This document shows positions 1-64,000 of a stretch of 64,000 nt of DNA, one piece after another. The position numbers were made by a program, and so were the translations under genes. Source of the stretch: Brevundimonas sp. GTDB taxonomy: Bacteria; Pseudomonadota; Alphaproteobacteria; Caulobacterales; Caulobacteraceae. Under the pieces are notes generated by a model. The model was not told the DNA's origin. It was given only the letters and a program-made list of their open reading frames with translations, and did no database searches. Location of the stretch: positions 21,538 through 85,537 of the forward strand of contig JAUYAG010000190.1 of NCBI GenBank assembly GCA_030693575.1, read 5' to 3'. Each line of letters begins with the position of its first letter. Positions within the stretch are counted from its first letter, which is position 1.

Positions 1-225
1 AATCAGATTACCGGCGAACGAGTTGTCGTCATTCGGATTGGTGTAAATGACTCCCGCCGGGATTTGCCGAACCTGGGCCTCGACGGCCGTGGTGCCAAAC
101 ACCCCCACCAATGCAGTGCTGGCCAGAAGGGCGTAGCGAACCGCCCTGCCCGTGACCCGGTCGGATTTAGGGGAGGACGCGGACGAACGGGAACCCGCGA
201 TGGAACGCTTGTTGGAAACCGACAT
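1..225 (-). CDS. 5' part (75 codons) of a secreted-protein gene that runs off the window edge
   Basis: My own minus-strand translation from the ATG (complement of 223-225) gives MSVSNKRSIAGSRSSASSPKSDRVTGRAVRYALLASTALVGVFGTTAVEAQVRQ... It has a basic n-region, a hydrophobic core and a VEA-Q cleavage-like site. A GAGGGG Shine-Dalgarno-like motif sits about 10 nt upstream (complement of about 236-241). It is absent from the ORF track because there is no stop in the window. Confidence 0.4.
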   Translation of the reverse strand, partial: MSVSNKRSIAGSRSSASSPKSDRVTGRAVRYALLASTALVGVFGTTAVEAQVRQIPAGVIYTNPNDDNSFAGNLI

Positions 226-399
226 GAACTCTACGCCCCTCACAACGGGAGCGCACTGCACCGCCCGCCCTACCCAAAAAGACCTGTAGGATCGGAACGC
301 CCAAGCCCCAACCACGACCGGTCAGCCAACGCTCCTCCGTCGCATCCGTTAACGGTTTGGTAGCAATGGCGTGGCGTGCCCGTAACACGGGCTTTTGCG

Positions 400-434
400 G
401 AAAACTTGAACGCCGACCCCGAAAACTTGAACGC
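400..434. repeat. Two direct copies of GAAAACTTGAACGC, 21 bp apart centre to centre
   Basis: Read directly: GAAAACTTGAACGC at 400-413 and again at 421-434, in the 595-bp divergent intergenic region. Confidence 0.7.
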
Positions 435-754
435 GAGTTGCTCTGTATGGCCAAGGTTGTAGGCTGACCTTGAGGCGAGTGATCGTTGCTCAGATGGCTG
501 GATCTCCCTGAGACCCTGAGTTCCCGGCTGGAGGACACCGCCGGCCGGCGAGGCTTCGCGTCCCTCCCCTGCCGGTGACAGGTTGAGGCGCGCTTTCGGT
601 GGGATGAAACCGCCACCGACCTGACTCTGGTGGGTGCCGGCGGCCCGGAAGCGGCAGCTCTGTCCAGGACAAAGGCACCCCGATCATGGCCGCCAGCGCG
701 GTCGACAGCATCGGCCTGAAGCGGATGGTACCCGCCTCCAGCAGGACTTCACAG

Positions 755-768
755 TTGATGTCGATCAA
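755..768 (+). promoter_or_regulatory. FNR/FixK-type box TTGAT-N4-ATCAA
   Basis: Perfect palindrome TTGATGTCGATCAA, centred about 58 bp upstream of the usp ATG at 820. A FixK-like regulator with an E--SR recognition helix is encoded at 4983-5618. Confidence 0.6.
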
Positions 769-819
769 AGGCAGACCCTGAAAGTGGGCGCAGTCTCCAT
801 GCGAAAGGGAGATTGCGCC

Positions 820-1680
820 ATGAGCCTGAAACACATGATGGTCGTCGCGGCCGGCCGGGAGGGCGACGCACCGGCGCTGGCCCTGGCGAGCAGCCTCGCC
901 CGGCAGCATGACGGCGTGGTGGAGGTGCTGCCCATCTACCCCGACAGCGCCGCCGACATGATCGCCCTGGGCCTGACCCTGGGCGCAACCCTGTCCCCGC
1001 AGGCGATCGAGGAGCTGGTCGTCGCGGAACATGAGATTCACGCGCGGATAGAGGCTATGGCCAGGACCGCAGCCGGCGAGGCGGATGTCGTGTTCGGCGC
1101 CGGAGAAGGCGCGCCGCGGATGTCCGTCATGGGCCGCGGCCTGCGACCGCCGATGATGCTGAGCCGCGCCGCGCCGCTGTCCGATCTGGTCATCTTCGGC
1201 CAGACGCATCTGGATCAATCCCCCGGTCGCGACATGTTCGACCAATGCCTTCTCGGGGATCGGGTGCCCGTCCTGATCGCACGCCACGACGCCGACACCC
1301 TGTCAGGACCAGCGGCCATCGCCTGGGACGGAAGCCCGCAGGCAGGACGCGCGGTGAAGGCCGCCCTCCCCCTGCTGGCGATGGCCAGCGAGATCCTGAT
1401 CCTGCAGTGCGTGAGCGGACTCGAAAAGGAGGCGGCCGATCCCGACACCGACCTGTTGAACGCCTATCTGAAGCTGCACGGCGTCGGCGAAGGTTCTACG
1501 GTCCTGGTCGAGGGCGCGGAAGCAGGCTCCGCCCTGATCGCCGCGGCCAAAGGCAAGTTGTCGACCCTGATGGTCGCCGGTGCCTGGGGACATTCCCGCC
1601 TTCGCGAGGCCATCTTCGGCGGTGCCACGCGCACCTTCCTCGCCTGCAAGGACGGCCCGAGCCTTCTGCTGGCGCACTGA
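820..1680 (+). CDS. Universal stress protein, tandem UspA-like domains
   Basis: I chose the internal ATG at 820, preceded by AAGGGAG, rather than the ORF-track start at 634. There are two Usp-like halves. The C-terminal VAGAWGHSRLREAIFGGATRTFL resembles the Usp G-x2-G-x9-G nucleotide motif. Confidence 0.75.
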   Translation: MSLKHMMVVAAGREGDAPALALASSLARQHDGVVEVLPIYPDSAADMIALGLTLGATLSPQAIEELVVAEHEIHARIEAMARTAAGEADVVFGAGEGAPRMSVMGRGLRPPMMLSRAAPLSDLVIFGQTHLDQSPGRDMFDQCLLGDRVPVLIARHDADTLSGPAAIAWDGSPQAGRAVKAALPLLAMASEILILQCVSGLEKEAADPDTDLLNAYLKLHGVGEGSTVLVEGAEAGSALIAAAKGKLSTLMVAGAWGHSRLREAIFGGATRTFLACKDGPSLLLAH

Positions 1681-1780
1681 TGACGGCCCGGCAGGGGATC
1701 GAAATGATCATCGTGGCCAACGTCCCCGTCGCGCCGACGCGACGGCTGACCTCACCGCAATCGGCACTGGATCAGACGGT

Positions 1781-3373
1781 ATGACCGTGACCCTCACATT
1801 TCACGGGGCCGCCGAGTGCGTGACCGGCTCCTGCATGTTGCTCGACACCGGAAGATCCCGCCTGCTCATCGACTGCGGGATGTTCCAGGGACCCAAGACC
1901 CTGAAAGCGCTCAACTACGAGCCGTTTCCCTTCGACGTGAGCCGCATCGACGCCGTCCTGCTGACGCATGCCCACATCGATCATTCCGGCTTGCTGCCCA
2001 AGCTCGTCCGCGCCGGGTTCCGCGGGCCGATCTTCGCCACGCGGGGGACGCGGGACCTCTGCGAAGTCATGCTGGCGGATGCCGCCGGCATCCAGGAGAG
2101 CGAGGTTCGCCACCTCAACCGTCGCAATGAGCAGCGGGGCATCAAACGGGTCGAGCCGATCTACACGACCTCGGATGTCGAGCCGACGCTGCGGCTCTTC
2201 GAAACGGTAAAGTTCAACACGCCCCGGGACGTGCTCGAGGGGGTCGAGGCCGTGTGGTGGCCTGCGGGTCATCTGCTGGGCGCCGCCTCGATCGAGGTGC
2301 GGATCGGCCATGGCGAGGACCCGCTGACACTTCTGTTCTCGGGGGATATCGGTTCAGGGCGACAACCGTTCCTGCCCGCGCCCGCCGGTCCGGTCGGTGT
2401 CGATCACATCATCCTGGAAAGCACCTACGGCGACCGGGAACGGATCGACCTGGAGCTCTCCGCGCGACGCCACGCCCTGGCCGGAGAGCTGCGTGCGGCC
2501 AAGGCCGCCGGCGGTCCCCTGCTGATGCCGACCTTCGCCATCGGCCGGGCGCAGGAACTGATCCTGGACCTGCTGGCGGTCATGCAGGACGAGCCGGACC
2601 TCGCGACGGAAATCTTCCTCGACTCGCCCCTGGCCATCGAAGCGACGGAGGTGTTTCTGCGGCGGGGCTGGAACGCGGATTCCGGGGACAATCCGTTCGA
2701 GCCGTTGCGTCACGCGGCCCGGCTGCATCACCTGCTGCGACCGCAGGAGAGCGACCGCCTGGAGCGTCTGTCCGGCTGGCATGTGATCCTGGCGGGCAGC
2801 GGTATGTGCGACGCGGGTCGCATCCGGCGTCACCTCAAACGCCTGCTGTGGCGCAAGGACGTCACGGTCCTGATCACCGGCTTCCAGGCCGCCGGCACGC
2901 TCGGGCGGTTACTGGTCGAGGGCCGGACCGCGGTCCGGATCCAGGGCGAGGACCTCCATGTCGGTGCCCGCATCCGCAGTCTGGACAACTACTCAGGCCA
3001 TGGGGATGCGACCGATCTGGTCGACTGGCTCAAGGCGCGGGGCTCCGTGGGCGGCGCTGTGATCCTCGACCATGGCGAGCCTGAAGCGCTCGCCACCCTC
3101 GGCACCCGCATATCCGGACTGGGCTACCGGTCGATGACCGCGCGTCTGGATGAGGTCTACGCCCTGACGCGCGACGGGGCGGAGCCGGTCGGAAAGGGTC
3201 GGGCGCGGCTCGCTCCCGGGCAGGCGACCCGGCCCGACTGGCACAATGATCGCGCGGCCTTCCTCGCCGACCTGAATACAAGGCTGCAGCAGCTGCCCGG
3301 GGACGCCGAACGCCAGGCCCTGATCCGGAGTCTGGAAGCGGCGCTCACGACACGGGCGGGGACCGCGCCATGA
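1781..3373 (+). CDS. MBL-fold metallo-hydrolase of the beta-CASP (RNA-metabolising) type
   Basis: Starts MTVTLTFHGAAECVTGSCMLLD... and carries the HxHxDH motif (LLTHAHIDHSG). C-terminal beta-CASP-like motifs are present (ESTYGDR, NYSGHGD). The start was moved to the ATG at 1781 inside the longer ORF. Confidence 0.8.
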   Translation: MTVTLTFHGAAECVTGSCMLLDTGRSRLLIDCGMFQGPKTLKALNYEPFPFDVSRIDAVLLTHAHIDHSGLLPKLVRAGFRGPIFATRGTRDLCEVMLADAAGIQESEVRHLNRRNEQRGIKRVEPIYTTSDVEPTLRLFETVKFNTPRDVLEGVEAVWWPAGHLLGAASIEVRIGHGEDPLTLLFSGDIGSGRQPFLPAPAGPVGVDHIILESTYGDRERIDLELSARRHALAGELRAAKAAGGPLLMPTFAIGRAQELILDLLAVMQDEPDLATEIFLDSPLAIEATEVFLRRGWNADSGDNPFEPLRHAARLHHLLRPQESDRLERLSGWHVILAGSGMCDAGRIRRHLKRLLWRKDVTVLITGFQAAGTLGRLLVEGRTAVRIQGEDLHVGARIRSLDNYSGHGDATDLVDWLKARGSVGGAVILDHGEPEALATLGTRISGLGYRSMTARLDEVYALTRDGAEPVGKGRARLAPGQATRPDWHNDRAAFLADLNTRLQQLPGDAERQALIRSLEAALTTRAGTAP

Positions 3374-4134
3374 GCGACCTTCCGTCAAACGCAGCGCAGC
3401 GCGGTTCTCCCGCCTATCGCCTCCCGGCCGCCGACCCGTCGTTCCTGTTTGGCGATTCGATGCGAGGCCTTCGCTTCCAGCTCGAGTTCGCCAAGGCCGA
3501 CGAAGCCCTGCGTGCCTGGAACATCCGTTCGACCATCGTCGTGTTCGGCAGCGCCCGTATCACGGAGAACGGGCCGCCGGATCACGCCCGCTGGTACGAG
3601 GAAGCGCGCCGCTTTGCGCGGCTGGCCTCACAGGAGGGCGGGGCGCTCGATGGTGGGGGCGCGCCCCGCGACAACGTCATCGCCACCGGCGGCGGTCCCG
3701 GCGTGATGGCCGCCGCCAATCGCGGTGCCGCGGACGCGGGCGCGCCATCGATCGGCTTCAATATCAGCCTGCCCCTGGAACAGGAGCCCAACCCCTGGTC
3801 GACGCCGGACCTGACGTTCCGCTTCCACTATTTCGCCATGCGCAAGATGCACCTCGCCATGCGCGCCAATGCCCTCGTCGTCTTTCCGGGCGGGTTCGGC
3901 ACGCTGGACGAATTGTTCGAGATCCTGACCTTGAGGCAGACGGGCAAGATGCGGCCCGTGCCCGTGATCCTCGTCGACAAGCCATTCTGGACAGACCTGA
4001 TCCGGTTCGATGTGCTTGTCGCCCGGGGTTTCATCGCGAAGGAGGATGTCGACCTCCTCCAGTTCGCCACGGACGGAGAAGACGCCTGGCGTCAACTCGC
4101 GGGGACGCTCCGTCCGTCGCGGCCAGCGGACTGA
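3370..4134 (+). CDS. LOG / TIGR00730 family Rossmann-fold nucleotide-binding protein (cytokinin riboside 5'-monophosphate phosphoribohydrolase-like)
   Basis: PGGFGTLDELFE (PGGxGTxxE) and GGGPGVM motifs. ATGA start/stop overlap with the upstream gene. Confidence 0.8.
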   Translation: MSDLPSNAAQRGSPAYRLPAADPSFLFGDSMRGLRFQLEFAKADEALRAWNIRSTIVVFGSARITENGPPDHARWYEEARRFARLASQEGGALDGGGAPRDNVIATGGGPGVMAAANRGAADAGAPSIGFNISLPLEQEPNPWSTPDLTFRFHYFAMRKMHLAMRANALVVFPGGFGTLDELFEILTLRQTGKMRPVPVILVDKPFWTDLIRFDVLVARGFIAKEDVDLLQFATDGEDAWRQLAGTLRPSRPAD

Positions 4135-4171
4135 AGTCGGGTTCTGGTCACCGGTCGGCGAACCGCTTCAG
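4131..4171. terminator. Imperfect hairpin between convergent genes (possible bidirectional terminator)
   Basis: CTGAAGTCGGGTTC ... GAACCGCTTCAG inverted repeat lying between the LOG stop (4134) and the SDR stop (4187). There is no clear T-run. Confidence 0.3.
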
Positions 4172-4186
4172 CCCGGGCCCTGCGCA

Positions 4187-4954
4187 TCAACGGGCCGTAT
4201 AGCCGCCGTCGATCACCAGTTCCGAGCCGGTGACAAACCCCGCCTCGTCGGACGCGAGGTAGACGGCGCCCCAGGCGATGTCGTCCGGGACACCGATATG
4301 GCCGAGCGGATGCAGGGCCCCCACGGCCTTTCGCCCCTCCTCGACATCGCCCTGGCTGGCCAGATGACCCTCGACCATCGGCGTCCAGATGAAGCCCGGA
4401 TGGATGGAGTTCACCCGGATGTGATCGGGCGCATAGAGCAGGGCGTCGGTCTTGGACATCAGTCGAACCGCCCCCTTGGAGGCATGATAGGGCGGCACGT
4501 CGGCCCCGCCGACGAGGCCGTAGATCGATGACAGGTTGATGATCGATCCTCCGCCCGCGACCTTGAGGTGCGGAATGGCGTGTTTGGTGCAGAAGAACAC
4601 GCCCTTGACGTTGACCGACTGGACGAGATCCCACTCGGCCTCGGTGATCTCGTGCGTCGGCTTGCTGACCCCCGCGATCCCGGCGTTGTTGACGAGGATG
4701 TCGAGCTTTCCGAAGTGCGCGACGACGTCGTCCAGCGTGCGCTTCACCTCAGCCTCGCTGGCCACGTTGCACCGCCACCAGGCCGCCTTCAGGCCCCTTG
4801 CCGTCAACGCCGCGGCGAGGGCGACGCCCTCTTCGTCACGCACGTCGAGGATAGCCACTGCCGCCCCCTCCTCCGCCATCCGTTCGGCAGTCGCCTTGCC
4901 GAGCCCGACAGCGCCGCCGGTGATCACCGCGACCTTGTTGGCCAGTCTGTTCAT
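4187..4954 (-). CDS. Short-chain dehydrogenase/reductase (SDR) family oxidoreductase
   Basis: N-terminal VITGGAVGLGKA (TGxxxGxG), NNAG, and catalytic YHASK (YxxxK). Confidence 0.85.
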   Translation of the reverse strand: MNRLANKVAVITGGAVGLGKATAERMAEEGAAVAILDVRDEEGVALAAALTARGLKAAWWRCNVASEAEVKRTLDDVVAHFGKLDILVNNAGIAGVSKPTHEITEAEWDLVQSVNVKGVFFCTKHAIPHLKVAGGGSIINLSSIYGLVGGADVPPYHASKGAVRLMSKTDALLYAPDHIRVNSIHPGFIWTPMVEGHLASQGDVEEGRKAVGALHPLGHIGVPDDIAWGAVYLASDEAGFVTGSELVIDGGYTAR

Positions 4955-4982
4955 GGTGCGGCTCCGGGCGGAAGGAAGGTGG

Positions 4983-5618
4983 TCAGGCGGCCGCCAACTC
5001 TGAGAGGCAGCCGGGGCGGCGCACGCGGTATTTGCGGGAGCCGAAGAACTCGATCACCCCATCGGCCTGTAGCCGGCCGAGCATGCGGGAGATCGTTTCA
5101 ATGGTCAGTCCAAGATAGTCCGCCATGTCCTGCCGGCTCATGGGCAGGGTCACGAACTCACCACGGAATCGGTCAGCGATATCCATCAGAAACCGCGCCA
5201 CTTTTTCACAGGCCGTCGCCCGTCCCAGCAGCAGCATGTGAGACTGGGTCCGCCGCAGTTCAGTCGCGGTAGCCGCCCAGATCATGCGCTGCACGCGGCC
5301 GGTCTCATAGGCGGCCGAGCCGGCGCGCCGGAGGGCCAGCACCTCGCAGTCCGTCAGGGCCTCCGCAGAGAAGCGGTGCCCTTCACCAACCTCGACGCCG
5401 ATGACGTCGCCTTCATAGTAGAAGTCCCCGACCTGCCGGCGACCGTCCGCCTGCAGATGCGCGGTCCTGACCGCGCCCTGGACGATCCGGTAGATGAGAT
5501 CGGCCTCCTCGCCCTGGGCGTAAATCTCTTCGCCCTGATAGAAGGTCAGGCGCACGGCACCGGCCCAGTCCTGGGCATGGGCCGTCTCGGCGGCGAAGAT
5601 GGACGTAAGCTGCGACAT
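4983..5618 (-). CDS. Crp/Fnr family transcriptional regulator, FixK-like (no N-terminal Cys cluster)
   Basis: A cNMP-binding-like beta-roll followed by an HTH with the recognition helix TIETISRML (E--SR motif of the FNR/FixK class). Confidence 0.85.
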   Translation of the reverse strand: MSQLTSIFAAETAHAQDWAGAVRLTFYQGEEIYAQGEEADLIYRIVQGAVRTAHLQADGRRQVGDFYYEGDVIGVEVGEGHRFSAEALTDCEVLALRRAGSAAYETGRVQRMIWAATATELRRTQSHMLLLGRATACEKVARFLMDIADRFRGEFVTLPMSRQDMADYLGLTIETISRMLGRLQADGVIEFFGSRKYRVRRPGCLSELAAA

Positions 5619-5734
5619 GGCTGGCCCCTCAACGAAGTGAGAGGCTAGGGCGGGGCGTGCCGTCCGGATACTCCGGAGCAGCCCCTAGGGGATTGCCGCT
5701 AGGTATTGCTGCGGAGCCGCCGGCATGAGCGCCC

Positions 5735-6367
5735 TCAGGCCGGCGGCGAGGGGTCTTCCTGACCCGACGGCTCTTGCGGTTCGCCCTCGGCCCGCAGCCG
5801 TCGGCGGAACTCCTCCAGACGGTCACGGTAGCCTTCGGCGTCGCCGTATTCGAGGAACTGATAGTAGCGCAGGTGCGGGTCGGTGATCGCCAGCGCATGT
5901 TTGATCGGGCACCAGTATTGTTCGGTGCGGCTCGATATCTCCCGGACATAGGCGATGACGCCGTTGGCGTATTCGCAATACAGGCAGTTGAGCGCCTCTA
6001 TGGCGTTGAGATAGCCCAGCCTGTCGCGGTCCACGACGATGTACTGCGAACGACGGACGCGCGGGATCCGGTAGGCGCGGAAGCAGATGGCCTGGTAGAG
6101 CGAGGCCCAGACGTCGATCAAGGCCAGTGGAATGATCAGCGAATAGATGACCGGCGCGGAGGCGATGGTGGCGACCGGGGAACGGGCCATGAAGGTCCCG
6201 ATGCCGAGGCGGAGCTGCCGGTGTCGCACGGTCAGCCCGTGTTCGAACGCCACCATTCCCTCCTTGAGCTTCCAGCCAAGCGCCTCGCGGCGGCTTTCGA
6301 TCTCGCGGTCGAGTTCGCCCTGAAGACGCACGATCTCGGCGGCCAGTTGTTCGATACGATGCGGCAT
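5735..6367 (-). CDS. Conserved-looking hypothetical membrane protein with a Cys motif (CLYCEY ... YWCPIKH)
   Basis: 210-aa ORF. It has an N-terminal coiled-coil-like segment, one or two hydrophobic helices (VATIASAPVIYSLIIPLALIDVWASLY), then CxxC plus a C/H pair. I do not recognise the family. Confidence 0.55.
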   Translation of the reverse strand: MPHRIEQLAAEIVRLQGELDREIESRREALGWKLKEGMVAFEHGLTVRHRQLRLGIGTFMARSPVATIASAPVIYSLIIPLALIDVWASLYQAICFRAYRIPRVRRSQYIVVDRDRLGYLNAIEALNCLYCEYANGVIAYVREISSRTEQYWCPIKHALAITDPHLRYYQFLEYGDAEGYRDRLEEFRRRLRAEGEPQEPSGQEDPSPPA

Positions 6368-6423
6368 GCCGGATCCTGAGTGGCTTGAGCCGCCACCTCT
6401 GGCAGAGTTCGCGTCGGGTTCAC

Positions 6424-6437
6424 CTGACCTGGATCAA
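6424..6437 (-). promoter_or_regulatory. Degenerate FNR/FixK-like box (TTGATCCAGGTCAG on the minus strand)
   Basis: TTGA-N6-TCA core, 7/8 of TTGA-N6-TCAA, about 60-70 bp upstream of the ATG at 6367. Confidence 0.3.
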
Positions 6438-6588
6438 GACCCGAGGTCGCGACATGCGGACCGGGCCGCAGGAGAGGATCATCATCAGCCGGGTGCGTTT
6501 CGAACGGTCGGTCAGCCAGCCCAGGGGAATGGCGATCAGCGCCATCGGCAGGGCGGCGGCGTGACGACGGGAGCGGATCCGGACGGGG

Positions 6589-11069
<4,481 letters not shown>

Positions 11070-11073
<4 letters not shown>

Positions 11074-12527
11074 GCGGCGGCCCTCTCCCGGCTGGACAGC
11101 CAGGCGTCGATTTCAGCCGCGGCGTCCTGCCCGTCCTTCACGGCCCAGACCACCAGCGAGGCCCCGCGAACGATGTCCCCCGCCGCGAAGACGCCCTCCA
11201 GTGTCGTCGCCTTCGTATGCCCCGCGGTACGGATCGTCCGCCACTCGGTCAGGGCCAGATCGGGCTCGGCGAACAGGCCCGGCATGTCCTCGGGTTCGAA
11301 GCCGAGGGCCTCGATGACCAGATCCGCGGTCAGGTCGAACTCCCCGCCCGGAACCGGCTCGACGCTCCAGCGACCGTCGGCGGACGGAGCCGCCAGCGCC
11401 ATCCGCTGGCCCCGGACCCCGGTCACCCGGTCGGCCTCGCCCAGCACGGCGCGCGGCGCGGCCAGCCATTCGAAGACCACGCCCTCCTCCTCGGCGTTGG
11501 CGACCTCGCGCGCGCTGCCCGGCATGTTGTCCCGGTCACGGCGATAGAGACAGGTGACCGACGTCGCCCCCTGCCGCACCGCCGTGCGCACGCAGTCCAT
11601 GGCCGTATCGCCACCGCCGATCACCACCACCCGCTTGCCCGACGCATCCAGCGCACCGCTGTCGAAGGCCGGTACCGCATCGCCCAGCCCCTTGCGGTTC
11701 GAGGCGATCAGATAGTCCAGCGCCGCGATCACACCGGTCGAGCCGCACCCCGGCGCGGTCAGCCGCCGGGCCTGATAGACGCCGGTCGCCACCAGCACCG
11801 CGTCATGCGCCGCCCGCACCTCGGCAAACGGCAGGTCGCCTCCGACGTCCACGCCCAGCCGGAAGGTCACCCCGCCCTCAGCCAGGCGATCGAGACGCCG
11901 CTGGACGACGTGTTTCTCCAGCTTGAACCCGGGGATGCCGTACATCAGCAGCCCGCCCGCCCGGTCGTGCCGGTCATAGATGGTCACCGCATAGCCGGCG
12001 GACCTCAGCCGGTCCGCCGCCGCCATCCCCGCCGGGCCGGCGCCGATGACGCCCACAGACTGGCCCCGCTCGACCCGCGGGCGGATCGGATCAACCCAGC
12101 CATTCTCGAACGCCAGGTCGCCCAGCCATCGCTCGACCGAGCCGATGGTGACCGTCTCCCATCCCGACTGCTCGAGGGTGCAGGCCCCCTCGCACAGCCG
12201 GTCCTGCGGACAGATGCGGCCGCAGATTTCGGGCATGGTCGAGGTCGCTTCCGATTGGTGCCAGGCCTCTTCGGCGCGGCCTTCCGCAGCGAGGCGCAGC
12301 CAGTCGGGGATGTTGTTCTGAAGCGGGCATCCGGTCTGGCAGAAGGGCACGCCGCACTGGGCGCAGCGGCTCGACTGACCCGCCCCGGCCACCGGGCTGA
12401 AGTCCGCGTAGATCTCGGAAAAGTCACGCACGCGGTCGGCCGCCGGCATCTTGGCCGGTCCCGACCTCGGGGTAATCACGAATGTCTGGTTCAACGACGC
12501 CACTTCGAGCCTTTCGCTACTGCACAA
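11070..12527 (-). CDS. gltD: Glutamate synthase small subunit (NADPH)
   Basis: Fe-S Cys motif CAQCGVPFCQTGCP and two dinucleotide folds (GAGPAGMAAA, VIGGGDTAMD). ATGA overlap with the gltB start. The exact start is uncertain and may lie downstream of 12527. Confidence 0.9.
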
Positions 12528-12661
12528 GGCTTAGGAGTCCGCCAGCGCAACAGCAACTTCCGTGCAGTGCGTGCACATCATGCCGCCCATCGTGCAAAGT
12601 TGAACCGGCCGAACAGACATTTTCGCAACGTTCGACCGGCTCGCTTTGTGCAACGCAAATA

Positions 12662-13342
12662 TCAGAACAGGAATTTGAGCCCTGCGACCACCCGATCATC
12701 GGACAGCGGACCCGTTTCGTCCGTGTCGTGGTAGCGGACATCGATCGCGACATTGTCGCTGAAGGCATAGGCGACGCCGGCGTTCCAGGTGGCGTAGTCC
12801 GCGTTGACATCCAGCGCCTGGTGCCCGACCGCTCCCGATACCGTCCATTTGGCGGCCGGCGAGAAGGCGGCGTTGGCCTCGACATAGGTCGCGTCCTCGT
12901 CAGCCCCGAAGAAATCGGGCGACCAGTAGACGGCAGCCCCCAGGGTCACCGGCCCGAACGCCCGCGACGCGGCCGCCTTGAACTCGACGTAGTCATAATC
13001 CGCGCCGCCGGGCTGGGAGACGTAGAGATAGCCCACGACCCCGACATCGACGGCGAAGCCGGACACTTCGGTGCGATAGCCGCCATAGATGTCGAACTCG
13101 GCATCGGTGTCATCGCCGAAGTCGACGTTCGAGGCCCAGGCGCCAGCGTAGAAGCTGCCGACGGTGACGTCCACGCCGCCGAAGATGGCTGGGTCTTCGC
13201 TGGTCTGGCTGTAGCCGCGGAAGACATAGTCGCTGGTCACACCCAGATTCCAGGCGACGTCCGGTGAATCCTGGGCCGAGGCGGCCCCGGCGGTCAGGAG
13301 CAAGGCTACTGCAGCCGCGCAGGCAAAGGCGGTTCTCATCAT
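12662..13342 (-). CDS. Small outer-membrane beta-barrel protein (TIGR02001 / Gcw-chp-like family, from memory)
   Basis: Signal peptide ending ASAQD, then NLGVTSDYVFRGYSQT and alternating beta-strand pattern. The C-terminal residue is aromatic (F). Confidence 0.7.
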   Translation of the reverse strand: MMRTAFACAAAVALLLTAGAASAQDSPDVAWNLGVTSDYVFRGYSQTSEDPAIFGGVDVTVGSFYAGAWASNVDFGDDTDAEFDIYGGYRTEVSGFAVDVGVVGYLYVSQPGGADYDYVEFKAAASRAFGPVTLGAAVYWSPDFFGADEDATYVEANAAFSPAAKWTVSGAVGHQALDVNADYATWNAGVAYAFSDNVAIDVRYHDTDETGPLSDDRVVAGLKFLF

Positions 13343-13389
13343 CGTATCCCCCTGTTATCGATGGTTTTTGAGACTCACGCGTACTGGGT

Positions 13390-13419
13390 GGCGACGCGGA
13401 GGGGAGGCTCCGCGCCGCC
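13390..13419 (-). terminator. GC-rich hairpin just downstream of amtB (no U-run)
   Basis: GGCGACGCGGAG-GGGAGG-CTCCGCGCCGCC: 12-nt arms with one mismatch, lying between the amtB stop and the porin start. Confidence 0.3.
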
Positions 13420-13431
13420 GTCGGGTGGTCG

Positions 13432-14787
13432 CTAAACGCTTTCCATCACCTCGCCGTGCAGGTGTCCGTCCAGGCCCTCGTCTTCCTGGGCGGCGGTGAC
13501 GCGCAGACCGGTGGTGAACTTGCAGACGATCAGGATCAGGAAGGTCACCACGGCGCTCCAGCCGATGGTGACGCCCAGACCCCAGACCTGTTTGGCCACG
13601 CTGGCACCCTCGGCGACGCCATTGACGGCGGCCGAGGCGAAAACGCCGGTCAGAACGGCACCCAGGATGCCGCCGGCCCCGTGGATGCCGAAGGCGTCGA
13701 GACTGTCGTCGTAGCGCAGCAGCTTCTTGATCCAGACTGAAGCGGCGTAGCAGACCGGACCCGAAGCCAGGCCGATGATCACCGCGCCCTTCGGATCAAC
13801 CAGACCGGCCGCGGGGGTAATAGCCACCAGACCGGCGATCAGACCGGACAGCACGCCGATCAGCGACGGTTTCCGCTTCTCCATGATCTCGACGATCTTC
13901 CAGGTCAGGGACCCGGCCATGGCTGCCAGGATGGTGTTCAGCAGGGCGATCGAGGCGATCGAGTCCGCTGTCCAGGCCGAGCCGGCGTTGAAACCGATCC
14001 AGCCGACGAGCAGTAGCGAGGCGCCGATCATGGTCAGCACGGGGTTGTGGGCGACGATGCTCTCCTTGCCGTAGCCCTTCCGGGCACCGAGGAAGATGGC
14101 GCAGACCAGACCGGCCACACCCGCGTTGACGTGCACAACGGCACCGCCGGCGAAGTCCAGCACGCCCGCCGCGCCGAGGAAGCCGCCGCCCCAGACCCAG
14201 TGACAGATCGGGGCATAGACCAGCAGGGTCCACAGCCCGGTGAACAGCAGCAGGCCGGAGTATTTGATCCGCTCGGCGAACGCTCCCGCGATCAGCGCCG
14301 GCGTGATGATGGCGAAGGTCAGCTGATAGGCGATCCAGAGGAACTCCGGCAGGCCGGGCGCCAGACTGTGCGCCGTCGTTATAGTGACGCCGTTCAGGAA
14401 CAGGGCCTGGAAGGACCCAATGTAGCTCTGCACCTCATCGCCGGAATAGCCGCCGATCGGCTGGCCGACACCGAAGGACAGGCCGTAGCCGGCGATGAAC
14501 CAGGCGAGCGTCACGACGGAGGCGACGCCCAGCGACTGGGTGATGGTGGCTATGACGTTCTTGCGGCGCACCATGCCGCCGTAAAACAGGGCCAGACCCG
14601 GCAAGGTCATCAGCAGAACCAGGGCGGTCGAGGTCAGGATCCAGCCGGTGGCGGCCCCGTCAAGCACCAGCGGTACCTGATGCGCCAAAAGCGCGGGCGG
14701 CGCGCTGGCAGCCGCCGAGGCCGTGCCGGCGACGCCTCCAGCCAGTACAACAAGTACACTCACAAGCCCGGTACGAAGTCGTGTCAT
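13432..14787 (-). CDS. amtB: Ammonium transporter
   Basis: About 11 TM helices and Amt signatures (FYGGMVRRKNV, DFAGGAVVH, DDSLDAFGIHGAGG). I chose the ATG at 14787 (GGGGGA 4 nt upstream). The ORF track starts 7 codons earlier, at 14808. Confidence 0.9.
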   Translation of the reverse strand: MTRLRTGLVSVLVVLAGGVAGTASAAASAPPALLAHQVPLVLDGAATGWILTSTALVLLMTLPGLALFYGGMVRRKNVIATITQSLGVASVVTLAWFIAGYGLSFGVGQPIGGYSGDEVQSYIGSFQALFLNGVTITTAHSLAPGLPEFLWIAYQLTFAIITPALIAGAFAERIKYSGLLLFTGLWTLLVYAPICHWVWGGGFLGAAGVLDFAGGAVVHVNAGVAGLVCAIFLGARKGYGKESIVAHNPVLTMIGASLLLVGWIGFNAGSAWTADSIASIALLNTILAAMAGSLTWKIVEIMEKRKPSLIGVLSGLIAGLVAITPAAGLVDPKGAVIIGLASGPVCYAASVWIKKLLRYDDSLDAFGIHGAGGILGAVLTGVFASAAVNGVAEGASVAKQVWGLGVTIGWSAVVTFLILIVCKFTTGLRVTAAQEDEGLDGHLHGEVMESV

Positions 14788-14810
14788 TTGATCCCCCAAG
14801 GACAACATTA

Positions 14811-14844
14811 CGCATTTGCGAAATGTTTACCGCGTTTGCGAAAT
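14811..14844. repeat. Direct repeat CGC(A/G)TTTGCGAAAT x2 with a 20-bp period, immediately upstream of amtB
   Basis: Read directly at 14811-14824 and 14831-14844. This is 24-57 bp upstream of the amtB ATG. Confidence 0.6.
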
Positions 14845-15164
14845 TAGCAAGCGGACCGAGGGTGCGAGAAGATCAATTAGTGCCCAGCTATCCCGAAAAC
14901 CGCCGGATTTGTGAGCATCTTTTGGCTCATTTGGGCCAATATCTGCACTGATTATGCCGCAATAGGTCCTTCGCTAGTGCAGCATTTTTTGGCTTGCCCC
15001 GATTTTCGGGAAGACTCTCCGCACACTGTTTTATGGCGAGACGCCGCCCGCCTGGACCCTGAGCGCCGACGCGCACGCCCGGAAATCGCCGTCATGGCGA
15101 CTGCCGGGGATGCCGATAGCGGATCGTGTGGTGAGGCCCGGCAGGCGGGCGTTCAATCTGACTT

Positions 15165-17012
15165 CTAGCGGCCCCGACGCTCGAACAGGTCGGCCAGGGA
15201 CTTCAGCCGGGTCTTGTTCAACCCGGTGGCCTTGCCCGAGGCCTCGTTCAGAAGGCCGGCGAGCGTCGCCGCGCCACGCCGGTCAACGCGACCGCCACGA
15301 CGCCATTGGTCGATTCCGGCCTGGACCTGTCCGGCGAGCACTGCTTCCACGCCACTGGCCCGGTTCAGCTGGTCCAGATAGGCCGCAGCGACGTCCGGCG
15401 TGTCGGCCCAGGTGATCCGGGTCTGGGTCTGGGGGTTGATTGTCTCCATGGACACAGCCTCGGCCGCCGCGATTTCGGCCACCGACAGATGCTCGCTCGG
15501 AACCAGCCGAAGCACATCAAGACCGCGCGCGATCTCGCTGGAATAGATCCGGCCATTCAACCAGTAGGCCGACCATGAGCCGCCCACGTAGAGACGGTTC
15601 GCGTCAATCGGCCCCCGGTCGAAGAAGGCGATCTCCACCGGCTTGGCCGGATCGGTGAAGTCCATGATCGAGACGCCGCCCTGATACCAGGCCTGAACCA
15701 TCAGGTCGCGGCCGGGGACCGGAATGATCATCCCGTTGTGGGCGACGCAGTTTTCCGTCGCGCCCTGGGCGCTCGGCAGCTTGTGGAAGCTCTTGCCCGC
15801 GAGGGTGCGGTTTTCGATCGTCGCGATCATGTTGGCGCCCCAGGTCGCGGGGTCCGTGGCCTGACAGCGGGCGCCGATGCCGCCGCCCCATTCGTCGGTG
15901 AAGACGACCTTGTCGCCGGTGTTGTTGAATGTGGCCGAGTGCCAGTAGGCCATGTCCGGGTCGAAGATGTCCGACGTCCGGCGCGGGTTCTCCGGATCGG
16001 AAATGTCCAGAAGGATGCCGTTGCCGCTGCACGCGCCAGCCGCCAGCCCGATTTCCGGGAAGACGGTAATGTCGTGGCACTGGTTGGTCTGGGCGGTGTT
16101 CTGGCTGGCGATGCCGGCCCGGCCTCCACGCCACAGACCCGCCACGCGACCGGTCTGGCTATCGGCGAAGATGCGCGGCCGGTTGACGATGGCTGCGTCC
16201 TGCGGGCGGTTCAGCTCCACCTTGATCACGTCGATCGAGAACAGGGCGGTCTCGGGATTCTGGTCCGGCTGGCCGTCGGTGCAGATCGCCAGCTCGGCCG
16301 CGCCGCGCACGTCGGCCGTGCCGGAGTTGTAGACGTACAGGACATTGGCGTCCGTCGGATGCGGGACCAGCGTATGGGTGTGCGAGCCCCGGCAGGTCTG
16401 GACGGCGGCGATCTGGCGCGGCGCGTTCAGGTCGCTGATGTCGAAGATGCGGACGCCGCGGAAGCGCTGGCTGACGACATCGTCCTCATTGGTCGCGGCA
16501 CCGCAGTTCAACCGGCCCCGGTTCTCCTCGACCGACATGAACAGCAGATCGCCGTGCACCGAGACGTCGCCCTGCCCGCCCGGACAGACGACCGACATGA
16601 CCAACTGGGGCGCGCCGTCGCCGGAAATGTCATAGGCGTTGAAGCCGTTGAAATTGCCCACGAACAGTTTGCCGTCAGACACCGCCATATCGGTATTGGC
16701 CCGGCCCAGCGGGCTGAAGTTCGGATTGCCCCCCGCCCGGGCCATCATCGCCTCGCCTTCCTCACGGCTGGTCGGCGGCGAGAAGCCGATGTCGGGATCC
16801 GCAAACCCCGGTGCCATGCCGAGGGCATGTTCCAGCGCCATGCCGGACGCCAGTTGACCGGCATCCGCCAGGCCGGCTGCCAGTGTGCTGCGGCCGTCGG
16901 GCTGAACAAGCTGCGCGTCCCCCGGCCCTGTTGACTGGGCGGCGGCGCCGTTGGCCCCCAACAGCAGCCCCAGGGCGGCGACAGTGGAAAGCAGGGTGCT
17001 GCGAACGTTCAT
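15165..17012 (-). CDS. Secreted beta-propeller protein with LVIVD-like repeats
   Basis: Signal peptide (..GANGAAAQ). Recurrent hydrophobic-strand + D(I/V)SDP units are present (RIFDISDLNAP, ILLDISDPENP, SIMDFTDPAKP, GLDVLRL). Confidence 0.6.
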   Translation of the reverse strand: MNVRSTLLSTVAALGLLLGANGAAAQSTGPGDAQLVQPDGRSTLAAGLADAGQLASGMALEHALGMAPGFADPDIGFSPPTSREEGEAMMARAGGNPNFSPLGRANTDMAVSDGKLFVGNFNGFNAYDISGDGAPQLVMSVVCPGGQGDVSVHGDLLFMSVEENRGRLNCGAATNEDDVVSQRFRGVRIFDISDLNAPRQIAAVQTCRGSHTHTLVPHPTDANVLYVYNSGTADVRGAAELAICTDGQPDQNPETALFSIDVIKVELNRPQDAAIVNRPRIFADSQTGRVAGLWRGGRAGIASQNTAQTNQCHDITVFPEIGLAAGACSGNGILLDISDPENPRRTSDIFDPDMAYWHSATFNNTGDKVVFTDEWGGGIGARCQATDPATWGANMIATIENRTLAGKSFHKLPSAQGATENCVAHNGMIIPVPGRDLMVQAWYQGGVSIMDFTDPAKPVEIAFFDRGPIDANRLYVGGSWSAYWLNGRIYSSEIARGLDVLRLVPSEHLSVAEIAAAEAVSMETINPQTQTRITWADTPDVAAAYLDQLNRASGVEAVLAGQVQAGIDQWRRGGRVDRRGAATLAGLLNEASGKATGLNKTRLKSLADLFERRGR

Positions 17013-17034
17013 GGCCGGTCCTTGAGGAAGGGAT

Positions 17035-17727
17035 TCAGAGGTCAGACAAAAGGGACTGCATACGCAGGATCTCCGCCGACTGGTCGGAGACGACGGAGGT
17101 GGTGAAGTCGGACAGGGTCGTGTCCTCGGCCGCGTCCGGATTGACCAGCAAGGCGTCGACCATGTCGAGCGCCCCCTGGTGGTGCCGGATCATGCCTTCG
17201 AGAAACAGACGGTCGAAGGCCGGACCGCTCGCGGCGGCCAGAGCCTGCATCTGCGCCGGCGACAGCATGCCGGCCATGATGGGCGTATCGGACGGCGGCA
17301 TGACATGGCCGGCATGGGCCGAGTGGTCCATGCCGGCATGCCCGCCGCCCATTCCCGGCATTTCCAGCGGCTGGCCGCGATCGGTCAGCCAGCCGCGCAT
17401 CAGGGCGATCTCGGCTTCCTGACTGAGTGCGATCCGCTGGCCAAGTCGACGGACCGTCGGATGGACGCCGCGCGTGCGCAGCAGTTCGACCATCTCCACG
17501 GCCTGGCCGTGGTGAACGATCATGTGCTGCATGAAGGCGACGTCATCGGCCGTGAAGCTGGTTCGGCCGAGCTCCACCGCCTCCGCGGTGCTGATGACGC
17601 GCGAGGGCGCGCCCGGCGCGCCGGGGTTGAAGATCGGCGGAGTCTGCGGACCCGCCGCAAACCCGGCCAGTCCAGCCAGCCATAGCGCCGCGGCGGCACC
17701 CGCGACCAAGGCCCTAGCCTCCGGCAC
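17035..17727 (-). CDS. DUF305 family periplasmic protein
   Basis: Two copies of the DUF305-type helix pair with HH motifs (FMQHMIVHHGQAVEM; FLEGMIRHHQGALDM), plus a Met/His-rich linker (MPGMGGGHAGMDHSAHAGHVM). Confidence 0.75.
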   Translation of the reverse strand: MPEARALVAGAAAALWLAGLAGFAAGPQTPPIFNPGAPGAPSRVISTAEAVELGRTSFTADDVAFMQHMIVHHGQAVEMVELLRTRGVHPTVRRLGQRIALSQEAEIALMRGWLTDRGQPLEMPGMGGGHAGMDHSAHAGHVMPPSDTPIMAGMLSPAQMQALAAASGPAFDRLFLEGMIRHHQGALDMVDALLVNPDAAEDTTLSDFTTSVVSDQSAEILRMQSLLSDL

Positions 17728-18079
17728 CGACGACGCTGAACTTGCCGTCGCCTTCCTGGCCGATGAACCAGTTCATCGTCTGTCCGCTGGCGAATTTGAC
17801 GCTGTAGGTCTCGACCTTCCCCTCGGGCGTATCCCGGGTGCTCACAAAGGTCATCGTCTCGATCGCGCCGAGCGCCCGGAGCGCGGGCGACATTGCGGCG
17901 ATCTGACCATTGCAGGCGTCAAGCAGGGGCTGTGCCATCAACTCGGCGAGGCAGGTTCCCTGGGCGGCCTCGCCGATGATCCGGGTCAGCTGTGGCGCGT
18001 ACTGGCCATCCTCGGCCATCGCCGGAAACGCCATCAACCCGGCCGCGGCCACACCGGCCAACATCGTACCTATACGCAT
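17714..18079 (-). CDS. Small secreted hypothetical protein
   Basis: Start at MRIGTMLAGVAAAGLMAFPAMA with a strong GGGAGAGAAG RBS. Its stop overlaps the start of the DUF305 gene by 14 nt. Confidence 0.5.
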   Translation of the reverse strand: MRIGTMLAGVAAAGLMAFPAMAEDGQYAPQLTRIIGEAAQGTCLAELMAQPLLDACNGQIAAMSPALRALGAIETMTFVSTRDTPEGKVETYSVKFASGQTMNWFIGQEGDGKFSVVGAGG

Positions 18080-18210
18080 GCTTCTCTCCCTCAGGGCTCC
18101 AACCCGAACGGGCGAGACCATGACCCAGCCTGAGAAGCGTCACAACCTACCTGCGCGTGACAAAGAGTTCATGCTGCGGCCCGTCGCGCGGGGCGGAGTC
18201 CGACGCCCGC

Positions 18211-19749
<1,539 letters not shown>

Positions 19750-19777
19750 GGGACGGCTCCGGCGGGGGGACTGGAGG

Positions 19778-21430
19778 TTAAACCGGCAAGGCCGCGCTGA
19801 GTTCACGGACATCCTTGTTCAGGATGCGGTCGTTGTCGGCATAGTCGATGGGCACCTCGACCACATGAACCCCCGGTGTATCAAGACACTGTTTGAGCAG
19901 GGCCGGCATGCTCTCGGCCGAGGTCACGCGATGGCCGTGGGCGCCATAGCTCTCGGCGTATTTGACGAAGTCCGGATTGCCGTAGGTCAGGCCCCAGTCC
20001 GCGAAGCCCATATTGGCCTGTTTCCAGCGGATCATGCCGTAGCTGTTGTCGTTGAGGATCAGCACCACGAGGTTCAGCTTCAGCCGGACCGCGGTCTCCA
20101 GCTCCTGACTGTTCATCATGAAGCCCCCGTCGCCACAGACGGCCATGACCTTGCGGTTCGGGAAGATCATGCTGGAGGCCATGGCCGACGGCAGGCCCGC
20201 CCCCATGGTCGCCAGCGCGTTGTCGACCAGGAAGGTGTTGGGCATGTGCGCCGGATAGCTGCGCGTGAACCAGATCTTGTAGACGCCATTGTCGAGACAC
20301 AGGATCCCGTCGGACGGCATCACCTTGCGGACCTGGTCGACCAGATACTGCGGATAGACCGGGCAGCGCAGGTCGCCGACGGCGGCGGCGGTGTGATCCA
20401 TCTCCGCCTTGTGGGCGCGGACCATGGACTCGAACGTCCAGTGCGGCTGGGCCGACAGGCGCTCCTTGATCTGCCAGATCGCATTGGCGATATCGCCGAC
20501 CACCTCGATCTGGGGAAAATAGACCGGATCGACCTCGGCCGTCCGGAAGCCGATGTGGATCACGTCGCATCCGCCCGGCTTCATGAAGAAGGGCGGTTTC
20601 TCGATCACGTCATGACCGACGTTGATGATCACATCGGCCGCCTCGATCACCCGGTGGACGAAGTCGCCGGACGACAGGGCCGCGCAGCCAAGGTATTTCG
20701 GGTTGCGCTCGTCGATCACGCCCTTGCCCAGCTGGGTGGTGATGTAGGGAATACCGGTCTTTTCAACCAGTTCGGTCAGCATCCGGCTGGTCAGCTTGCG
20801 GTTTGCGCCCGCCCCGATGATCAGCAGCGGCGACTTCGCCCGGGCGATGCGGTCGGCGGCGATGCGGATCGACTTGTCGTCCGCCACCGGGCGGCGCACC
20901 TGGCTGGCGACGATAACCGGCGAGGTCGTCTGCTCATGGGCGACGTCCTCGGGAAACTCCAGATGGGTGGCGCCGGGCTTCTCTTCCTGCGCCAGCCGCA
21001 CCGCCTCCCGCACCCTCGCCGGGATGTTGTCGGCCGAGGCCAGCTGGTGGGTGAATTTGGTGATCGGCCGCATCATGTCGACCACGTCGAGGATCTGGAA
21101 CCGGCCCTGTTTGGATGACTTGATCGGCTTCTGTCCGGTGATCATCAGCATCGGCATCCCGCCCAGCTGGGCATAGGCGGCGGCGGTTACCAGATTGGTC
21201 GCGCCGGGCCCCAGGGTCGCCAGGCAGACGCCGGCCTTGCCCGTGTGCCGGCCGTAGGTCGCGGCCATGAAGCCTGCGCCCTGCTCATGGCGGGTCAGGA
21301 TCAATTTGATCTTCCTGCTGCGTGACAGGCTGTCGAGGAAGTCGAGGTTCTCCTCGCCCGGCACGCCGAAGACGTATTCGCAGCCTTCCTCTTCCAGACA
21401 GGCGACAAAGAGGTCCGAGGCCTTGGTCAT
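19778..21430 (-). CDS. Acetolactate-synthase-like thiamine-diphosphate enzyme
   Basis: MTKASDLFVACLEEEGCEYVFGVPGEENL... with TPP-binding GDGGFMMNSQELET. GGAGAAG RBS before the ATG at 21430. The in-frame upstream extension to 21691 is discussed in findings. Confidence 0.85.
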   Translation of the reverse strand: MTKASDLFVACLEEEGCEYVFGVPGEENLDFLDSLSRSRKIKLILTRHEQGAGFMAATYGRHTGKAGVCLATLGPGATNLVTAAAYAQLGGMPMLMITGQKPIKSSKQGRFQILDVVDMMRPITKFTHQLASADNIPARVREAVRLAQEEKPGATHLEFPEDVAHEQTTSPVIVASQVRRPVADDKSIRIAADRIARAKSPLLIIGAGANRKLTSRMLTELVEKTGIPYITTQLGKGVIDERNPKYLGCAALSSGDFVHRVIEAADVIINVGHDVIEKPPFFMKPGGCDVIHIGFRTAEVDPVYFPQIEVVGDIANAIWQIKERLSAQPHWTFESMVRAHKAEMDHTAAAVGDLRCPVYPQYLVDQVRKVMPSDGILCLDNGVYKIWFTRSYPAHMPNTFLVDNALATMGAGLPSAMASSMIFPNRKVMAVCGDGGFMMNSQELETAVRLKLNLVVLILNDNSYGMIRWKQANMGFADWGLTYGNPDFVKYAESYGAHGHRVTSAESMPALLKQCLDTPGVHVVEVPIDYADNDRILNKDVRELSAALPV

Positions 21431-21750
21431 CGTCTTCTCCAATACGGGAGCGGCGGCCGTCGCAGGCGCGGCGGGTGCGGATGGGGGAAGCGCTACGGGC
21501 TGGGCTTGTTCCGGCAAGGCGGAGGGATGGTCCGGCAAGGGCCGGCGACGGCCTCGCACCATGGCGGCCAGCACGGCGATCAGCCCGCCGGCCAGCAGCA
21601 CGCCGGCCACCAGGGGATTGGAGAGCGCCGGCAGGATCGCGTCCTGTATCGATGACACCGTCATTCCGCCCAGCCCCCGCCCGCGCGGCACCTTGAACCG
21701 GAACGCTGTTCTTTGTCACGCGAGGTCGCGTGGCGCGATAGTCCGTCCGA

Positions 21751-22950
21751 TCAGGCTCCAGGCACGCGAAGCCCGCGCGCCGCCTCGGTCAGGGCGGCCT
21801 GCTCGGTCGGTGAATCGGCGAAGGCACGCATCCCGTTGCGATACGCCGCCGTCGCCGCGGCGCTGTCGCCCAGCACCATCCGCGCCCGCATCAGCCGCAC
21901 CCAGCCTTCGCGGTCACGCGGCGAGGTCCGGAGCCGCTCCTCGAGCCCCCCGACCATCCCCTGGATCATGGCCTGCCGGTCCGCCTCGGACATGGAGCCG
22001 GCTTCGGCGACCTGGGCCGCTGTCGGCCCGGGAATTCCGGGGGGAACCACCGCCGGAGCAGAAGACCCCGCCGGCGCCGGCCGCAGACGGCTGGAAATGT
22101 CCTGCCCCCGCTCGCGCGCCAGATCCTCGACGAAGGTGCGGACCTCGGCAGCCCAGGGCGCGCCGGCCGGGGCTGAATTGATCAGATCGATCCAGGCGGT
22201 CATCGCCGCCTCGCGTTCGCCGCGCTGGTCCATCTCGACAGCGACGAAATAGCGGGCGCGGGGATCCTGCGGATCCGCGCGCAGGGCGCCGCGGAAGGCG
22301 GTCAGGGCGGCCGGCGTCACCTGCCCTCCTCCGGCCTGGACGAGGGCCTCCCCCTGGGCCGAGAAATGCTCGGCGTTCGTCGGCTCCAGCGTCGCCGCGC
22401 GGCCATAGGCCTCCGCCGCGTCGGCGAACCGGCCGGTCTGGAAATAGGACCAGCCGAGCATGCGCCAGCCGTTGACGTCCTCCGGCGTCTGGCGAAGCTG
22501 GGCCTCCAGCTGCACGATCATGGCCGGGACATCCGCCCCGTCGTGGGCCGCATCAGCCGGCGCTGCCGCCACGGCTGCGGCGCGAGGGCCGGCCCCGGGA
22601 AGGTCTGGTCTGCCCAGCAGCGCGTACAGACCGGCACCGCCGAGGGCTACGACTGCCGCGAGGCCAAGGGCCAGCCGGAGCAGGGCCTTCTCGCCCAGCG
22701 GACGGCGGGTCGGTGTCGTCTCGACGCCCTCCGCCAGCGCGCGACGCTCGACCTCGAGACGCAGGGCCGCGATGTCCTCCGCCGGGGCCGTGCCCGCCTC
22801 CGCCTGCCGGTCGAGATCGGCCAGTTGCGCCTTGAGCACCTCGGCGGAGGTGGTCCGCCGGTCCAGCACGCCGCCGGGGCGGATCAGCGGTATGGCCAGC
22901 CCGACCACGGCCACGGCGATCATCAGGGTCAGGACAATCCAGAGGATCAT
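21751..22950 (-). CDS. ccmI: Cytochrome c-type biogenesis protein CcmI (CycH), TPR protein
   Basis: N-terminal TM, a second TM, then TPR-like repeats. It is the last gene of a ccmF-G-H-I run with ATGA overlaps. Confidence 0.8.
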   Translation of the reverse strand: MILWIVLTLMIAVAVVGLAIPLIRPGGVLDRRTTSAEVLKAQLADLDRQAEAGTAPAEDIAALRLEVERRALAEGVETTPTRRPLGEKALLRLALGLAAVVALGGAGLYALLGRPDLPGAGPRAAAVAAAPADAAHDGADVPAMIVQLEAQLRQTPEDVNGWRMLGWSYFQTGRFADAAEAYGRAATLEPTNAEHFSAQGEALVQAGGGQVTPAALTAFRGALRADPQDPRARYFVAVEMDQRGEREAAMTAWIDLINSAPAGAPWAAEVRTFVEDLARERGQDISSRLRPAPAGSSAPAVVPPGIPGPTAAQVAEAGSMSEADRQAMIQGMVGGLEERLRTSPRDREGWVRLMRARMVLGDSAAATAAYRNGMRAFADSPTEQAALTEAARGLRVPGA

Positions 22951-23420
22951 GGTGCGTCACCGGCTTTCAGAATGTCTGCGAGCGCGCCGCGCTCCTCGGC
23001 CGACAGCGGCGCGGGATCGGCGCCGCCGGCGCGACTGCGGCGTCTCAGATAGAGGGCGAGGCCGATGCCGCCGGGGATCAGCACCAGCAGCGGCGCGCTC
23101 CACAACAGGATGGTCTGCAGGTCCAGCGGCGGCTTCAGCAGGACGAAATTGCCGTAGCGGGCGACGATATAGGCCATCACCTCCTCGTCGGTGTCCCCCG
23201 CCGTCAGCCGCTCGCGCACAATGGCCCTCAGGTCGGCGGCGAGCGGCGCGTCAGAGTCGTCGATCGACTGGTTCTGGCAGACGACGCAGCGCAGTTCCTG
23301 GCTGATCGTCCGCGCCCGCGCCTCGAGCACGGGATCGGCCAGCTGCTCTTCCGGCAGCACCGCCGCCACGGGCCCCGCGATCAACAGGGCGCAGAACAGG
23401 CCGAGGACGAAACGTCTCAT
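22947..23420 (-). CDS. ccmH: Cytochrome c-type biogenesis protein CcmH (CycL)
   Basis: Signal peptide plus the LRCVVCQNQSIDDS motif (CxxC) and a C-terminal TM. The real start is MRRFVLG at 23420, not the 339-aa ORF-track start. Confidence 0.85.
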   Translation of the reverse strand: MRRFVLGLFCALLIAGPVAAVLPEEQLADPVLEARARTISQELRCVVCQNQSIDDSDAPLAADLRAIVRERLTAGDTDEEVMAYIVARYGNFVLLKPPLDLQTILLWSAPLLVLIPGGIGLALYLRRRSRAGGADPAPLSAEERGALADILKAGDAP

Positions 23421-23953
23421 GTCTCGTTCTCCAGTCGGTCCAGCATGGGCTTCAGCGTCTCCGTCCAGACCTCGGGGGTGATCGGACCGACGTGGCGGTA
23501 GCGGACCCGGCCGTGTCCGTCGATGACGAAGGTCTCGGGCGCGCCTGTGACGCCGAAATCGATGCCGGTGCGGCCGCGCGGGTCCGAACCGATCAGGGTG
23601 TAGGGATTGCCCCGCTGGGCCAGCCATTCGGCCCCGTCGGCCGGCTCGTCCTTCCAGTCCAGCCCATGGATGGTCACGCCCTGCGACTGGAGACGCAGCA
23701 GCATCGGATGCTCGATGACGCAGGCCACACACCATGAGGCGAAGACGTTGAGCAGCACAGGCTTGCCAGTGAAGTCCGACGACGCCAGCCCCACGGTATC
23801 CTCGGGCGTCAGACCGGGCAGGTCGAAGGTCGGGATCGGCCGGTCGATCAGCATGGACGGCAGGATGCTGGGATCGCGACGAAGGCCCAGACCGAGGGCC
23901 GCGGCGACCATCAGGAACAGGGCGATCGGAATGATGAAGGCCAGCCGCCTCAT
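23417..23953 (-). CDS. ccmG: Thiol:disulfide interchange protein DsbE/CcmG
   Basis: N-terminal anchor and thioredoxin-fold motif FASWCVACVIEHP. Confidence 0.85.
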   Translation of the reverse strand: MRRLAFIIPIALFLMVAAALGLGLRRDPSILPSMLIDRPIPTFDLPGLTPEDTVGLASSDFTGKPVLLNVFASWCVACVIEHPMLLRLQSQGVTIHGLDWKDEPADGAEWLAQRGNPYTLIGSDPRGRTGIDFGVTGAPETFVIDGHGRVRYRHVGPITPEVWTETLKPMLDRLENET

Positions 23954-25929
23954 GCTGCCGCCTCACCGGTTTTTGACGGGGCAGTCTTGCCGGCGGGCAT
24001 GGCCAGCCGCAAACGGCGGTCAGACAGCGACAGGCCGCCGCCCAGGGCCATGATCATGGCCCCGCCCCAGATCCATCCGACCAGTGGATGCCACCACAGC
24101 CGGACCGTGGCGGCCCCCAGGGTCGCGCTCTCCCCCACCGAAATATAGAGATTGCCCATCGCCTCGCCGTGGATCCCGGCCTCGGTCGTCTGGGTCTGGC
24201 TGGACGGATAGAAACGCTTCTCGGACACCATCAGATACGGCCGGCCCCGCCCCTCGATGCGGAAACGCCCCTGCTCCGCCTGATAGTTGGGGCCCGTCGC
24301 CGGGCCGAGGGCATCGAGCGTGATGCGGCGTCCGGCGAACTCTATGGTCTGGCCGGGAAGCATGGTCACGACCTCGCTGTCCGTCCAGGCGGTGATGGCC
24401 GTAATCCCGATGGTGCTGACGCCGAGGCCCGCGTGCGCGATCGCGACGCCCCAGACCGCCAGAGGCGTGGTGCGGATCAGTCGGCCGGTTTCGGCGCCCT
24501 TGCGACCCAGTCCCCAGCGCCGCACCAAGAGCATGACGGATGCCGCAACCAGCCAGACCCCGAGCGCGATCCCCAGGGCCGCCCCGAGGTTGGCCAGGCC
24601 GAACGCGACCGCACCGACGCCCGCGACCACGATGGTAATGATGATCGGCCAGCGCAGCCGCATCAAGGCCGCCCGCGCCGTGTCGCGCTTCCAGTTCAGC
24701 ATCGGCCCGAATGCCACCAGCACCAGCAGCGGGATGAACAACGGAACGAAAGTCATATTGTAGTAGGGAGGCCCGACCGAAATCTTGTCGCCGTTCAGCA
24801 CATCGATGAACACCGGATAGAAGGTGCCGAGGAAGACCGTGGCCGTCGCGGCCAGCAGGAACAGGTTGTTCAGGGTGATCCCGGCCTCGCGCGACAGGGG
24901 CGAAAACAGGGCCCCCGTGCGCATCGACGGGGCCCGCCAGGCATAGAGGGCCAGCGCCGCCCCCGTCGCGATCAGGATGAAGACGAGAATATAGGCCCCG
25001 CGCTCCGGATCGACGGCGAAGGCGTGCACACTTGTCAGCACGCCCGACCGGACCAGGAAGGTACCGATCATGCTGAGCGAGAAGGTCAGGACCGCCAGCA
25101 GGATGGTCCAGCTGATCAGCGCCCCGCGTTTTTCAAGGACCATCGCCGAGTGCAGCAGGGCCGTACCCATGAGCCAGGGCATCAGTGAGGCGTTCTCGAC
25201 CGGGTCCCAGAACCACCAGCCGCCCCAGCCGAGCTCATAATAGGCCCACCAGCTGCCCAGGGCGATGCCGATGGTCAGGGAGACCCAGGCGGACAGAACC
25301 CAGGGACGGACCCAGCGGGCCCAGGCCGCATCCACCCGCCCCTCGATCAGGGCCGCGACCGCAAAGGCGAAGGCAACCGAAAACCCGACATAGCCGAGGT
25401 AGAGCAGCGGCGGATGCATGACGAGGCCGGGGTCCTGCAGCAGCGGGTTCAACTCCGTGCCGTCCAGGGGAATGGGGCTCAGCCGCGAGAAGGGATTGGA
25501 AGTGAACAGGCTGAAACCGATAAAGGCCGCGCTGAGCATCCCCTGAACCGCCAGCACCCGTGCCTGCAGCGTCTCGCGCAGGGAGCGGCCGAAGAAGGCG
25601 AGAGCACCACCGTGCAGGGCGAGGATCAGCACCCAAAGCAGCATGGAGCCCTCATGGCTGCCCCAGGTGGCGGCGATCCGATAGGGCAGAGGCTGGGTGC
25701 TGTGACTGTGTTTGGCGACCAGCTCGACGGAAAAATCCATCGTCACATAGGCCGTGGCCAGGGCTCCGAAGGCCAGGGTGACAAAGGCCATCTGGAGCAG
25801 GGCTGAAGTCCGTCCGAGGGACATCAGGACGGGATCGCCGCGGTGCGCGCCCAGCAGGGGGGCGACTCCCTGGATCAGTCCGAGCATGAAGGCGAGGATC
25901 AGCGCCAGCTGGCCGATTTCCGCGCTCAT
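23950..25929 (-). CDS. ccmF: Cytochrome c haem lyase subunit CcmF
   Basis: 659 aa and polytopic. The WGGWWFWDPVENAS tryptophan-rich (WWD) motif is present. Confidence 0.9.
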   Translation of the reverse strand: MSAEIGQLALILAFMLGLIQGVAPLLGAHRGDPVLMSLGRTSALLQMAFVTLAFGALATAYVTMDFSVELVAKHSHSTQPLPYRIAATWGSHEGSMLLWVLILALHGGALAFFGRSLRETLQARVLAVQGMLSAAFIGFSLFTSNPFSRLSPIPLDGTELNPLLQDPGLVMHPPLLYLGYVGFSVAFAFAVAALIEGRVDAAWARWVRPWVLSAWVSLTIGIALGSWWAYYELGWGGWWFWDPVENASLMPWLMGTALLHSAMVLEKRGALISWTILLAVLTFSLSMIGTFLVRSGVLTSVHAFAVDPERGAYILVFILIATGAALALYAWRAPSMRTGALFSPLSREAGITLNNLFLLAATATVFLGTFYPVFIDVLNGDKISVGPPYYNMTFVPLFIPLLVLVAFGPMLNWKRDTARAALMRLRWPIIITIVVAGVGAVAFGLANLGAALGIALGVWLVAASVMLLVRRWGLGRKGAETGRLIRTTPLAVWGVAIAHAGLGVSTIGITAITAWTDSEVVTMLPGQTIEFAGRRITLDALGPATGPNYQAEQGRFRIEGRGRPYLMVSEKRFYPSSQTQTTEAGIHGEAMGNLYISVGESATLGAATVRLWWHPLVGWIWGGAMIMALGGGLSLSDRRLRLAMPAGKTAPSKTGEAAA

Positions 25930-25998
25930 TCAGTATGCTCCACCACCCGACCTGTACTGTAGCGAGCAGCGCCCCTATGGTAAAGCTGCGCGGGGGAT

Positions 25999-26032
25999 GG
26001 ACCGGAGCGGCATAATGCGCCGCTCATGGTCC
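25999..26032. promoter_or_regulatory. Interrupted palindrome GGACC-G-GAGCGGC-ATAATGC-GCCGCTC-AT-GGTCC in the ccmF / oxidoreductase divergent region
   Basis: Read directly. It ends 20 nt upstream of the GTG start at 26052. It could be an operator or a 5'-UTR hairpin. Confidence 0.4.
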
Positions 26033-26051
26033 AGGCGCGACACGGGGGGAC

Positions 26052-28502
26052 GTGGTGGAGGGGGTCCATCGGATCGCCATCTTGGGCTCTGGGCCCGCCG
26101 GTCTGAGTGCGGCCGCGCACGCGGCTGCCCGCGGCATGAGCCACATCCTGCTCGAGAAGTCGGATCACCTGTCGGACACCATATTCCGCTACCAGCGCGG
26201 CAAGCACATCATGGCCACGCCCAGCCAGCTGGTTGTGCGTGCCGATGTCAGTTTCGAGCCCGGCAAACGCGAGACCATTCTCGACACCTGGTCGAACGAG
26301 GCGGCGAAGCACAGGGTCAACGTCCGCTACCACGCGGAGGTCAAATCCATCACGGGCGCCAAGGGCAATTTCAGCATCGCCCTGTCAGACGGCTCCGTGG
26401 TCCGCGCCGAGACGATCGTTCTGGCCATCGGCACCCAGGGCAACCCCAACCTGATGTCCTGCGAGGGCGGCGGGCTGTCCCACGTCCAGTACCAGCTCGA
26501 CGACCCCGCCGAATATGTCGACGAACACATCTGCGTCGTCGGCGGCGGCGATGCCGGCATCGAGAACGCCCTCGGTCTGATCGCCGATCGGGCCCAGGGC
26601 AATACGGTCACCCTCGTCAACCGGGGCGCCGACTTCGCCCGTGCCAAGGAGGCCAATGCCAAGGCCCTGCTGGCGGCGCAGGAAGCGGGCCACATCACCC
26701 TGCTGACTACGGCAGAAACCACCCTGATCGAGCCCGGCTGGATCACGGTCGACACCCCTGAAGGCGCGACCCGTTTCCAGTGCGATCGGGTCATCGCCCG
26801 CCTCGGCTCGGCCCCGCCGCGGAAATTCGTGGAATCGATCGGGCTGGAGTTCACAAGCGCCGCCCGCGAGGCCTTCCCCAAGCTGTCGCCGACGTTCGAA
26901 AGCACCGTGCCGGGCATCTATGTCATCGGGGCGTTGGCCGGCTATCCGCTGATCAAACACTGCGTCAACCAGGGCTATGACGTCGTCGAATACATCGGCG
27001 GCGCCGTCGATCTGAAGCCGGCCGACGAGCCCATTCTGGAGGCCCGGCTGAAAGGCCTGCCCGGCAACCGTTCCGTCGCCCAGTGGCTCGAGTTCCTCCG
27101 CCAGGAGATCGAGATCCTGCGCGGCCTGTCGCCGCTTCAGATGCGGGAATTCCTGCTCGATTCAGACGTGCGCGCCTTCAACGCGGGCGACGTCGTCTTC
27201 AAGCGCAACTCGATCGGCTCATCGCTGTTCGGCATCGCCTCCGGTTCGGTCGAGGTCGAGGTCGGTGCCGGCAAGAAGCGGATGACCGTCCCGATTCCGC
27301 GGGGCTCGATCGTCGGCGAGGTCGGTCTGATTTCCGGACGCCCTCGCGGCGCGACGGTGCGGGCGGCGGAGCCTTCCATCCTGCTGGAAATCCCGCGCAT
27401 GGCCGCCCTGCGCCTGATGGCCTCGGTCAAGGAGGCGCGCGACACCGTCAACCGCATCACCACCGAACGCCAGCTGCTGCAGATGTTCGGCTCAGGGCTG
27501 ACCCCGGCAGACCTGACCGATGTGCTGGAAACGGCGGAAATCCGTCAGGTGAAGACCGGCGAAGCGATCATCCGAGAGGGCGAGGACGGCTACGACATCT
27601 TTGTCGTCCGCTCGGGAAGCATGGTCGTCGAGAAGGAGATCGGCGGAAAGCCGGTCTTCCTGTCCTACCTCCCGGCGGGCTCCTACGTCGGGGAGATGGC
27701 CCTGGTCGACGGCGGGCGGCGCAGCGCCACGGTCCAGGCCGCGATCCGTTCCGAAGTGGTCAGGCTGGACGGCGACCGCTTCCGCGCCCTGCTCAGGCGC
27801 AAGCCGGAGCTGGAGGAGAAGCTCCGCGCGGATATGGCCGACCGTCGCAAGGTCAACGGCTATATCGAGGAGCAGAAGGGCAAGTTCGGCGACGTCGTCG
27901 ACATGTACAGCGCGGTCGCGGACTTCCTAGTCGACCAGGGCATCGGCGAGGCCACCGACGTCCTGCTGATCGACGAAACCCTCTGCATCGGCTGCGACAA
28001 CTGCGAAAAGGCCTGCGCCGACGTTCACGACGGCCTGTCGCGGCTGGATCGCGAGGCGGGCCGCACCTACGCCCATCTGCACGTTCCGACCTCGTGCCGG
28101 CACTGCGAACACCCGTACTGCATGACCGACTGCCCGCCCAATGCGATCCATCGCGGGCCGGACGGCGAGGTCTTCATCGACGAGACCTGCATCGGCTGCG
28201 GCAACTGCCAGCGGAACTGTCCCTATGACGTGATCCGCATGGACTCGCGGCCGCCGAAGAAGCCGGACCTGATCTCCTGGCTGCTGTTCGGTGTCGGACC
28301 CGGGCCGGGCGAGCCCGACAAGGCCTGGCGGGCGAAGAACAAGGCCAAGGGTGCCGAACCGCCCAAGGTCGCCATCAAATGCGACATGTGCATCGGCAAG
28401 GCGGGCGGCCCGGCCTGCGTGCGCGCCTGTCCGACCGGGGCGGCGATCCGGGTCTCGCCCGAAGAGTTCCTGACCGTCAAACGCATGAACAGGGGCGACT
28501 AG
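26052..28502 (+). CDS. Multidomain redox protein: FAD/NAD(P)-binding oxidoreductase + two cyclic-nucleotide-binding domains + four-cluster [4Fe-4S] ferredoxin module
   Basis: Two dinucleotide folds (ILGSGPAG; VVGGGDAG). Two CAP-effector-type domains carry phosphate-binding cassettes (GEVGLISGRPRGATV; GEMALVDGGRRSATV). Four Cys clusters are present: CIGCDNCEKAC, CRHCEHPYCMTDCP, CIGCGNCQRNCP and CDMC...CVRACP. There is no signal peptide, so it is predicted cytoplasmic. Confidence 0.8.
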   Translation: MVEGVHRIAILGSGPAGLSAAAHAAARGMSHILLEKSDHLSDTIFRYQRGKHIMATPSQLVVRADVSFEPGKRETILDTWSNEAAKHRVNVRYHAEVKSITGAKGNFSIALSDGSVVRAETIVLAIGTQGNPNLMSCEGGGLSHVQYQLDDPAEYVDEHICVVGGGDAGIENALGLIADRAQGNTVTLVNRGADFARAKEANAKALLAAQEAGHITLLTTAETTLIEPGWITVDTPEGATRFQCDRVIARLGSAPPRKFVESIGLEFTSAAREAFPKLSPTFESTVPGIYVIGALAGYPLIKHCVNQGYDVVEYIGGAVDLKPADEPILEARLKGLPGNRSVAQWLEFLRQEIEILRGLSPLQMREFLLDSDVRAFNAGDVVFKRNSIGSSLFGIASGSVEVEVGAGKKRMTVPIPRGSIVGEVGLISGRPRGATVRAAEPSILLEIPRMAALRLMASVKEARDTVNRITTERQLLQMFGSGLTPADLTDVLETAEIRQVKTGEAIIREGEDGYDIFVVRSGSMVVEKEIGGKPVFLSYLPAGSYVGEMALVDGGRRSATVQAAIRSEVVRLDGDRFRALLRRKPELEEKLRADMADRRKVNGYIEEQKGKFGDVVDMYSAVADFLVDQGIGEATDVLLIDETLCIGCDNCEKACADVHDGLSRLDREAGRTYAHLHVPTSCRHCEHPYCMTDCPPNAIHRGPDGEVFIDETCIGCGNCQRNCPYDVIRMDSRPPKKPDLISWLLFGVGPGPGEPDKAWRAKNKAKGAEPPKVAIKCDMCIGKAGGPACVRACPTGAAIRVSPEEFLTVKRMNRGD

Positions 28503-28506
28503 ACCC

Positions 28507-29379
28507 TTGGCGAAGACAGCGAAAACAGGCGAACGCTCCAATCCCGGCCAGCACGACGGCTTCCTTGGCTACAGGAATTTCCGTTGGGCCTGGCGCGCCG
28601 GCGCGCTGTGCGTGATCGCCATCGCGGCCTATTTCCTGATCGACGCCGAGCCGCGTCCCAACGGCGGCAGCGTCTTCGGCTATGTGGCCGGGACGATCGC
28701 GGCACTGCTGGTGCTCTGGCTGACCCTGCTGGGCCTGCGAAAGCGCGCCATCACCTCGGGCGACTGGTCGCTGAAGGCCTGGGTGTCGGCCCATGTCTAT
28801 CTGGGCCTGGCCGTGATGGTCGTCGCGACCCTGCATTCGGGCTTCCAGTTCGGCTGGAACGTCCACACCCTGGCCTACGGCATGATGGTGCTGGTGGTTG
28901 TCTCCGGCCTGTTCGGCATCACCGTCTATGCCCTCCTCCCCCGCTACCTCAGCCGCAACCGCGGCGAGACCACCCAGAAGCAGATGCTGGAGACGCTCAA
29001 GGCGCTGGACCGCCAGATCAATGAGGCGGCCCAGCCGCTGTCCGAGGCGCAGGCCCGGGTGGTGCAGATGTCGCTCGATGACAGCCGGGTCGGCGGCCAC
29101 CTGTGGCGGCGGCTGTCCGGCGGACGCGGCGGCTGCGGCAACCGACGCGCCCTGTCGCGCCTGAAGGGCCTGCGTCGTCAGGCGACGGACGTCGAACTGC
29201 AGATGCTCGACCGGATCGAGGAACTGCTGCAGCGCAAGGCTGCCGCCCTCGCCCAGGTCCGTCGCCACCTGCAGATCCGGGCCTGGCTGAGCGTCTGGCT
29301 GGCGGTCCATGTGCCGGCCACCATCGCGCTCATCGCCGCGATCACCGCCCATGTCTTCAGCGTCTTCATCTACTGGTGA
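28507..29379 (+). CDS. His-rich 5-TM membrane protein (candidate b-haem / transmembrane electron carrier)
   Basis: TTG start 4 nt after the upstream stop. Four N-terminal TM helices, a soluble loop of about 110 aa, and a fifth TM. His residues sit inside the TM segments (SAHVYL, ATLHSG, VHTLAY, AVHVP, TAHVF). Confidence 0.65.
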   Translation: MAKTAKTGERSNPGQHDGFLGYRNFRWAWRAGALCVIAIAAYFLIDAEPRPNGGSVFGYVAGTIAALLVLWLTLLGLRKRAITSGDWSLKAWVSAHVYLGLAVMVVATLHSGFQFGWNVHTLAYGMMVLVVVSGLFGITVYALLPRYLSRNRGETTQKQMLETLKALDRQINEAAQPLSEAQARVVQMSLDDSRVGGHLWRRLSGGRGGCGNRRALSRLKGLRRQATDVELQMLDRIEELLQRKAAALAQVRRHLQIRAWLSVWLAVHVPATIALIAAITAHVFSVFIYW

Positions 29380-29386
29380 TGGCCCG

Positions 29387-31237
29387 ATGACCCTTGTCCT
29401 TCGCCAGGTGACACGCCGCGTAAGCGGGGCCGAAATCGTCCGGGAAAAGGTCCTGCCGACCGACGTCGCGCGCATCGGACGCGGCGCGGACTGCGAGATC
29501 CGTCTGCCCGATCTGGCGGTCAGCCTGCACCACGCCACCCTGACCCTGACCGGACCGGGACAGGTCAGCGTCGTCTCCGCCGGGCGGGAGCCGTTCGGCG
29601 TCGACGGCCGGTTCGTCACCCGGACCGACATCGACGTCAGCCGGGCCCCGCGTCTGACCTTCGGCGATCACATCCTGACGCTGGCGGCCGGCGACGGCGG
29701 CCGCATCCTGATCAACCTCGCCGCCTCGGAACCGGCCGAGGGCGAGTCCTCGTCCGGTGTTCCGGCGGGCGGCGTCATCCCCAAGGCCCGCATCTTCGGC
29801 CGTCGACGGATCGCCTGGACCCTGGGTCTGGGGATCGTTGCGCTCTGCCTGCTCTGGCCGCTGGCGGCCTTCCACGGCCACCTGAAGGCCCGGATCGATC
29901 CGGACCAGCAGTGGTCAACCGGCCCACTGTCGTCCGCCCACGCCTTCCTGGAAGACGACTGCCAGGCCTGCCACCAGGAAGCCTTCGTCGCGGTGACCGA
30001 TGCGTCCTGCAAGTCCTGCCATGCCGGCGATCAGACCCCGGCCATGATGGCCGCCGCCGCAACCTCCGTGCGCCGGGCCGGCTCGCCGGACACGCTGTCG
30101 TTTGTCAGGGACCACGCGCCTCGCGGCCGGATTCTCTGGGGCGCCCCGCCGCCGGCAGGGATCACCGGACAGACCACCGCCTGGTTTCGGCGCGCCTTCA
30201 ATCTGCCCGAGCAGCGCTGCGCCAGCTGCCACGTCGAACACGTCGCCAACCCGGTCGCCGGCAGACCGCCCGAGCCGATTCCGACGCTGACACCCACCCA
30301 GACCTGCATCCAGTGCCATACGGGCCTGACCCATCGGCTGAAGGACACCGACCTGGCCGATGCGCCGTCCTGGGCCCGCCATCCGAATTTCCGCCCCACC
30401 CTGCCCGGCCCCGCCGGTCTGACCCGGGTGTCACTGGACAGCCGCCCGCGCGAGGCGTCCGGCCTGACCTTCCCGCACGATCTGCACCTGTCGCCCGGCG
30501 GCGGCCCGGCGCGCATGGCCCAGACCCTGGGAGGGCGCGGCTATGGCGCGGCCCTGACCTGCGCCAGCTGTCACCGGCCCGATGCGGACCAGACGGGCTT
30601 CGCGCCCATCCAGATGGAGCGCGACTGCGCCAGCTGCCACTCCCTGTCGTTCGCCACGCCCGGCGGCGTCCGCCAGTTGCCGCACGGCGAGCCGGGCCAG
30701 GTGGTCGCCGCCCTGATGGCCTGGCAGGGACGCGGCCCCGTCGCCGGTGGCGCAACCTCGCGGCGGCGGCCCGGCGAGGCCGGTGAAGGCGGACCCGGCC
30801 CGGGCGGCTCGCCCACGGGCGCCAGCGCGGTCAACACCGTGGGCGGCGCCTTTGGCCCGCGCGGAGCCTGTTTCGACTGTCACACCATCTTCCGGACACC
30901 GACCATCCGCTTCACGCCGGTCCGGCTGCCCGGCGACTTCCTGAGCCGCGGGGCCTTTGACCACAGCGTCCGCGAACACCGCGTCGACCGTCAGGGCCAG
31001 CCGTCCTGCGCCCAGTGCCACGCCGCGGCGACATCGGGCTCAGCGACCGATCTGCTGCTTCCGTCGGTCACCGAATGCGTCGAATGCCATGGCCAGACAA
31101 CGGCTCGCTCGCCGACTCCGGCGCCGGCCAATTGCGAGACCTGCCACAGCTTCCATGCGCCGTCGCACCCGACGCCGAAGCCGCCCCGCCCGAACTTCAG
31201 CGCACTGCCGGCGCCAAGGGCTCAGACCACACCATAG
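29387..31237 (+). CDS. FHA domain - TM anchor - decahaem c-type cytochrome
   Basis: Start MTLVLRQV... at 29387. The N-terminus is FHA-like (ARIGRGADCEIRLPDLAVSLHHATL...FGVDGRFV). A TM helix follows (IAWTLGLGIVALCLLWPLAAF). Then 10 CXXCH motifs, counted by eye: CQACH, CKSCH, CASCH, CIQCH, CASCH, CASCH, CFDCH, CAQCH, CVECH, CETCH. Confidence 0.8.
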   Translation: MTLVLRQVTRRVSGAEIVREKVLPTDVARIGRGADCEIRLPDLAVSLHHATLTLTGPGQVSVVSAGREPFGVDGRFVTRTDIDVSRAPRLTFGDHILTLAAGDGGRILINLAASEPAEGESSSGVPAGGVIPKARIFGRRRIAWTLGLGIVALCLLWPLAAFHGHLKARIDPDQQWSTGPLSSAHAFLEDDCQACHQEAFVAVTDASCKSCHAGDQTPAMMAAAATSVRRAGSPDTLSFVRDHAPRGRILWGAPPPAGITGQTTAWFRRAFNLPEQRCASCHVEHVANPVAGRPPEPIPTLTPTQTCIQCHTGLTHRLKDTDLADAPSWARHPNFRPTLPGPAGLTRVSLDSRPREASGLTFPHDLHLSPGGGPARMAQTLGGRGYGAALTCASCHRPDADQTGFAPIQMERDCASCHSLSFATPGGVRQLPHGEPGQVVAALMAWQGRGPVAGGATSRRRPGEAGEGGPGPGGSPTGASAVNTVGGAFGPRGACFDCHTIFRTPTIRFTPVRLPGDFLSRGAFDHSVREHRVDRQGQPSCAQCHAAATSGSATDLLLPSVTECVECHGQTTARSPTPAPANCETCHSFHAPSHPTPKPPRPNFSALPAPRAQTTP

Positions 31238-32580
31238 GCCAGCATCGCCTCGGCGACCTTCTTGAAGCCCGCGATATTGGCACCGCGCACATAGTCGATG
31301 CGCTGGGTCCCGGCCACGCCGCCGTATTCCACACAGCGCTGATGAATCCCGCGCATGATGTCGATCAGGTGCTGCTGGAGCTCGGCCTCCTTCCAGGCGA
31401 TCCGCCCCGAGTTCTGGCTCATCTCCAGACCGGACACCGCCACGCCGCCGGCGTTGGCGGCCTTGCCGGGCGCATACAGAATGCCCGCCGCCTTGAACAC
31501 GTGCACCCCCTCCAGATCGGTCGGCATATTGGCGCCCTCGGACACCGCCATGCAGCCGTTCGCCACCAGCGTCCGGGCGTCCGCACCGTTCAGCTCATTC
31601 TGGGTCGCGCAGGGCAGGACGACGTTGCAGGGCACCGCCCACGGCCGCTGGCCCTCGTGGTAGGTGGCCCCGCGGAACTCGGTGACATAGTCCGATATCC
31701 GCCCGCGCCGCCGGGTCTTGTGCACCTTGACCCAGTCGATCCTGGCCTGGTCGATGCCGTCGGGATCGTGGATGAAGCCCTGCGAATCCGACAGGGTCAG
31801 GACCTTGCCGCCCAGTTGCACGATCTTCTCGGCCGCATGGGTCGCGACATTGCCCGAGCCGGAGATCACGGCCGTCTTTCCCGCCACGTCCTGGCCGATA
31901 TGGCCCAGCATCTCCTTGAGGAAATAGACCGCCCCGTATCCCGTCGCCTCGGTGCGGATCAGGCTGCCACCGTAGGACAGGCCCTTGCCGGTCAGCACGC
32001 CGGTGAACTGGTTGGTGATCCGCTTGTACTGACCGAACATATAGCCGATCTCACGCCCGCCCACGCCGATGTCGCCGGCCGGGACATCGATGTCCGCGCC
32101 GACGTGGCGGTACAGCTCGGTCATGAACGACTGGCAGAACCGCATCACCTCGTGATCCGACTTGCCCTTCGGATTGAAGTTCGATCCGCCCTTGCCGCCG
32201 CCCATCGGCAGGCCTGTCAGACTGTTCTTGAACGTCTGCTCGAAGGCGAGAAATTTGAGCACGCTCTCGGTCACGCTCGGATGGAAGCGGATGCCGCCCT
32301 TGTAGGGCCCGATGGCGTTGTTGTTCTGCACCCGCCAGCCCCGCTGGACGCGGATATTGCCCTTGTCGTCCTCCCAGCAGACCCGGAAGCTGATCACCCG
32401 GTCCGGCTCCGCGATGCGGCGCAGGATCTGGTAGTGGTGATACTCCTCCTTGTCCTGGATGAAGTCGAAGATGTCTTCGGCCACTTCCTGAACCGCCTGG
32501 ACGAACTCGTCCTGGCCGGGATTCCGCTTCTTCACGCCCTCGATGAACCGGGGCAGGTCGACATGGTCCGAGACGGCCAT
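31222..32580 (-). CDS. gdhA: NADP-specific glutamate dehydrogenase
   Basis: 452 aa with GLPMGGGKGGSNFNPKG and the overall Glu/Leu/Phe/Val dehydrogenase pattern. Its 3' end overlaps the convergent cytochrome gene by 16 nt. Confidence 0.9.
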   Translation of the reverse strand: MAVSDHVDLPRFIEGVKKRNPGQDEFVQAVQEVAEDIFDFIQDKEEYHHYQILRRIAEPDRVISFRVCWEDDKGNIRVQRGWRVQNNNAIGPYKGGIRFHPSVTESVLKFLAFEQTFKNSLTGLPMGGGKGGSNFNPKGKSDHEVMRFCQSFMTELYRHVGADIDVPAGDIGVGGREIGYMFGQYKRITNQFTGVLTGKGLSYGGSLIRTEATGYGAVYFLKEMLGHIGQDVAGKTAVISGSGNVATHAAEKIVQLGGKVLTLSDSQGFIHDPDGIDQARIDWVKVHKTRRRGRISDYVTEFRGATYHEGQRPWAVPCNVVLPCATQNELNGADARTLVANGCMAVSEGANMPTDLEGVHVFKAAGILYAPGKAANAGGVAVSGLEMSQNSGRIAWKEAELQQHLIDIMRGIHQRCVEYGGVAGTQRIDYVRGANIAGFKKVAEAMLAYGVV

Positions 32581-32600
32581 GGCCGCTCCTCGCTTTCAGG

Positions 32601-33521
32601 TCATGGAAGGGGATTCGGAGGGCCGTTGCCGCAGCCGCCGCCGCCCTGACTGGGGCCGCCGGGGCTCTGGATCGGGCCGCCCGCCTCGCAGCCAACAGAC
32701 GGCTCGATCGGATCAAGGCCGGGCCCGCGATCGCTGAAGAAGAGGTCGCCCGCGTCAAGGCTCGCGGACAGGACATCGCCCGCGCCGGAATCGCTGTTCG
32801 ACGTCGGCGCGGCCCTGAGCAGGGCGCTCAGCCGGGACGAGGCCTCGTCCGACAGTTCGAACGGCCCGAAGGTTCCGCCCGCCCAGGCGAACATCGCCAG
32901 GCCCGGGCGTTCGAGGGTGAACATCGTATCCCCGCTGGTGACGTCGATCGCGCCGGGCGTATCGAAGCCCGCGCCCCGCGGACCGGGTCCGCGCAGAACG
33001 ATCAGGGTGGCGTCGTCGGGTGAACCGCTGAAGGCCGGCAGGCCGGGATGGCCGGCCAGCACGGACAGGGCGTCAGGGCCGACGACCGCCTCGACCACCG
33101 TGCCACGCACGCCGATAGACGAGACAGGTGTCCGCACGGCGCCGGGCCGGGCTCCGCCGCGGCCGGACACGAAGCGGAACGCGCCGCGCGCGACCGAGGC
33201 TGACGCCCCGCCCGCCCGCCGGTCGGTATCGATCACGAAGCGGTCAATGGTCACCCGCGCGTTCGAGCCGACCGTGAAGATCGACTGGTCCCGCAGCAGG
33301 ATCTGCAACTGGCTCTGCGCGCCGCTGACGAAGACGTCGCCCGTGCGGACCTGCCCTCTCAGGGCTGCGGGCCGCAGCGCGCTTTCGCCGACGGGCTGGG
33401 TGCGGACGCTGTTGCGGATGGCGGCGTTGACGCCGACGGCCTCCTGGGCCTGGACGAACACAGGCGCAGACAGTGCGCAGGCCAGGGCGGCGACGGCGGC
33501 AAAGGTGCGAACCGGGATCAT
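32601..33521 (-). CDS. Secreted FecR-domain protein
   Basis: I chose the start MIPVRTFAAVAALACALSAPVFVQAQEA (GGAGAG 6 nt upstream). The FecR-like segment is GDVFVSGAQSQLQILLRDQSIFTVGSNARVTIDRFV. The stop lies only 20 nt before the gdhA ATG. Confidence 0.7.
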   Translation of the reverse strand: MIPVRTFAAVAALACALSAPVFVQAQEAVGVNAAIRNSVRTQPVGESALRPAALRGQVRTGDVFVSGAQSQLQILLRDQSIFTVGSNARVTIDRFVIDTDRRAGGASASVARGAFRFVSGRGGARPGAVRTPVSSIGVRGTVVEAVVGPDALSVLAGHPGLPAFSGSPDDATLIVLRGPGPRGAGFDTPGAIDVTSGDTMFTLERPGLAMFAWAGGTFGPFELSDEASSRLSALLRAAPTSNSDSGAGDVLSASLDAGDLFFSDRGPGLDPIEPSVGCEAGGPIQSPGGPSQGGGGCGNGPPNPLP

Positions 33522-33532
33522 GGTCATCTCTC

Positions 33533-34870
33533 CTAGTTGGCCGCGCCGAAGCGCCACGTCAGGCGCAGTTCAGCGCCCCAGCTGTCATAGTCCGCGAGCG
33601 GCGCGAGGGAGTCCCGCGCGCCATAGGTCAGCGCGCCCTCGACGCCCACATCCTGCCGCCAGTCACCCGTCGCTCCGGCCGCGGTGAAGGCGCTGAACGG
33701 GGCGCCGACCGCGACGCGCGCCCAGCTGCGGGTGTCTTCTCGGGCCGGCGCGGCGAAACCGATGAAGACCGGGTCGGGCGCATCATATTCCAGCCACTGC
33801 ATGCCGCCGGAAATCGCCAGATACTGGCCGCGGCGGCTGCTGGTGTCGTACCGCGCCTGAACGCCGGGACCCGAATAGCCGAAGGGTTCGTAGTCGGCCT
33901 GCTTGTCCTGCCAGCCAGCGGAGACGCCGAAGCTGGTGCGGGCGTCCAGGCGGTGGGTCATGCCGACGTTGAAATCATAGCGCCAGCCATCGCGGTCTCC
34001 ACCGATCAACAGGGCGAGGGCGTCGACGCCCGGCTCATCGAACGACTGGTTCACCGCCTCGCCCGAGATGGAGAGGGTCGTCGCGTTGCTGGTCCGCCAC
34101 CGGGCCTGGGCCTTCAGGCCGACTTCCCGCATGTAGGGATCATCAAGGAGGTCCAGCGCGCGCGCCACGGCGCTGACATTCCAGGAGTTCAGCCGGCCCG
34201 TATAGGACAGTCCGGCTTCCAGGTCCCCACGCCGCACATTCCCGTCGATGTCGTCAAAGGTCGAACGGTCGTAGCCGCCGATCGAGCCGAAGGCCGCATA
34301 GCCGGCGGCACCGTCGAGGTCGTGGGCGATGTTGAGGCGCGCGGCGAACACGGCCGCCCCACCCTCTTCGCTGACCGGCGGGCTGAAGATCGAGTCGAAC
34401 TGGGTCGTCAGCGCGCCCGCGGCGTCGTCCTCGTAGGTGACGGCGGCCGAAGCCGTGCCGCTGAACCGGGTCGTCGACCGGCTGCGCGCGATCCGTGCGC
34501 GATAGCGGGTCGCCTCCGCCCGCTGCAGGGGCGTCAGGGTCACCGGCTCCAGCAGGTCCAGCTGGTCCCGTGCGCCCTGCAGGTCATCGAGGCGGAAAAG
34601 GACGACGGCGTACAGCAATCGAGCCCCATGGCGGTTCGGGTCCGCGATCAGCACACGCTCCAGGGCGCCGGCCGCCCCGTTGAGGTCGCCGGCATCCGCC
34701 GCCTGGCGGGCGTAGGCCAGATTGAGATCGACATCGTCCGGCGCGGCCAGCACGGCGTCGAAGTCCTGGGCCGCCGCGACCCCGACCGTCGCCGCTGACA
34801 ATCCCACCACGGCCGAAACCAGCAACCCGGCCCGGAAGGCCGCCGCTGAACGAGACGCTGGACGCTTCAT
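33533..34870 (-). CDS. Outer-membrane protein: N-terminal TPR-like region + C-terminal beta-barrel (Slam/DUF560- or NsrA-like)
   Basis: Signal peptide ending VAAAQD and TPR-like helices (NLAYARQAADAGDLNGAAGALERVLIADPNRHGARLLYAVVLF). An alternating-strand C-terminal half ends in LTWRFGAAN. Confidence 0.6.
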   Translation of the reverse strand: MKRPASRSAAAFRAGLLVSAVVGLSAATVGVAAAQDFDAVLAAPDDVDLNLAYARQAADAGDLNGAAGALERVLIADPNRHGARLLYAVVLFRLDDLQGARDQLDLLEPVTLTPLQRAEATRYRARIARSRSTTRFSGTASAAVTYEDDAAGALTTQFDSIFSPPVSEEGGAAVFAARLNIAHDLDGAAGYAAFGSIGGYDRSTFDDIDGNVRRGDLEAGLSYTGRLNSWNVSAVARALDLLDDPYMREVGLKAQARWRTSNATTLSISGEAVNQSFDEPGVDALALLIGGDRDGWRYDFNVGMTHRLDARTSFGVSAGWQDKQADYEPFGYSGPGVQARYDTSSRRGQYLAISGGMQWLEYDAPDPVFIGFAAPAREDTRSWARVAVGAPFSAFTAAGATGDWRQDVGVEGALTYGARDSLAPLADYDSWGAELRLTWRFGAAN

Positions 34871-34898
34871 GTATTCCCCCAACCGCTTGCAGATTGCC

Positions 34899-34915
34899 CG
34901 GGATAGTCTATCCCG
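34899..34915. promoter_or_regulatory. Perfect 17-bp palindrome CGGGATA-GTC-TATCCCG in the OMP / cyclase divergent promoter region
   Basis: Read directly. It lies 29 nt from the OMP ATG (34870) and 85 nt from the cyclase ATG (35000). Confidence 0.45.
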
Positions 34916-34999
34916 AACTGCGGAGCGATCAGGCTAACATCGTTCCGCGAGAAGCGCATGAACTAATCTGATAGTGCTTTTTCCGAGTGGGGCGGACGC

Positions 35000-37285
35000 A
35001 TGGGGGCGGAGCCTGAGACCGAGCGATTGAAGGAGATCGGGTCGCGCCTCGCGCGCTCCAGCCTTTCGCTTACGCGATACATCGCAACGGCCGGCCCTGG
35101 TCTGGTGGTGGGCTTGCTGCTGCTGATACTGCATATATTCCAGCCGCCGTTCGTCGGCAGCATCAGCAATCTGGTCTTCGACACCTATCAGCGCGCCTGG
35201 CCGCGTCCGTACGAGGACGCCGGGGTCCGGGTCGTCGACATCGATGACGAGAGCATCCGCCGTCTCGGCCAGTGGCCATGGCCGCGCACGGATGTCGTCC
35301 GCCTGACAGACGCTCTCACCGAGGCCGGCGCAGCGGCCATCGCCTTCGACATTGTCTTCTCCGAGCCGGACCGGACGTCGCCCGCTCGCGCCGTCGAAAT
35401 CCTGCGGCAGAACCCCGAGGCGCGCGGCGACTATGCCGAGATCGCCGCCATGACTGACCATGATGAACTGCTGGGCCAGGCCATGGGACGGGGCCCAACG
35501 GTCACCGGCTATTTCCTCACGGAGGAAGCCAACACCGCCCGGCCGGCCGAGCACGCGGGGGTCGCCGTTTCGGGGACGCCGCCGCTGGGCGTCCTGCGGG
35601 AATACAACGGTGCCATCGTCAGCCTGCCGGTGATCGGTGATCGCGCGGCGGGAGCCGGGTCTGTCAGCCTGGACGCGGGCCGGGACGACATGATCCGGGC
35701 GGTGCCGCTCATCGCCAATCTGGACGGCCAGATCATTCCCTCGTTGTCACTCGAGGCGCTCAGGGTCGCCCAGGACGCCGGCGCCGTTCTGGTCCGCAGC
35801 AGCGACGGCAGCGGCGAATGGGGTGGCGGTCCGGTCACCACCGTGCTTGCCGTCAAGACCGGCGACCTGGAGGTCCCGACCACCGACGTCGGCGAACTGT
35901 GGATGCACTACACCGCGCCCCATCCGGAGCGGATCGTGCCCGCCTGGCGGATCCTCCAGGGGGACCTGCCGGAGGCCGAGATGCGACGGCTGTTCGAGGG
36001 GCAGATCGTCTTCATCGGCACGGGTGCGATCGGCCTGCGGGACATCCGCTCAACCCCTACCCAGCAAGGCGAGCTCGGCGTCGTGATCCACGCCCAGGCG
36101 GCCGAGCAGATGATCCTCGGCAAGTTCCTCACGCGGCCCGACTGGGCTCCGGGCGCAGAGCGGATGCTCATGGTGGCGCTCTGTCTGCTGATCGCCCTCT
36201 CGGCTCCCGCGCTCGGCGCCCTGCGCGGCGGGGTGCTGGCCACGGCCGCACTGGGCGGCGTGCTGGCCGGATCGTGGCTGGCCTTCAGAAACAGCGGCGT
36301 GCTGCTGGAACCCATCTTCCCGGCGCTGGGCGTGGTCTCCGTCTACATCGCCATCACCGCCGTCTCCTTCTACCGGGAGGAGCGGGCGCGGAGTCACATC
36401 CACAACGCCTTCGACCGCTATCTGTCGCCGGAGCTCGTCGACCGGATCGCCCGCGATCCCGGCCAGCTGGAGCTCGGCGGCGAAGTGCGTCAGATGACGG
36501 TGCTGTTCAGCGACGTCCGGGGCTTCTCCCGCATCTCTGAACGCTTCGGGCCGCAGGAACTGATCGGTTTCCTCATCAACCTGCTGACGCCGATGACCGA
36601 CGTGCTCCTGGCCCGCAAGGCGACCATCGACAAATACATCGGCGACGCCGTTCTGGCCTTCTGGAACGCGCCACTCGACGACCCCGAGCACGAACGGAAC
36701 GCGGCCTTTGCGGCGCTGGAAATGCTCGAGACGCTCAAACGCCTGAACGCCGACAGCGCCCGCGATCCGGCTTGGCCCGGTCAGGTCGCGATCGGCATCG
36801 GCCTGAACACCGGCCCTTGCTGCGTCGGCAACATGGGTTCGCGCCAGCGCCTCAGCTATTCGCTGATCGGCGACACCGTTAACCTCGCCTCGCGTCTGGA
36901 GAGCCTGACCAAGGCCTATGCGGTGAACATCCTCGTCGGCGAGGACCTCGCCGCCCGCCTGCCCGACTTCGCCCTGATCGAACTGGACCTCATCCGCGTC
37001 GTCGGCCGCGACGCGCCCGAGCGCGTCTTCGCCCTGATGGGCCCGCCGGAACTGTCGTCAGACCCCGCCTTCGTTGAAACCGGGACCCGGATGGCCACCG
37101 TCCTCGAGGCGTACCGGTCCCGCGACTGGGCCGGTGCCGAGGCTGCACTGGAGAACCTGCGGGGTGCGGGTACGCTGCCGGGCCTTGAGGGCGTGGCAGC
37201 CATCTACGCCACGCGGGTTGCGGATTTCCGCGAGACCCCGCCGCCCGCCGACTGGGACGGAATCAGCCAGGCGCTGGAGAAATAG
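35000..37285 (+). CDS. CHASE2 sensor domain - class III adenylate/guanylate cyclase
   Basis: N-terminal TM, then a CHASE2-like periplasmic domain (VVDIDDESIRRLGQWPWPR, AFDIVFSEPD). Three or four TM helices follow, then the cyclase catalytic domain (MTVLFSDVRGFSRISE, KYIGDAVLAFWNAP, GLNTGPCCVGNMGS, IGDTVNLASRLES). Confidence 0.85.
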   Translation: MGAEPETERLKEIGSRLARSSLSLTRYIATAGPGLVVGLLLLILHIFQPPFVGSISNLVFDTYQRAWPRPYEDAGVRVVDIDDESIRRLGQWPWPRTDVVRLTDALTEAGAAAIAFDIVFSEPDRTSPARAVEILRQNPEARGDYAEIAAMTDHDELLGQAMGRGPTVTGYFLTEEANTARPAEHAGVAVSGTPPLGVLREYNGAIVSLPVIGDRAAGAGSVSLDAGRDDMIRAVPLIANLDGQIIPSLSLEALRVAQDAGAVLVRSSDGSGEWGGGPVTTVLAVKTGDLEVPTTDVGELWMHYTAPHPERIVPAWRILQGDLPEAEMRRLFEGQIVFIGTGAIGLRDIRSTPTQQGELGVVIHAQAAEQMILGKFLTRPDWAPGAERMLMVALCLLIALSAPALGALRGGVLATAALGGVLAGSWLAFRNSGVLLEPIFPALGVVSVYIAITAVSFYREERARSHIHNAFDRYLSPELVDRIARDPGQLELGGEVRQMTVLFSDVRGFSRISERFGPQELIGFLINLLTPMTDVLLARKATIDKYIGDAVLAFWNAPLDDPEHERNAAFAALEMLETLKRLNADSARDPAWPGQVAIGIGLNTGPCCVGNMGSRQRLSYSLIGDTVNLASRLESLTKAYAVNILVGEDLAARLPDFALIELDLIRVVGRDAPERVFALMGPPELSSDPAFVETGTRMATVLEAYRSRDWAGAEAALENLRGAGTLPGLEGVAAIYATRVADFRETPPPADWDGISQALEK

Positions 37286-37318
37286 GAACGACATGGCTTT
37301 GAACGGGGGGACGGCGTC

Positions 37319-38188
37319 ATGTTGATCGTTCAGATCACCGACATCCATATCGGCTTCGATCAGAAGAGCCGGTTCGAGATGAACAAGAAGCGTTTCCGCC
37401 AGACGGTCCAGGCGGTGACGAAGCTTGACCCGAAGCCCGATCTGATCGTGATCACCGGCGACATCGCCGACAAGGGCGACGTAGCGTCATACGAGTGGTT
37501 TCGTCAGGAAATCCAGCAGCTTTCCCTGCCCATCCTGATGTGTATGGGCAACCATGATTCACGGGCCAGCTTCAGTCAGGTCTTCCCTGATACGGCCCAG
37601 GAGGACGGCTTCATCCAGTATGTCGTCGACGACCATCCCCTGCGGATCGTGGTGGTGGACACGCTGGAGGAAGGCCGCCATGGCGGCGGCTTCTGCGAGA
37701 AGCGCGCGGCCTGGCTGGAGGCCCGCCTGGCCGAGGCGCCGCACCGGCCGACCCTGCTGGTCCTGCATCACCCGCCCATCGACACCGGCATCGAGTGGAT
37801 GACCATCGGCCCGGCCGAACCCTGGGTGCAGAGGTTCACCGACGTGGTCTCGCGCCACGGTCAGGTCGTCGGTGCCCTGTGCGGCCACGTCCACCGCACC
37901 ATCGTCACCTCATGGGCCGGCACGACCCTGACGGTCTGTCCTTCCACCGCCCCGCAGGTGGTGCTGGACCTCAAGCCGATGAACCTGGACCGTCCGGACA
38001 AGCGGCCGATGATCGCCGAGGCGCCGCCGTCGTTCGGCATTCACCGCTGGAACGGCCGCAAGCTGGTCAGCCATTTCACGGCGGTCCAGCGCTACAAGAT
38101 CCTCGCCCGCTATACGCACAAGATGCAGGCCTTCATGAAGCATCTGGCGCAGGAACGTGCCGGGACGGCCGGCCCACACCACCACTAG
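37319..38188 (+). CDS. Class III (CpdA/SpdA/GpdQ-like) metallophosphoesterase, probable cyclic-nucleotide phosphodiesterase
   Basis: Calcineurin-like motifs in order: ITDIHIG, TGDIADKG, GNHD, VLHHPP, GHVH. Confidence 0.75.
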   Translation: MLIVQITDIHIGFDQKSRFEMNKKRFRQTVQAVTKLDPKPDLIVITGDIADKGDVASYEWFRQEIQQLSLPILMCMGNHDSRASFSQVFPDTAQEDGFIQYVVDDHPLRIVVVDTLEEGRHGGGFCEKRAAWLEARLAEAPHRPTLLVLHHPPIDTGIEWMTIGPAEPWVQRFTDVVSRHGQVVGALCGHVHRTIVTSWAGTTLTVCPSTAPQVVLDLKPMNLDRPDKRPMIAEAPPSFGIHRWNGRKLVSHFTAVQRYKILARYTHKMQAFMKHLAQERAGTAGPHHH

Positions 38189-38201
38189 AGCTCGAATATG
38201 G

Positions 38202-41200
38202 CTACTGTCCGCCGGCGGCCGCCAGCCAGCCGTCCAGCGCCGGCCGGTCGCTGACCCGGTACAGCTCGCCCCGATAGTCGAGGAACAGTCGCTCCATCTC
38301 GGTCCTGTTGAACGGCCGCGAGCCGAGGCGGCCGAAGATGGCGATCTGGTGCCCGGTCTCGTCCACGCCGCGGTCGCGGTCCAGCCCTTTGGACAGGGCC
38401 AGGGCCGGCGACGGCGTCCGCGCCCAGGCGATCAGTTCGGGCCGCGGCTCCGGCGAGAAACCGTAGAAATTGCGCTGGCTGTCGGGACTGGTCAGTTGCA
38501 GCACCTTCAGTCCGTTCCGGCCGTCGGCGACATAGGCGAACAGGCTGGCGTTGGTGGAGGCCACGACCACATCCTCGGCGTCGTTCAATTGGCCGTCGAA
38601 GGTCACCCGCTGGTGCAGGCGGGGCTGGCGCGGGTTGGTCACATTGATGATCACCAGCCCCTCGCCCTTTGCGGCGACATAGGCATAGGTCCGCGCGACA
38701 TAGAGTCGGCGGGCATCGCCCAGCGGAACGACGGCACCCTCGACGGCGCGCGGCTCATCCAGCTTTGTCACATCCAGAACCCGCATCCCCTGCGCGTCCG
38801 TGACGAACAGATAGCGGAACTGCAGCGCCGTAGCCCGGACGTCGTCCAGCCGCACCGTGGTGACATGGCGCGGCCGCAGCGGATCATCGAGGTCGACCAC
38901 CACCAGACCGGCGCGGGCGGCGATATAGGCGATGTGGCCCGCCAGGGTGATGTGCCGCGCGCCGTCCAGCACACCGCCGGGGTTCCAGGTCGCGGCGCGG
39001 CGCAGGTTGTTGTTGCGCGGATCGCCGTCGGCGAGGGTGTCGACATTGACCAGGATCAGCCCCTCGCGCGCGTCGGTGACCACGGCATAGCTGTAGATCG
39101 GGTGGAAGGCCTGTTCCTGGTTGGCGGTCCGCATCTCGGCCGTGTTGCGCGTCGGCGCGATGGGCTGGTTGGTCGGCAGGGCCATGCAGGTGGCGTTGCC
39201 GGAGGCCACATGGGTGTCATTGCCCAGCGGCGAGAAGGGTGCCGTCAGGATGCGGTCCGAGACGCCCTTGTTGCCGATCGATGCCACGTCATAGACCCGG
39301 AATCCGCCCCGGCCCTCGGCCACGAACATATATTCCCCGCGCAGCTGCAGGCAGCGCGCCTCACCGCCGGTGCGCTGGAGCGTATTGGCGATTTCCTCGA
39401 CGGATCGCGTATCCCCGCTGCCGCCGGCCTCAAGGTCGAAGGCCTCGCCCCGCGTCCAGTTGATCAGCTCGCGCCCGTTGCGCTCGACGTGCTGGGCGAA
39501 GAAGTCGGGATAGGCATAGCGCTGCAGATAGGAGCCGAACACCGCCTGCGGCTCGTCCCACTCGGTCACCCGCACCGCCTCGATGCCGGACGCCAGCCCG
39601 ACCCAGGCATGCATGCCGACGAAATTGACCGTGTTCGTCCCCAGCATCAGCAACTGGGCCATGATGGCGTTGTTGTCCTCGGCTTCGGAGACGTGACAGT
39701 CGGTGCAGGTCTTGGTCTCGGTGCGCCGGACCGTGTGCGGGAAATGCGGGGCGAAGGCCTGGCTGGAGAAGCCGACCGCCGAGATCGGCGGCTGCTGCAC
39801 ATAGATCCGCTCGCGGTTGATGTTGGTCGAGGACAGGACCAGGGCCGAGGACGAGCGGGCCGGGGCGATCACCCCGCCGCTCGCGGTTCCGTGACGGCCG
39901 AGCTGGAACATGTCGTCGCGCGCCACCTGCGGATTGTAGGTCGCGTAGTTGCGGGTCGTTCCGCCCTCGGCCCGGTGGCTCGTGGCCTGCCAGTTGGCCT
40001 CGACCGGCAGGTGGCAGCCGCCGCAGGATGGCGTCCATGAGGTGTGACAGCTGTAGCAGGCCATCTCCTCGTCATCGTGGGCCAGGTCGGTGGTCGCCAC
40101 GCCGGGCCCCCACGAGAAGCTGGCCTGACCGGGCCGCGACACCGACATCAGCTTGGCCCGCGCTGCCGCCGGATTGAACTCTGGACTGTCCCGATCGACG
40201 GCGTCGCGCACCAGATCGACCTCCCACTCCAGCGTCGGATCGACGATGGAGCGCTGGATCAGCACCCGGCGATTGTCGCGTTCGATCCATTCAAAGCGCC
40301 GCTGGCCGTCGGAATTCCTCAGCAGCGTCAGGTCCGTGCCCTCGGGCGGTGCCGCCGGGCCTGAAGTGCGCAGCGTCGGCAGGGCGCGCGATGTGCCGTG
40401 GCAGTCCTTGCAGCCGATCTCAACGGCCGCCGCCACCTCGCCCATGATCAGGCCCGAGCCGTGACTGTCCTGCGAGAAATGGCAGTCGGCGCACTGCAGG
40501 CCCTTCTCGGCGTGGATGTCCATCATGTGGACGGTGCGGCCCGGATTGGTCCCCGGCGGGACGAACTGGCCCTCCCCTTCCCGGCGCCAGCGCTCGGGAT
40601 CGTCGGGCGAGACGATGCCGCCCTCGGCGTCCAGCAGATTGCCCTCGCGGTCGCGCTTGAACACCCCGCGGAAATTCCAGCCGTGGCCGTGATAGTCGGC
40701 GAACTGGGTGTCGCGCAGGGTCGGATTCAGGTCGTTGACGGCGCGCAGGAAGTCCAGATCAGCCCAGTTGCCGCGCGGCGCGGCACCCTCGGGATTGCGG
40801 TCCAGAACGGCGCGGATTTCCTCGGCGGTCGGGTAGCGCTGCCGCTCCGGCCACATGGTCGGCGCGTCGGACTCATAGTCCCACATCGTGTATCCGAGGT
40901 AGCTGTTCAGGAACATGTTCGGCTGGTGCATGTGGCAGTTCATGCACTGGGACGTGGGGATGGCGCGGGTGAAGGCGTGGCGGATCGGATGGCCCGATTC
41001 CTCGCGGTTGATGGTCGGGTCCACGGTCGCCGTCTGGCCATCCCGCCCGAACTGCGAATAGCCCAGGCTGTGCCGCGGCTCGCGGTCGTTGGCGTAGACC
41101 ACGTGGCATGAGGTGCAGCCCGAGGAGCGGTAGTCGCCGGGCTGGTCATTGGTGCCCATGAACCAGGTGTAGGGGTCGTTCAGGCGGGTCTTGTGGATGT

Positions 41201-42128
41201 TCAGCACCGGCACGGCGATGCGCAGGCCGGTCCCCGGTCCGCGCGACGACTGACGGAAGTCCGGACGGCCCGGCTCCTCCAGCCGCTGGATCTGGCCCGT
41301 CGGACTGGGCAGGCCGATTTCGGGGAACTGGGTGGCGATGTTGCGCCCGCCGCGCTCGAACACCCGGAAGATGTCCCCGGGCGGCGTCACCTGCCAGGTC
41401 GGTATCGGATACAGCACCGGCAGGGCCCCGCGCCGCTGCTCGTCCAGCGTCACCGTCCCGGGCGGCGTGCCGGGGGAAAGCAGCCGCGCGGGCTCGCCTT
41501 CGGGGGTATAGGCCTCGCCGATGATGTAGTTTTTGTAGGGCAGGATACCGTTGTTGTACGAGGCGCCGCCGAAGAACATCGCCCCTGTCGCCATCAGGGA
41601 TCGTTCTGCTCTTTCAATCAGTTCCATGTGACAGTTGCCACAGGACTGACGGGCAACCCGATAATCACCGGGATTCACGAAACGAATGAACTCAGGTGCC
41701 TCGCGGTTGAGCAGGGTGTAGGTCCGCTCGGGATTGGCCGAACTGGGGAAATGCCAACTCCCGGGATAGCGAGGCAAAACGTGAGCTCTATCCCGTACTG
41801 CGCTGTATTCTGATGCTTCTCTGGATGCGCCGGCCGGAGCCATCGCGGTGGCGTCGCCGCCGTGGCAGTCGACGCACCCCAGCACGACCGCCGGCGAAGC
41901 ATGCATGCTCGCGGCGTCCACCGGACTGTGACAACTCACACAACCGACGCTCTTGGCGGCGGCCTGTTCGGGGGTCTGGTTGAGCGGCGCGGGCGGCGCG
42001 GCGACATAGACACGCGCGACAGGCGCCTCATCATCGTCAGCGATCACGGCGGCCGGAGAACCGGCAACGAGGATCGTCAGGACGGATACCGCCCCGATCA
42101 CCAGCCGCTTGCCCCCCCAGGTCCCCAT
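38202..42128 (-). CDS. 1308-aa secreted decahaem c-type cytochrome fused to a C-terminal LVIVD-repeat beta-propeller
   Basis: Signal/anchor KRLVIGAVSVLTILVAGSPAAVIA. There are 10 CXXCH motifs in roughly the first 830 aa: CVSCH, CVDCH, CGNCH, CTSCH, CMNCH, CADCH, CKDCH, CYSCH, CGGCH, CTDCH. The C-terminal approx 450 aa carry LVIVD-type units (GLILVNVDTL, GLVVVDLDDPLRP, GMRVLDVTKLDEP, GLVIINVTNPRQP, GLKVLQLTSP). Confidence 0.85.
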   Translation of the reverse strand: MGTWGGKRLVIGAVSVLTILVAGSPAAVIADDDEAPVARVYVAAPPAPLNQTPEQAAAKSVGCVSCHSPVDAASMHASPAVVLGCVDCHGGDATAMAPAGASREASEYSAVRDRAHVLPRYPGSWHFPSSANPERTYTLLNREAPEFIRFVNPGDYRVARQSCGNCHMELIERAERSLMATGAMFFGGASYNNGILPYKNYIIGEAYTPEGEPARLLSPGTPPGTVTLDEQRRGALPVLYPIPTWQVTPPGDIFRVFERGGRNIATQFPEIGLPSPTGQIQRLEEPGRPDFRQSSRGPGTGLRIAVPVLNIHKTRLNDPYTWFMGTNDQPGDYRSSGCTSCHVVYANDREPRHSLGYSQFGRDGQTATVDPTINREESGHPIRHAFTRAIPTSQCMNCHMHQPNMFLNSYLGYTMWDYESDAPTMWPERQRYPTAEEIRAVLDRNPEGAAPRGNWADLDFLRAVNDLNPTLRDTQFADYHGHGWNFRGVFKRDREGNLLDAEGGIVSPDDPERWRREGEGQFVPPGTNPGRTVHMMDIHAEKGLQCADCHFSQDSHGSGLIMGEVAAAVEIGCKDCHGTSRALPTLRTSGPAAPPEGTDLTLLRNSDGQRRFEWIERDNRRVLIQRSIVDPTLEWEVDLVRDAVDRDSPEFNPAAARAKLMSVSRPGQASFSWGPGVATTDLAHDDEEMACYSCHTSWTPSCGGCHLPVEANWQATSHRAEGGTTRNYATYNPQVARDDMFQLGRHGTASGGVIAPARSSSALVLSSTNINRERIYVQQPPISAVGFSSQAFAPHFPHTVRRTETKTCTDCHVSEAEDNNAIMAQLLMLGTNTVNFVGMHAWVGLASGIEAVRVTEWDEPQAVFGSYLQRYAYPDFFAQHVERNGRELINWTRGEAFDLEAGGSGDTRSVEEIANTLQRTGGEARCLQLRGEYMFVAEGRGGFRVYDVASIGNKGVSDRILTAPFSPLGNDTHVASGNATCMALPTNQPIAPTRNTAEMRTANQEQAFHPIYSYAVVTDAREGLILVNVDTLADGDPRNNNLRRAATWNPGGVLDGARHITLAGHIAYIAARAGLVVVDLDDPLRPRHVTTVRLDDVRATALQFRYLFVTDAQGMRVLDVTKLDEPRAVEGAVVPLGDARRLYVARTYAYVAAKGEGLVIINVTNPRQPRLHQRVTFDGQLNDAEDVVVASTNASLFAYVADGRNGLKVLQLTSPDSQRNFYGFSPEPRPELIAWARTPSPALALSKGLDRDRGVDETGHQIAIFGRLGSRPFNRTEMERLFLDYRGELYRVSDRPALDGWLAAAGGQ

Positions 42129-42135
42129 GCGCCCC

Positions 42136-43968
42136 TCAGAAACTAAGAACAGCGTTCAATAGAACGGAATAGAACCGATCGTCACGATTCTTCGCCTGGA
42201 ACAGGTCGCCGAAGCCGTCGCCAGGCTCGAAGACGGCCGCAGAGGCACGCAGGACGACATTCTGGGTCATCATCGGTCGCCAGATGGCAGAGACCGATAC
42301 GTCGAAGCCCAGCTCCTTCGGGATCGAACCCTCCTGCCGTAAGGCCTGAACCACCGCCGTGTCCGCGAACCAGAGATGATTGGCGTTGGCGCTGACCCTG
42401 AGTTGGGGCGTCAGGTCCAGATCGGTCCCGAACCCGACCAGAATGGTGCCGGGGTTGTTGAAGTTGGACTGCCCCTCCTCCTTGGAAGACCGCAGCGAGT
42501 TCAGCACGGCGTTGCGGCCGTTCACACCGATCGCCCGCCCGCCGCCGGCGAACGGGATCGACTGGCGGATCCAGTAGCTGGTGTCGGCCCCGGCGAACTG
42601 CGGGTTCTCGAAGATGGCGTCGAACCCCTCCTCGACATCGTCATAGGGGTCCGGGTCGCCGGAAGCGTAGAGTCCGGAAGCGCGGAACCGCATCCAGTCG
42701 AAGTCGATCGACGGCTCGACCGCCAGGAAGAAGGCGCGGATGTCCGCCGGCTGGCCCGTGAACATGCTGTTCCGGTCCTCACCCAGCGCCGCATAGGCCG
42801 AGGCCGTCAGATTGATCCGACCGATCCGGCCGTCGGCGTTGTAGCCCAGATAGGCGACGTCATAGTCGCGGCCCCGCAGGTCGCCGAGCAGCGCCGGGCG
42901 GGCCGGGAAGCCGTTGTCGTCGATATGGATGTCATCGCTCTCGCGGTTGCGGTTGTAGATTACCGTCCACTGCGAGGTCATGCCCGGAACCGGCAGGTCC
43001 TGCCGATACAGGTTGGCGACCAGAATCTGGTCGTCCCTGATCGACTGGGTGATGTCGTTCAGGCCCGAGTTGGTGTCCTTCTCCAGCCTCAGGAAGAGCC
43101 CCAGATTGTACTGGTAGCGGTTGTTGTCGCGGTTCCCGAACAGCCGCACGCCCAGCTGGTTGTCCTGGAACAGGAACCCCCGGAAATCGGAGGTGAAGGG
43201 CTGGATTCCGACCCGCACCGAGTCGAAGTCATAGCGCTCCGAGACGTTGCGCAAATGGTAGTCGAAGAAGGCTTCCTGCACGCCGAGGAAGGAATCCTGC
43301 CGGTCGGGGCCCTTCGAGGGCCTGACGGACAGGATGCGCCGCTCCGGCACGCTGACATCGCTGTAGTTGAAGGCGAGGGTCAGGCGGGCCTCGAAATCGG
43401 GCGGCTTGAACGCCGTCGACCCTTCGATCAGCGCCACCGAGGCGATGAATGTCTGGGACAGGATCAGGCTGTTCGAGCGCCCAAAGACGTCCAGGCTGTT
43501 CGGGTCCTGCGTGGTCTGGACTCCCACCGGCAGCGGCAGCGAGCGCGGCTCGATCACAGTGTCCGACACCCCGGCGACAACGACGAACAGATTCTCATGG
43601 CCCGGCAGCGGCCGGTCGCCCTTGAGTGTGTTCTGGTTATAGGGGTCGAACCAGCGCTCGTTGACGCCGACGGCCTCGATCACCCGCCAGCGGTCCGGAA
43701 GCGGCAGATGGTCCGCCGGAAAGGCCTCGGGCGGCGGCGCGCGCACCGCGCCTGGATTGGCCTGGATGATGGCCTCGGGATAGTTTTCGACCCGCCCTGG
43801 CCGGCGACGGATCGGTGCATCGGGGTCGATCTGCTGCGGCGGCTCAACGTCCCGGGACGGCTGGGGCACGGCGGGCTGGATGACCAGCGGCAGGCCTTGC
43901 GCAGCGGCGTCGGATGCCGAGAGGCACCCCAGGCTCACAACGATCAGGGCGGGCCATGCCACCTTCAT
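42136..43968 (-). CDS. 610-aa outer-membrane beta-barrel protein (putative porin/sheath)
   Basis: The real start MKVAWPALIVVSLGCLSASDAAAQ is at 43968 (TGATG overlap with the upstream stop). The sequence is long, with alternating amphipathic strands, many Y/F/W-G/D/N turns, and a C-terminal ...AVLSF. The stop lies 7 nt before the next ATG. Confidence 0.7.
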   Translation of the reverse strand: MKVAWPALIVVSLGCLSASDAAAQGLPLVIQPAVPQPSRDVEPPQQIDPDAPIRRRPGRVENYPEAIIQANPGAVRAPPPEAFPADHLPLPDRWRVIEAVGVNERWFDPYNQNTLKGDRPLPGHENLFVVVAGVSDTVIEPRSLPLPVGVQTTQDPNSLDVFGRSNSLILSQTFIASVALIEGSTAFKPPDFEARLTLAFNYSDVSVPERRILSVRPSKGPDRQDSFLGVQEAFFDYHLRNVSERYDFDSVRVGIQPFTSDFRGFLFQDNQLGVRLFGNRDNNRYQYNLGLFLRLEKDTNSGLNDITQSIRDDQILVANLYRQDLPVPGMTSQWTVIYNRNRESDDIHIDDNGFPARPALLGDLRGRDYDVAYLGYNADGRIGRINLTASAYAALGEDRNSMFTGQPADIRAFFLAVEPSIDFDWMRFRASGLYASGDPDPYDDVEEGFDAIFENPQFAGADTSYWIRQSIPFAGGGRAIGVNGRNAVLNSLRSSKEEGQSNFNNPGTILVGFGTDLDLTPQLRVSANANHLWFADTAVVQALRQEGSIPKELGFDVSVSAIWRPMMTQNVVLRASAAVFEPGDGFGDLFQAKNRDDRFYSVLLNAVLSF

Positions 43969-45944
43969 CACGGCGCACTGCAGACATTCTGTTGCGAGGA
44001 ATCGAGGAAGGGCGCGAACGGACAGCTGACATAGCGCAGCCGGGTCGAGCCGCCGGGATGGGTCACGACAATCTGGTCTGACCGGATCGCCGCCGGCGCC
44101 TGGCTGATGCCACCCACCCGGATAGCGGCATTCTGGAGACCGAGGAAGGAGATCATGTCGTCCTGGTCGATGCCGTCGCCGGATACGCCGATCGCCCCGA
44201 TCAGCTGCGTGCCCCGATAGATCGGCACGCCGCCCGGGAAGATCTGGAGGCCGTTCTGGAGCCGGTTCCGGCCCGGCGCGGCGTCCGGCAATGCGGTGCA
44301 ACGCGCGACCGTGTCCGCCCCCAGACCGCTGACGAAGCCGACGTGCTGGCCGAGGTTGGCCAGGATCAGGGCGGTTTGCAGGCCCGTCGAGAACGGGCTC
44401 CACATGCTGATCGGCCGTGACAGCGGACCACTGGTCGAGCCGACCTCACCGTCGGGGAAATACGGCCGCGCCAGATTGCCGACGCCGCGCACACTGAACG
44501 CGGTCTGCCCGGTCAGGGCCGTCGGCCTCGACAGGAAGGTCCGGGTCTGGCCGACAAAGGCGTTCACGTCCGCCGAGGGGGCGCCGGACAGGTCGGCGGC
44601 GGCGGCGGCGTTCGACAGGAAGCTGGCGGTGCGGGCCTTCTGCACGGCCACGTCGATGCCGAACAGCGGGGCGTCGGGCGATCGCACCAGTCCGAGGGTC
44701 ACGCCGTGGGTGTCGACCACTGCGATCGAGACCTGGGCGCGGCTGTCCAGCGGACGGCGGATCTGCGCCCGCGCCCGGCTCATGATGGTGAAGGCCTCTT
44801 CCAGCACCGCGCGGGTCTCGGCGGCGGTCAGAGGCGCGCCGACGGAGCCCGCATCCGTACCGCCCTGCACCGGATAGCGGGCGCCGCCCGACCCGTCGGT
44901 CAGGATGAAGGCATCGACATTGTTGAACTCGCCCGCCGTCGCCTTGCGCACGCCCGAGGCCTCGGTCCCGTAGGTCTGGCCCGCGATCGCGCCCGGCCCG
45001 GCGTAGTAGCCGGCAACCGGGGTGAACGCGCCCGTCCCCACCGGCAGCGTCCCGAAAGCCGGCGCCGAGGCCGGCGTGCTCATGAGGGTGGCCGCCGTGG
45101 CGTCGCTGTAGCGAAGCGTCGTTCCATCCACCGCCACCCGGTCGGCCTGGATGTCTACGGACGGCGCCAGACCCGTCCCGGCGGCCAAGGCGATGTGCTC
45201 CTCGATGTCAGCATCCACGTCCAGCACATTGACATCAAAGCCGTAATCGTTCTCGGCGATCACCCCGACCCCGCCGACCAGCACCCCGTTCTTGTACAGC
45301 GGGAAACCGCCGGGATCGGCCGCGAGACCCAGCGGCGACCGCTTCGGTCCGATCAGGGCCGACGGCCCGCCGCCGGCGACGAACCGGCTCGAAATATCCG
45401 AACAGGGCAGCTGGCTGAACTGCACCCCGAACAGCGGCCCGCTTTCCAGGCCCGCCGTCGAGGGGGCGGGCGGGAAATGCTGCTGCACGATCATATTGGC
45501 GGTGCGGCTGGAAAAGGCGTTGCCGCCGGACGAGAGGTAAGCCCCCGTGACGGCCTTTGCGATCGCCCCCGCCGCAGCCGGCACGACCACGCCCTGCAGG
45601 TCGACATCGACCGTCGCGCCGGGCCGCAAGGTGATCGTCGCCGGTGCGCCGGTCATGGAATAGACCGCCAGCACATTGCCGACCCGATCGGTGACAGCGA
45701 TCACGGCGGGCCGCGATCGCGCACGGGCCTCGGCCACGGCGCGGGCCAGCACCCCTTCGACGTCCGCCCCGGACAACGCCTCGGCCGCGGGCACGGCATA
45801 AAGGGCACCGCTTCCGCCGCCGCCACCACCGCCACCACCGCCACCACCACCACCGCCGCCGCTGGACGACCCGCCGCCGCCGCAACCGGCCAACATCAGG
45901 CTGGCCAGAGCCGCCAGAACCAGACTCCTCGCCCGTCCGCTCAT
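43968..45944 (-). CDS. Lipoprotein with poly-Gly tether and two GlcG/HbpS-like (DUF336) domains
   Basis: Lipobox LMLAGC followed by GGGGSSSG(16)SG. There are two DUF336-type cores (IAVTDRVGNVLAV ... GGFPLYKNGVLVGGVGV; IAVVDTHGVTLGLV ... GGVPIYRGTQLIGAIGVSGDGIDQDD). ATGA overlap with the upstream gene. Confidence 0.7.
   Translation of the reverse strand: MSGRARSLVLAALASLMLAGCGGGGSSSGGGGGGGGGGGGGGGGSGALYAVPAAEALSGADVEGVLARAVAEARARSRPAVIAVTDRVGNVLAVYSMTGAPATITLRPGATVDVDLQGVVVPAAAGAIAKAVTGAYLSSGGNAFSSRTANMIVQQHFPPAPSTAGLESGPLFGVQFSQLPCSDISSRFVAGGGPSALIGPKRSPLGLAADPGGFPLYKNGVLVGGVGVIAENDYGFDVNVLDVDADIEEHIALAAGTGLAPSVDIQADRVAVDGTTLRYSDATAATLMSTPASAPAFGTLPVGTGAFTPVAGYYAGPGAIAGQTYGTEASGVRKATAGEFNNVDAFILTDGSGGARYPVQGGTDAGSVGAPLTAAETRAVLEEAFTIMSRARAQIRRPLDSRAQVSIAVVDTHGVTLGLVRSPDAPLFGIDVAVQKARTASFLSNAAAAADLSGAPSADVNAFVGQTRTFLSRPTALTGQTAFSVRGVGNLARPYFPDGEVGSTSGPLSRPISMWSPFSTGLQTALILANLGQHVGFVSGLGADTVARCTALPDAAPGRNRLQNGLQIFPGGVPIYRGTQLIGAIGVSGDGIDQDDMISFLGLQNAAIRVGGISQAPAAIRSDQIVVTHPGGSTRLRYVSCPFAPFLDSSQQNVCSAP
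45810..45885. repeat. (GGN)n simple-sequence tract encoding the poly-Gly/Ser tether
   Basis: The plus strand reads as a run of GCC/ACC triplets (…CCGCCGCCGCCACCACCGCCACCACCGCCACCACCACCACCGCCGCC…). Translated on the minus strand it gives G4-S3-G16. Confidence 0.8.
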
Positions 45945-47338
45945 CGCGCGCGCCTCACAGCGGTCGCAACGCCGCCCATGGCGCGGCGGAATTCCTGTGG
46001 CCGATAGCGGTTGGGATCGCGCACGGCGGCATAGGCGCGATCAATCTCGGGCCGCATCGCCCGAACGGCGCCCGCGTCGATCTCGCCCTGGGCGACCAGG
46101 GCGTTCAGCAGGGTGTCGACCGCCATGACCGCCTGCGCACCGCCGGAATAGTCGGTGTATCGCGGTGCCAGCGCCTCCCCGAGCACGTCCTCCAGGATGG
46201 CGAAGGTGTCGGCGCGGCTGAACGGGCTGGAGGCGAAACTCGCCGACAGCTGGCCGGCCGTTCCGGCAAGGCGGCGAGCCGCCTCGACAGCGCCGGCGCG
46301 GTCGGAGCCAAGCGCCTGGTGGAAGGCGCGTGAGTCGGTCTGGAAGCGCTGGGCCAGCGACGCCGGTGCCGTCCTGGCCGCGGCGGCCAGCATGATCATG
46401 TTCTCGTCGTTGAACGGCGGCATGCCCGCGGGGATCGGCCGGCCCGGATTGGCCTCCACCAGCAAGGGGGCGTTCGGCTCGTCCGAAATCGGCCGGTGGC
46501 AGCTGTGGCAGTCGAAGAAATAGAACTCGGGGAAGACACCGTTCCCGCCCCGCTCCGTGTCGCCATAGACCGTCAGGATCCGCTGCAGCGCCACAGCCTG
46601 GCCGATGGCCCACAGCCGGGCGGAATCCATCGTCGCCTTGCGCTGCACATAGTCGGCATCGACATCGTGGTGCTGCTGGAAGGCGGTAAAGAGCTCCAGC
46701 TCGAACGACAGGCGCGGATGTCCGGCGCTCATCATCTCGTGGGTCACGAACTGGTTGGGCTTGTCGCTGCCCCAGTGGCAGTCGAGGCAGACATTGGCCC
46801 GCACCACCGGATCCTCGAGCGGCGTCATGCCCCGCGCCACATTGGCCGCATGACTGACGCCGACGGTATAGTGGCTGGCGATCCAGCCGCCCGACGGTCC
46901 GTGACAGCTCTCGCAGCCGACGCCGTCGGAAACCTGGAACCGGGCACCCCGCGCGGCGGCGGGCTCGGCATGGCAGCCCAGACAGGCGGGGGCGTTCTGG
47001 GCCGGGCCCAGACCCAGCCGGCGGGTGATCCCCTGCGCGCGTGGATAGGTCAGGGTGCGCCAGGCCCGGCTGTGTGATCCGCCGGGACCGGTCGGGTCCT
47101 GCCAGCTGACCAGTTCGTTCTGGCGCACGACGGCCCCGTCGGGTGCCTGACGGCCATGGCAGGTCGATCCGGCACAGGAGGCCACGCCCTCATGGACGCC
47201 CGGTGATGACAACTGGCTCGCGGACGCCCGCGAGGGCAGGACGGTGCCGATCCCGATGCAGAGCGCCAGGAACAGGGCGACGCTCGCCCAGACCGCAACC
47301 GGGCGGATACGACCCACGCTGATCGTCGTCGTTGTCAA
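45941..47338 (-). CDS. Multihaem c-type cytochrome, cytochrome c554-like (4 CXXCH + 1 CX4CH)
   Basis: N-terminal anchor/signal (VAVWASVALFLALCIGIGTVL). Haem motifs: CAGSTCH (variant), CLGCH, CESCH (GVGCESCHGPSGGW, c554-family-like), CLDCH, CHSCH. The start at 47338 is TTG, so the start is uncertain. Confidence 0.75.
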   Translation of the reverse strand: MTTTTISVGRIRPVAVWASVALFLALCIGIGTVLPSRASASQLSSPGVHEGVASCAGSTCHGRQAPDGAVVRQNELVSWQDPTGPGGSHSRAWRTLTYPRAQGITRRLGLGPAQNAPACLGCHAEPAAARGARFQVSDGVGCESCHGPSGGWIASHYTVGVSHAANVARGMTPLEDPVVRANVCLDCHWGSDKPNQFVTHEMMSAGHPRLSFELELFTAFQQHHDVDADYVQRKATMDSARLWAIGQAVALQRILTVYGDTERGGNGVFPEFYFFDCHSCHRPISDEPNAPLLVEANPGRPIPAGMPPFNDENMIMLAAAARTAPASLAQRFQTDSRAFHQALGSDRAGAVEAARRLAGTAGQLSASFASSPFSRADTFAILEDVLGEALAPRYTDYSGGAQAVMAVDTLLNALVAQGEIDAGAVRAMRPEIDRAYAAVRDPNRYRPQEFRRAMGGVATAVRRAR

Positions 47339-47454
47339 AAGGCCCCCGCTTCCCCCGTCGAAATTCTGGCGAACGTTCGACCGAACAACGTTAGCACCAA
47401 TCCTGACGACCTGTCAGCCGACTCGCCCGTCGCCTGAAGCGGTGCTTTTGAGCC

Positions 47455-48441
47455 CTAGTCTTCGGGGGTCCAGCGCCGGATGATGGTCCTCGCAGCCCCG
47501 CCCGGGCGGGATTCAATCAGGGCCGTGCGCACGGCGTGAGCGCCGCCGTGGTCAACCTCGATGCGCACATCGAAATAGTCGGTCCGGACCGTAACCTGTT
47601 CGCGGACCTCCAGCGGGACCTGCAGCCGGGTCAGCGCCGGCTGGCTCCAGAAGGCGGCCGGGTCGGGCCAGCCCCCTTCGGGCCGACGGTCGATGACCGC
47701 CCGGGCGTCAGCGGGGCCGAGCACACCGCCGGTCAGCATGACCACCAGCGGCGCGTCGGCCGGGGCCAGGGTGTTGACGTTGATGGGCGAACGCTCGGTC
47801 GGCAAGGCGCACACATAGGGCCGAAGCCGGGCATAGGCGTCGCCACCGACGCCGCGAACCGTCCGCAGCTCCGACACCTCGGCCAGCAGCGTCCCGCTCG
47901 TCCGGTACGGCTCGGCCCTGCCGACATAGGCGCTGTCCTCGGCACCCAGAGGCCGTGCGATGGTATCGCTGTCGATCCAGTCGATCAGGCTGTCGGTGAT
48001 GGTCCCCATCGTCACCGCGTCGACCCCGACCGCGCGTCCCAGGGACAGAAGCTGCGCCGCGCCGATGGGCCGGGCCGCCAGCCGGTCGCCGGTCCAGGTG
48101 ACGACGCTGTTCAGGTTGAAGCAGGTCTGGCCGTCGCGCACCGTCGCGGTCAGGCGTCCATCCTCGAGCGGCAGGGTGATGGTCTGGCCATTCCACTCCG
48201 GCTGCAGCGGCGTCCGGTCCGGATGGAGAGACGTCAGCCTGGCGATCCGTCGTCGCGCCAGCGTCTCGGCGCCGTCTGCATACCATTGGGCCTGTCCGCC
48301 GGTTTCCGCATTGATGGTTCGCCGCACAGAGAACCGCACATCGTCCAGCACGGCCGTCGCCACCAGGGCCATCACCGCGACGAGCAGCAAGACAGTCAGC
48401 AGCGCCATGCCCTCGCGAACCCGCCGGAACCCGCCCGTCAT
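47455..48441 (-). CDS. gspK: Type II secretion minor pseudopilin GspK-like
   Basis: GMALLTVLLLVAVMALVA N-terminus, DGQTCFNLNSV and LRTVRGVGGDAYARLRPYVCALP...INVNTL motifs, all typical of GspK. Confidence 0.8.
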   Translation of the reverse strand: MTGGFRRVREGMALLTVLLLVAVMALVATAVLDDVRFSVRRTINAETGGQAQWYADGAETLARRRIARLTSLHPDRTPLQPEWNGQTITLPLEDGRLTATVRDGQTCFNLNSVVTWTGDRLAARPIGAAQLLSLGRAVGVDAVTMGTITDSLIDWIDSDTIARPLGAEDSAYVGRAEPYRTSGTLLAEVSELRTVRGVGGDAYARLRPYVCALPTERSPINVNTLAPADAPLVVMLTGGVLGPADARAVIDRRPEGGWPDPAAFWSQPALTRLQVPLEVREQVTVRTDYFDVRIEVDHGGAHAVRTALIESRPGGAARTIIRRWTPED

Positions 48442-49040
48442 CGCCCGCCCCCGACCAGGAACAGCTGCGAGAGCCGGCCGTACCCGGCAAGCGTGAACTC
48501 GAGTCGCACAGCGTCAGGCGTGCTTCCGGTCGGGCCCATGGTCGGGCCGGGGCTATCGCGGCCCTCCTGGACGAAGGTCACGGTCAGATCCGTGACCCCG
48601 GACAGCAGTTGCTGGGGCGGCCCTGGACGCGATCCGTCCAGAAAAGGCGAGATCCGGCGCTCCAGTCGGTTCCCGACGAGGCTGTATTCAACCCGTTGAA
48701 GCGACGACCGGCCCGCCCCGCCGGCATTGCTCCAGCCTGCGCGGGTGAGGACCAGGACAGGGCCGTCCGGAACGGTGGCCCCCGTCAGCGCGAGGGGGTG
48801 GGGTTCGCCGTTCCTGTCGCGCGTGCGCCGGCCGGTCGCCTGACCGAGATCGGCCTTCAGGAGGCTGCGCATCCGCTGCAATCCGGCGGTGCGGTCGGTG
48901 GCGGACCGGACCGCAAAGCGGTTGTCGATCGAGACGGAAAGCACGGCCGTGCCCGCGGCCGCGATGAGGGCGAACAACATCAAGGCGACCAGGGCCTCGA
49001 CCAGGGTAAAGCCGGACCGGACCCGTGCCGGGATGATCAT
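48438..49040 (-). CDS. gspJ: Type II secretion minor pseudopilin GspJ-like
   Basis: Prepilin-type N-terminus RSG/FTLVEALVALMLFALIAAAG. 200 aa. The real start is at 49040 inside the longer ORF. ATGA-type 4-nt overlap with gspK. Confidence 0.7.
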   Translation of the reverse strand: MIIPARVRSGFTLVEALVALMLFALIAAAGTAVLSVSIDNRFAVRSATDRTAGLQRMRSLLKADLGQATGRRTRDRNGEPHPLALTGATVPDGPVLVLTRAGWSNAGGAGRSSLQRVEYSLVGNRLERRISPFLDGSRPGPPQQLLSGVTDLTVTFVQEGRDSPGPTMGPTGSTPDAVRLEFTLAGYGRLSQLFLVGGGR

Positions 49041-49161
49041 GAACCTGTTGCCCCCCCATGCTGCGGCGGAGACTACACCCATGCGCGCCGGCGCCCGCAA
49101 GTCCGCACGCCTGGCTGGGACGACAAGCCCACTGGCCCGCAACCCTCTTGCACTGCAACAA

Positions 49162-49186
49162 TTTACGTAACATTGTTCGCTATAAT
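49162..49186 (+). promoter_or_regulatory. Sigma-70/73-type promoter TTTACG-N11-GCTATAAT
   Basis: Close match to the Caulobacter housekeeping consensus TTGACGS-N10-14-GCTANAWC, in the only AT-rich patch of this intergenic region. It overlaps a TTACGTAA-centred quasi-palindrome. Confidence 0.4.
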
Positions 49187-49217
49187 TGACCCGCCCGCAC
49201 TCACGCAAAGCAAGACG

Positions 49218-49382
49218 ATGCTGAAATCCCTGAAATGCCTGCTCAAAGGGCATGCCTATGTCGATAGCCGGAGTCATCCCGGAACGCGGGTCTGCGTTCG
49301 TTGCCGGCATCGCAAACCCTTCGAAGGGCTAGCGCCGCCCGCGACGGGGGCCGACACCGCCGACAAGACCAGGGACGACTGA
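49218..49382 (+). CDS. Small (54 aa) Cys/His protein, possible zinc-ribbon (DUF1660-like?)
   Basis: MLKSLKCLLKGHAYVDSRSHPGTRVCVRCRHRKPFEG... begins about 30 nt after the predicted promoter. It has a C-x4-H ... C-x2-C arrangement. I see no clear SD. Confidence 0.3.
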   Translation: MLKSLKCLLKGHAYVDSRSHPGTRVCVRCRHRKPFEGLAPPATGADTADKTRDD

Positions 49383-49423
49383 CCGCCAGGCGGTCGTCAC
49401 ATGCGACGGGGTCCTCGCTGGCG

Positions 49424-51082
<1,659 letters not shown>

Positions 51083-51139
51083 TCACTCTACCGCTGATTC
51101 GAGCGGCGAATTGCGGAGACTTTGAGGGCGGGAGAGGAA

Positions 51140-51160
51140 GGCGGGGATAAAGTCCCCGCC
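51140..51160 (-). terminator. Hairpin GGCGGGGA-CTTTA-TCCCCGCC 6 nt after the secG stop
   Basis: Perfect 8-bp GC stem followed on the minus strand by TTCCTCTC, a weak pyrimidine tail rather than a full U-run. Confidence 0.45.
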
Positions 51161-51165
51161 CATCC

Positions 51166-51582
51166 TTAGTTCGCGGGAGCGGGTTGAGCCGGCGCCGGAG
51201 CGGCCGAAACGCCCGACAGGCTGGATTCCAGATTCTGCAGCGACGGCGCGGCCGGCTGGGCCGGAGCCACCGGATCAACGGCCGGGGCCGCATCCGTCGT
51301 GGCCGGAGCCATCAACTCGCCCACGGCGTCGGCGTCGACGATCGAGCGGTTCGACCGCTCGACATTGCCGAGGATCGTCAGGCCGATGGCGCACAGGAAG
51401 AACAGCGTGGCCAGCACCCAGGTCGTCTTGGTCAGCAGATTGCCCGCGCCGCGCGCCGTCATGAAGCCCGACGGCCCCCCGCCCATGCCGAGGGCGCCGC
51501 CCTCCGACTTCTGAATCAGGATCAGCCCGGCGAGAGCGACCGAGATGAGGATCATGGCGACGAGGAGAATGGTCTGGAGCAT
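51166..51582 (-). CDS. secG: Preprotein translocase subunit SecG
   Basis: MLQTILLVAMILISVALAGLILIQKSEGGALG... two-TM SecG pattern with a Pro/Ala-rich tail. Confidence 0.85.
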   Translation of the reverse strand: MLQTILLVAMILISVALAGLILIQKSEGGALGMGGGPSGFMTARGAGNLLTKTTWVLATLFFLCAIGLTILGNVERSNRSIVDADAVGELMAPATTDAAPAVDPVAPAQPAAPSLQNLESSLSGVSAAPAPAQPAPAN

Positions 51583-51639
51583 GGCAGCCGATATGTGTGG
51601 CGCGTGGCGGCGCCGATCAAGCGGCGGCGTCTAACATTT

Positions 51640-51774
51640 GGGGAGGGACTAGGGAATAGGGATTAGGGATGAGGGGTCGGAGCCTTGGACAGGCGGAGTG
51701 ACGCCGCAGCGCTGCGACCTGGACGCGCTCGTCCCTGCTCATCCCTAATCCCTAATCCCTAATCCCTAATCCCT
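51640..51774. repeat. Inverted pair of heptamer arrays: (GGGAnTA)n on the left arm, (CCCTAAT)5 on the right arm
   Basis: Left arm TAGGGAATAGGGATTAGGGATGAG (51650-51673). Right arm CTCATCCCTAATCCCTAATCCCTA (51738-51761). This is a 24-bp inverted repeat with one mismatch and a 64-nt spacer. The right array continues to 51774 and abuts the tpiA stop codon. Confidence 0.85.
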
Positions 51775-52527
51775 TCAGCTTCTCGCTCCCCGGATAATCC
51801 CCAGAAAATCCGCAGCCTTCAGCGAGGCCCCGCCCACAAGGGCACCGCCGACTTCAGGCACGGCGAGGATTTCGCGGGCGTTGTCCGGCTTGACCGAGCC
51901 GCCATACAGGATCGGCGTCGCGGCGACGCCCAGCCCCAGACGTTCGATCATCGCCGCCCGGACCGCGCGGTGGACTTCCTCGATCTGCTCCAGCGTGGGC
52001 GTCAGGCCCGTACCGATGGCCCAGACCGGTTCATAGGCCACGGCGAAGCCGGTGCCCGCCAGAGTCAGCGGCAGCGAGGCCATGATCTGCCCGCGCACCA
52101 CCTCGACCGCCCGGCCGGCCTCGCGCTGCTCCAGCGTTTCGCCCACGCAGATGATCGGCGAAAGGCCCGCGGCCAGCGCCGCCTCGGCCTTGGCCGCCAC
52201 CAGGGCGTCCGTCTCGCCGTGGCCCTGACGGCGTTCGGAATGGCCGAGGATCACCAGCGTCGCGCCCGCATCCTTCAGCATGGCCGCCGACAGGTCGCCG
52301 GTGAAGGCACCGTGGGTCTCGGCCCGGCAGTCCTGTCCGCCGATCTCGATGCCGTCTCCGGCCGCTTTCGTCATGCGCTCGATCAGGGTCGCGGGCGGGC
52401 ACAGGGCGACCCGGCAGGCCGGTGCCGCCTCCGCCAACCCGGCGCGGAGCGCCTCTACCTCGGCCAGGCTCGCGCCCAGGCCGTTCATCTTCCAGTTTCC
52501 GGCGATCAGTTTTGCGGTCTTCATCAT
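51775..52527 (-). CDS. tpiA: Triosephosphate isomerase
   Basis: IAGNWKMNG and AYEPVWAIGTG motifs. Confidence 0.9.
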   Translation of the reverse strand: MMKTAKLIAGNWKMNGLGASLAEVEALRAGLAEAAPACRVALCPPATLIERMTKAAGDGIEIGGQDCRAETHGAFTGDLSAAMLKDAGATLVILGHSERRQGHGETDALVAAKAEAALAAGLSPIICVGETLEQREAGRAVEVVRGQIMASLPLTLAGTGFAVAYEPVWAIGTGLTPTLEQIEEVHRAVRAAMIERLGLGVAATPILYGGSVKPDNAREILAVPEVGGALVGGASLKAADFLGIIRGARS

Positions 52528-52565
52528 CCGGACTTTCTATGCGGCGCTCTCCGACAAGCCAAGCA

Positions 52566-52708
52566 TCTCCCTCCCCCGAAGTGGGGAGGGACGGCGAAGC
52601 GCAGCGGAGCCCGGGTGGGGAACGCCAGTCCAACCCCGACGGTGCCCCGCTTCACACCTCCCCAACCGATCGCTGCGCGACCACCCTCCCCACTTCGGGG
52701 GAGGGAGA
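52566..52708. repeat. REP/MITE-like element bounded by perfect 25-bp inverted copies of a self-complementary motif
   Basis: TCTCCCTCCCCCGAAGTGGGGAGGG at 52566-52590. Its exact reverse complement is at 52684-52708. Each copy is itself a hairpin (TCCCTCCCC / GGGGAGGGA). It lies in the tpiA / ppiD-like divergent region. Confidence 0.75.
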
Positions 52709-52812
52709 CTCGACGACCGCGGCCCGACAATCATGCCTTCGTCTTGCCGTGCGGGGCGCTGACACCCTATAGGCCAAGCAGCACCCTTGCCGCTGATCCG
52801 CCAGGACCGACC

Positions 52813-54741
52813 ATGCTCACCGCCTTCCGTACCTTCGCCAAATCGAAATGGGCCATCGGCCTGCTGGTCCTCCTCGGTCTCGGCCTGGTGGTCACGGGCG
52901 GTTCCCAGATGGATGTGCTCGCGAACCTTGGTCCGAAGCATGTGGTTTCCGCGGGCGACCGCAGCCTGGGCCAGGCGGAGTTCCGCGGCGAACTGGACCG
53001 TATCCTTGAGCAGGCCCGGCAACAGTCCGGTCGCCCCCTGACGTTCGAGGAACTGATCGGTGAAGGCGGCCTCCGCCAGTATCTGGAACAGAAGTCCCAG
53101 CAGCTCGGCTTCGTGAACTGGGCCTGGAAGGCCGGCATCCGTCCCGGCAAGGAACTGGTCCTGCGCCAGATCCGCCAGGCACCGAATTTCTTCGACAGCG
53201 TGACGGGACAGTTCAGCGAGGAGCAGTACCGCAACGCCCTCGCCGAAAACAACGTCACGCCCGAGATGTTCGAAGCCCAGCTGCGTGACCAGTATTCGAC
53301 CCAGCACTATGGCGCCGCCCTCGGTGCCGGCATGCGCCTGCCCCGCGTCTATGGTGCCATCCTGGCCAGCCAGGCGCTTGAAACCCGCGACGGCCGCTGG
53401 TTCACCGTGACCCAGGCCATGGCGGGCAAGGCCGGCACTCCGACCGACGCCCAGCTGACCGCCCTGATGAACCAGAACGCCGACCAGCTGCGTATGCCCG
53501 AATCCCGCACCGCCTCGGTGGTGCTGTTCGACGATGGCGCGGCCCCGGCCGCGGCACCGACGGAGGCTCGCATCGCGGAGCGGTTCAACTTCCGCCGCGA
53601 CGCCCTGTCGCTGCCCGAGAAGCGCAGCTTCGTGACCCTGACCGCGCCGAACCGCGCCGCCGCCGACCGTATCGCCGCCGCCCTGCGCGCCGGCCAGTCG
53701 CCCGCCGAGGTGGCCCGCGCCAACAGCATCCAGCCCGCCGAATACAACGACACGCCGCGCAGCGCCCTCGGCGACCCGGCTGTCGCCGCCGCCGTCTTCG
53801 GCCTGGCTGCCAATCAGGTGTCCGCCCCGGTCCAGGCCGGCGTGGGCTTCGTCGTCGCCAAGGTGACCAGCATCCAGCCGGGCCGCTCCGCGACCCTGGC
53901 CGACGTCCGCGAGCAGGTGATCGCCGAGTTGCGCGCCGAAGACGCCCGCGCCTCCGTCTATCGCCGCGTCGAGGCCTATGAGAAGGCTCGCCAGGAGGGC
54001 AAGACCCTCGACGTCGCCGTGCGCGAGGTCGGTGCCCGGATCATCCGGATTCCGCCGATCCGTCAGGACGGCAAGCTCCGCAACGGCCAGGACATCAACC
54101 CGGCCCTGCCGCCCCAGCTGATCCAGTCGATGTGGAGCCTCGGCAAGGGTGCCGAAAGCGAGGTCGTCGACATGGGCCAGGGCCAGTATTTCGTGGTCCG
54201 CCTCGACGACATCATGCCCGCCGCCCTGCCCCCGCTCGCCGGGATCCGCGAACCGCTGGCCCAGCAATGGGTCCTGCGCGAGAACGCCCGCCTGCTCAGC
54301 GCGCGCGCCAGCGCCCTGGCCGCCCGCGTCCGCGGCGGCGAGGATCTGGCCGCAGTCGCCGCCTCGGTCGGCGCCACGCTGCAGACGGGGACCGGTCTGA
54401 ACCGCCAGTCGGCCGAACAGAACGGCCAGGGCGTCATCGCCGGCGTGTTCGGCAGCGGTCGCGGCGAGCCCTTCTCGCAGCAAAACACCGCCGACACCTT
54501 CGTCATCGGCCGCACGGACCGCATCACCGCAGCGGTTCCGGCCCTGGCCGCCCCGATGGCCGAACAGTTCCGGCAGCGCATGGCCGGCGACCACGCCAAC
54601 GCCGTGGGCGAGGCGGCCATCGCCGCCGCCGCCGCCCGCAGCAAGGCCGAGTTCGACGAGCCGCTGGCGCGCACCTCACTGGGCCTGCCGGCCGAGGCGC
54701 CGGCCGCTGCCGCAACGCCCGGCGCTCCGCCGGCGCAATGA
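52813..54741 (+). CDS. PpiD-like periplasmic chaperone / peptidyl-prolyl isomerase family protein (SurA-N-like domain)
   Basis: Start MLTAFRTFAKSKWAIGLLVLLGLGLVV (N-terminal anchor). It is long and helical with a parvulin-like central region. ATGA overlap with trpE, as commonly seen upstream of trpE in alphaproteobacteria (from memory). Confidence 0.7.
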   Translation: MLTAFRTFAKSKWAIGLLVLLGLGLVVTGGSQMDVLANLGPKHVVSAGDRSLGQAEFRGELDRILEQARQQSGRPLTFEELIGEGGLRQYLEQKSQQLGFVNWAWKAGIRPGKELVLRQIRQAPNFFDSVTGQFSEEQYRNALAENNVTPEMFEAQLRDQYSTQHYGAALGAGMRLPRVYGAILASQALETRDGRWFTVTQAMAGKAGTPTDAQLTALMNQNADQLRMPESRTASVVLFDDGAAPAAAPTEARIAERFNFRRDALSLPEKRSFVTLTAPNRAAADRIAAALRAGQSPAEVARANSIQPAEYNDTPRSALGDPAVAAAVFGLAANQVSAPVQAGVGFVVAKVTSIQPGRSATLADVREQVIAELRAEDARASVYRRVEAYEKARQEGKTLDVAVREVGARIIRIPPIRQDGKLRNGQDINPALPPQLIQSMWSLGKGAESEVVDMGQGQYFVVRLDDIMPAALPPLAGIREPLAQQWVLRENARLLSARASALAARVRGGEDLAAVAASVGATLQTGTGLNRQSAEQNGQGVIAGVFGSGRGEPFSQQNTADTFVIGRTDRITAAVPALAAPMAEQFRQRMAGDHANAVGEAAIAAAAARSKAEFDEPLARTSLGLPAEAPAAAATPGAPPAQ

Positions 54742-56249
54742 CGGCCAGCGGCGAAGGCGGCTTCGCCGAATTCGAACGCGGCTGGTCGCAGGGCCGGCCG
54801 CAGGTCGTCATCCGCCGGCTGGTGGATGACCTCGAGACGCCGGTCTCGGCCTTCCTGAAGGTCGGGCACGGCCGCACCCATGCCTTCCTGCTGGAGTCGG
54901 TCGAGGGCGGCGCCGTCAACGGCCGCTATTCGATCATCACCCGCGAGCCGGACGTGGTCTGGCGCTGCCGTGGCGGCACAGCCGAACTGGCGAGGGGCGC
55001 GGACATCGCCGCCGGGCGCTTCTCACCGGAACCGGCCGACGCCCTGACGTCCCTGCGGGCCCTGATGGCGGCGTCGCGCTTCGACCTGCCCGCGGGCCTG
55101 CCGCCGATGGCCGCCGGCCTGTTCGGGGTGTTCGGCTATGACATGGTGCGGCTGCTGGAGCCGCTGGGCGCGCCCAATCCCGATCCGCTGAACCTGCCGG
55201 ACGCCGTCCTGACGCGCCCGGCGCTGGTCGCGATCTTCGACTCCGTCAGCCACGAGATCGTGCTGGTCTCCGCCGCCTACCCCGACAGCGGCCCCGACGC
55301 CCGATCGGCCTTCAACGCCGCCGTCACGCGGCTCGACCGGTTCGAGGCTGACCTGAGGTCGCCGCTGCCCGCCCTGCCCGCCCCGGTCGAGACTGACATC
55401 GCCCCCTTCCGCTCGCCGGTCGCGGACGGCGACTTCGCCGCCATGGTCGCCCGGGCCAAGGACTACATCAGCGCCGGCGACATCTTCCAGGTCGTGCTCA
55501 GCCACCGGTTCGCCGCGCCCTGGACCGGCGATCCGTTCGCCTTCTACCGCTCGCTGCGGCGGCGGAACCCGTCGCCCTATCTCTTCTACCTCGACTTCGG
55601 CGACTTCCAGCTGGCCGGTTCCAGCCCCGAGATCCTCGTCCGGCTCAAGGATGGCCGCGTCACCATCCGCCCGCTCGCCGGCACCCGCCCGCGCGGCGAG
55701 ACGCCCGAGGCCGACCGCGCGCTGGAGGCTGAACTTCTGGCCGATCCCAAGGAGCGGGCCGAGCACCTGATGCTGCTGGACCTCGGCCGCAACGACGTCG
55801 GCCGCGTCGCCGCCCCCGGCACGGTCGAGGTGATCGAGAGCTTCCGCGTCGAACGCTACAGCTCGGTCATGCACATCGTCTCCGAGGTCCAGGGCGACTC
55901 CCACCCCGACCTCGACGCCGTCGACACCCTGCTGGCCGCCCTGCCCGCCGGGACCCTGTCCGGCGCCCCCAAGGTGCGGGCCATGGAGATCATCGACGAG
56001 CTGGAGAGCGAAAAGCGCGGCGTCGGCTATGGCGGCGGCGTCGGCTATATCTCGGCGGGCGGCGAGGCCGATATCTGCATCGTGCTCAGGACCGCCCTGT
56101 TCGCCGACGGCAAGATCCACGTCCAGGCGGGTGCCGGGGTCGTCGCCGACAGCGATCCGGCCGCGGAATATGCCGAGACCCTGGCCAAGGCCCGCGCGCC
56201 CATGCGCGCCGCCGAGGACGCCTGGCGCTATCCGTTCGGCAATCGCTGA
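54738..56249 (+). CDS. trpE: Anthranilate synthase component I
   Basis: Start MTASGEGGFAEFERGW... Chorismate-binding motifs are present (LESVEGG, GTLSGAPKVRAMEII, GYGGGVGY). Confidence 0.9.
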   Translation: MTASGEGGFAEFERGWSQGRPQVVIRRLVDDLETPVSAFLKVGHGRTHAFLLESVEGGAVNGRYSIITREPDVVWRCRGGTAELARGADIAAGRFSPEPADALTSLRALMAASRFDLPAGLPPMAAGLFGVFGYDMVRLLEPLGAPNPDPLNLPDAVLTRPALVAIFDSVSHEIVLVSAAYPDSGPDARSAFNAAVTRLDRFEADLRSPLPALPAPVETDIAPFRSPVADGDFAAMVARAKDYISAGDIFQVVLSHRFAAPWTGDPFAFYRSLRRRNPSPYLFYLDFGDFQLAGSSPEILVRLKDGRVTIRPLAGTRPRGETPEADRALEAELLADPKERAEHLMLLDLGRNDVGRVAAPGTVEVIESFRVERYSSVMHIVSEVQGDSHPDLDAVDTLLAALPAGTLSGAPKVRAMEIIDELESEKRGVGYGGGVGYISAGGEADICIVLRTALFADGKIHVQAGAGVVADSDPAAEYAETLAKARAPMRAAEDAWRYPFGNR

Positions 56250-56258
56250 AGTCGGGCG

Positions 56259-56444
56259 CTAGGGCTGGGCTGAAATCGCGGGCTCGTCGAAGCGCACGCC
56301 CGGCCCCAGCACCATCACCCCGGCCATCAGCACCGCGGCCATAGCGGCCAGCGCCGCCGCGCCGAGCGCGGCATAGGGACTGGACCGCGACGGCTGCGCC
56401 GGTGCCAGCAGGGTGCGCGCCTTGGTGATGCCTGCGTGTGCCAT
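56259..56444 (-). CDS. Small (61 aa) single-TM hypothetical protein
   Basis: Strong GGGAGGGG RBS 4 nt before the ATG at 56444. One hydrophobic helix (YAALGAAALAAMAAVLMAGVMVLG). It sits antisense-oriented between trpE and trpG. Confidence 0.35.
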   Translation of the reverse strand: MAHAGITKARTLLAPAQPSRSSPYAALGAAALAAMAAVLMAGVMVLGPGVRFDEPAISAQP

Positions 56445-56547
56445 GGAGCCCCTCCCGTTGGAGACCCCAGTTCGGTCGGGTTCGGTTAACGAAGACTTAC
56501 CGTCACAGCCGCTTGGCGCGGCCCCGCACACACCCTAGAAGCCGACC

Positions 56548-57138
56548 ATGATCCTCGTCGTCGACAACTACGACAGCTTCACCTGGAACCTCGTCCACTA
56601 CCTCGCGGAGTTGGGCGCGGAGACGCGTGTCGTGCGCAATGACGACCTGACCGCCGCCGAGGCCTGGGCCCTGAAGCCCGAGGCGGTGCTGCTGTCGCCG
56701 GGCCCCTGCACGCCCAACGAGGCCGGCATCTGCCTCGCCATGCTCGAAACCGCCCCGCTGGACATGCCGATCTTCGGCGTCTGCCTGGGCCATCAGGCCA
56801 TGGGCCAGGCCTTCGGCGGCGAGGTGATCCGCGCCAAGGCCCTGATGCACGGCAAGACCTCGCCGATCGAGCATGAGGGCCGCAGCGTCTTCAAGGGTCT
56901 GCCCTCGCCCTTCACCGCCACCCGCTACCACTCGCTGGCCGTCCGCCGCGAAACCCTTCCCGATGTGCTGGACGTCACCGCCTGGACCGCCGACGGCGAG
57001 ATCATGGGTCTGGCGCATCGCACCCGCCCGATCCACGGCGTCCAGTTCCACCCCGAGTCGATCACCACCGAGCACGGCCACGACCTGCTGGCCAACTTCC
57101 TCGACCTGGCCAACGTCAGACGCACGGCGATGGTCTGA
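56548..57138 (+). CDS. trpG: Anthranilate synthase component II / aminodeoxychorismate synthase glutamine amidotransferase
   Basis: [19 protein letters not shown] and the catalytic GVCLGHQ. Confidence 0.9.
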
Positions 57139-57139
57139 G

Positions 57140-58174
57140 ATGGCTGAAGGTTTCAAACCCCTGCTGGCCAAACTGGTCGACGGCCGCATCCTGTCGGCGG
57201 ACGAGGCTCACGCCTTCTTCGCTGCCTGTCTGCGCGGCGAGCCGACCCCCGCCCAGGTCGCCGCCGCCGTCACCGCCCTGCGCATCCGCGGCGAGACCGT
57301 CGAGGAGATCGCCGCCTTCGCCACCGCCATGCGCGAGGCCGCGCGCACGCTCGACCATCCCTATGACGCCATCGACACCTGCGGCACCGGCGGGGACGGC
57401 CAGCACACCTTCAACATCTCCACCGCCGCCGCCCTCGTTCTGGCCGGCGCGGGGCTGAAGGTCGCCAAACACGGCAACCGGGCCATGAGCTCCAAATCCG
57501 GCTCCTCGGACGTGCTGTCGGTGCTGGGCGTCAATCTGCAGGCCAGCCCGGCCCAGCAGCGCCGCTCGCTGGACGAGGCCGGCATCGCCTTCCTCTTCGC
57601 CCCCGCCTACCACGGGGCCATGCGCCACGTCGGGCCGGTGCGGGCCGAGATCGGTTTCCGCACCGTCTTCAACCTGCTGGGCCCGCTGTCCAATCCGGCC
57701 GGGGCGAAACGTCAGGTCATGGGCGTCTATGATCCGCGCTTGCTCGAGCCATTGGCCGAGGTGCTGGGCCGGCTCGGCGCGACCCGCGCCTGGACCGTGC
57801 ACGGCCAGGGCCTCGACGAACTGACCACCACGGGCGAGACCGAGGTGGCGGAATGGAAGGACGGCACCGTCCGCCGCTTCACCGTCACCCCGGAAGACGC
57901 CGGCCTGCCCCGCGCCTCGCTCGACGCCCTGCGCGGCGGCGATGCGGAAGAGAACGCCGCCGCCCTGCGCGCCCTGCTGGACGGGGCGACCGGCGCCTAT
58001 CGCGACATCGTCCTGCTCAACGCCGCCGCCGCCCTCGTCGTCGCCGACCGCGCCGCCGATCTGGCCGAGGGCGCCGCGCTCGCAGCCAAAGTCATCGACG
58101 ACGGCCGCGCGGCCAGGGCGCTCGCCGATCTGGTCGAGGCCACCAACACTGTGATCGAGGAAGACCCGGCGTGA
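57140..58174 (+). CDS. trpD: Anthranilate phosphoribosyltransferase
   Basis: DTCGTGGDG and [15 protein letters not shown] motifs. The start is 2 nt after the trpG stop. Confidence 0.9.
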
Positions 58175-58962
58175 ACGACGTCCTCGCCGGCATCGCCGCC
58201 TACAAGAGCGTCGACGTGGCTGCCCGCAAGGCCGAGACCTCGCAGGACGCGATCGAGTCCCTCGCCGGCGCCGCATCGCCCCCGCGCGGCTTCCGCGCCG
58301 CCCTTGAGCGCCATGTCGAAAACACCGGCCGCCCGGCCCTGATCGCGGAGATCAAGAAGGCCAGCCCGTCCAAGGGCCTGATCCGCGCCGACTTCGACCC
58401 GCCGGCGCTGGCCCGGGCCTATGAGCGCGGCGGTGCCCAGTGCCTGTCGGTGCTAACCGACGGCCCCAGCTTCCAGGGCGACGACGCCTTCCTCGGCCAG
58501 GCCCGCGACGCGACCGCCCTGCCCTGCCTGCGCAAGGATTTCCTCGTCGATCCCTGGCAGGTGGCCGAGAGCCGGGCGCTGGGTGCCGACGGCATCCTGA
58601 TCATCCTCGCCATGATCGACGACGCCCTCGCCGCCGAGCTGCTGGCCGAGGCGGAGCGGTTCGGCATGGACGCCCTGATCGAGACCCACGACGAGGCCGA
58701 GATGGCACGGGCCTGCAAGCTGGGCGGCGATCTGGTCGGCATCAACAACCGCTCCCTGCGCACCTTCGAGGTCGATCTGGCCGTCACCGAACGCCTCGCC
58801 ATCCTCAGCCCCGTCCGCGCCCTGCTGGTGGCCGAGAGCGGCATCTTCACGCCCGACGACGTGCAGCGGGTGTCAGACGCCCATGCGCAGGCGGTCCTGG
58901 TCGGCGAGAGCCTGATGCGGCAGGCGGATGTCGAGGCAGCGACACGCGACCTGCTGCGGTAA
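58171..58962 (+). CDS. trpC: Indole-3-glycerol phosphate synthase
   Basis: GTG start overlapping the trpD stop. [18 protein letters not shown] and INNRSL motifs. Confidence 0.9.
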
Positions 58963-58976
58963 CCGGACCTTAACCG

Positions 58977-58991
58977 GAACAGCACAGGAAC
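58977..58991 (+). promoter_or_regulatory. Alphaproteobacterial SOS box (GAAC-N7-GAAC)
   Basis: GAACAGCACAGGAAC read directly, 67 nt upstream of the lexA ATG. Confidence 0.65.
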
Positions 58992-59013
58992 ACGGTGTGG
59001 ACGTTTGCGGTTT

Positions 59014-59028
59014 GTTCCGCTAGCGTTC
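59014..59028 (+). promoter_or_regulatory. Alphaproteobacterial SOS box (GTTC-N7-GTTC)
   Basis: GTTCCGCTAGCGTTC read directly, 30 nt upstream of the lexA ATG. Confidence 0.7.
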
Positions 59029-59057
59029 TTCCAACGGGATTCGCCTCCGAGGTCGCC

Positions 59058-59750
59058 ATGCTCACGCGCAAACAGCACGAACTGCTGATGTTCATCCACG
59101 AACGGATCAAGGAGACCGGCGTGTCTCCCTCGTTCGACGAGATGAAGGAGGCGCTGGATCTGGCGTCCAAATCGGGCATCCACCGGCTGATCACGGCGCT
59201 GGAGGAGCGCGGCTTCATCCGGCGTCTGGCGCACCGCGCCCGGGCACTGGAAGTCACCAAGATGCCGGACCAGGCCACGGCGGGCGCGCCGCGCGGCCGG
59301 GCGGGCTTCGCGCCTTCGGTGATCGAGGGCGGCGGTCGCCCCATGGCCGCCGAACCGGCCAATGACACCCGCGAACTGTCCCTGATGGGCAAGATCGCCG
59401 CCGGCACCCCCATCGCCGCCATCGAGCACGAAACGGCCCGCTACCCGGTGCCCGAGGCCATGCTCGGCGCGGGCGAGCACTATCTGCTCGAGATCGAGGG
59501 CGACTCCATGATCGAGGCCGGCATCCTCAACGGCGATCTGGTGATCATCAAATCGACCGACACCGCCACCTCGGGCGAGATCGTCGTGGCCCTGGTCGAG
59601 GGCGAGGAAGCCACGCTCAAGCGGCTGCGCAAAAAGGGCGCCTCGATCGCGCTCGAGCCGGCCAACCGCAACTACGAGACCCGCATCTTCGGCCCCGACC
59701 AGGTCGAGGTGCAGGGCAAGCTGGTTGGCCTCATCCGCCGCTATCACTGA
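59058..59750 (+). CDS. lexA: LexA repressor
   Basis: [29 protein letters not shown] (winged HTH). An Ala-Gly-type cleavage region. The S24 peptidase part carries GDSM and KRLRKKG. Confidence 0.9.
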
Positions 59751-61899
59751 CCTCGGGGTCTCCGAACTGGCTCCACGGCCGGTCGCCGCGTACCTCCGCC
59801 GCCCAGACGGCGCGCCAGCGGTTGGCTGACACCGGTCCGTCCCGCCACAGCTCGACCGCCCCGCCGCGGGCGTAGTCTTCGCCATCCAGGACCAGCCGCC
59901 CGTCGCAGGCGGCCGGCAAGGCCGCGAGGGGTGCCCGGACACTGACCAGGGGCGCAGACCGACACAGGGCGTCGACCTCTTCCAGCGACGGTGCCCGTCG
60001 GCCCCACCACATCGCCAACGGACCGGTGCCGGGCATTTCCGGGGCGCAGGAGAACCGCGTGCAGGCCCAGCCCTCTGCCGGCCGTTCCGTCGGCTCCACG
60101 CCCCGCCGCCGGGTCCAGACATCGACCGCGAACTGCCGCACGCCCGTCCGCACCACCACGGCCTGACCATCGTCGACAAAGGCCGCATTGGTCCCGCCGT
60201 CGCCGATCCACAGGTCCGGCGTCGGATCCCTCGGCCACAACATCACTGCCGCCGCAAACGGCAGACCCAGCCAGCGCAGCGGCCCTCGCCACAGGCAGCA
60301 GAACAACACGCCGAGAAAGGCGATCGGCAGGACGAAGTCCGGCGCGCTGGCCACCGTCCGGACCGCTCCGGGCAGGCCCGCCGTCCACTCGCCGATCGCC
60401 AGCATCACCCCGATCCCCTGCCCCGCCAGCCACAGGAAGGGCGCGCCCAGTCCGACCGGTTCCAGCAGGGCCCCGAGCGCCAGCGCCGGCATGATCACGA
60501 AGTCCGACAGCGGCGCGGTCGCCAGATTGGCCCCCAGTCCGTACATGGCCGTCCGGTTGAAATGCTGCAGGGCGAACGGTCCCGTCGCCGCCCCCGCCAC
60601 CAGACTGGCCATGACGGCGACGCCCAGCCAGGCACCGACCCGCTGAACCAGCAGGATGGGCCACGGCGCTGAAATCTCGCGCGGCCGCACCGGCCAGGCC
60701 TCGACCAGGGCCACCAGCGCCGCTGTCGCTGCGAACGACATCTGGAACCCGGGCGTGACAATGGCTTCGGGCTGGAGCAGCAGAACCACAAAGGCCGCGA
60801 CCGCCAGCGCATGCATGGTGATGGCCTGTCGATCCAGCAGGATGGCCAGAAAAGCGATCGAGGCCGTGATCGCCGCCCGCTCGGCCGGCGGGGGCGAGCC
60901 GGAAATGACCAGATAGGTCCCGACCGCCACCAACCCCGCCCAGGCCGCAACCTTCTTGCCGGACACGCGCAACGCCAGCCACGGCCAGGCCGCGATCAGC
61001 AGGCGTACGAGAAAGAAGCTGAAGCCTCCCACCACCGCCATATGCAGGCCCGAGATCGACAGGATGTGGGCCAGGCCGGAATCCCGCATGACGTCGACCT
61101 GCGCCGGGTCCAGCCAGGCCTCGTGTCCCGTCGTCATGGCGGCCGCGACGCCGCCGGTCCGCTCGCCGAGCCGCCCCACGATCCGCTTGGCCAGATCAAA
61201 CCGCAGGCCGTTGACCGCCATCGCCGCCCGGACCTTCCACGGCGGCGGCGACAGCCAGGCCGGCCGCGTCTCGCCCAACGAAAAGGCCACCCCGCCCAGG
61301 CTCTGGAACCAGGCATTGCGCCCGAAATCATAGGCACCGGGACTGGCCGGCGCCGGCGGCGGATTGATCAGGGCGAACAGCCGCACGGCCTCTCCCGGCT
61401 CGGGCGCCGCGCCGCGCACCGTGGCCCTCAGGCGCGTCGGCGTCTGTTCCGGGCCCAGGCCTTCGACACGGACCGGCGCGATCACCACGCGCGGGCCCGT
61501 CGCGCCCGGACTGTCGACATCCACGACCCAGCCTTCCACCACCGTCGGCCGGGCCATGGCCGGCGCGATCGGCGCCGCGACCGCGTCGGTCCGCAGCTTG
61601 GCCACGGCGGCCCCGAGCGTGAAACAGGCCAGCAGCATCAGACCCAGCGTCCAGACCCGCGCCAGAACCATCCGACGCGCGCCCAACCACAGGCCAGCTG
61701 CCAGCACGGCGCCCGCGATCAGCGGCCAGGCCGGCGGTTCGGTCTTCAGTGCGAAATAGACCGCACAACCGCAGCCAAACGCCACCGGTGCCCACAGCCG
61801 CCAGCGCAGGGTCTGGGCGGCGATCTGGGCACCGAGGAATTCCCGCGTCCGCGCGCCGAGGCTGGGATTCACCGGCGCCGGCGTTATAACGCCCGCCAT
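59731..61899 (-). CDS. comEC: ComEC/Rec2 family competence membrane protein
   Basis: Polytopic membrane protein with the ComEC core ([22 protein letters not shown]). The start is uncertain: the ATG at 61899 shares a CATG with the divergent gltX start. The 3' end overlaps the lexA 3' end by 20 nt. Confidence 0.8.
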
Positions 61900-63316
61900 G
61901 ACCTCCCCCTCTGACTCCGCTGTCGTCACTCGCTTCGCCCCCTCACCGACGGGTTCCCTGCACATAGGAGGCGCCCGGACGGCGCTTTTCAACTATTTGT
62001 ATGCCAAGCGACACAACGGGAAGTTTCTTGTCCGGGTTGAGGACACCGATCGCGAACGGTCTACGGACGCCGCCGTAAAGGCCATTTTCGACGGCCTGAG
62101 CTGGCTGGAGCTGTTCGCCGACGAGGAGCCGGTGTTCCAGTACAGCCGCGCCGACCGCCATCGCGAGGTCGTCAATGAGCTGCTGGAGCGCGGCGGCGCC
62201 TATCGTGACTTCACCTCGGCCGAGGAGACCGGCCGCCTGCGCGACCTCGCCAAGGCCGAACGCCGCACCTTCGAGTCGCCCTGGCGCGACCGCGAACCCA
62301 CCGTCGACGACCTTTCCCAGCCCCACGTCGTCCGCTTCCGTCGTCCCCTGCCCGGCAAGGTGACCGTCGAGGACGAGGTCCAGGGCACGGTCAGCTGGTC
62401 CACCGAGGATCTCGACGATCTGGTCCTGCTGCGCTCGGACGGCGCGCCGACCTACAATCTCGCCGTGGTGGTCGACGATCACGACATGGGCGTCACCCAT
62501 GTGATCCGCGGCGACGACCACCTGAACAACGCCGCCCGCCAGAGCCTGATCTATGACGCCCTCGGCTGGACCCGCCCGAGCTTCGCCCACATCCCCCTGA
62601 TTCACGGCCCCGACGGCGCCAAACTGTCCAAGCGGCACGGGGCGCAGGCGGTCCATGAGTATGCCGAGATGGGCTATCTGCCCGAAGCCATGCGCAACTA
62701 CCTGGCCCGGCTGGGCTGGGCCCATGGCGACGACGAACTGTTCAACGACGCCCAGGCGCAGGCGTGGTTCGACCTGACCGGCGTGGGCAAGGCGCCCGCC
62801 CGGCTGGATTTCGACAAGCTGGCCCACGTCAACGCCCACTGGATCCGCCTGGCCGATGACGACCGGCTGGCCAAGATGACGCTGGACGTCCATCTCGCCC
62901 GCGGCCATGCGCTCGGCCCGGACGATGAGGCCCGCCTGCTGCGCGCCATGCCCTTCATCAAGGATCGCGCGAAGACCGTGCTGGAACTGGCCGACCAGAC
63001 CGGCTTCGCCCTCAAGGTCCGGCCCCTGTCGATCTACGAGAAGGCCCTGCCGATGCTGACCGGCGAATCAGGCGAGCGCATCGGCCGTCTGCGCGACCGC
63101 CTCAAACTGTTCGCCAGCTGGGACGTCTTCGCCCTCGAGGCCGAGCTCAAGGTTTTCGCCGAGGAAGAGGCCGTCGGCTTCGGCAAGATCGGCCCCGCCG
63201 TACGCGCGGCCCTCACTGGAGACGGCGTTTCGCCCGACATCGCAAAGACACTGGCCGCCCTTGGACGCGAAGAAAGCCTCGGGCGCTTGGATGATGCGCT
63301 GCAACAGACTATCTGA
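61898..63316 (+). CDS. gltX: Glutamate--tRNA ligase
   Basis: VVTRFAPSPTGSLHIGGART (HIGH) and KLSKRHG (KMSKS) motifs. Confidence 0.9.
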   Translation: MTSPSDSAVVTRFAPSPTGSLHIGGARTALFNYLYAKRHNGKFLVRVEDTDRERSTDAAVKAIFDGLSWLELFADEEPVFQYSRADRHREVVNELLERGGAYRDFTSAEETGRLRDLAKAERRTFESPWRDREPTVDDLSQPHVVRFRRPLPGKVTVEDEVQGTVSWSTEDLDDLVLLRSDGAPTYNLAVVVDDHDMGVTHVIRGDDHLNNAARQSLIYDALGWTRPSFAHIPLIHGPDGAKLSKRHGAQAVHEYAEMGYLPEAMRNYLARLGWAHGDDELFNDAQAQAWFDLTGVGKAPARLDFDKLAHVNAHWIRLADDDRLAKMTLDVHLARGHALGPDDEARLLRAMPFIKDRAKTVLELADQTGFALKVRPLSIYEKALPMLTGESGERIGRLRDRLKLFASWDVFALEAELKVFAEEEAVGFGKIGPAVRAALTGDGVSPDIAKTLAALGREESLGRLDDALQQTI

Positions 63317-63381
63317 CTTATCAGACATCATGCAGCTGACGCCTCCCCGCGCCGGGCTGCCGACTGAAGCAAGGGGCTGAT

Positions 63382-64000
63382 ATGACCGAACAAGCCAAAC
63401 CCGCCGGCACGGCGACGCTCACCTACGGTGACAAGACCGTGGAGCTGCCCGTGCTCTCGGGCTCGACCGGCCCCGATGTGATCGACATCCGCAAGCTGTA
63501 CGGGGCGACGGACGCCTTCACCTACGACCCCGGCTTCACCTCGACGGCGGCCTGCGAAAGTGGGCTGACCTTCATCGACGGCGACGTCGGCACCCTGCTG
63601 CACCGCGGCTATCCCATCGACCAGCTGGCCTCGCAGTCCAACTTCATCGAGGTCTGCCACCTGCTGCTGCACGGTGAACTGCCCACGGCCGCGGAATACG
63701 AGGCCTTCGAGCGCAACATCACCACCCACACCATGCTGCACGCGCAGTTCGACCGCTTCTTCGAGGGCTTCCGCCGCGACGCCCACCCGATGGCCATCAT
63801 GGTGGGCACGGTCGGGGCCCTGTCGGCCTTCTATCACGACAGCCTGGACATCCACGATCCGGTCCAGCGCAACATCTCGGCCATCCGCCTGATCGCCAAG
63901 ATGCCGACGATCGCGGCGCGCGCCTTCAAATATCACGTTGGCCAGCCGTTCGTGTCGCCGCGCAACGACCTGAGCTACGCCGAGAACTTCCTGCGCATGT
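63382..64000 (+). CDS. gltA: Citrate synthase, 5' part (runs off the window)
   Basis: My own translation from the ATG at 63382 (AAGGGG RBS) gives [40 protein letters not shown]...[23 protein letters not shown]...HTMLH. This is the typical type II citrate synthase N-terminus. It is absent from the ORF track because there is no stop in the window. Confidence 0.9.

Follow-up and report, generated by a model that had tools for sequence, protein, structure and literature searches.

Three consecutive genes on the plus strand of a 64,000-nucleotide stretch of Brevundimonas sp. DNA, which as a whole is called the window here, encode a flavoprotein with two cyclic-nucleotide-binding (cNMP) domains and a polyferredoxin (P1), a five-helix inner-membrane protein (P2) and an anchored decahaem cytochrome (P3). 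This module, first seen in an initial annotation, was confirmed, and the triad is the inner-membrane half of a conserved envelope system of 7-10 genes. Found in at least 590 bacterial species, it looks like the inner half of a larger, so far uncharacterised cell-envelope electron conduit. The analysis covered domain composition, topology, residue conservation, gene linkage and distribution. From these we infer function and direction, leaning modestly towards an inner-membrane complex of P1, P2 and P3 that would carry electrons from NAD(P)H outward, bypassing the quinone pool, and that would be gated by cAMP.

Gene organisation and distribution of the triad

The three genes are separated by 4 nt (P1-P2) and 7 nt (P2-P3), and the ORF coordinates agree with the arrangement described initially; an alternative, longer P3 ORF starting at 29309 would overlap P2. 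Promoter or terminator signals above chance were not found in the interior of P1-P2-P3. A survey of co-occurrence, as the initial annotation had suggested, revealed strict co-conservation, the triad being collinear in all 66 genome loci surveyed and also in eight loci that are more distant. P1 and P2 are naturally fused in a single case (1110 aa), which could be a sequencing artefact or reflect the loss of a stop codon, since P2's own Met is retained. P2 relatives were found in at least 590 species genomes and in 2759 clusters at 50% identity, and the best 80 genome loci by closeness belong to Brevundimonas, Phenylobacterium and Sphingomonadales. The system is also present in Fe(II) oxidisers (Ferrigenium, Ferrovibrio), which others have read as a sign of inward flow; this counts against the outward reading.

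Table 1 The triad, its domains and linked genes in the window
Feature	Position	Strand	Remarks
ccmF / ccmG-H / ccmI, cytochrome c maturation	21751..25929	-	Pfam; divergent from P1
P1	26052..28502	+	GTG start, 816 aa; flavoprotein, tandem cNMP pair and 4x[4Fe-4S] polyferredoxin, cytoplasmic
P1 flavoprotein domain	26052..27011	+	aa 1-320; thioredoxin-reductase fold, two dinucleotide sites, without CxxC
P1 tandem cNMP-binding domains A and B	27114..27851	+	aa about 355-600
P1 polyferredoxin domain	27954..28466	+	aa 635-805; four Cys motifs
P2	28507..29379	+	TTG start, 290 aa; 5-TM inner-membrane protein, putative di-haem b carrier
P3	29387..31237	+	ATG start, 616 aa; FHA-like domain, TM anchor, periplasmic decahaem domain
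FecR-domain protein	32601..33557	-	Pfam; recurrent neighbour
TPR protein	33533..34882	-	Pfam; recurrent neighbour
CHASE2-sensor class III nucleotide cyclase	35000..37285	+	Pfam; adenylate-cyclase-like
Class III metallophosphoesterase	37319..38188	+	CpdA/Rv0805/GpdQ/SpdA-type; putative cNMP phosphodiesterase
Decahaem cytochrome with C-terminal LVIVD beta-propeller repeats	38202..42128	-	1308 aa, 10 CXXCH; LVIVD 1.5e-16 (Pfam); putative surface component
Secreted protein	42136..43968	-	610 aa; signal peptide MKVAWPALIVV..., C-terminal ...AVLSF; putative outer-membrane beta-barrel
Lipoprotein with HbpS-like (DUF336/GlcG) domains	43968..45944	-	HbpS-like 3.5e-24, three stretches (Pfam)
c554-like tetrahaem cytochrome	45941..47338	-	4 CXXCH; Cytochrome_C554 1.1e-10 (Pfam)
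GspK and GspJ, type II secretion minor pseudopilins	47455..49310	-	Pfam

Domain architecture of P1, P2 and P3

The flavoprotein domain of P1 was matched by Pyr_redox_3 (Pfam; residues 10-293, 1e-30); its PDB match is YpdA/Bdr (7a7b), and the YpdA model of NCBIfam scored 134.9 bits against a cutoff of 339.9. Cysteines are located only at positions 137, 161, 244 and 304 of this domain and, therefore, there is no CxxC pair. Two stretches match cNMP_binding (Pfam, 5e-35), and sequence comparison with the PDB aligned residues 375-581 with PKA RI-alpha and PKG as a tandem pair. The phosphate-binding cassettes are GEVGLISGRPRGATV and GEMALVDGGRRSATV, each with the key Glu and Arg, and these residues (E422/R431 and E548/R557) are invariant in 74 P1 orthologues. 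The polyferredoxin domain has CxxCxxCxxxC-type motifs at residues 645, 682, 713 and 777 with 16 Cys in total; several Fer4 dicluster models (Pfam) match residues 640-800, the best PDB match is HycB (7z0s_B, 3.7e-20), and the DmsB, NrfC and HydN models (NCBIfam) match below their cutoffs. The 74 orthologues keep the two GxGxxG motifs and the two cassettes, as well as all 16 Fe-S Cys. Hydropathy revealed no hydrophobic or TM segment in P1.

P2 has five TM helices by hydropathy and in an AlphaFold2 model (pLDDT 82), which also shows a cytoplasmic helical insert; the topology was derived from hydropathy, the positive-inside pattern and the model. TM3 and TM5 carry two His pairs with a spacing of 14 residues, H96/H110 and H268/H282. 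The four paired His and H120 are the best-conserved residues of P2 among 113 representatives with 28-50% identity (H96 100%, H110 100%, H120 98%, H268 95%, H282 96%), and alignments A1, A2 and A3 likewise show little or no variation at the same His. Cytochrome b of the bc1 complex and NOX share the 14-residue His spacing, which in NOX2 separates H101 and H115. It is this His pattern by which P2 is a putative di-haem b carrier. With Pfam, no family scored above cutoff on P2; the best of the weak matches below cutoff were TctA (22.6 bits, cutoff 28.9) and Ni_hydr_CYTB (cytochrome b561; 17.8 bits, cutoff 30.1), and some P2 relatives have a weak precomputed PF01292 match. A sequence relative of P2 was not found in the PDB, and a fold search with the model gave nothing significant (best E 0.31, TM <=0.37) and no solved haem protein. 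P2 belongs to no known haem-protein family, an observation that speaks against the haem reading.

P3 is anchored N-in and consists of a cytoplasmic FHA-like domain (aa 1-100), a TM helix (142-160) and a periplasmic decahaem domain (192-587). FHA was matched with 24.3 bits (cutoff 20.7), besides Cytochrome_C7 and c3_2 (Pfam); a NapC/NirT family match was not found in the triad with Pfam. The conserved phosphate-binding Ser of FHA is absent from most P3 orthologues. Ten CXXCH motifs are located at 192-583, with 0.034 expected by chance from the protein's own composition, and exactly ten were found in 77/77 P3 orthologues and in seven more distant ones.

The initial annotation had described P1 as a flavoprotein with two cNMP domains and four Fe-S clusters, P2 as a five-helix protein with intramembrane His and P3 as a TM-anchored protein with ten periplasmic CXXCH motifs; the first description agrees with the Pfam, NCBIfam and PDB matches, the second with hydropathy, AlphaFold2 and His conservation, the third with hydropathy and motif count. 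The canonical cassette that it had assigned to one cNMP domain is present, but both domains carry a Glu/Arg cassette.

The putative outer-membrane module and linked genes

Downstream of P3, distant lineages encode on the same strand an HbpS-like lipoprotein, a putative outer-membrane barrel, an LVIVD decahaem cytochrome (~1300 aa) and, usually, a c554-like tetrahaem cytochrome. In eight distant loci, these genes form an uninterrupted same-strand run with P3, and counterparts of all four are encoded in the window at 38202-47338; tblastn found them orthologous to the window genes in the five loci tested (L085-L089). There, the LVIVD decahaem orthologues (59-64% identity) are encoded after P3 in the same orientation, orthologues of the 610-aa protein are 50-56% identical, and c554-like orthologues are present in L086, L088 and L089; HbpS-like lipoprotein orthologues come directly after P3 in L085-L091. 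The lipoprotein has a lipobox (LAGC) followed by a Gly-rich linker. The 610-aa protein matched no Pfam family and is presumably an outer-membrane beta-barrel. Nisaea (L088) and Ferrovibrio (L090) have type II secretion genes next to the system as well. The three genes had been interpreted as a complete wire: their anatomy and co-conservation stand, but the outer module in distant loci shows that they are not a self-contained unit, and haem b, electron flow and cNMP gating are carried over below as proposals.

The CHASE2 cyclase has CyaB (3r5g) and CyaC (1wc0) as best PDB matches and adenylate-type residues (Lys in DKYIGD, Ser in YSLIG). In L001 its gene immediately follows P3, and in L086 it lies upstream of P1; it is adjacent in three different arrangements overall, and is absent from the Sphingomonadales loci. 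The metallophosphoesterase gene lies <=400 nt after P3 in 49/66 loci; the metal motifs are kept in 67 orthologues, and the protein scores under the SpdA and CpdA cutoffs and resembles the glycerophosphodiesterase GpdQ too. The FecR gene is directly upstream of P1 in L086 and L091, with the order cyclase-TPR-FecR-P1 on one strand in L086. The ccm arrangement is repeated in L001, and a ccmI-like TPR gene is divergently upstream in 42/63 loci.

Proposed electron path, alternatives and known systems

In the path that we infer, NAD(P)H would reduce the FAD of the P1 flavoprotein domain, which is ferredoxin-NADP-reductase-like and lacks a redox disulfide, and the four [4Fe-4S] clusters of the C-terminal polyferredoxin would relay the electrons. 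They would cross the membrane via two b-type haems in P2, with H96 and H268 as candidate ligands of the cytoplasmic-side haem and H110 and H282 of the periplasmic-side haem. The ten c-type haems of P3 would then receive them, and the outer-membrane module (c554-like tetrahaem, HbpS-like lipoprotein, beta-barrel and LVIVD decahaem), which type II secretion probably helps to place, would pass them to an acceptor outside the cell. The PKA-R-like cassette between the flavin and Fe-S domains of P1 may gate flavin-to-Fe-S transfer on cAMP, with the linked CHASE2 cyclase as source and the linked class III phosphodiesterase for its removal. Such a valve makes sense since the route would spend reductant without conserving energy. 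With a potential of ~ -320 mV, NAD(P)H is a sufficient reductant for c-type haems, and electrons moving outward follow the membrane potential.

Alternatively, the quinone pool and not P1 could be the main donor. P2 would then be a di-haem cytochrome b that reacts with quinol or quinone, as in NarI, FdnI and CbcL; together with P3 it would act as a quinol dehydrogenase and supply the periplasmic haems, and together with P1 it would form an alternative NAD(P)H:quinone reductase. To our knowledge, all characterised inner-membrane entries to multihaem conduits (CymA, ImcH, CbcL, CbcBA) use quinol, and the PF01292 matches of some P2 relatives point in the same direction. We consider this unlikely: P2 is outside PF01292 by score and its model matched no NarI- or FdnI-type fold, a quinone-site motif was not identified, and the cytoplasmic NAD(P)H/Fe-S partner is present in 66/66 loci and once fused to P2.

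Quite unlikely, too, is an inward route from an external donor (Fe(II), mineral, cathode) via envelope cytochromes, P3, P2 and P1 to NAD(P)+ or another cytoplasmic acceptor. Fe(II) and other high-potential donors cannot reduce NAD(P)+, inward movement opposes the membrane potential and no energy-coupling component is present; besides, the NAD(P)H site is strictly conserved and the 80 closest loci come from Brevundimonas, Phenylobacterium and Sphingomonadales, known as aerobic heterotrophs. In favour of the inward route are the reversibility in principle of multihaem conduits, the presence of the system in Ferrovibrio and, in the Fe(II) oxidiser Ferrigenium straubiae, the expression of the same triad, there with a nonahaem P3, for which uptake was proposed by the authors. 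A signalling device, relaying redox or cAMP sensing via the FHA domain, the FecR protein and the cyclase with no metabolic electron flux, is highly improbable, dense as the suitable parts are (two cNMP domains, FHA-like domain, CHASE2 cyclase, phosphodiesterase-like gene, FecR-domain protein): an output domain (kinase, DNA-binding, GGDEF) is absent from P1-P3 in Pfam and NCBIfam, the FHA phosphate-binding Ser is missing in most orthologues, and 16 Fe-S Cys, ten c haems and an extra decahaem and tetrahaem exceed a sensor's needs.

Among known systems, P1 638-810 finds its best matches in HycB, DmsB, NrfC and HydN, with which it shares the four-motif 16-Cys polyferredoxin fold; however, it scores far under the equivalog cutoffs and is fused to flavoprotein and cNMP domains in a cytoplasmic protein without Tat signal. 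The tandem CNB-A/CNB-B of the PKA regulatory subunit and PKG aligns with P1, with Glu and Arg kept in both cassettes, but in P1 it is embedded in an oxidoreductase instead of regulating a kinase, and its ligand is putative. The proposed path resembles NOX/FRE/STEAP and Fre-MsrQ, in which electrons flow from NAD(P)H via flavin and two stacked bis-His b haems on two TM helices to an acceptor outside the cytoplasm. Unlike these, P2 has five TM helices instead of six and neither a Pfam ferric-reductase nor a fold match, the flavin domain is in a separate protein of another fold, a four-cluster Fe-S wire and cNMP domains precede the membrane, and the electrons would go to a multihaem chain instead of straight to O2 or Fe(III). 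CymA, ImcH, CbcL and CbcBA of Mtr- and Pcc-type conduits are likewise inner-membrane multihaem cytochromes feeding periplasmic and outer-membrane cytochromes, and CbcL combines di-haem b and multihaem c domains. Their donor is quinol, whereas the triad always includes its own dedicated cytoplasmic NAD(P)H flavo-Fe-S protein, and the cNMP and FHA domains are without counterpart there.

A characterised complex of the triad's composition did not turn up in the searches, as the initial annotation had supposed, but the composition was already noticed in two preprints, whose clusters are likened to the triad by their described composition. In Ferrigenium straubiae, a single-TM multihaem cytochrome with cytosolic FHA, a 5-TM protein without InterPro match and a cytosolic [4Fe-4S] protein are encoded together and expressed in all tested conditions; their function was called unknown and electron uptake towards quinone was proposed (10.64898/2026.01.22.701106, section 6.3.2). 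That cytochrome has nine haems compared to ten here, and a cNMP or flavin domain is not mentioned there. The triad composition also appears as ptdEFG in the ptdABCDEFG cluster, which was described in marine and saline taxa with a function given as completely unknown (10.1101/2023.11.21.568154). PtdE is assigned two 4Fe-4S clusters there, next to a separate FAD/NAD(P) oxidoreductase, PtdC, whereas P1 alone combines the flavoprotein with four clusters, and in place of the pentahaem PtdA and a porin, the outer partners here are the HbpS-like lipoprotein, the barrel, the LVIVD decahaem and the c554-like cytochrome.

Domains and cofactor motifs of the three proteins

The three adjoining genes P1, P2 and P3 were all found on the plus strand at the positions that the initial annotation had assigned to them. 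The G+C content of the window is ~68% and chance ORFs in high-GC DNA were considered as an origin of the three reading frames, but this was ruled out by domain matches and hundreds of orthologues. P1 had been described as a flavoprotein with two dinucleotide folds, followed by two cNMP-binding domains and Fe-S motifs of the DmsB/NrfC kind, and the same architecture was recovered with Pfam: Pyr_redox_3 matched with 1e-30, cNMP_binding in two stretches with 5e-35 overall (119.8 bits vs. a cutoff of 27.5) and Fer4 dicluster models over residues 640-800. The four Cys motifs at residues 645, 682, 713 and 777 comprise 16 Cys, enough for four [4Fe-4S] clusters. A hydrophobic segment was not found in P1. 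Relatives of P1 among PDB sequences were per-domain only: residues 9-297 matched YpdA/Bdr (7a7b), a fold-level relation that is real, residues 375-581 the tandem CNB-A/B domains of PKA RI-alpha and PKG, and residues 638-810 HycB of formate hydrogenlyase (7z0s_B). A function as disulfide reductase (TrxR, YpdA/Bdr) was ruled out, since residues 1-320, the flavoprotein part, contain no CxxC and the scores are far below the equivalog cutoffs (134.9 vs. 339.9 bits for YpdA, 60.8 vs. 343 for TrxR). We infer that the flavoprotein resembles ferredoxin-NADP reductases of the thioredoxin reductase fold. In 74 P1 orthologues (59-99% identity) both GxGxxG motifs, the linker into the Fe-S domain and all 16 Fe-S Cys are invariant or nearly so. 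Both phosphate-binding cassettes are kept as well, with E422/R431 and E548/R557 invariant; with the Pfam match and the cassette Glu and Arg, the two domains are of the CAP/PKA type and are predicted to bind cAMP or cGMP.

P2 had been claimed to span the membrane five times with His residues inside the helices, and both points were seen again: the P2 analysis, including an AlphaFold2 model, gave five TM helices, with the conserved H96 and H110 on TM3 and H268 and H282 on TM5. Relatives of P2 are numerous: clustered at 50% identity, they fall into 2759 groups for E up to 0.001 and into 305 for E up to 1e-30. In 113 full-length representatives, 28-50% identical to P2 of the window, histidines are the best-conserved residues: H96 and H110 are kept in 100%, H120 in 98%, H268 in 95% and H282 in 96%. 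The spacing is 14 residues in both pairs and, given an N-in topology, H96 and H268 would be close to the cytoplasm and H110 and H282 close to the periplasm. Such a placement of two His pairs is typical of transmembrane b cytochromes, in which two haems have bis-His ligation. The NOX-type pattern, in which two TM helices each carry a His pair with a spacing of 13-14 residues, was found in P2, 95-100% conserved. Nevertheless, neither Pfam nor further profile models assigned P2 to a family above threshold. The score against the Pfam family of cytochrome b561/FdnI/HyaC (PF01292) was 17.8 bits vs. a gathering threshold of 30.1, the ferric reductase/NOX domain PF01794 was not matched at E up to 0.01, and a P2 profile found no relative among PDB sequences, apart from spurious coiled-coil matches to the cytoplasmic insert. 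A first structural model, built on a shallow alignment of 26 sequences at ≥56% identity, had a pLDDT of 61, and a fold search with it gave nothing of value. The second model (AlphaFold2, 91 diverse sequences) reached a pLDDT of 82 and a pTM of 0.75, and its search against the PDB with Foldseek gave no significant fold match (best E 0.31). The six-TM fold of the solved NOX, DUOX, STEAP and MsrQ was not found: the model has five TM helices and no such protein was among the Foldseek targets. The assignments "ferric-reductase-like" and "cytochrome b561-like" were therefore dropped and only the argument from the His pattern was kept. Since every test for a known haem-protein family failed, P2 most likely stands for a new family, whose members probably carry two b haems and, by the His pattern, would work like NOX or cytochrome b, membership in neither being supported.

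P3 starts with an ATG 7 nt past P2. As had been proposed, it has one TM helix (residues 142-160) and ten CXXCH motifs, of which 0.034 would be expected by chance from its own composition. Exactly ten are present in 77/77 full-length orthologues and in seven more distant ones. The FHA domain called in the initial annotation was detected by Pfam with 24.3 bits vs. a cutoff of 20.7, and its GR and HA signatures are invariant in the orthologues. Most orthologues carry Asp, Pro or Leu where the phosphate-binding Ser (SxxH) is expected, and the Asn (NG) is missing in the Caulobacterales/Sphingomonadales clade and present in distant lineages. We interpret this FHA-like domain as a likely docking module, with phosphothreonine recognition as a putative function. 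Pfam and further profile models gave no match of P3 to the NapC/NirT quinol dehydrogenases (CymA, NrfH); unlike these enzymes with an N-terminal TM helix and a tetrahaem domain, P3 has an FHA-like domain before the TM helix and ten haems.

Gene linkage in relatives and the larger gene set

A scan with the P2 profile, with one genome per species, found a relative in at least 590 species; among the matches listed, the closest P2 is from an uncultured Brevundimonas (97%), followed by B. vancanneytii and B. denitrificans (94%), which makes Brevundimonas the almost certain source of the window. Gene neighbourhoods were counted in the best 80 of at least 590 loci (Brevundimonas, Phenylobacterium and many Sphingomonadales), with the loci with enough flank as denominators. 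The grouping of the three genes into one module was borne out, since P1, P2 and P3 are collinear on one strand in 66/66 loci. A phosphodiesterase-like gene follows within 400 nt of P3 in 49/66 loci, and a ccmI-like TPR gene lies divergently upstream in 42/63. Promoter or terminator signals above chance were not found between the three genes. In one protein of 1110 aa (P0336), a full-length P1 runs on into a full-length P2 with the start Met of P2 kept; this could reflect natural fusion or the loss of a stop codon. In distant lineages (L085-L092), P2 is 38-43% and P1 46-51% identical to the proteins of the window. The triad is a real and strongly conserved feature.

The system is larger than these three genes, as outer genes adjoin P3 in the distant lineages, where the genes past P3 run on its strand. 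The Woeseiaceae operon (L086) reads CHASE2 cyclase, TPR, FecR, P1, P2, P3, HbpS-like, ~600-aa protein, LVIVD multihaem and c554; the Steroidobacteraceae locus (L091) reads FecR, P1, P2, P3, HbpS-like, 600-aa protein, LVIVD and c554, and a gammaproteobacterial MAG (L089) P1, P2, P3, HbpS-like, 609-aa protein, LVIVD and c554. The same core of triad and outer genes is present in Nisaea sediminum (L088), with a GspD secretin and a prepilin peptidase adjoining, in Ferrovibrio (L090), with a full or near-complete, divergent type II secretion operon, and in L085, L087 and L092. By tblastn, the minus-strand genes of the window at 38202-47338 are orthologues of the genes past P3 in L085-L089. Translational coupling is seen among these four genes, which overlap or lie 7 nt apart, and their LVIVD cytochrome is better conserved than P3 (27%). 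MtrC-domain matches on the LVIVD protein were below the Pfam cutoff. The 610-aa protein has no family match; its signal peptide and C-terminal Phe would fit a putative outer-membrane barrel. The window contains only three multihaem ORFs, with 10, 10 and 4 CXXCH.

Features of the window and of related loci (L numbers denote genome loci of relatives; identities by tblastn to L085-L089)
Feature	Source	Position	Strand	Length (aa)	Identity	Remark
ccmF, ccmG/H, ccmI	window	21751-25929	minus			divergently upstream of P1
P1, flavoprotein, cNMP-binding pair, polyferredoxin	window	26052-28502	plus	816		
P2, five-TM protein	window	28507-29379	plus	290		
P3, FHA-like, TM anchor, decahaem	window	29387-31237	plus	616		
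gdhA, glutamate dehydrogenase	window	31222-32580	minus			between P3 and FecR gene
FecR	window	32601-33557				recurrent neighbour
TPR	window	33533-34882				recurrent neighbour
CHASE2 cyclase	window	35000-37285				recurrent neighbour
Phosphodiesterase-like	window	37319-38188		289		recurrent neighbour
LVIVD decahaem	window	38202-42128	minus	1308	59-64%	
Secreted protein, putative barrel	window	42136-43968	minus	610	50-56%	
HbpS-like lipoprotein	window	43968-45944	minus		45-53%	
c554-like tetrahaem	window	45941-47338	minus		39-44%	
GspK + GspJ	window	47455-49310				recurrent neighbours, type II secretion
Long ORFs	window	52537-60188	minus	365-685		
ccmI-like TPR	L002	6388-7365		~325		
TonB-dependent receptor	L086	1-1806				divergent
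GspD	L088	512-2569				
Prepilin peptidase	L088	6681-7439				
Type II secretion operon	L090	1-4930				divergent
Small ORF	L085	12621-13061		141-151		
Small ORF	L088	12545-12991		141-151		
Small ORF	L090	12636-13061		141-151		
Small ORF	L092	12566-13021		141-151		

The FecR/TPR/cyclase/phosphodiesterase-like set of the window (32601-38188) stands in one operon with P1-P3 in the Woeseiaceae locus, and in L001 the order is P1, P2, P3, cyclase and phosphodiesterase with overlapping stops. In the window, gdhA and an inverted FecR/TPR pair are inserted past P3. The 3' end of gdhA converges with P3 and overlaps its stop by 16 nt. The order gdhA-FecR-TPR past P3 is common to six Brevundimonas-type loci (L007-L012), L005 has FecR/TPR without a gdhA match, and several Phenylobacterium loci also carry gdhA downstream of P3.

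Genes for type II secretion flank the system in three separate lineages (the window, Nisaea and Ferrovibrio), which may point to a dedicated export path for a surface component. In at least four loci, among them those of the Rhodospirillales Nisaea and Ferrovibrio, P3 and the HbpS-like gene are separated by a conserved small ORF of no Pfam family, which is absent from the window. Of the ccm genes upstream of P1, only the ccmI-like TPR gene keeps this position in Sphingomonadales; by analogy with NrfG, its product could be a system-specific apocytochrome chaperone. A functional link through ccm adjacency, with the conduit supplying reductant for cytochrome maturation, was retained as a side possibility only, as the distant lineages lack this adjacency. 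The long ORFs at the far end of the window match no Pfam family and overlap long plus-strand ORFs in DNA of 70-73% G+C.

Proposed electron route and its rivals

The catalytic domain of the cyclase best matches the adenylate cyclases CyaB (3r5g) and CyaC (1wc0). The Lys that specifies adenine is present (DKYIGD), and the Thr/Asp position is occupied by Ser; therefore, cAMP is the likelier product. The cyclase adjoins the triad in three different gene arrangements. The metallophosphoesterase encoded by the phosphodiesterase-like gene keeps all class III metal motifs (D-x-H, GD, GNHD, H, GHxH) in 67 orthologues and is related to Rv0805, CpdA, SpdA and GpdQ (Rv0805 and GpdQ being its PDB relatives), with scores under the equivalog cutoffs for SpdA (161.4 vs. 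400 bits) and CpdA (109 vs. 225). Linkage to both genes speaks for a cyclic-nucleotide pool that is controlled locally and to which the CNB domains of P1 would respond.

Of the readings considered, an outward electron route that does not depend on quinones has the best support, with every functional step inferred. NAD(P)H would reduce FAD in P1, the electrons would pass to the four [4Fe-4S] clusters, cross the membrane via two b haems in P2, reach the ten c haems of P3 and be handed to the c554 tetrahaem and the outer-membrane complex, which would reduce some external acceptor. Electron transfer from the flavin domain to the Fe-S domain of P1 would be gated by cAMP through the PKA-R-like CNB pair. 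An inward route for electron uptake could use the same carriers; the outward direction is argued from thermodynamics and the membrane potential, which favour outward electron movement. A quinone-linked module is the second rival and a pure signalling device the third. Since the outward route would not conserve energy, the need for a dedicated switch would be understandable.

As to its purpose, reductive iron acquisition, disposal of excess reductant and reduction of extracellular oxidants are speculative candidates. The first is suggested by the FecR proteins and by the TonB-dependent receptor adjoining the cyclase in the Woeseiaceae locus, which hint at an iron or siderophore input; the receptor gene is divergent from the cyclase gene that heads the operon.

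To our knowledge, the quinol pool is the starting point of all characterised routes by which electrons leave the bacterial inner membrane for multihaem cytochromes in the periplasm or outside the cell. It is conceivable, though we would stop short of calling it probable, that the system represents a new class of envelope electron conduit, with entry of NAD(P)H, not quinol, via a flavo-polyferredoxin and a new di-haem b family, switched on and off by cAMP on the dehydrogenase itself and accompanied by an extracytoplasmic-sensing cyclase and a phosphodiesterase. If true, it would be the first second-messenger-gated component of an electron transport chain and the first electron-transfer protein known to be gated directly by a second messenger. 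Aerobic bacteria that are common in soil and water (Brevundimonas, Sphingomonadales, Phenylobacterium, Woeseiaceae) would possess an on-demand extracellular reductase, extracellular electron transfer would extend to abundant aerobic heterotrophs not regarded as electroactive, and a widespread NAD(P)H-starting, cyclic-nucleotide-switched route would change the genome-based prediction of this capacity. Three large families labelled "hypothetical" or "cyclic nucleotide-binding domain-containing protein" would also gain a function. The hypothesis can be tested directly, since the complete system is present in hosts that are in culture and tractable, for example Brevundimonas denitrificans NBRC 110107, Rhizorhapis suberifaciens DSM 7465, Novosphingobium species and Nisaea sediminum.

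Relation to known systems

Full-text literature searches found no characterisation of such a system. A peat multihaem preprint mentioned none of these domains, literature on multihaem cytochromes and iron reduction gave, among the papers listed, no match naming Brevundimonas, and a lead from the LVIVD literature, the uet cluster of Tenderiales, turned out to be unrelated. Two preprints describe gene sets of like composition. The ptdABCDEFG cluster of marine Alphaproteobacteria encodes a cNMP-binding Fe-S protein (PtdE), a "ferric reductase-like" membrane protein (PtdF) and a decahaem cytochrome (PtdG), exemplified by SMF72598, SMF72604 and SMF72608 of Tistlia consotensis, and its function "remains completely unknown" according to the authors (10.1101/2023.11.21.568154). 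A cluster of Ferrigenium straubiae comprises a nonahaem cytochrome with a cytosolic FHA domain, a 5-TM protein without InterPro match and a [4Fe-4S] protein (10.64898/2026.01.22.701106).

Judged by gene content as described, the window is like ptdEFG in its adjacent cNMP-binding Fe-S, multi-TM and decahaem genes. Unlike the ptd cluster, it has no linked pentahaem PtdA, porin PtdB or separate FAD/NAD(P) oxidoreductase PtdC; the partners are instead the HbpS-like protein, the putative barrel, the LVIVD decahaem and c554, and the flavoprotein is fused into P1. The composition of the triad was already noticed in both preprints. Neither of them reports the His pattern in P2, the fusion of the flavoprotein, the conservation of the cassettes, the linkage to phosphodiesterase and cyclase, the module of HbpS-like protein, putative barrel, LVIVD decahaem and c554, the type II secretion adjacency or the breadth in Caulobacterales and Sphingomonadales. 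In sum, the system can be placed among the known envelope multihaem conduits as a variant, whose inner-membrane entry module is of a new type and carries a putative second-messenger sensor of its own.

Follow-up and report, generated by a model that had tools for sequence, protein, structure and literature searches.

The window, meaning the whole 64-kb stretch of DNA that was analysed, carries on its plus strand, at 29387..31237, a gene (here gene C) for a protein of 616 residues. Its reading frame, sequence motifs and Pfam matches (FHA, Cytochrome_C7, c3_2 and Paired_CXXCH) delineate an FHA domain, a transmembrane (TM) helix and a decahaem cytochrome. Upstream on the same strand lie gene A (26052..28502) and, after a gap of 4 nt, gene B (28507..29379); the start codon of gene C, at 29387, lies 7 nt past the gene B stop. 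The locus is at most 95% identical to loci in Brevundimonas MAGs and 93% identical to that of B. denitrificans. Gene C had been treated in the first-pass annotation as a stand-alone fusion. It is instead one subunit of a conserved A-B-C operon and, judged by gene order across genomes, comes third in a strictly conserved trio.

At least 341 full-length homologues of gene C were found, and clustering at 50% identity (E < 1e-30) gave 342 clusters, nearly all with the same architecture. More than 200 orthologues can be aligned from the same Met1 at 29387, which indicates that the FHA region is translated and that the true start does not lie downstream of it. Nearly every full-length representative has the FHA domain, which on this comparative evidence is an obligate part of the family. 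In one lineage, a variant carries an extra PilZ domain on the N-terminal side of the FHA domain. The build of the protein was confirmed: a cytoplasmic FHA domain, one membrane helix and a ten-haem periplasmic cytochrome.

The FHA domain, which earlier had been placed at residues 1 to about 100, was located at aa 1–113 (29387..29725, plus strand) with AlphaFold2, Foldseek and column frequencies. Pfam matches PF00498 at aa 29–79 with 24.3 bits (gathering cut-off 20.7, E = 4.4e-5); a Yop-YscD_cpl match stays below threshold (25.5 bits, cut-off 33.2). The AlphaFold2 model has 11 strands within aa 3–113 and a pLDDT of about 86–97 over aa 1–110. When this model was compared with the PDB by Foldseek, the top 50 matches were all FHA domains with a probability of 1.00, among them Ki67, OdhI, GarA, Rv1747 FHA-2 and EmbR; target TM-scores were 0.6–0.75 for single-domain FHA entries and lower for multi-domain chains. 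Rv1747 FHA-2 was also the top PDB match by sequence (E = 1.6e-4).

In FHA domains, the Gly-Arg of the beta3-beta4 loop supplies the phosphate-binding Arg, the Ser-x-x-His of the beta4-beta5 loop supplies a phosphate-binding Ser and a structural His, and the Asn ("NG") of the beta6-beta7 loop contacts the peptide backbone. The corresponding ligand face of gene C consists of G31-R32, S46, H49 and D73, and the strongest conservation of the domain in the family falls on these canonical ligand-binding loops. G31 is conserved in 100% of sequences, R32 in 100% of near homologues and 92% of distant representatives, and H49 in 89–97% across the family (27–43% identity for the distant set); over that range no FHA residues other than G31-R32 are invariant. 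The S46 column holds Ser in 48% of close homologues and only 15% of distant representatives, where Ala is commonest; Asp, Ala, Gly, Leu and Glu all occur as replacements across the family. Gene C itself keeps S46 and H49 as an S-x-x-H that aligns to Rv1747 FHA-2. At the position of the loop Asn it has Asp73, in a column with 62% Asp and 17% Asn among near homologues and 58% Asn and 29% Asp among distant ones. Of the phosphothreonine (pThr)-binding set, only the Gly-Arg and the His are conserved; the Ser is present in this protein but poorly kept in the family, and the Asn is Asp here.

The FHA domain is followed by a flexible, acidic and Ser-rich linker (aa 114–138, 29726..29800, plus strand; pLDDT below 50 over aa 118–133), defined by pLDDT and sequence, which ends in the basic stretch KARIFGRRR. 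A single TM helix, as annotated earlier, then spans aa 139–169 (29801..29893, plus strand), slightly more N-terminal than the residues 150–170 first noted; hydropathy (core at aa 141–166), the AlphaFold2 model and invariant columns define it. Within it, R140 and P158 are invariant and W144 nearly so, and beyond it a juxtamembrane motif, D-x-Q-W-S-x-G-P-L-S-x-x-H (W176/H185), is conserved, which suggests that this region forms a specific interface and is not a passive anchor. Because the N-terminus has no signal peptide, basic residues (KARIFGRRR) precede the helix, and the attachment of c-type haems requires the periplasm, an N-in/C-out topology is strongly implied by the sequence, in agreement with the orientation first proposed.

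The periplasmic decahaem domain (aa 170–616, 29894..31234, plus strand) was defined by CXXCH motifs and invariant His. Exactly ten CXXCH motifs run to the C-terminus, the number originally given, at aa 192, 208, 278, 307, 392, 414, 495, 541, 564 and 583; the first begins 23 residues past the TM helix. Nearly all full-length representatives have ten, and in 107 homologues the motif Cys and His are invariant apart from C498 and C541, each kept in at least 90%. Outside the motifs, exactly ten His are invariant (H185, H243, H285, H332, H364, H367, H433, H526, H531 and H590); at 27–43% identity nine of these remain invariant and one is near-invariant. One additional His per haem is consistent with bis-His ligation. 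The Pfam matches to Cytochrome_C7 (61.5 bits) and c3_2 (37.3 bits) are both above cut-off.

Gene A encodes an 816-residue cytoplasmic flavoprotein, identified by Pfam and NCBIfam matches, Cys motifs and synteny. Its Pyr_redox domains for FAD and NAD(P)H are combined with two domains that bind cNMP and with four DmsB/NrfC-type Cys motifs for [4Fe-4S] clusters; motif positions are aa 12, 164, 645, 682, 713 and 777, and a search for a signal peptide found none. Gene B encodes a 290-residue, five-helix membrane protein recognised from invariant His, sub-threshold Pfam similarity and synteny. Two His pairs with i/i+14 spacing, H96/H110 on helix 3 and H268/H282 on helix 5, sit at matching depths, and homologues with as little as 36% identity keep H96, H110, H120, H268 and H282 without exception. 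The match to Ni_hydr_CYTB (prokaryotic cytochrome b561) reaches 17.8 bits, short of the cut-off of 30.1. The same sub-threshold match recurs in 65 of 66 family members (best E = 1.2e-7), and Ferric_reduct appears below threshold in 10 of the 66 (Pfam). Foldseek and a PDB profile search gave no matches for gene B, for which the AlphaFold2 model was poor (pLDDT 60). Its sequence features make it a probable dihaem b cytochrome of a new family that has no solved or annotated relative.

The three genes stay together wherever close relatives were found, whether the search was anchored on C or on B. Gene C lies directly 3' of B in 73/73 genome loci, 51/51 metagenome loci and 5/7 distant loci with room for it; gene A lies directly 5' of B in 64/64, 50/50 and 5/6, respectively, which makes it adjacent in 114/114 close loci. 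The linkage is kept even where gene C is only 26–29% identical, and in distant loci gene A remains in the operon. At one of them (L168), gene A stands last in the operon instead, which indicates that its membership is independent of position. Two loci (L087 and L169) have the order B-C-D-E-F-G with no adjacent gene A, and their gene C retains the FHA domain; there, gene A is either encoded elsewhere or dispensable. The operon offers the FHA domain intrinsic partners and a second-messenger input, instead of or besides phosphorylation.

At other loci, A-B-C is co-operonic with four more genes, encoding a lipoprotein, a likely outer-membrane barrel, a 1,250-residue LVIVD decahaem cytochrome and a c554-like cytochrome, and a gene for a sensor nucleotide cyclase frequently comes ahead of the set. 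The four genes, D-E-F-G, follow C directly in L081–L084, L087 and L168–L173, and their window orthologues are 35–62% identical. In the window they lie 7 kb from A-B-C on the opposite strand. Gene D (43968..45944, minus strand), placed by Pfam, a lipobox and synteny, encodes a 658-residue lipoprotein with repeats of the haem-binding HbpS-like family (85.7 bits, Pfam) and the lipobox LAGC. Gene E (42136..43968, minus strand; start ATG at 43968) encodes a 610-residue protein that is likely an outer-membrane barrel: a signal peptide and an aromatic C-terminal beta-signal, of the form YS[VIFM]L.[NS]L.[LF][STRL][FYW], occur in all 7 orthologues examined. Gene E had no Pfam or NCBIfam match, and no barrel model was obtained for it.

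Gene F (38202..42128, minus strand) encodes a secreted decahaem cytochrome of 1,308 residues with 10 CXXCH motifs, a signal peptide and the LVIVD beta-propeller repeat (Pfam), and is 60–62% identical to genes downstream of C in L081–L084 and L087. Gene G (45941..47338, minus strand) encodes a 465-residue c554-like cytochrome, identified by Pfam Cytochrome_C554, motifs and synteny, with 4 CXXCH motifs and a conserved CX4CH. In a check for an Mtr/Pcc-like conduit, the barrel-like gene E was found beside the secreted multihaem genes F and G, with no family match for E and with DmsE/MtrA similarity of only 20–22 bits (NCBIfam).

Between the two blocks lie genes for a FecR-domain protein (32601..33557, minus strand; Pfam FecR), a partner of the sensor cyclase, and a TPR protein of the same module (33533..34882, minus strand; Pfam TPR), both assigned with the help of synteny in L171 and L172, where cyclase, TPR and FecR genes run co-directionally into A-B-C. 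Next come a CHASE2-adenylate/guanylate cyclase (35000..37285, plus strand; Pfam CHASE2 and Guanylate_cyc) and a metallophosphoesterase related to cyclic-nucleotide phosphodiesterases (37319..38188, plus strand; Pfam Metallophos), which scores 161 bits against SpdA and 109 bits against CpdA (NCBIfam), both below cut-off. An orthologous cyclase adjoins the module in L085, L171 and L172, in 16/54 genome loci and in 4/40 metagenome loci, and cyclases of other types lie beside or within the operon in L086 and L173. The CHASE2 cyclase is likely the source of the cNMP sensed by gene A. On the other side, divergent from gene A, are ccmI, ccmH, ccmG (dsbE) and ccmF (21751..25929, minus strand; Pfam, NCBIfam DsbE); a ccm gene lies within the flank of 47/54 genome and 32/40 metagenome loci, and also at L085. 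All system genes are present in the window between 26 and 47 kb. The whole looks like a conserved, cNMP-controlled electron-transfer system of roughly ten genes found in many Proteobacteria.

What is shown above, from architecture and fold through the logic of the topology to conserved residues and linked genes, is best read as a regulated electron conduit that draws on NAD(P)H and spans the membrane, and probably the whole envelope. We consider the chances somewhat better than even that A, B and C form a three-subunit electron-transfer complex of the inner membrane, A-B-C, with gene C as its decahaem wire in the periplasm and with a docking or regulatory role for the FHA domain. Subunit A, in the cytoplasm, would take electrons from NAD(P)H via FAD and pass them along its four [4Fe-4S] clusters; subunit B would then move them through the membrane by way of two bis-His b haems placed near its opposite faces. 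Subunit C would sit beside B by its conserved TM helix, so that its membrane-proximal haem could receive the electrons and its ten bis-His c haems relay them into the periplasm. From there, gene G and the outer-membrane module (lipoprotein D, barrel E and LVIVD decahaem F) would probably lead onward to the cell surface. The outward direction is inferred from thermodynamics only; likewise proposed are the cofactors assigned to B, the ligand of the FHA domain and the acceptor at the end of the path.

Export of electrons from NAD(P)H would be downhill and would dissipate the membrane potential, so that A-B-C is likely to be tightly controlled. The two cNMP domains of A may respond to the sensor cyclase and the phosphodiesterase encoded alongside. 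The FHA domain of C would be held at the cytoplasmic face of the membrane by its linker of about 25 residues, where its Gly-Arg/His face may bind a phosphorylated or acidic determinant, most likely on A or on the 110-residue cytoplasmic insert of B. Such binding could hold the cytoplasmic electron donor in place or gate it. Phosphorylation would not be required for it in most lineages, and probably not here; the Nevskiales may have linked it to the Ser/Thr kinase and PP2C encoded next door. We hold more tentatively, as possible and short of probable, the further step that A-B-C is a new kind of inner-membrane gate, a split NADPH oxidase-like complex that bypasses the quinone pool and drives the outer-membrane conduit, with the FHA domain as a phospho- or acidic-ligand clutch on the donor.

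The strongest competing view is that the FHA domain is a genuine pThr reader which couples a Hanks kinase and PP2C phosphatase encoded elsewhere in the genome to the cytochrome. It would recruit a phosphoprotein or come free of one, and phosphorylation would thereby turn electron transfer on or off. The FHA fold is genuine, the Gly-Arg is invariant and the His near-invariant, and the window protein keeps Ser46 in an S-x-x-H aligned to the Ser of Rv1747 FHA-2. Adjacent Pkinase and PP2C genes occur only in Nevskiales: in Solimonas (L086) and Algiphilus (L081, L082) they lie on the strand opposite to A-B-C, in line with the c554-like gene, and L086 also has an FHA-cyclase gene beside them. However, all five kinase-adjacent loci have Ala at the Ser position, where the family conserves Ser poorly (48% near, 15% distant, with Ala commonest there), and the loop Asn is Asp in the window protein. 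The absence of a Hanks kinase or PP2C from the window, as originally reported, was borne out: neither was found in the 64 kb by tblastn with genuine proteins (E <= 1e-3) or in Pfam scans of nearly all called genes. Nor do these genes occur within about 8 kb in 80 alphaproteobacterial loci, and three other co-occurrences belong to the T6SS PpkA/PppA/Fha1 set. The phosphorylation-coupled fusion first suggested thus retains its FHA fold and its N-in/C-out topology but has a degenerate pThr-binding set and no kinase or phosphatase nearby, and we regard it as unlikely while still worth weighing.

It is less likely again that gene C acts, as suggested for NHC of Ferrigenium, as a quinone-linked cytochrome like CymA, NapC or NrfH that trades electrons with the quinone pool at the membrane surface, with B as a non-redox scaffold or quinone-binding partner and A as an accessory or unrelated protein. 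One N-terminal TM helix followed by a multihaem domain does resemble quinol dehydrogenases of the NapC/NirT type (bioRxiv 10.64898/2026.01.22.701106), the first haem motif begins 23 residues behind the helix, and L087 and L169 do without an adjacent gene A. Yet gene C has no match to NapC/NirT in Pfam (E <= 1) or NCBIfam (E <= 0.01), and the sole NrfH match fell in another protein, far below cut-off. A scaffold would not need the five invariant, membrane-embedded His that B holds in a dihaem pattern, and an accessory role for A is at odds with its adjacency in all close loci and its place in the operon in distant ones.

A reversal of the path, in which electrons from the surface or periplasm (e.g., from Fe(II), Mn(II) or reduced humics) pass via F, G, C and B to A while FHA and cNMP domains regulate uptake, appears slightly more doubtful still. 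The family is common in Fe(II)-oxidising Gallionellaceae, with 27 genomes (PMC10734462), it is expressed under all conditions in Ferrigenium (bioRxiv 10.64898/2026.01.22.701106), and the porin-cytochrome conduits MtoAB and PioAB are established to run inward. But c-type haems would have to reduce NAD(P)+ (about -320 mV) in an uphill reaction, inward electrons work against the membrane potential, and the gene set shows no evident subunit for energy coupling; moreover, the hosts found here, among them Brevundimonas, Caulobacter, Phenylobacterium and Sphingomonadales, live as aerobic heterotrophs. Very improbable is a purely structural FHA cap that fixes topology or stabilises the anchor, with no ligand or regulatory role: the pThr triad is degenerate in the family, and YscD-type FHA-like domains, to which gene C has its sub-threshold Yop-YscD_cpl match, sit in membrane complexes and do not bind pThr, but conservation peaks exactly on the canonical ligand-binding loops (G31-R32, H49), essentially all full-length members retain the domain, and the neighbouring PilZ domain that one lineage has gained suggests that the N-terminus is regulatory.

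What is understood of electron transfer in the periplasm and outside the cell comes mainly from Shewanella and Geobacter, where the entry points CymA, ImcH and CbcL use the quinone pool. The A-B-C complex proposed here would be an entry point apparently wired straight to a cytoplasmic NAD(P)H flavo-FeS enzyme, with cNMP-binding, FHA and, in some members, PilZ signalling domains on its redox subunits. The family is found among abundant Proteobacteria of soil, fresh water and sediment that are not considered electroactive. If the gate described above is true, widespread aerobic Proteobacteria, including Caulobacterales, Sphingomonadales, Woeseiaceae, Steroidobacteraceae, Gallionellaceae and others, would have a second-messenger-controlled export of reducing power to the cell surface. 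The system is compact, with about ten genes within 21 kb, which makes genetics and reconstitution practical. The gene C family also provides a defined test case for the role of an FHA domain on a respiratory protein, a question raised by a 2026 preprint.

Among known systems, the FHA domain of gene C is closest in structure to GarA/OdhI, bacterial FHA regulators, and to the domains of YscD, T6SS Fha1 and GltG. With one and the same FHA face, GarA can bind pThr as well as acidic, non-phosphorylated sites of metabolic enzymes, as in the KGD-GarA structures. GarA and OdhI are soluble, while YscD, Fha1 and GltG belong to secretion or motility machines, and none of them is known to be fused to a redox protein; in addition, conservation of the binding triad breaks down in gene C at the Ser and the Asn.

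The FHA-cytochrome fusion itself was already listed in 2023, as cluster 403, "Forkhead-associated protein, 10 CXXCH", in 27 Gallionellaceae genomes (PMC10734462), and was remarked on in the 2026 preprint, where "NHC" of Ferrigenium straubiae is a nonahaem cytochrome c that associates with the membrane and has its FHA domain in the cytosol (bioRxiv 10.64898/2026.01.22.701106, sect. 6.3.2). Its authors noted that the domain combination had no earlier report and that its function was not known, and for Fe(II)-oxidising Gallionellaceae an inward flow to quinone was proposed (bioRxiv 10.64898/2026.01.22.701106). Like gene C, NHC and cluster 403 have an FHA domain, one TM helix and then 9–10 haems, and the immediate neighbours of NHC are like those found here: a [4Fe-4S] protein and a membrane protein of five helices that matches no database motif. 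From architecture and synteny, NHC and gene C almost certainly belong to the same family, although the gene C host is a Brevundimonas-like aerobic heterotroph and that of NHC an iron oxidiser. The preprint does not include the invariant His pattern of the membrane protein, the cNMP and flavin domains, D-E-F-G or the cyclase linkage.

The NapC/NirT proteins (CymA, NrfH), Geobacter ImcH and CbcL, and gene C are all inner-membrane multihaem c cytochromes that feed periplasmic or extracellular chains. None of the former has a sequence-family match to gene C or is known to carry an FHA domain, and their donor is the quinone pool, whereas A-B-C apparently has a dedicated NAD(P)H flavo-FeS subunit. 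CbcL joins a dihaem b membrane domain to a multihaem c domain; in A-B-C, the b-type membrane part would be a separate protein of a new family.

In Hmc, Tmc, Qrc and DsrMKJOP, periplasmic multihaem c cytochromes, membrane cytochrome b and cytoplasmic FeS proteins link the redox pools of periplasm and cytoplasm. A-B-C follows the same logic and has weak NCBIfam similarity to HmcA, QrcA, DsrO and HmcB, with every score far below cut-off (e.g., HmcA 32 bits vs 400, QrcA 16.6 vs 180). The cytoplasmic subunits differ, however: gene A is a Pyr_redox protein with cNMP domains and no CCG, and that of Hmc-type complexes is HdrD-like with CCG. The hosts also differ, being aerobic Proteobacteria for A-B-C and sulfate reducers for Hmc, Tmc, Qrc and DsrMKJOP.

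The sequence of steps proposed for A-B-C is like that of eukaryotic NADPH oxidase and ferric reductase, which pair a dihaem FRD membrane domain with an NADPH/FAD domain, and of bacterial MsrQ/YedZ: from NAD(P)H through flavin and two bis-His b haems, stacked across the membrane, to an outside acceptor, and the NADPH oxidase/ferric reductase family likewise has its His pairs on helices 3 and 5. We offer this likeness as an analogy, with no claim to homology. Unlike NADPH oxidase, A-B-C is split into subunits and has a Pyr_redox flavin domain and four FeS clusters, and where NADPH oxidases and ferric reductases deliver electrons to O2 or Fe(III), the acceptor in A-B-C would be a decahaem c cytochrome.

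The FHA-TM-decahaem feature is real and conserved, and the first-pass annotation, which had described gene C as an FHA domain fused through one transmembrane helix to a ten-haem periplasmic cytochrome, was correct. The reading frame runs from an ATG at 29387 to a stop at 31237 (+) and encodes 616 residues. In Pfam, residues 29–79 match PF00498 (FHA) with 24.3 bits against a gathering score of 20.7, and Cytochrome_C7, Cytochrom_c3_2 and Paired_CXXCH all score above threshold. The AlphaFold2 model, built with 107 homologues as input, folds residues 1–113 into an 11-strand sandwich (pLDDT ~86–97 over residues 1–110), followed by a disordered linker at residues 118–133 (pLDDT <50) and a single long helix at residues 139–169. 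All of the best 50 Foldseek matches of the N-terminal domain in the PDB are FHA domains, including Ki67, OdhI, GarA, Rv1747 FHA-2, EmbR, CT664 and Rad53 FHA1, with target TM-scores of 0.6–0.75 for single-domain entries and lower values for multi-domain chains (EmbR, Rad53 FHA1). Rv1747 FHA-2 is also the top PDB sequence match of gene C (E = 1.6e-4). Orthologues align from their own Met1, which supports the start at 29387 and keeps the FHA domain within the translated protein.

Exactly ten CXXCH motifs are present, at residues 192, 208, 278, 307, 392, 414, 495, 541, 564 and 583. Across the 107 homologues their Cys and His residues are invariant, except C498 and C541 (at least 90% conserved), and so are ten histidines outside the motifs (185, 243, 285, 332, 364, 367, 433, 526, 531 and 590). 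Together these give the count required by ten bis-His haems, which suggests that gene C encodes an electron wire without an open catalytic haem. Since attachment of haem c requires the periplasm, N-in/C-out would be the sole sensible topology; a strongly basic stretch, KARIFGRRR, lies on the N-terminal side of the helix.

A word-indexed search returned 341 homologues of gene C, all full length and annotated at source as either "FHA domain-containing protein" or "cytochrome c3 family protein." An exhaustive HMMER search over 50%-identity cluster representatives yielded 342 clusters at E < 1e-30 and 952 at E < 1e-10. Among the best 150, essentially every full-length protein carries the N-terminal G-R...H-A signature, a single hydrophobic helix near residue 135–142 and exactly ten CXXCH motifs. 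Named members belong to the Alphaproteobacteria (Caulobacterales, Sphingomonadales, Rhizomicrobium, Azospirillaceae, Rhodospirillaceae), the Betaproteobacteria (Usitatibacteraceae) and the Gammaproteobacteria (Solimonas, Algiphilus, Granulosicoccaceae, Steroidobacteraceae, Woeseiaceae). The window itself is Brevundimonas-like, with 95% identity to a MAG of an uncultured Brevundimonas and 93% to B. denitrificans. In the variant from comparison locus L168 (620–2704, protein P0331), a c-di-GMP-binding PilZ domain is fused ahead of the FHA domain.

Gene C is a member of a strict three-gene unit, A-B-C. Gene A (26052–28502, 816 aa) lies 4 nt upstream of gene B (28507–29379), which encodes a 290-aa membrane protein and ends 7 nt before gene C. 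Adjacency was scored in two independently anchored sets of 80 loci each, one from genomes (anchor gene C) and one from metagenomes (anchor gene B); distant gene C alignments were too divergent for the pattern scan, so that the gene B anchor was used, and the loci it gave are mainly alphaproteobacterial. Wherever the contig left room, gene A was directly upstream of gene B (64/64 genome, 50/50 metagenome loci) and gene C directly downstream of it (73/73 and 51/51). The trio was also found where gene C is only 26–29% identical. In L168, gene A comes last in the operon, after the cytochrome gene G, and it is absent next to the module in L087 and L169. In L087 (3021–8741), its usual place directly upstream of B-C-D-E-F-G is occupied by KaiC-like and KaiB genes and a PAS/GAF GGDEF-EAL gene.

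In the gene A product, the Pyr_redox motifs for FAD and NAD(P)H are GSGPAG (residue 12) and GGGDAG (residue 164). It further carries two cNMP-binding domains, lacks a signal peptide and has, at residues 645, 682, 713 and 777, the four Cys motifs that are usual in proteins with four [4Fe-4S] clusters. Gene B resembles a dihaem b cytochrome. Five of its histidines (H96, H110, H120, H268, H282) are invariant down to 36% identity, and four of them form pairs 14 residues apart, H96/H110 on helix 3 and H268/H282 on helix 5; the predicted helices and the positive-inside rule place H96 and H268 toward the cytoplasmic face and H110 and H282 toward the periplasmic one. This spacing is the classical arrangement of two stacked bis-His b haems, carried by helices B and D in cytochrome b and by helices 3 and 5 in NOX. 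In Pfam, Ni_hydr_CYTB (prokaryotic cytochrome b561) appears below threshold in 65 of 66 gene B members (best E = 1.2e-7) and Ferric_reduct, likewise below threshold, in 10 of the 66. The AlphaFold2 model of gene B is poor (pLDDT 60), Foldseek with it found only coiled-coil/BAR noise in the PDB (E > 0.25), and no PDB sequence scored below E = 0.3 in a profile search; structure thus speaks neither for nor against dihaem b. In gene C, R140 and P158 of the anchor helix are invariant and the motif D-x-Q-W-S-x-G-P-L-S-x-x-H after the helix is conserved family-wide, which suggests that B and C meet through a specific contact surface and that one haem lies near the membrane.

In distant loci, gene C is directly followed by genes D (~650 aa, HbpS-like lipoprotein), E (~600 aa, no family match), F (~1,250 aa, decahaem with LVIVD repeat) and G (~440 aa, c554-like cytochrome). 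In the window, all four are on the reverse strand: F at 38202–42128 (60–62% identity to the distant loci), E at 42136–43968 with a corrected start (47–52%), D at 43968–45944 (41–51%) and G at 45941–47338 (35–53%). Gene E has a signal peptide, and the C-terminal pattern YS[VIFM]L.[NS]L.[LF][STRL][FYW] of 7/7 orthologues examined is a putative outer-membrane beta-signal. Gene F was found within the available flank in 30/54 genome, 20/40 metagenome and 5/7 distantly-sourced loci. Besides four CXXCH motifs, gene G has a C-x4-C-H near its N-terminus (SCAGSTCHG, or SCASTVCHG in L168), conserved in the window (45941–47338, -), L168 (10158–11480) and L169 (19590–20951), which may mark a fifth, unusually spaced haem site. 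Directly after gene G lie the type II secretion (T2SS) pseudopilin genes gspK and gspJ (47455–49310, -). Outer-surface decahaem cytochromes of Shewanella are placed by the T2SS, and by analogy the gene F product might be a T2SS substrate.

Cytochrome c maturation genes (ccmF, G, H and I) point away from gene A; there, a 339-aa ORF (22947–23966, -) spans two genes, with CcmH only its C-terminal half, and a DsbE/CcmG gene (23417–23953, 178 aa) overlaps its region. A glutamate dehydrogenase gene (31222–32580, -) is convergent with gene C, and the two share 16 nt at the 3' end of gene C. In actinobacteria, GDH and GOGAT are under the control of GarA-type FHA proteins. A GarA-like link was rejected here: the adjacency is limited to Caulobacterales, where it occurs in many loci, and is absent from the distant ones, and is therefore treated as probably synteny only. 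The same window holds a nitrogen-assimilation block (4983–14808, -) with a Crp-family regulator bearing a cNMP-binding domain (4983–5618), both glutamate synthase subunits (6589–12527), a small porin-like Gcw_chp protein and an ammonium transporter. Three ORFs on the reverse strand (15165–17012, 5735–6367 and 17714–18121; 615, 210 and 135 aa) have coding-like GC3 and no Pfam match at E <= 1e-4.

Signalling genes accompany the module. In L171 and L172, the operon starts with genes for a CHASE2 nucleotide cyclase, a TPR protein and a FecR-domain protein; in the window, these (35000–37285, 33533–34882 and 32601–33557, respectively) lie between the A-B-C and D-G halves. L173 carries a GAF-PAS cyclase gene, L086 an FHA-cyclase gene and L087 one for a GGDEF-EAL protein. 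The CHASE2 gene is immediately followed by one for a metallophosphoesterase (37319–38188, +), which is similar to cyclic-nucleotide phosphodiesterases at scores below cut-off (SpdA 161 bits, CpdA 109 bits), and the two genes may form a make-and-break pair for a cNMP signal.

The phosphothreonine-binding role first proposed for the FHA domain stands in part. Residue frequencies were taken from an alignment of N-terminal regions, 117 of them from near and 117 from distant representatives. G31 of the Gly-Arg pair is present in 100% of both sets, the phosphate-binding R32 in 100% and 92%, and the structural H49 in 97% and 89%. The phosphate-contacting position S46, three residues before the His and paired with the Rv1747 Ser in the alignment, is Ser in 48% and Asp in 40% of near sequences, and Ser in 15% and Ala in 38% of distant ones; the loop Asn ("NG") position, D73, is Asp in 62% and Asn in 17% of the near set, and Asn in 58% and Asp in 29% of the distant set. 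Gene C in the window has four of the five signature residues, with Gly31, Arg32, His49 and Ser46 in place and Asp73 where canonical domains have Asn. Where gene C sequences share only 27–43% identity, no residue of the domain other than G31 and R32 is invariant, which indicates that the canonical ligand face is under selection and the full pThr-binding constellation is not.

Pure phospho-signalling through the FHA domain is possible but weakly supported. In its favor, two Pkinase genes, one PP2C gene and one FHA-cyclase gene directly adjoin the module in Solimonas, as do kinase and PP2C genes in Algiphilus, in line with the c554-like gene of the system; yet the cytochromes of these kinase-adjacent loci have Ala at the S46 position. 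With genuine Pkinase and PP2C proteins as queries, tblastn detected neither in the 64-kb window, as the first-pass annotation had noted, nor in 80 alphaproteobacterial loci (flanks up to 8 kb, contig permitting), and Pfam scans of nearly all called window genes agreed. Kinase adjacency being confined to Solimonas and Algiphilus, a phospho-signalling input is plausible for a single order and has no support outside it. In the related metagenomic loci L132, L139 and L141 (at about 0.1–4 kb of each locus), a PP2C gene, a Hanks kinase gene and a T6SS Fha1 gene occur 6–9 kb upstream of A-B-C. They were rejected as module partners, since they adjoin Fha1 (T6SS_FHA_C) and a DAHP synthase gene intervenes; the pair is part of the T6SS PppA/PpkA/Fha1 threonine-phosphorylation pathway. 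The "ETTQ" of gene B (aa 154–157, cytoplasmic loop), invariant in Alphaproteobacteria, was likewise rejected as a GarA-like "ETTS" phospho-site, because it is not conserved in distant orthologues.

A regulated electron-transfer complex, with the FHA domain as an intrinsic docking or control module, is the better-supported reading. With the domain composition, conservation and gene linkage of the system established, electrons would pass from NAD(P)H to FAD and the four [4Fe-4S] clusters of A, to two b haems in B, and then through the ten c haems of C to G and the outer-membrane D-E-F module. Such outward flow would be downhill and would dissipate membrane potential, which would explain the signalling domains on redox subunits. 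Subunit A would respond to cNMP made by the cyclase encoded alongside. The FHA domain, on its flexible tether at the membrane face, could bind a phosphorylated or acidic site through its Gly-Arg/His surface, most likely on A or on the 110-residue cytoplasmic insert of B, and thereby dock or gate the donor. GarA, which uses one FHA face for phospho-dependent and phospho-independent enzyme binding and whose structures are among the Foldseek matches, offers a precedent for binding with or without phosphorylation. Inward electron uptake through the same complex is a rival that would run against the downhill direction. A CymA-like quinone link, for which the single-helix anchor of gene C would be suitable, has to be set against the strict linkage of gene C to A and B. 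A purely structural FHA domain would accord with the variable Ser and Asn positions and sits poorly with the selection on the ligand face.

In a full-text literature search, the FHA-decahaem architecture was mentioned only in two sources: a table entry of a Gallionellaceae pangenome ("Forkhead-associated protein, 10 CXXCH, 27 genomes"; PMC10734462), and a section of a 2026 preprint on Ferrigenium straubiae (bioRxiv 10.64898/2026.01.22.701106). The latter describes a nonahaem cytochrome (NHC) with a cytosolic FHA domain, encoded beside a five-helix protein and a [4Fe-4S] protein; its authors regard the combination as previously unreported and of unknown function. The NHC is similar to gene C in architecture and neighbors, and no named Gallionellaceae are among the gene C matches listed. 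The architecture being mentioned in two sources and uncharacterized, gene C of the window is a new member of a noticed family. The searchable literature lacks the picture of the whole system, with its putative dihaem b subunit, cNMP-binding flavoprotein, outer-membrane module and cyclase linkage; on the LVIVD-decahaem module it gave one paper, which is unrelated. Although every score for membership in NapC/NirT, Hmc/Qrc, DmsE/MtrA or ExtM/N/O fell far below cut-off, the system would work like known transmembrane redox complexes and porin-cytochrome conduits.

Follow-up and report, generated by a model that had tools for sequence, protein, structure and literature searches.

Our analysis of a 64,000-nucleotide stretch of Brevundimonas DNA (the window) indicates that four clustered genes, encoding an outer-membrane protein (OMP), a FecR-domain protein, a CHASE2 cyclase, and a phosphodiesterase (PDE; Table 1), on balance probably form a trans-envelope cAMP-making sensor coupled to a multihaem electron-transfer system. 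We base this explanation on intact genes, their domains and key residues, the predicted topology and barrel fold, and statistics of gene neighbourhoods, and from these we infer every interaction, which way the signal runs, which nucleotide is made or degraded, and how electron transfer is affected. In the proposed mechanism, a Slam-like barrel with a periplasmic TPR arm and a secreted FecR protein would constitute a surface-to-periplasm relay, a two-gene version of NsrA, whose target is the periplasmic CHASE2 domain of an inner-membrane cyclase converting ATP to cAMP, with a class III PDE resetting or insulating the cAMP signal. The local receptor would be an 816-aa oxidoreductase, a flavo-iron-sulfur protein that has two cNMP-binding domains, and cAMP would tune electron flow at the protein level along a path leading from cytoplasmic NAD(P)H/FAD/FeS to a di-haem-b membrane protein, an FHA-decahaem cytochrome, and finally the c554, porin, and decahaem-LVIVD proteins at the outer membrane.

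Table 1. Features of the window discussed in the text, in order of position
Feature	Positions	Strand	Product or length	Remarks
FixK-like regulator	4983-5618			Pfam cNMP_binding domain
Candidate cAMP receptor, PtdE-like	26052-28502	+	816 aa	Cytoplasmic; Pfam domains
Membrane protein, PtdF-like	28507-29379	+	290 aa	
FHA-decahaem cytochrome, PtdG-like	29309-31237	+		Likely start 29387
gdhA	31222-32580	-		Between FecR gene and left haem module
FecR gene	32601-33557	-	318 aa	Signal peptide, Pfam FecR domain
OMP gene	33533-34882	-	449 aa	Signal peptide, TPR, C-terminal barrel model
Intergenic region OMP/cyclase	34883-34999	divergent	117 bp	
CHASE2 cyclase gene	35000-37285	+	761 aa	Pfam CHASE2 and Guanylate_cyc
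PDE gene	37319-38188	+	289 aa	Metallophos domain
Four-gene module	38202-47338	-		Convergent with PDE gene
Decahaem protein with LVIVD repeats	38202-42128	-	1308 aa	
Outer-membrane barrel	42136-43968	-	610 aa	
HbpS-like lipoprotein	43968-45944	-		Poly-Gly linker
c554-like tetrahaem protein	45941-47338	-		

Open reading frames and domain content agreed that the four cassette genes of Brevundimonas are real, intact, and arranged as an earlier note on this DNA had described, including the spacing: a 33-nt gap separates the cyclase gene from the PDE gene, and a 13-nt gap separates the PDE stop (38188) from that of the convergent 1308-aa cytochrome gene (38202). The OMP and FecR genes do lie on the minus strand, but their order had to be corrected, with the OMP gene first and the FecR gene second. 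Likewise, the cassette is situated between two haem modules as proposed but does not directly abut the left one, since gdhA intervenes here; direct abutment was observed in the relatives L001, L002, L011, and L016, all of which lack gdhA. All four open reading frames have a coding-type GC3 of 0.86-0.87, and all four genes are kept at 76-98% identity across 17 Brevundimonas loci.

The cyclase is predicted to be an inner-membrane CHASE2 class IIIb adenylate cyclase. Pfam detected CHASE2 (PF05226; 170 bits, residues 40-399) and Guanylate_cyc (76 bits), and hydrophobic segments at residues 28-55, 390-408, 411-429, and 439-457 predict the layout of a CHASE2 receptor: one transmembrane segment, the periplasmic CHASE2 domain (40-399), three transmembrane segments (390-457), and the catalytic domain (497-672). 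Class III adenylate cyclases are recognized by two metal-binding Asp residues, a substrate-specifying Lys with Thr/Ser (not Glu/Cys), and transition-state Asn and Arg residues. Alignment to Pseudomonas aeruginosa CyaB (3R5G) and Spirulina CyaC (1WC0/1WC1) showed that the cyclase keeps all six, as D505, K545, D549, S621, N628, and R632, in agreement with class IIIb and opposite to what a catalytically dead enzyme would present. Because K545 and S621 are present, the product should be cAMP and not cGMP, as judged by the residue comparison that the earlier note had proposed.

Downstream of the cyclase, the PDE appears from its sequence to be a cytoplasmic class III (calcineurin-like) cyclic-nucleotide phosphodiesterase similar to SpdA and CpdA. 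The five metallophosphoesterase motifs that define the class (DxH, GD, GNH[DE], H, and GHxH) are intact as D8xH10, G47D48, G77NHD80, H150H151, and G189HVH192. The earlier description of the enzyme as CpdA-like stood with regard to class III motifs but not with regard to its closest match, as the NCBIfam score was higher for SpdA (161 bits; cutoff, 400) than for CpdA (109 bits; cutoff, 225). Both scores are far under the equivalog cutoffs, and substrate specificity thus cannot be read from them.

The genes on both sides of the cassette encode the components of the proposed electron path. Pfam domains of the 816-aa protein comprise an FAD/NAD(P) disulfide-oxidoreductase, two cNMP-binding domains, and 4Fe-4S domains. 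Its phosphate-binding cassettes, GEVGLISGRPRGAT (422) and GEMALVDGGRRSAT (547), are both intact and are kept in distant loci at 50-70% overall identity. The adjacent 290-aa membrane protein contains the His pairs H96/H110 and H268/H282 with i/i+14 spacing, a pattern that would fit a di-haem-b electron shuttle of the ferric-reductase type, and the following gene encodes a protein in which one transmembrane segment joins a cytoplasmic FHA domain to a periplasmic decahaem cytochrome (10 CXXCH motifs). On the other side, the c554-HbpS-barrel-MHC module was present in all 83 loci anchored on the outer-membrane barrel where sequence allows. We based gene counts on the 37 informative barrel-anchored loci with at least 4 kb downstream, among which we detected the PDE in 26, a cyclase in 18, and the cNMP-redox operon in 18; at 11 of the 37, no cAMP gene was in range, which counts against the explanation that we favor. 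At least six distinct arrangements of genes place CHASE2 cyclases and the PDE beside the module, and five of six tested cluster-side cyclases at merely 23-35% identity were still CHASE2 cyclases. Furthermore, the PDE is the last gene of the operon of the 816-aa protein in 18 loci. In Sphingobium, it directly follows the FHA-cytochrome gene with zero gap, and in loci L078 and L079 a CHASE2 cyclase gene lies between the FHA-cytochrome gene and the PDE, close behind the former and on its strand; L077 has this order too, but with a gap of about 270 nt before the cyclase. The cyclase and PDE are thus recurrent parts of a conserved, widespread multihaem supercluster resembling the ptd cluster, and the linkage of cassette and haem genes raised in the earlier note proved real beyond close relatives. 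The proposal that the 816-aa protein is the receptor likewise gained strong guilt-by-association support from the positions of the PDE and cyclase genes relative to its operon and from its intact phosphate-binding cassettes, and gene order in related genomes suggests direct control by cAMP of this redox enzyme, which would feed the electron conduit. Contrary to the earlier note, this protein is not the sole nearby carrier of cNMP domains, since the FixK-like regulator also has one; however, the latter, which scored 197 bits for FixK against 34 bits for CRP, is not an expected cAMP receptor. Besides this FixK-like candidate, we found no other credible cAMP receptor, Crp/Clr-like proteins included, in the 64 kb.

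The OMP likely starts at the ATG at 34870. A Pfam search of the protein returned TPR only, and its AF2 model (pLDDT 79.9) has helices at residues 36-133 and 14 strands at residues 138-445. Foldseek matched this model to TPR-barrel exporters and 14-strand barrels. On this modeled N-terminal TPR and 14-strand barrel, which are the features expected of Slam, we assign the OMP as a predicted divergent member of the Slam/DUF560 (T11SS-type) family with a signal peptide, a periplasmic TPR region, and a 14-strand barrel. The window OMP itself fell below the Pfam threshold for PF04575 (SlipAM) and gave TPR_Slam only (E = 0.027), but PF04575 was matched by 9 of 18 close relatives (about 50% identity) and by 24 of 52 family representatives (24-46% identity; best E-value 9e-13), and an Omnitrophota member matched it over its full length (26 bits).

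The FecR gene likely starts at 33521, 11 nt past the OMP stop, to give a 306-aa product; we favor this start because a 306-aa database protein (P0241) is 100% identical to that product. FecR (PF04773; 38 bits) is the sole domain of the protein, which has a cleavable signal peptide, and in the family alignment about 240 aa form a conserved core, whereas the disordered Pro/Gly tail varies. A FecR anti-sigma factor was rejected, as Pfam and topology predictions revealed no anti-sigma domain or membrane anchor and the window genes scanned included no sigma factor or TonB-dependent receptor. We also found no C-terminal 8-strand barrel (TbpBBD/lipoprotein C) of the kind expected of T11SS cargo in FecR318 or its relatives of about 300 aa; a 655-aa Paracoccus homologue alone gave a C-terminal TbpB_B_D match, which at 22 bits was under the cutoff of 26. 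The structure model of the FecR protein was too low in quality to judge any interface.

The trio of OMP, FecR, and CHASE2-cyclase genes was adjacent in 17 of 17 Brevundimonas loci, in 5 of 5 Novosphingobium loci (OMP identity only 29%), in alphaproteobacterium PA4, and in 9 of 10 loci of Elusimicrobia, Omnitrophota, and unclassified organisms. On Paracoccus plasmid pAMI5 the trio forms one operon. There it is paired with another cNMP-binding effector, a patatin, and effectors therefore differ among organisms. Conversely, 20 paralogous OMP/FecR pairs in Caulobacteraceae had no cyclase within 10 kb and have as neighbors either giant cadherin/FG-GAP proteins or another cytochrome module, so the pair can exist without an adjacent cyclase. 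Although the earlier note described the four genes as one complete cassette, OMP/FecR genes lay near the cytochrome module at only 1 of the 37 barrel-anchored loci, and the trio recurs without cytochromes in Alphaproteobacteria, Elusimicrobia, and Omnitrophota. Among the loci examined, the cNMP-redox operon and OMP/FecR genes were never seen together outside Brevundimonas. The cassette is therefore a composite in which OMP/FecR is accessory and not one evolutionary unit.

The Slam/DUF560 family is known for secretion, not signaling, and the predicted membership of the OMP in this family counts against the sensor explanation. The Slam-like barrel opens a reading absent from the earlier note, in which the OMP and FecR protein are a type XI (Slam-like) secretion pair, with the adjacent cyclase regulating this pair or being co-regulated with it, and in which the FecR protein or a neighbor (the poly-Gly HbpS-like lipoprotein, a cytochrome, or a giant adhesin) is exported or displayed on the surface. 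The PF04575 matches across the family and the predicted 14-strand barrel with its TPR arm favor such a pair, as do the weak C-terminal TbpB_B_D/FHBP_C similarity of the Paracoccus FecR protein, a T11SS cargo signature, and the poly-Gly linker of the HbpS-like lipoprotein. Furthermore, cyclase-less pairs adjoin the cadherin/FG-GAP giants or are encoded directly upstream of c554-HbpS-barrel-MHC. We nevertheless consider secretion unlikely: the FecR protein and all its relatives of about 300 aa lack the cargo barrel, the CHASE2 cyclase adjoins OMP/FecR across distant phyla, and NsrA, with its FecR domain fused on the periplasmic side, is genetically a signaling component. In addition, 36 of 37 loci have the cytochrome module but no OMP, so module assembly does not need this protein.

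Two further alternatives concern the fate of the nucleotide. The signal may act through transcription only: a Crp/Clr-type regulator from another locus would sense the cAMP, as happens in Sinorhizobium meliloti and Shewanella, with the cNMP domains of the 816-aa protein binding something else or being structural. The use of Clr in S. meliloti and the variable effectors seen with Paracoccus patatin are in line with this idea, as is a perfect 15-bp palindrome in the divergent intergenic region, GGGATAG-T-CTATCCC (34900-34914), kept in 11 of 12 orthologous loci, that could be an operator; the region also contains a conserved GGAACGATGTTAGCC block, and we found no sigma-70-like site in it. However, the palindrome occurs once in the window and is absent upstream of the cytochrome operons, the sole Crp-family protein in the 64 kb is FixK-like, and the PDE, in some relatives together with the cyclase, is co-operonic with the redox protein, whose phosphate-binding cassettes are conserved, making exclusively transcriptional output quite improbable. 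A somewhat doubtful but more plausible possibility is that the PDE is an SpdA-like 2',3'-cNMP phosphodiesterase that insulates the cNMP receptor from RNA-breakdown products instead of ending the cyclase signal, in which case the cassette would not be a complete make-and-break pair. SpdA hydrolyzes 2',3'- but not 3',5'-cAMP in vitro (PMC4222275), and the SpdA-leaning score of the PDE counts for this alternative and against the sensor explanation. The PDE is also commoner at the cluster than any cyclase (26 versus 18 of 37 loci). Conversely, neither score approaches its equivalog cutoff, and a cyclase adjoins the PDE in several independent arrangements.

The cAMP-making sensor that we favor combines features of several known systems. 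The Slam/DUF560 type XI exporters (Neisseria Slam1/2, Xenorhabdus NilB, and HrpB) share with the window OMP, as modeled, an N-terminal periplasmic TPR and 14-strand barrel, and a partner gene directly downstream. PF04575 matches extend across the OMP family, although the window OMP itself scores under the Pfam threshold. The partner here lacks the C-terminal 8-strand barrel defining T11SS cargo, and a CHASE2 cyclase takes the place of a TonB-dependent receptor as the conserved neighbor. In the papers on DUF560 that we examined, we found no link to cyclases or NsrA. FecA-FecR-FecI similarly places a FecR-type periplasmic domain between an outer-membrane barrel and an inner-membrane signaling component, whereas the window FecR protein has a signal peptide instead of an anti-sigma N-domain or membrane anchor, no ECF sigma factor or TonB-dependent transducer was found among the window genes scanned, and the output would be a second messenger. 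A Burkholderia operon encodes a secreted LysM-FecR protein beside a CHASE2 histidine kinase (PMC5192318); there, LysM takes the place of the OMP, and the output is the kinase and a response regulator, with no cyclic-nucleotide genes.

The ptdABCDEFG cluster encodes a cNMP-binding 4Fe-4S protein, a ferric-reductase-like membrane protein, decahaem and tetrahaem proteins, and a porin (bioRxiv 10.1101/2023.11.21.568154). Set against that description, domains and motifs in the window reproduce this content. The ptd cluster is present in marine Alphaproteobacteria, and TARA contigs are among our matches. PtdA is described as a pentahaem protein with a beta-sandwich, whereas the large protein here has 10 CXXCH motifs and LVIVD repeats; PtdC, by its description an FAD/NAD(P) oxidoreductase, corresponds here to an HbpS-like gene; and the ptd paper mentions no cyclase, PDE, or cAMP. 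Compared by description, a four-gene cluster of Campylobacterota contains the same four functional elements, a CHASE2 adenylate cyclase, a PDE, a FecR-domain OMP, and a TPR protein, which have already been proposed to act in one pathway and to have reached other phyla by horizontal transfer (PMC9239204). The FecR domain is reported there on the outer-membrane protein, with a separate TPR protein, and no cytochrome link or receptor is proposed.

The S. meliloti NsrA-CyaK/CyaD1/CyaD2-Clr-SpdA pathway likewise joins an outer-membrane barrel, TPR, and FecR to inner-membrane CHASE2 adenylate cyclases, with a class III PDE encoded at a cyclase locus. This analogy was stronger than the earlier note had claimed: NsrA is itself a FecR-TPR-barrel fusion, with the FecR domain N-terminal on the periplasmic side, encoded directly upstream of cyaK and genetically required for CyaK signaling (PMC7529298). 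The window OMP and FecR genes thus represent a split NsrA-like architecture that is also adjacent to a cyclase gene, and a FecR-domain protein adjoins another S. meliloti CHASE2 cyclase as well. In contrast to the two genes and Slam-like 14-strand barrel here, NsrA is a single 1219-aa polypeptide with a larger barrel; hhalign gave low-probability alignments for the TPR and FecR parts alone, and the undetectable homology between the barrels counts against the sensor explanation. S. meliloti uses its pathway to control legume infection, not cytochromes, and its output is the transcription factor Clr, whereas no Clr is encoded nearby here and the linked receptor candidate is a cNMP-binding redox enzyme.

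The four-gene cassette proposed in the earlier note proved to be real: its ORFs are all of coding type, with a third-position GC content of 0.86 to 0.87 in a window of about 68% GC, and their domains are those that had been named (listed with the other features below). The spacings claimed were exact, with 33 nt between the cyclase and phosphodiesterase (PDE) genes and 13 nt between the PDE gene and the cytochrome gene. On the minus strand the outer-membrane protein (OMP) gene comes first and the FecR gene second, which corrects the order given previously. The block is kept at 76 to 98% protein identity in 17 Brevundimonas/Caulobacteraceae genomes, including B. denitrificans NBRC 110107. Its placement between two haem modules holds on the right side but not on the left, where gdhA intervenes between the FecR gene and the FHA-decahaem cytochrome gene, the gdhA 3' end overlapping the convergent cytochrome ORF by 16 nt. 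Since gdhA is missing at the same position in four relatives (L001, L002, L011, and L016), it is a local insertion showing presence/absence polymorphism within the genus.

Features of the window that bear on the cassette and its neighbouring haem modules
Feature	Positions	Strand	Description
FixK-like regulator	4983-5618	-	Crp/Fnr type
Cytochrome c maturation genes	21751-25929	-	ccmF, redoxin, CcmH-type TPR
cNMP-binding redox protein	26052-28502		816 aa
Membrane protein	28507-29379		
FHA-decahaem cytochrome	29309-31237	+	
gdhA	31222-32580	-	
FecR protein	32601-33557	-	318 aa; signal peptide, FecR domain (Pfam/NCBIfam)
OMP	33533-34882	-	449 aa; signal peptide, TPR (Pfam/NCBIfam)
Palindrome	34900-34914		GGGATAG-T-CTATCCC
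Cyclase	35000-37285	+	761 aa; CHASE2 and class III cyclase domains (Pfam/NCBIfam)
PDE	37319-38188	+	289 aa; calcineurin-like phosphoesterase (Pfam/NCBIfam)
Right haem module	38202-47338	-	
Barrel of right module	42136-44403	-	mechanical ORF, 755 aa
HbpS-like protein	43968-45944	-	predicted lipoprotein
GspK-like type II secretion gene	47455-48441	-	

The divergent OMP/cyclase intergenic region contains a perfect 15-bp palindrome, kept in 11 of 12 orthologous loci and matched nowhere else in the window above chance. Its conservation and single occurrence in the window make it a candidate operator. A GGAACGATGTTAGCC block about 20 nt away is also invariant. A scan of positions 31000 to 38600 for sigma-70 promoters and terminators returned nothing informative.

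We examined linkage of the cassette to haem genes elsewhere by anchoring on the barrel of the right module. The mechanical ORF of this barrel overlaps the upstream HbpS-like gene by 436 nt; translation most likely starts at residue 146 (MKVAWPAL..., with a signal peptide), giving a 610-aa protein that ends in Phe and agrees with homologues of 570 to 660 aa, and more than 8000 relatives at about 70% identity were found. The HbpS-like protein has an LAGC lipobox, a Gly-rich linker of about 25 residues, mostly glycine, and three HbpS-like stretches. Linkers that are long and flexible are a typical trait of lipoproteins exposed at the surface. The module of c554-like protein, HbpS-like lipoprotein, barrel, and decahaem-LVIVD protein (MHC) was invariant in 83 loci. 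In 37 loci, sequence continues for 4 kb or more past the large cytochrome gene; of these, in counts uncorrected for relatedness, 26 had a homologue of the window PDE in range, 18 a class III cyclase, and only one OMP/FecR, this being a near-identical copy of the window. The operon for the cNMP-binding redox protein, membrane protein, and FHA-decahaem cytochrome was in range in 18 loci, and 11 had no cAMP-related gene in range.

The gene orders varied considerably. In Sphingobium and many metagenome contigs, the redox, membrane, FHA-decahaem, and PDE genes converge on the module, with the FHA-decahaem stop codon abutting the PDE start in Sphingobium, and a further arrangement adds a divergent CHASE2 cyclase gene upstream of c554. 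A single-strand order of membrane protein, FHA-decahaem cytochrome, CHASE2 cyclase, and PDE occurs in L077, L078, and L079, the first of which is a close Brevundimonas relative without OMP/FecR. Glacieibacterium has cyclase and PDE only, Phenylobacterium has PDE followed by cyclase, and Novosphingobium (L124) has FecR and OMP divergent from a run of cyclase, c554, HbpS, barrel, and MHC. In L107 (100-15800, a metagenome contig), the redox, membrane, FHA-decahaem, PDE, c554, HbpS, barrel, and MHC genes all lie on a single strand; redoxin and ccmF come next and then an adenylate cyclase that is cytoplasmic, has a GAF-PAS architecture, and replaces the CHASE2 enzyme. Even among cyclases sharing only 23 to 35% identity, five of six sampled were CHASE2 cyclases. 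We estimate that a PDE of this family is a one- or two-copy gene; to meet one within 6 kb at 26 of 37 loci, and in many arrangements, is far more than chance would give, with the reservation that the loci are not phylogenetically independent. With at least six gene orders and partners as divergent as 23 to 35% identity, chance co-location of cassette and haem genes was rejected, and we consider the cassette very probably tied in function to the cytochrome cluster.

Other genes adjoin these modules. A two-partner-secretion set, comprising a ShlB/POTRA transporter and a TPS-domain giant, together with a CHAT-TPR protein precedes the module in divergent orientation in Sphingobium (L072, 272-6408) and Phenylobacterium (L073, 1-6471). 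Immediately upstream of the c554 gene is the GspK-like gene, which is conserved in L074 and L076, and the left module is bordered by the cytochrome c maturation genes; both findings agree with a multihaem system that is exported.

Alignment of the cyclase catalytic domain with Pseudomonas aeruginosa CyaB (3R5G) and Spirulina CyaC (1WC0/1WC1) indicated that all six catalytic residues are kept: D505 and D549, which bind metal; K545, which specifies the substrate; S621, which stands where class IIIb enzymes have Thr; and the transition-state residues N628 and R632. Because these residues are present and the Lys is replaced by Glu in the guanylate cyclase Cya2 (2W01), the cyclase is predicted to be an active adenylate cyclase, which would settle in favour of cAMP a choice that the earlier note had left between cAMP and cGMP. 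As judged from its hydrophobic segments, the topology is the usual one for CHASE2 proteins, in which a single transmembrane segment precedes the periplasmic domain and three follow it. The PDE keeps all five class III metallophosphoesterase motifs, and its best NCBIfam models, SpdA (161 bits; cut-off, 400) and CpdA (109 bits; cut-off, 225), both scored below cut-off. In vitro, Sinorhizobium meliloti SpdA hydrolysed 2',3'-cAMP and not 3',5'-cAMP (PMC4222275).

Three kinds of domain occur in the 816-aa protein: an FAD/NAD(P) disulfide-oxidoreductase domain, two cNMP-binding domains, and 4Fe-4S domains. Both of its phosphate-binding cassettes, GEVGLISGRPRGAT and GEMALVDGGRRSAT, retain the Glu and Arg residues through which CAP and PKA make contact with ribose and phosphate, and both are conserved in loci only 50 to 70% identical over residues 341 to 640. 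We think it likely that this protein is a cAMP receptor. It had been described as the sole cNMP-binding protein nearby; a second Pfam cNMP_binding protein, the FixK-like regulator, lies 27 kb off, and no others were found among the remaining window genes scanned. This regulator scored 197 bits against the NCBIfam Caulobacter FixK model versus 34 bits against CRP, a difference that led us to reject it as a cAMP receptor. It is without Fnr-type cysteines, and its presence hints that oxygen-responsive regulators are encoded nearby.

In the membrane protein encoded after the 816-aa protein, two pairs of His residues are spaced i/i+14, a pattern typical of ferric-reductase-like proteins of the di-haem-b kind. 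The third gene encodes an N-terminal cytoplasmic FHA domain, one transmembrane segment, and ten CXXCH motifs. This phosphothreonine-binding FHA domain is also found in Sphingobium (L072) and suggests a second, Ser/Thr-kinase-dependent input to the same electron chain. The ptd-like cluster is highly transcribed in ocean oxygen-deficient zones. By description, the three genes match ptdEFG and the right-hand module resembles ptdA-D in part (bioRxiv 10.1101/2023.11.21.568154); the paper gives no function for the cluster and mentions no cyclase or PDE. The ptd-like porin-cytochrome module occurs widely in Caulobacterales, Sphingomonadales, and marine Alphaproteobacteria.

We know of no ligand or partner of a CHASE2 domain after twenty years, the sole genetic handle being NsrA of S. 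meliloti, an outer-membrane protein needed for CyaK-dependent signalling (PMC7529298). From pSymB DNA, the ORF directly upstream of cyaK is NsrA, a 1219-aa protein in which a FecR domain (85-179) is followed by TPRs (about 240-606) and, towards the C terminus, by a barrel region. The OMP and FecR genes of the window are the split counterpart of this fusion, and such a fusion/split relation is classical evidence for joint action of OMP and FecR with each other and with the neighbouring CHASE2 cyclase. The relation is an architectural analogy and not family membership: homology of the two barrels was not demonstrable, and hhalign of OMP (A1 and A5) and FecR (A4) family profiles with NsrA matched TPR/FecR stretches only, at 6 to 19% probability. 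Similar sets occur elsewhere. In S. meliloti a separate gene for a FecR-domain protein lies beside another CHASE2 cyclase gene, FecR-domain proteins partner CHASE2 histidine kinases in Burkholderia (PMC5192318), and Paracoccus aminophilus plasmid pAMI5 carries a TPR-barrel/FecR/CHASE2-cyclase operon (L068, 4452-10097) divergent from a cNMP-binding patatin phospholipase gene. In 65 loci anchored on the OMP, a PDE accompanied the trio of OMP, FecR, and CHASE2 cyclase only in Brevundimonas and alphaproteobacterium PA4.

Neighbours of the OMP in OMP-anchored loci, in counts uncorrected for relatedness
Group	Loci	Adjacent FecR	CHASE2 cyclase within 10 kb
Brevundimonas orthologues	17	17	17
Novosphingobium (OMP 29% identical)	5	4	5
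Alphaproteobacterium PA4	1	1	1
Elusimicrobia/Omnitrophota/unclassified	10	10	9
Caulobacteraceae paralogous pairs (about 50% identity)	20	19	0

The main rival to a sensory role is that OMP and FecR form a secretion pair, for which the probable family membership of the OMP speaks. The window OMP itself matched TPR models only. In Caulobacter, relatives that are about 50% identical to it score above the Pfam gathering threshold for PF04575 (SlipAM, Slam/DUF560 family), which matched 9 of 18 close relatives, 24 of 52 family representatives taken from the 2167 clusters that an exhaustive profile search gave at E <= 0.001, and an Omnitrophota member over its full length. An AlphaFold model (pLDDT, 79.9) predicts TPR helices at residues 36 to 133 followed by 14 strands, the number also predicted for Slam proteins. 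Foldseek placed the TPR-barrel exporters BcsC, PelB, and PgaA and the 14-strand barrels OmpG, CymA, and FadL at the top, which confirms the fold class of the modelled protein, not its family. A profile search against PDB sequences, among which there was no Slam structure, gave TPR-level noise only.

The paralogues without a cyclase also favour secretion. Brevundimonas and Caulobacter have second OMP/FecR pairs at about 50% identity (L020, L021, and L025; L069 and L070); three such pairs lie directly upstream of a second c554-HbpS-barrel-MHC module, and others adjoin cadherin/FG-GAP/RTX-like giants of 1600 to 2400 aa. Against secretion, the window FecR protein has no cargo-type domain. Its cleavable signal peptide is followed by a core of about 240 aa, which is conserved and includes PF04773, and by a variable Pro/Gly tail, with no anti-sigma domain, membrane anchor, or C-terminal 8-strand barrel, the defining feature of type XI secretion cargo; its AlphaFold model, from an 18-sequence alignment, had a mean pLDDT of 46. 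The 655-aa pAMI5 FecR protein has collagen-like repeats and, at its C terminus, a sub-threshold TbpB_B_D/FHBP_C match, the type XI cargo signature. Also against secretion, the OMP is dispensable for the cytochrome module, being missing in 36 of 37 loci, and NsrA genetics point to signalling. On balance, we lean slightly towards OMP/FecR as a sensor acting upstream of CHASE2.

With OMP/FecR as sensor, a surface or periplasmic cue would pass through the Slam-like barrel/TPR and FecR proteins to CHASE2, the cyclase would produce cAMP, and the PDE would reset or insulate the signal. Binding of cAMP to the tandem cNMP domains of the 816-aa protein would then tune electron delivery to the haem chain, with cytoplasmic reducing power passing through the 816-aa oxidoreductase, the di-haem-b membrane protein, and the FHA-decahaem cytochrome to the porin-cytochrome module. 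The joint proposal, that cAMP made by CHASE2 cyclase gates a trans-envelope electron conduit allosterically and after translation and that in Brevundimonas and Novosphingobium a Slam-type barrel and FecR were recruited as a surface sensor and not a secretion pore, is tentative, and we regard it as rather unlikely to hold in full. If true, the DUF560 family would gain its first role outside secretion, and a CHASE2 domain would have a candidate physiological input for the first time. As judged from comparative sequence evidence, the original interpretation appears largely borne out, with corrections for gene order, gdhA, and the second cNMP_binding protein.

Parts of this picture are already published, namely the four-gene cluster, noted in Campylobacterota (PMC9239204), the NsrA/CHASE2 pathway, and the ptd-like cluster. 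Our literature search found no papers linking DUF560 with NsrA or adenylate cyclase, nor reports of the proposed Slam/DUF560 identity of the barrel, the split-NsrA relation, or the repeated occurrence of CHASE2 cyclase and PDE genes, in some cases within an operon, inside a cNMP-binding redox/multihaem supercluster. The locus presents the NsrA architecture in split form, with a possible Slam/DUF560-type barrel and a trio conserved across phyla, and such two-gene systems offer simple settings for study of the relay. Furthermore, CHASE2 cyclases, PDE, and a cNMP-binding redox subunit as recurrent, sometimes co-operonic parts of the ptd-like cluster provide a concrete regulatory hypothesis. Were a second messenger to gate a respiratory or extracellular electron conduit directly, the mode of control would be unlike that of Shewanella metal respiration, in which cAMP-CRP acts on transcription.

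Follow-up and report, generated by a model that had tools for sequence, protein, structure and literature searches.

Four closely packed minus-strand genes in the analyzed window (the whole 64,000-nucleotide stretch of DNA) form a translationally coupled operon. On balance, they probably constitute the outer half of a seven- to eight-gene, envelope-spanning system that would export electrons from NAD(P)H, under second-messenger gating, to an outer-membrane complex. The first gene, g1 (45941–47338, 465 aa), encodes a periplasmic, pentaheme, c554-like cytochrome; g2 (43968–45944, 658 aa) encodes an outer-membrane lipoprotein with two HbpS/DUF336-like domains; g3 (42136–43968, 610 aa) encodes an outer-membrane β-barrel; and g4 (38202–42128, 1308 aa) encodes a Sec-exported protein in which a decaheme cytochrome domain is joined to an LVIVD β-propeller. 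The four open reading frames of the original prediction were re-found at these positions, and the sequence confirms their junctions. The stop codon of g1 overlaps the start codon of g2 in ATGA, that of g2 overlaps the start of g3 in TGATG, and a 7-nt gap (GGGGCGC) separates g3 from g4.

The co-conservation of the four genes, suggested earlier as a check, is strict. Among related alphaproteobacterial loci with enough contig to be counted, the order g1-g2-g3-g4 is kept in 65/65, 59/59, and 66/66 cases. The tight spacing is also conserved (median gaps of −1, 6, and 1 nt), as are the heme counts of g1 (59/60 homologues) and g4 (60/66). In all nine distant loci, from other phyla, the barrel gene immediately precedes that of the g4 homologue, and eight of the nine also have an HbpS-like gene no more than 10 kb away. 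The barrels of six distant loci checked by BLAST are 39–42% identical to g3, and g4 is 46–56% identical to homologues in Acidobacteria, Nitrospirota, Rokubacteria, and other groups. The gene set is very widespread, and it is unstudied; neither g1–g4 nor the linked proteins A, B, and C described below have a characterized orthologue. The closest public contigs, which are 93–97% identical, narrow the predicted aerobic, Caulobacterales-type host to a Brevundimonas-like organism, and the hosts are indeed aerobes.

A functional unit of four genes, as first proposed, proved too small. About 7 kb from the operon, with gdh, FecR, TPR, and cyclase genes in between, lies a plus-strand module of three genes. 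Protein A (26052–28502, 816 aa) is a cytoplasmic fusion of an FAD/NAD(P)H pyridine-nucleotide oxidoreductase with two cNMP-binding domains and two [4Fe-4S] cluster motifs (Pfam Pyr_redox_3, 1e-30; cNMP_binding, 5e-35 in two stretches; Fer4_7, 4e-13). No transmembrane segment was found in it, and homologues that are 58–81% identical flank g1–g4 in Alphaproteobacteria. Protein B (28507–29379, 290 aa), always encoded between A and C in the loci examined, is a polytopic inner-membrane protein with five transmembrane-like segments. No Pfam family reaches threshold for B, the sub-threshold matches being cytochrome b561, DUF4405, and Ferric_reduct. All 39 homologues compared, four of them from other phyla, retain its two H-x13-H pairs (H96/H110 and H268/H282), which suggest that B is a di-heme b transmembrane electron carrier. 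Protein C (29387–31237) is an inner-membrane-anchored decaheme cytochrome with a cytoplasmic FHA domain, one transmembrane helix, and 10 periplasmic CXXCH motifs (Pfam Cytochrome_C7, 1e-16; FHA, 5e-5); its reading frame is listed from 29309, and the ATG at 29387 is the likely start. C is syntenic with g1–g4, and its homologues in other phyla contain one N-terminal transmembrane segment and 9–10 CXXCH motifs.

The A-B-C module is found within 10 kb of g1–g4 in 29 of the 46 alphaproteobacterial loci with full flanks; its absence from that distance in the other 17 and in 2/9 distant loci counts against a joint system, as do the genes that intervene in this window. In most Sphingomonadales, it adjoins g1–g4. 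The two sets of genes are usually convergent, and in loci L065 and L080 all of the genes share one strand. A Nitrospirota contig encodes A, B, C, HbpS, barrel, MHC-LVIVD, and c554 as seven consecutive same-strand genes in an operon headed by a cyclase-domain gene. In Acidobacteria, Wallbacteria, KSB1, and Rokubacteria, the core has modules of the cNMP/Fe-S or NuoF-type NADH kind as neighbors; in some acidobacterial and rokubacterial loci, two proteins, one NuoF-like and one of the Fe-S/cNMP type, take the place of A.

Two plus-strand genes between the module and the operon encode enzymes of cyclic-nucleotide metabolism. A CHASE2-sensor adenylate/guanylate cyclase (35000–37285, 761 aa; Pfam CHASE2, 1e-49; Guanylate_cyc, 3e-21), which neighbors the cluster in Caulobacterales and in some Sphingomonadales, is the likely source of a cNMP signal. 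Beside the operon is a cyclic-nucleotide phosphodiesterase-type metallophosphoesterase (37319–38188, 289 aa; Pfam Metallophos), which matches the NCBIfam models SpdA (3e-47) and CpdA (3e-31), both under their equivalog cutoffs. Its gene adjoins the cluster in 31 of 46 loci with full flanks and closes the A-B-C operon in most Sphingomonadales. A FecR-domain protein (32601–33557, minus strand; Pfam FecR) and a TPR protein (33533–34882, minus strand; Pfam TPR) are possible partners of the cyclase. Several loci (e.g., L005, L019, L061, and L063) have such genes beside g1 or the cyclase, and the link of the two proteins to the electron-transfer system is weak.

These components allow us to propose a path for electrons. 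Cytoplasmic A would oxidize NAD(P)H, passing electrons from FAD to its two [4Fe-4S] clusters; its two cNMP-binding domains would gate this step, with the cyclase and the phosphodiesterase setting the level of the second messenger. B would then move the electrons across the inner membrane via two stacked b-hemes, and anchored C together with soluble g1 would serve as a periplasmic relay to g4. The latter would be kept at the outer membrane with g3, the barrel, and g2, the lipoprotein with tandem HbpS domains, where an extracytoplasmic acceptor would be reduced. Candidate acceptors are Fe(III), Mn(IV), or humics, O2, or some other oxidant in the periplasm or outside the cell. The chain contains 25 c-type hemes (10 in C, 5 in g1, and 10 in g4). 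We infer outward flow because two non-homologous NAD(P)H-binding inputs, Pyr_redox or NuoF-like, are interchangeable and because outward electron movement, as is established in bioenergetics, runs with the membrane potential. That a flavo-iron-sulfur protein for NAD(P)H, a membrane protein of the di-heme-b type, and an anchored decaheme are linked to the operon strengthens the case for an electron route between cytoplasm and outer membrane. On the other side, it is hard to see why aerobic heterotrophs would run a 25-heme, NAD(P)H-fed chain that conserves energy in no obvious way.

The operon was originally viewed as a variant porin–cytochrome conduit. That view holds insofar as a multiheme and barrel system is co-conserved; it does not hold for the size of the barrel or for the number of genes. 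As predicted, the g3 sequence terminates in VLSF, and its model is a barrel. The AF2 model (pLDDT 60, pTM 0.63) contains 18 long strands and one 5-residue strand, which indicates, with only moderate confidence, a barrel of about 18 strands at aa ~116–609. The best Foldseek match is AlgE (E 4e-15), followed by MOMP and OccK/OprD, and g3 matches no Pfam family, even at E ≤ 1. A conserved, Pro-rich N-terminal extension (aa ~25–110), a nearly invariant 72-aa loop (aa 436–507), and many invariant acidic residues in barrel loop L7 are further features. The strand count, proposed earlier as a check, falls short of the 26-strand MtrB-type sheath; with about 18 strands and an AlgE/MOMP/OccK/OprD-like model, g3 should be unable to sheath a cytochrome in the MtrB fashion. 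More likely, it is a specific channel or docking site for an acceptor, product, or partner segment.

A genuine Mtr/Pcc-type conduit across the outer membrane, in which hemes or g2 would reach the surface through or around the barrel to serve insoluble extracellular acceptors (or donors), is accordingly a minority reading, though one that we take seriously. Porin plus multiheme logic and a barrel–g4 pair that is invariant in all nine distant loci are consistent with it. The long, flexible Gly/Pro linker of g2 resembles those of surface-exposed or barrel-threaded lipoproteins, and a 58-aa loop of g4 (aa ~246–303), which is invariant and modeled with low confidence, could insert into the barrel. 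However, the AlgE-like lumen is far smaller than that of MtrB, g4 has no lipobox, and the thresholds of the MtrA/DmsE, MtrB/PioB, and MtrC families are all unmet. GspJ/K genes adjoin g1 in this genome, which would also suit a conduit, but they were found in none of 80 related loci.

The layout foreseen for g4 was borne out by motif count and Pfam match. Its cytochrome domain (aa ~30–910) holds 10 CXXCH motifs, and its C-terminal propeller (aa ~915–1308) matches Pfam LVIVD with 59.9 bits (cutoff 20.2; E 1.5e-16). The cytochrome domain is modeled with confidence (AF2 pLDDT 78, pTM 0.82), and neither its sequence nor its fold matched any solved structure. All 10 heme motifs are conserved across phyla, as are at least 12 His residues outside of them, enough for ten bis-His hemes and thus suggestive of a wire. 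The surface role envisaged for g4 finds no support, given a Sec signal and no lipobox. The proposed electron path leaves the role of the LVIVD propeller unexplained, which counts against it.

An enzymatic role for g4 deserves consideration. With g1, it might oxidize a small, barrel-imported periplasmic substrate (for example, a sulfur or nitrogen compound, Fe(II), or Mn(II)) and feed the electrons into the aerobic respiratory chain or send them in reverse to NAD(P)+. The very high, enzyme-like sequence conservation of g4, the substrate-channel size of g3, the aerobic hosts, a caa3 oxidase cluster beside one distant locus, and the membership of g1 in the c554 superfamily are in keeping with this idea; Nitrosomonas c554 takes electrons from hydroxylamine oxidoreductase. 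We nevertheless consider it improbable. No CXXCK or catalytic heme signature was seen in g4, its conserved His residues suffice for all-bis-His ligation, and it is similar to HAO, NrfA, Otr, MccA, and TsdA in neither fold nor sequence. Moreover, electrons would have to flow uphill and inward through the di-heme protein and the NAD(P)H-side flavo-Fe-S module with no visible energy coupling. The alternative offered in the original prediction, a periplasmic enzyme that substrates reach through the barrel, overlaps our preferred reading of electron export; a search for a known reductase fold or catalytic heme signature returned none.

The c554-like assignment of g1 stands, with 4 CXXCH motifs and one CX4CH, whereas a cleavable Sec signal (..ASA|SQ) seems likelier than the N-terminal anchor that had been proposed. 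Translation starts at TTG. g1 matches Pfam Cytochrome_C554 with 42.7 bits (cutoff 20.8; E 1.1e-10), and a profile of its homologues matches N. europaea c554 (8e-8) and T. tepidum c552 (5ZE8; 4.5e-5). The C-terminal half is Ala-rich and matches no family. For g2, a Pfam match (HbpS-like, 85.7 bits, cutoff 25, E 3.5e-24, in 3 stretches), an internal duplication (the two halves align with E 7e-6), and a lipobox (LAGC) confirm a lipoprotein with two GlcG/HbpS-like (DUF336) domains. The lipobox, found in 60/65 homologues, is followed by a poly-Gly/Gly-rich linker; all five distant HbpS-like proteins with inspected N-termini have a lipobox-like GC or AC motif and a linker. The proposed electron path does not explain the role of g2, which also counts against it.

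The HbpS family includes heme-binding and redox-stress-sensing proteins (Pfam description), which raises the possibility of heme or iron handling or redox sensing. Here, g2 would bind heme or iron, the barrel would import it, the cytochromes would reduce Fe(III) or heme for uptake, and the cNMP parts would report the state. The resemblance of B to ferric-reductase-type membrane proteins, the FecR-domain neighbor, and the acidic invariant residues of loop L7, which would suit cation binding, fit such a role. We judge it quite unlikely, since 25 c-type hemes far exceed known assimilatory ferric reductases. In the cluster, we saw neither a TonB-dependent receptor nor an ABC importer or iron-regulator site, a search for a conserved operator palindrome found none, and the FecR linkage is sporadic, the usual partners of FecR being CHASE2 sensors rather than iron uptake.

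The closest described system is the ptd cluster, itself uncharacterized and known from one preprint. The genes ptdABCDEFG (penta/tetra/deca-heme), reported from marine or saline taxa, encode a pentaheme that has T. tepidum c552 as a relative, along with a porin, an oxidoreductase that binds FAD/NAD(P), a ferric-reductase-like membrane protein, and a decaheme (bioRxiv 10.1101/2023.11.21.568154). Compared by description only, ptd parts correspond to g1, to g3, to the N-terminal and the C-terminal part of A, to B, and to C, and the g1 profile matches the same c552 structure, 5ZE8. In contrast, the published ptd cluster has a tetraheme PtdD and a β-sandwich on its pentaheme, it lacks an HbpS/DUF336 lipoprotein and a decaheme–LVIVD propeller, and the flavoprotein and cNMP/Fe-S protein are fused here, in A.

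The original view that the parts differ from those of known conduits is upheld, as they fall outside the Mtr/Pio/Mto and Geobacter Pcc families. MtrCAB, PioAB, and MtoAB share multiheme cytochromes beside an outer-membrane barrel gene, a recurring decaheme count, and an envelope-spanning path. However, g3 has 18 strands rather than 26 and no MtrB_PioB match, no MtrA/DmsE-type cytochrome is present (20 bits vs a cutoff of 192), and g4 is neither a lipoprotein nor MtrC-like (PF22113, 19.8 bits vs a cutoff of 30). The input here is an NAD(P)H flavo-Fe-S protein instead of a quinol dehydrogenase such as CymA. The Geobacter Pcc/Ext systems (OmaB-OmbB-OmcB, ExtHIJKL, and the neighboring extMNOPQS) likewise combine a porin-like barrel, periplasmic and outer-membrane multihemes, and a non-cytochrome lipoprotein, which is the rhodanese ExtH in Ext and HbpS-like here. 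Short heme-binding stretches of g4 resemble ExtM, ExtN, and ExtO, but all Ext matches are far under cutoff (68.6 bits vs 800; 36–37 bits vs 200), no homologous barrel was found, and the inner-membrane module differs.

AlgE (PDB 3RBH, 4AFK) shares with g3 an 18-strand barrel and long loops (TM about 0.6 to the target). g3, however, is only 11–14% identical, has no Pfam Alginate_exp match or nearby alginate genes, and carries the conserved 85-aa extension and an acid-rich loop, while the AlgE pore is electropositive. The inner half resembles proteins of the ferric-reductase-domain/NADPH-oxidase type (NOX, FRE, STEAP, and MsrQ) in heavy regulation and in the proposed passage of electrons from NAD(P)H through flavin and two stacked bis-His b-hemes to an extracytoplasmic acceptor. 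The H-x13-H spacing in B equals that of the first NOX2 pair (His101/His115); the second (His209/His222) is one residue closer. The inner half differs from these proteins in that its dehydrogenase stands apart as a soluble protein bearing Fe-S clusters and cNMP domains, B is under the Ferric_reduct threshold, and the chain would continue through 25 c-hemes to the outer membrane. Cytochrome c maturation genes (ccmI/ccmH/ccmF, 21751–25929, minus strand; Pfam CcmF_C, CcmH, TPR_CcmH_CycH) diverge from A; with CcmF near the cluster in only two other loci, they are context that is unspecific to the system.

Four minus-strand genes, g1 to g4, lie at the positions originally predicted for them: g1, encoding a pentahaem c554-like cytochrome, at 45941-47338; g2, encoding an HbpS-like lipoprotein, at 43968-45944; g3, encoding an outer-membrane barrel, at 42136-43968; and g4, encoding a decahaem-LVIVD protein, at 38202-42128. 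The junctions read as predicted on the minus strand, with ATGA joining g1 to g2, TGATG joining g2 to g3, and TGA-GGGGCGC-ATG between g3 and g4. The haem motifs also agree, with four CXXCH and one CX4CH in g1 and ten CXXCH in g4. The nearest public contigs, from Brevundimonas/Caulobacteraceae MAGs, are 93-97% identical. Co-conservation of the four genes was examined at related loci, and the order is kept at every locus with sufficient contig: g2 precedes g3 in 65 of 65 cases, g1 precedes g2 in 59 of 59, and g4 follows g3 in 66 of 66. The median intergenic gaps are -1, 6, and 1 nt. Haem motif counts are retained in 59 of 60 copies of g1 and 60 of 66 copies of g4, and the lipobox is retained in 60 of 65 copies of g2. 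A scan of one genome per species yielded at least 592 confirmed barrel homologues, the best 80 of which all come from Alphaproteobacteria (Caulobacterales, Sphingomonadales, Parvularculaceae, and Enterovirga). Both g3 and g4 have at least 8000 significant matches each, counted as 90%-identity clusters; those that are named are mostly "hypothetical protein" and otherwise carry a generic domain label.

The predicted families of g1, g2, and g4 all score above their Pfam gathering cutoffs. The g1 product reaches Cytochrome_C554 (PF13435) at 42.7 bits (cutoff 20.8), g2 reaches HbpS-like/DUF336 (PF03928) at 85.7 bits over three stretches (cutoff 25), and the C-terminus of g4 reaches LVIVD (PF08309) at 59.9 bits (cutoff 20.2). 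The g1 protein is not an equivalog of Nitrosomonas CycA (16.7 bits against a cutoff of 400). Its signal has an ASA/SQ site, and the N-terminal anchor originally ascribed to it is therefore not established. In g2, the two halves align to each other (E 7e-6), as expected of tandem domains, and the N-terminus has the lipobox LAGC followed by about 25 glycines. This lipoprotein may serve as a haem b carrier or as a tether threaded through the barrel.

The g3 product has an ordinary Sec signal and no conserved lipobox. It has no match in Pfam or NCBIfam, and a sequence search of the PDB gave nothing useful. Even at E<=1, Pfam returned no family for g3 or five of its homologues, with no MtrB/PioB or Alginate_exp signal in g3; a sixth homologue matched only CarboxypepD_reg at its N-terminus. 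The same N-terminal domain is carried by the barrels of four related loci (L081, L086, L087, and L089), two of which, L081 and L086, are from Acidobacteria MAGs; alphaproteobacterial barrels have a Pro-rich extension in its place. An AlphaFold2 model of g3, built from 35 homologues, is of moderate confidence (pLDDT 60, pTM 0.63); its 18 long strands span residues ~116-609 and follow ~110 disordered residues. When this model was compared with the PDB using Foldseek, the top 15 matches were to AlgE (E 4e-15 to 5e-12), followed by MOMP and OccK/OprD, all of which are 18-strand barrels. The likeness to AlgE is one of fold only, as PF13372 is not matched and the neighbours of g3 are cytochromes.

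The barrels of MtrB and PioB have about 26 strands and enclose a periplasmic decahaem cytochrome. The original prediction had set at least 26 strands as the size needed to sheath a cytochrome. With ~18 strands in the model and no MtrB/PioB-family match, g3 lacks this feature of MtrCAB, PioAB, and MtoAB, and an MtrB-like sheath is rejected on barrel size. The modeled 18-strand topology places the short connections in the periplasm and the long ones outside. Conservation in g3 is among its highest in two loops, aa 436-507 (the longest) and aa 295-312, both with many invariant acidic and polar residues. Such behaviour is not normal for surface loops, and we infer that the two are folded into the barrel lumen or hold a partner in place.

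An exhaustive search with the cytochrome domain of g4 returned 2941 representatives at 50% clustering, 638 of them with E<=1e-30. Full-length members occur in one Planctomycetota MAG and one Candidatus Xenobia MAG, and a profile search places the family in Acidobacteria, Rokubacteria, Wallbacteria, Calditrichaeota, KSB1, and Nitrospirota. Across these phyla, g4 and its homologues are 46-56% identical and all ten haem motifs are conserved. Searches of solved structures by sequence, with either the single sequence or a profile, found no relative of g4. A structure model covering the cytochrome domain only (aa 28-915), computed from a diverse alignment, is confident (pLDDT 78, pTM 0.82). It has no Foldseek match in the PDB (best E 1.1), so that MtrC/OmcA, NrfA, HAO, Otr, and MccA show no detectable likeness to it; because Foldseek performs poorly on multihaem folds with many loops, this null result is no proof of a new fold. 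The sequences contain at least 12 conserved histidines outside the motifs for the ten haems and no CXXCK, which is suggestive of an all-bis-His wire rather than a protein with a catalytic haem. The LVIVD propeller has few conserved His or Cys residues for a metal site, and may act as a docking platform. A stretch of 58 residues in g4 (aa ~246-303; window 41220-41390, minus strand) is near-invariant in Alphaproteobacteria and modeled with pLDDT <50; it may become ordered only upon partner binding.

Distant g4 loci keep the same core, namely an HbpS-like gene, a barrel 39-42% identical to g3, the multihaem-LVIVD gene, and a c554-like gene. Other recurring neighbours are an Fe-S protein that binds cNMP, a small membrane protein, a second multihaem cytochrome, and either a pyridine-nucleotide flavoprotein or a NuoF-like NADH module. 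Searching these recurrent partners back against the window revealed three genes, A, B, and C, at 26052-31237. The 816-aa product of A is a cytoplasmic NAD(P)H-type flavo-Fe-S protein, combining a Pyr_redox FAD/NAD(P) domain, two cNMP_binding domains, and 2x[4Fe-4S], with no TM segment. The 290-aa product of B is a polytopic membrane protein with five TM-like segments, in which His96/His110 and His268/His282 form two H-x13-H pairs that are invariant in 39 of 39 homologues, including four from other phyla. Such pairs on membrane helices are a hallmark of di-haem b carriers, for example the ferric-reductase/NOX domain. The Pfam scores of B are all sub-threshold (b561, 17.8 bits against 30.1; DUF4405, 24 against 26.7; Ferric_reduct, E 0.15). 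The product of C is an anchored periplasmic decahaem cytochrome with a cytoplasmic FHA domain, one TM helix, and ten CXXCH motifs. The FHA (phosphothreonine-binding) domain lies at its N-terminus (window 29387-29800, plus strand), ahead of the TM helix, in the alphaproteobacterial versions; homologues from other phyla do without it. At the KSB1 locus, FHA domains occur within the cluster in separate proteins and as part of a flavoprotein, and a Ser/Thr kinase lies nearby.

The linkage of A, B, and C to g1-g4 is one of synteny across phyla. In Sphingomonadales, g1-g2-g3-g4 mostly converge on a cyclic-nucleotide phosphodiesterase (PDE) gene followed by C, B, and A, and at two loci (L065 and L080) the eight genes all share a strand. 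On a Nitrospirota contig, A, B, C, HbpS, the barrel, the multihaem-LVIVD gene, and c554 are consecutive on one strand behind a cyclase-domain gene. Among the 46 alphaproteobacterial loci with full flanks, 29 have A-B-C within 10 kb of g1-g4. The soluble pentahaem and decahaem-propeller proteins are encoded, together with C, the 18-strand barrel, and the lipoprotein, in a unit of seven to eight genes, and the four-gene unit originally proposed was too small. What stands of the predicted electron-conduit operon is an undescribed multihaem/outer-membrane system with conduit logic; the four-gene extent and a sheath-type construction do not.

In the window, PDE (37319-38188, plus strand) lies beside g4 and is separated from C by genes for glutamate dehydrogenase (gdh), a FecR-domain protein, a TPR protein, and a CHASE2 adenylate cyclase (31222-37285); C and PDE are adjacent in most Sphingomonadales. 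This interval looks like a lineage-specific insertion or rearrangement common to four Brevundimonas-like contigs (L001-L004). A link between gdh and the system was rejected, as gdh is a lineage-specific neighbour.

The predicted unlikeness of this system to the Mtr/Pio/Mto and Geobacter Pcc/Ext families was borne out, as every family test came back negative. MtrA/DmsE is a periplasmic decahaem cytochrome of ~300-350 aa. By contrast, g1 has five haems in 465 aa and scores 20.1 bits against a TIGR03508 cutoff of 192.2, and C scores 22.1 bits. An MtrC/OmcA-fold surface lipoprotein is also absent: g4, which has an ordinary Sec signal without a lipobox, reaches 19.8 bits for PF22113 (cutoff 30). 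The Geobacter Ext/Oma/Omb/Omc families gave sub-threshold local matches only (ExtM, 68.6, cutoff 800; ExtN, 36, and ExtO, 37, cutoff 200), and a match to GSU2203 was likewise sub-threshold (17.9 bits, cutoff 325).

Literature searches on LVIVD, DUF336, and multihaem/propeller/porin combinations returned no description of the g1-g4 set, and a single preprint was relevant. This 2024 preprint on marine Alphaproteobacteria names a gene cluster, ptd, whose parts are a pentahaem cytochrome, a porin, an FAD/NAD(P) oxidoreductase, a tetrahaem cytochrome, a cNMP-binding 2x4Fe-4S protein, a ferric-reductase-like membrane protein, and a decahaem cytochrome (bioRxiv 2023.11.21.568154). The comparison covered the preprint's descriptions of the parts, and on these A, B, and C match PtdC+E, PtdF, and PtdG, respectively. 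In addition, the g1 profile matches 5ZE8, the c552 structure cited by the preprint authors for PtdA. However, the preprint mentions no HbpS or LVIVD part, which g2 and g4 possess, and no gene for a tetrahaem cytochrome was found in the window.

Our analysis allows a mechanism to be proposed. Electrons would pass from NAD(P)H to A, then through B and C to g1 and g4, and the system would work like a porin-cytochrome pathway with a ferric-reductase/NOX-type inner-membrane step. Two considerations argue for this outward direction. First, the input module is swapped between unrelated NAD(P)H-binding types, Pyr_redox and NuoF-like, while the rest is kept. Second, the membrane potential would favour outward transfer through a simple di-haem protein, whereas inward NAD+ reduction would have no visible energy coupling. 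The swap is seen at three loci from Acidobacteria and Rokubacteria (L081, L084, and L086), where a NuoF-like protein (Complex1_51K, NADH_4Fe-4S) takes the place of the Pyr_redox flavoprotein. Two of them, L081 and L084, pair it with a 719-723-aa Fer2_4/Fer4/cNMP_binding protein; in L086, the locus ends within the NuoF-like gene. The same downstream chain therefore appears to be fed by either of two unrelated NAD(P)H modules. The cNMP domains of A, the presence of PDE in the same operon, and a frequent cyclase neighbour suggest that the chain would be gated by a second messenger, and the FHA domain of C suggests added control by phosphorylation.

The interest of the system stems from its abundance, its conservation, and its unusual NAD(P)H/cNMP input. 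With at least 592 barrel homologues among species-representative genomes, the four-gene core is common. Its conservation is unusual as well: between phyla, the 1300-aa cytochrome is ~50% identical and the outer-membrane barrel ~40%. Nearly every named copy is annotated as a hypothetical protein or bears a generic domain name. The most far-reaching interpretation, which we hold to be rather improbable, is of a new class of extracellular electron-transfer machinery found across many phyla. It would be common among aerobic heterotrophs of soil and water, for example Caulobacterales, Sphingomonadales, Acidobacteria, and Nitrospirota, and would carry cytoplasmic NAD(P)H electrons over both membranes under cyclic-nucleotide control. 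An MtrB-type sheath would be replaced by a small AlgE-like barrel together with the tandem HbpS lipoprotein and the decahaem-propeller protein. Were NAD(P)H electrons exported to the envelope or beyond, many ordinary aerobes would own an electron-export route that does not depend on the quinone pool and is under second-messenger gating, with a bearing on metal and humic cycling, extracellular reactive-oxygen production, and bioelectrochemistry. It would also provide a first function for the LVIVD propeller-cytochrome fusion and new functions for the tandem HbpS lipoprotein, the unclassified barrel family, and the cNMP-binding Fe-S flavoprotein.

No RNA family was found in the window at Rfam gathering thresholds. 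Scanned for promoters and terminators, the window showed two internal promoter-like matches on the plus strand, and its terminator-like sites were outnumbered by those in shuffled sequence; none of these was taken as signal. Upstream of g1, a palindromic operator search returned only GATG-N8-CATC, in 10 of 65 loci; the search at gene A was uninformative, as the window's own upstream region alone qualified.

Several neighbouring genes were also considered. Orphan GspK (NCBIfam, 273 bits) and GspJ (96.9 bits) genes lie between pyrG and g1 (47455-49310, minus strand), and no other type II secretion gene was found among ~30 larger ORFs scanned against Pfam or NCBIfam. A functional link was rejected, as none of the 80 related loci has GspJ/GspK; pyrG and g1 are immediate neighbours in L004. 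The ccmI-ccmH-ccmF genes (21751-25929, minus strand) are divergent from A and fit a locus encoding 25 c-haems. Their role as a dedicated maturation system was rejected, as CcmF occurs within the 10-kb flanks of only 2 of 80 alphaproteobacterial loci. Upstream, nitrogen-assimilation genes (6589-14808, minus strand) provide ordinary housekeeping context: the glutamate synthase genes gltB and gltD, and one for an ammonium transporter. At the Rokubacteria locus L084, a second, different multihaem cluster lies just downstream (16279-22851), encoding 968-aa and 488-aa cytochromes, a mono/dihaem c protein, and a 514-aa family-less protein that is possibly a porin.
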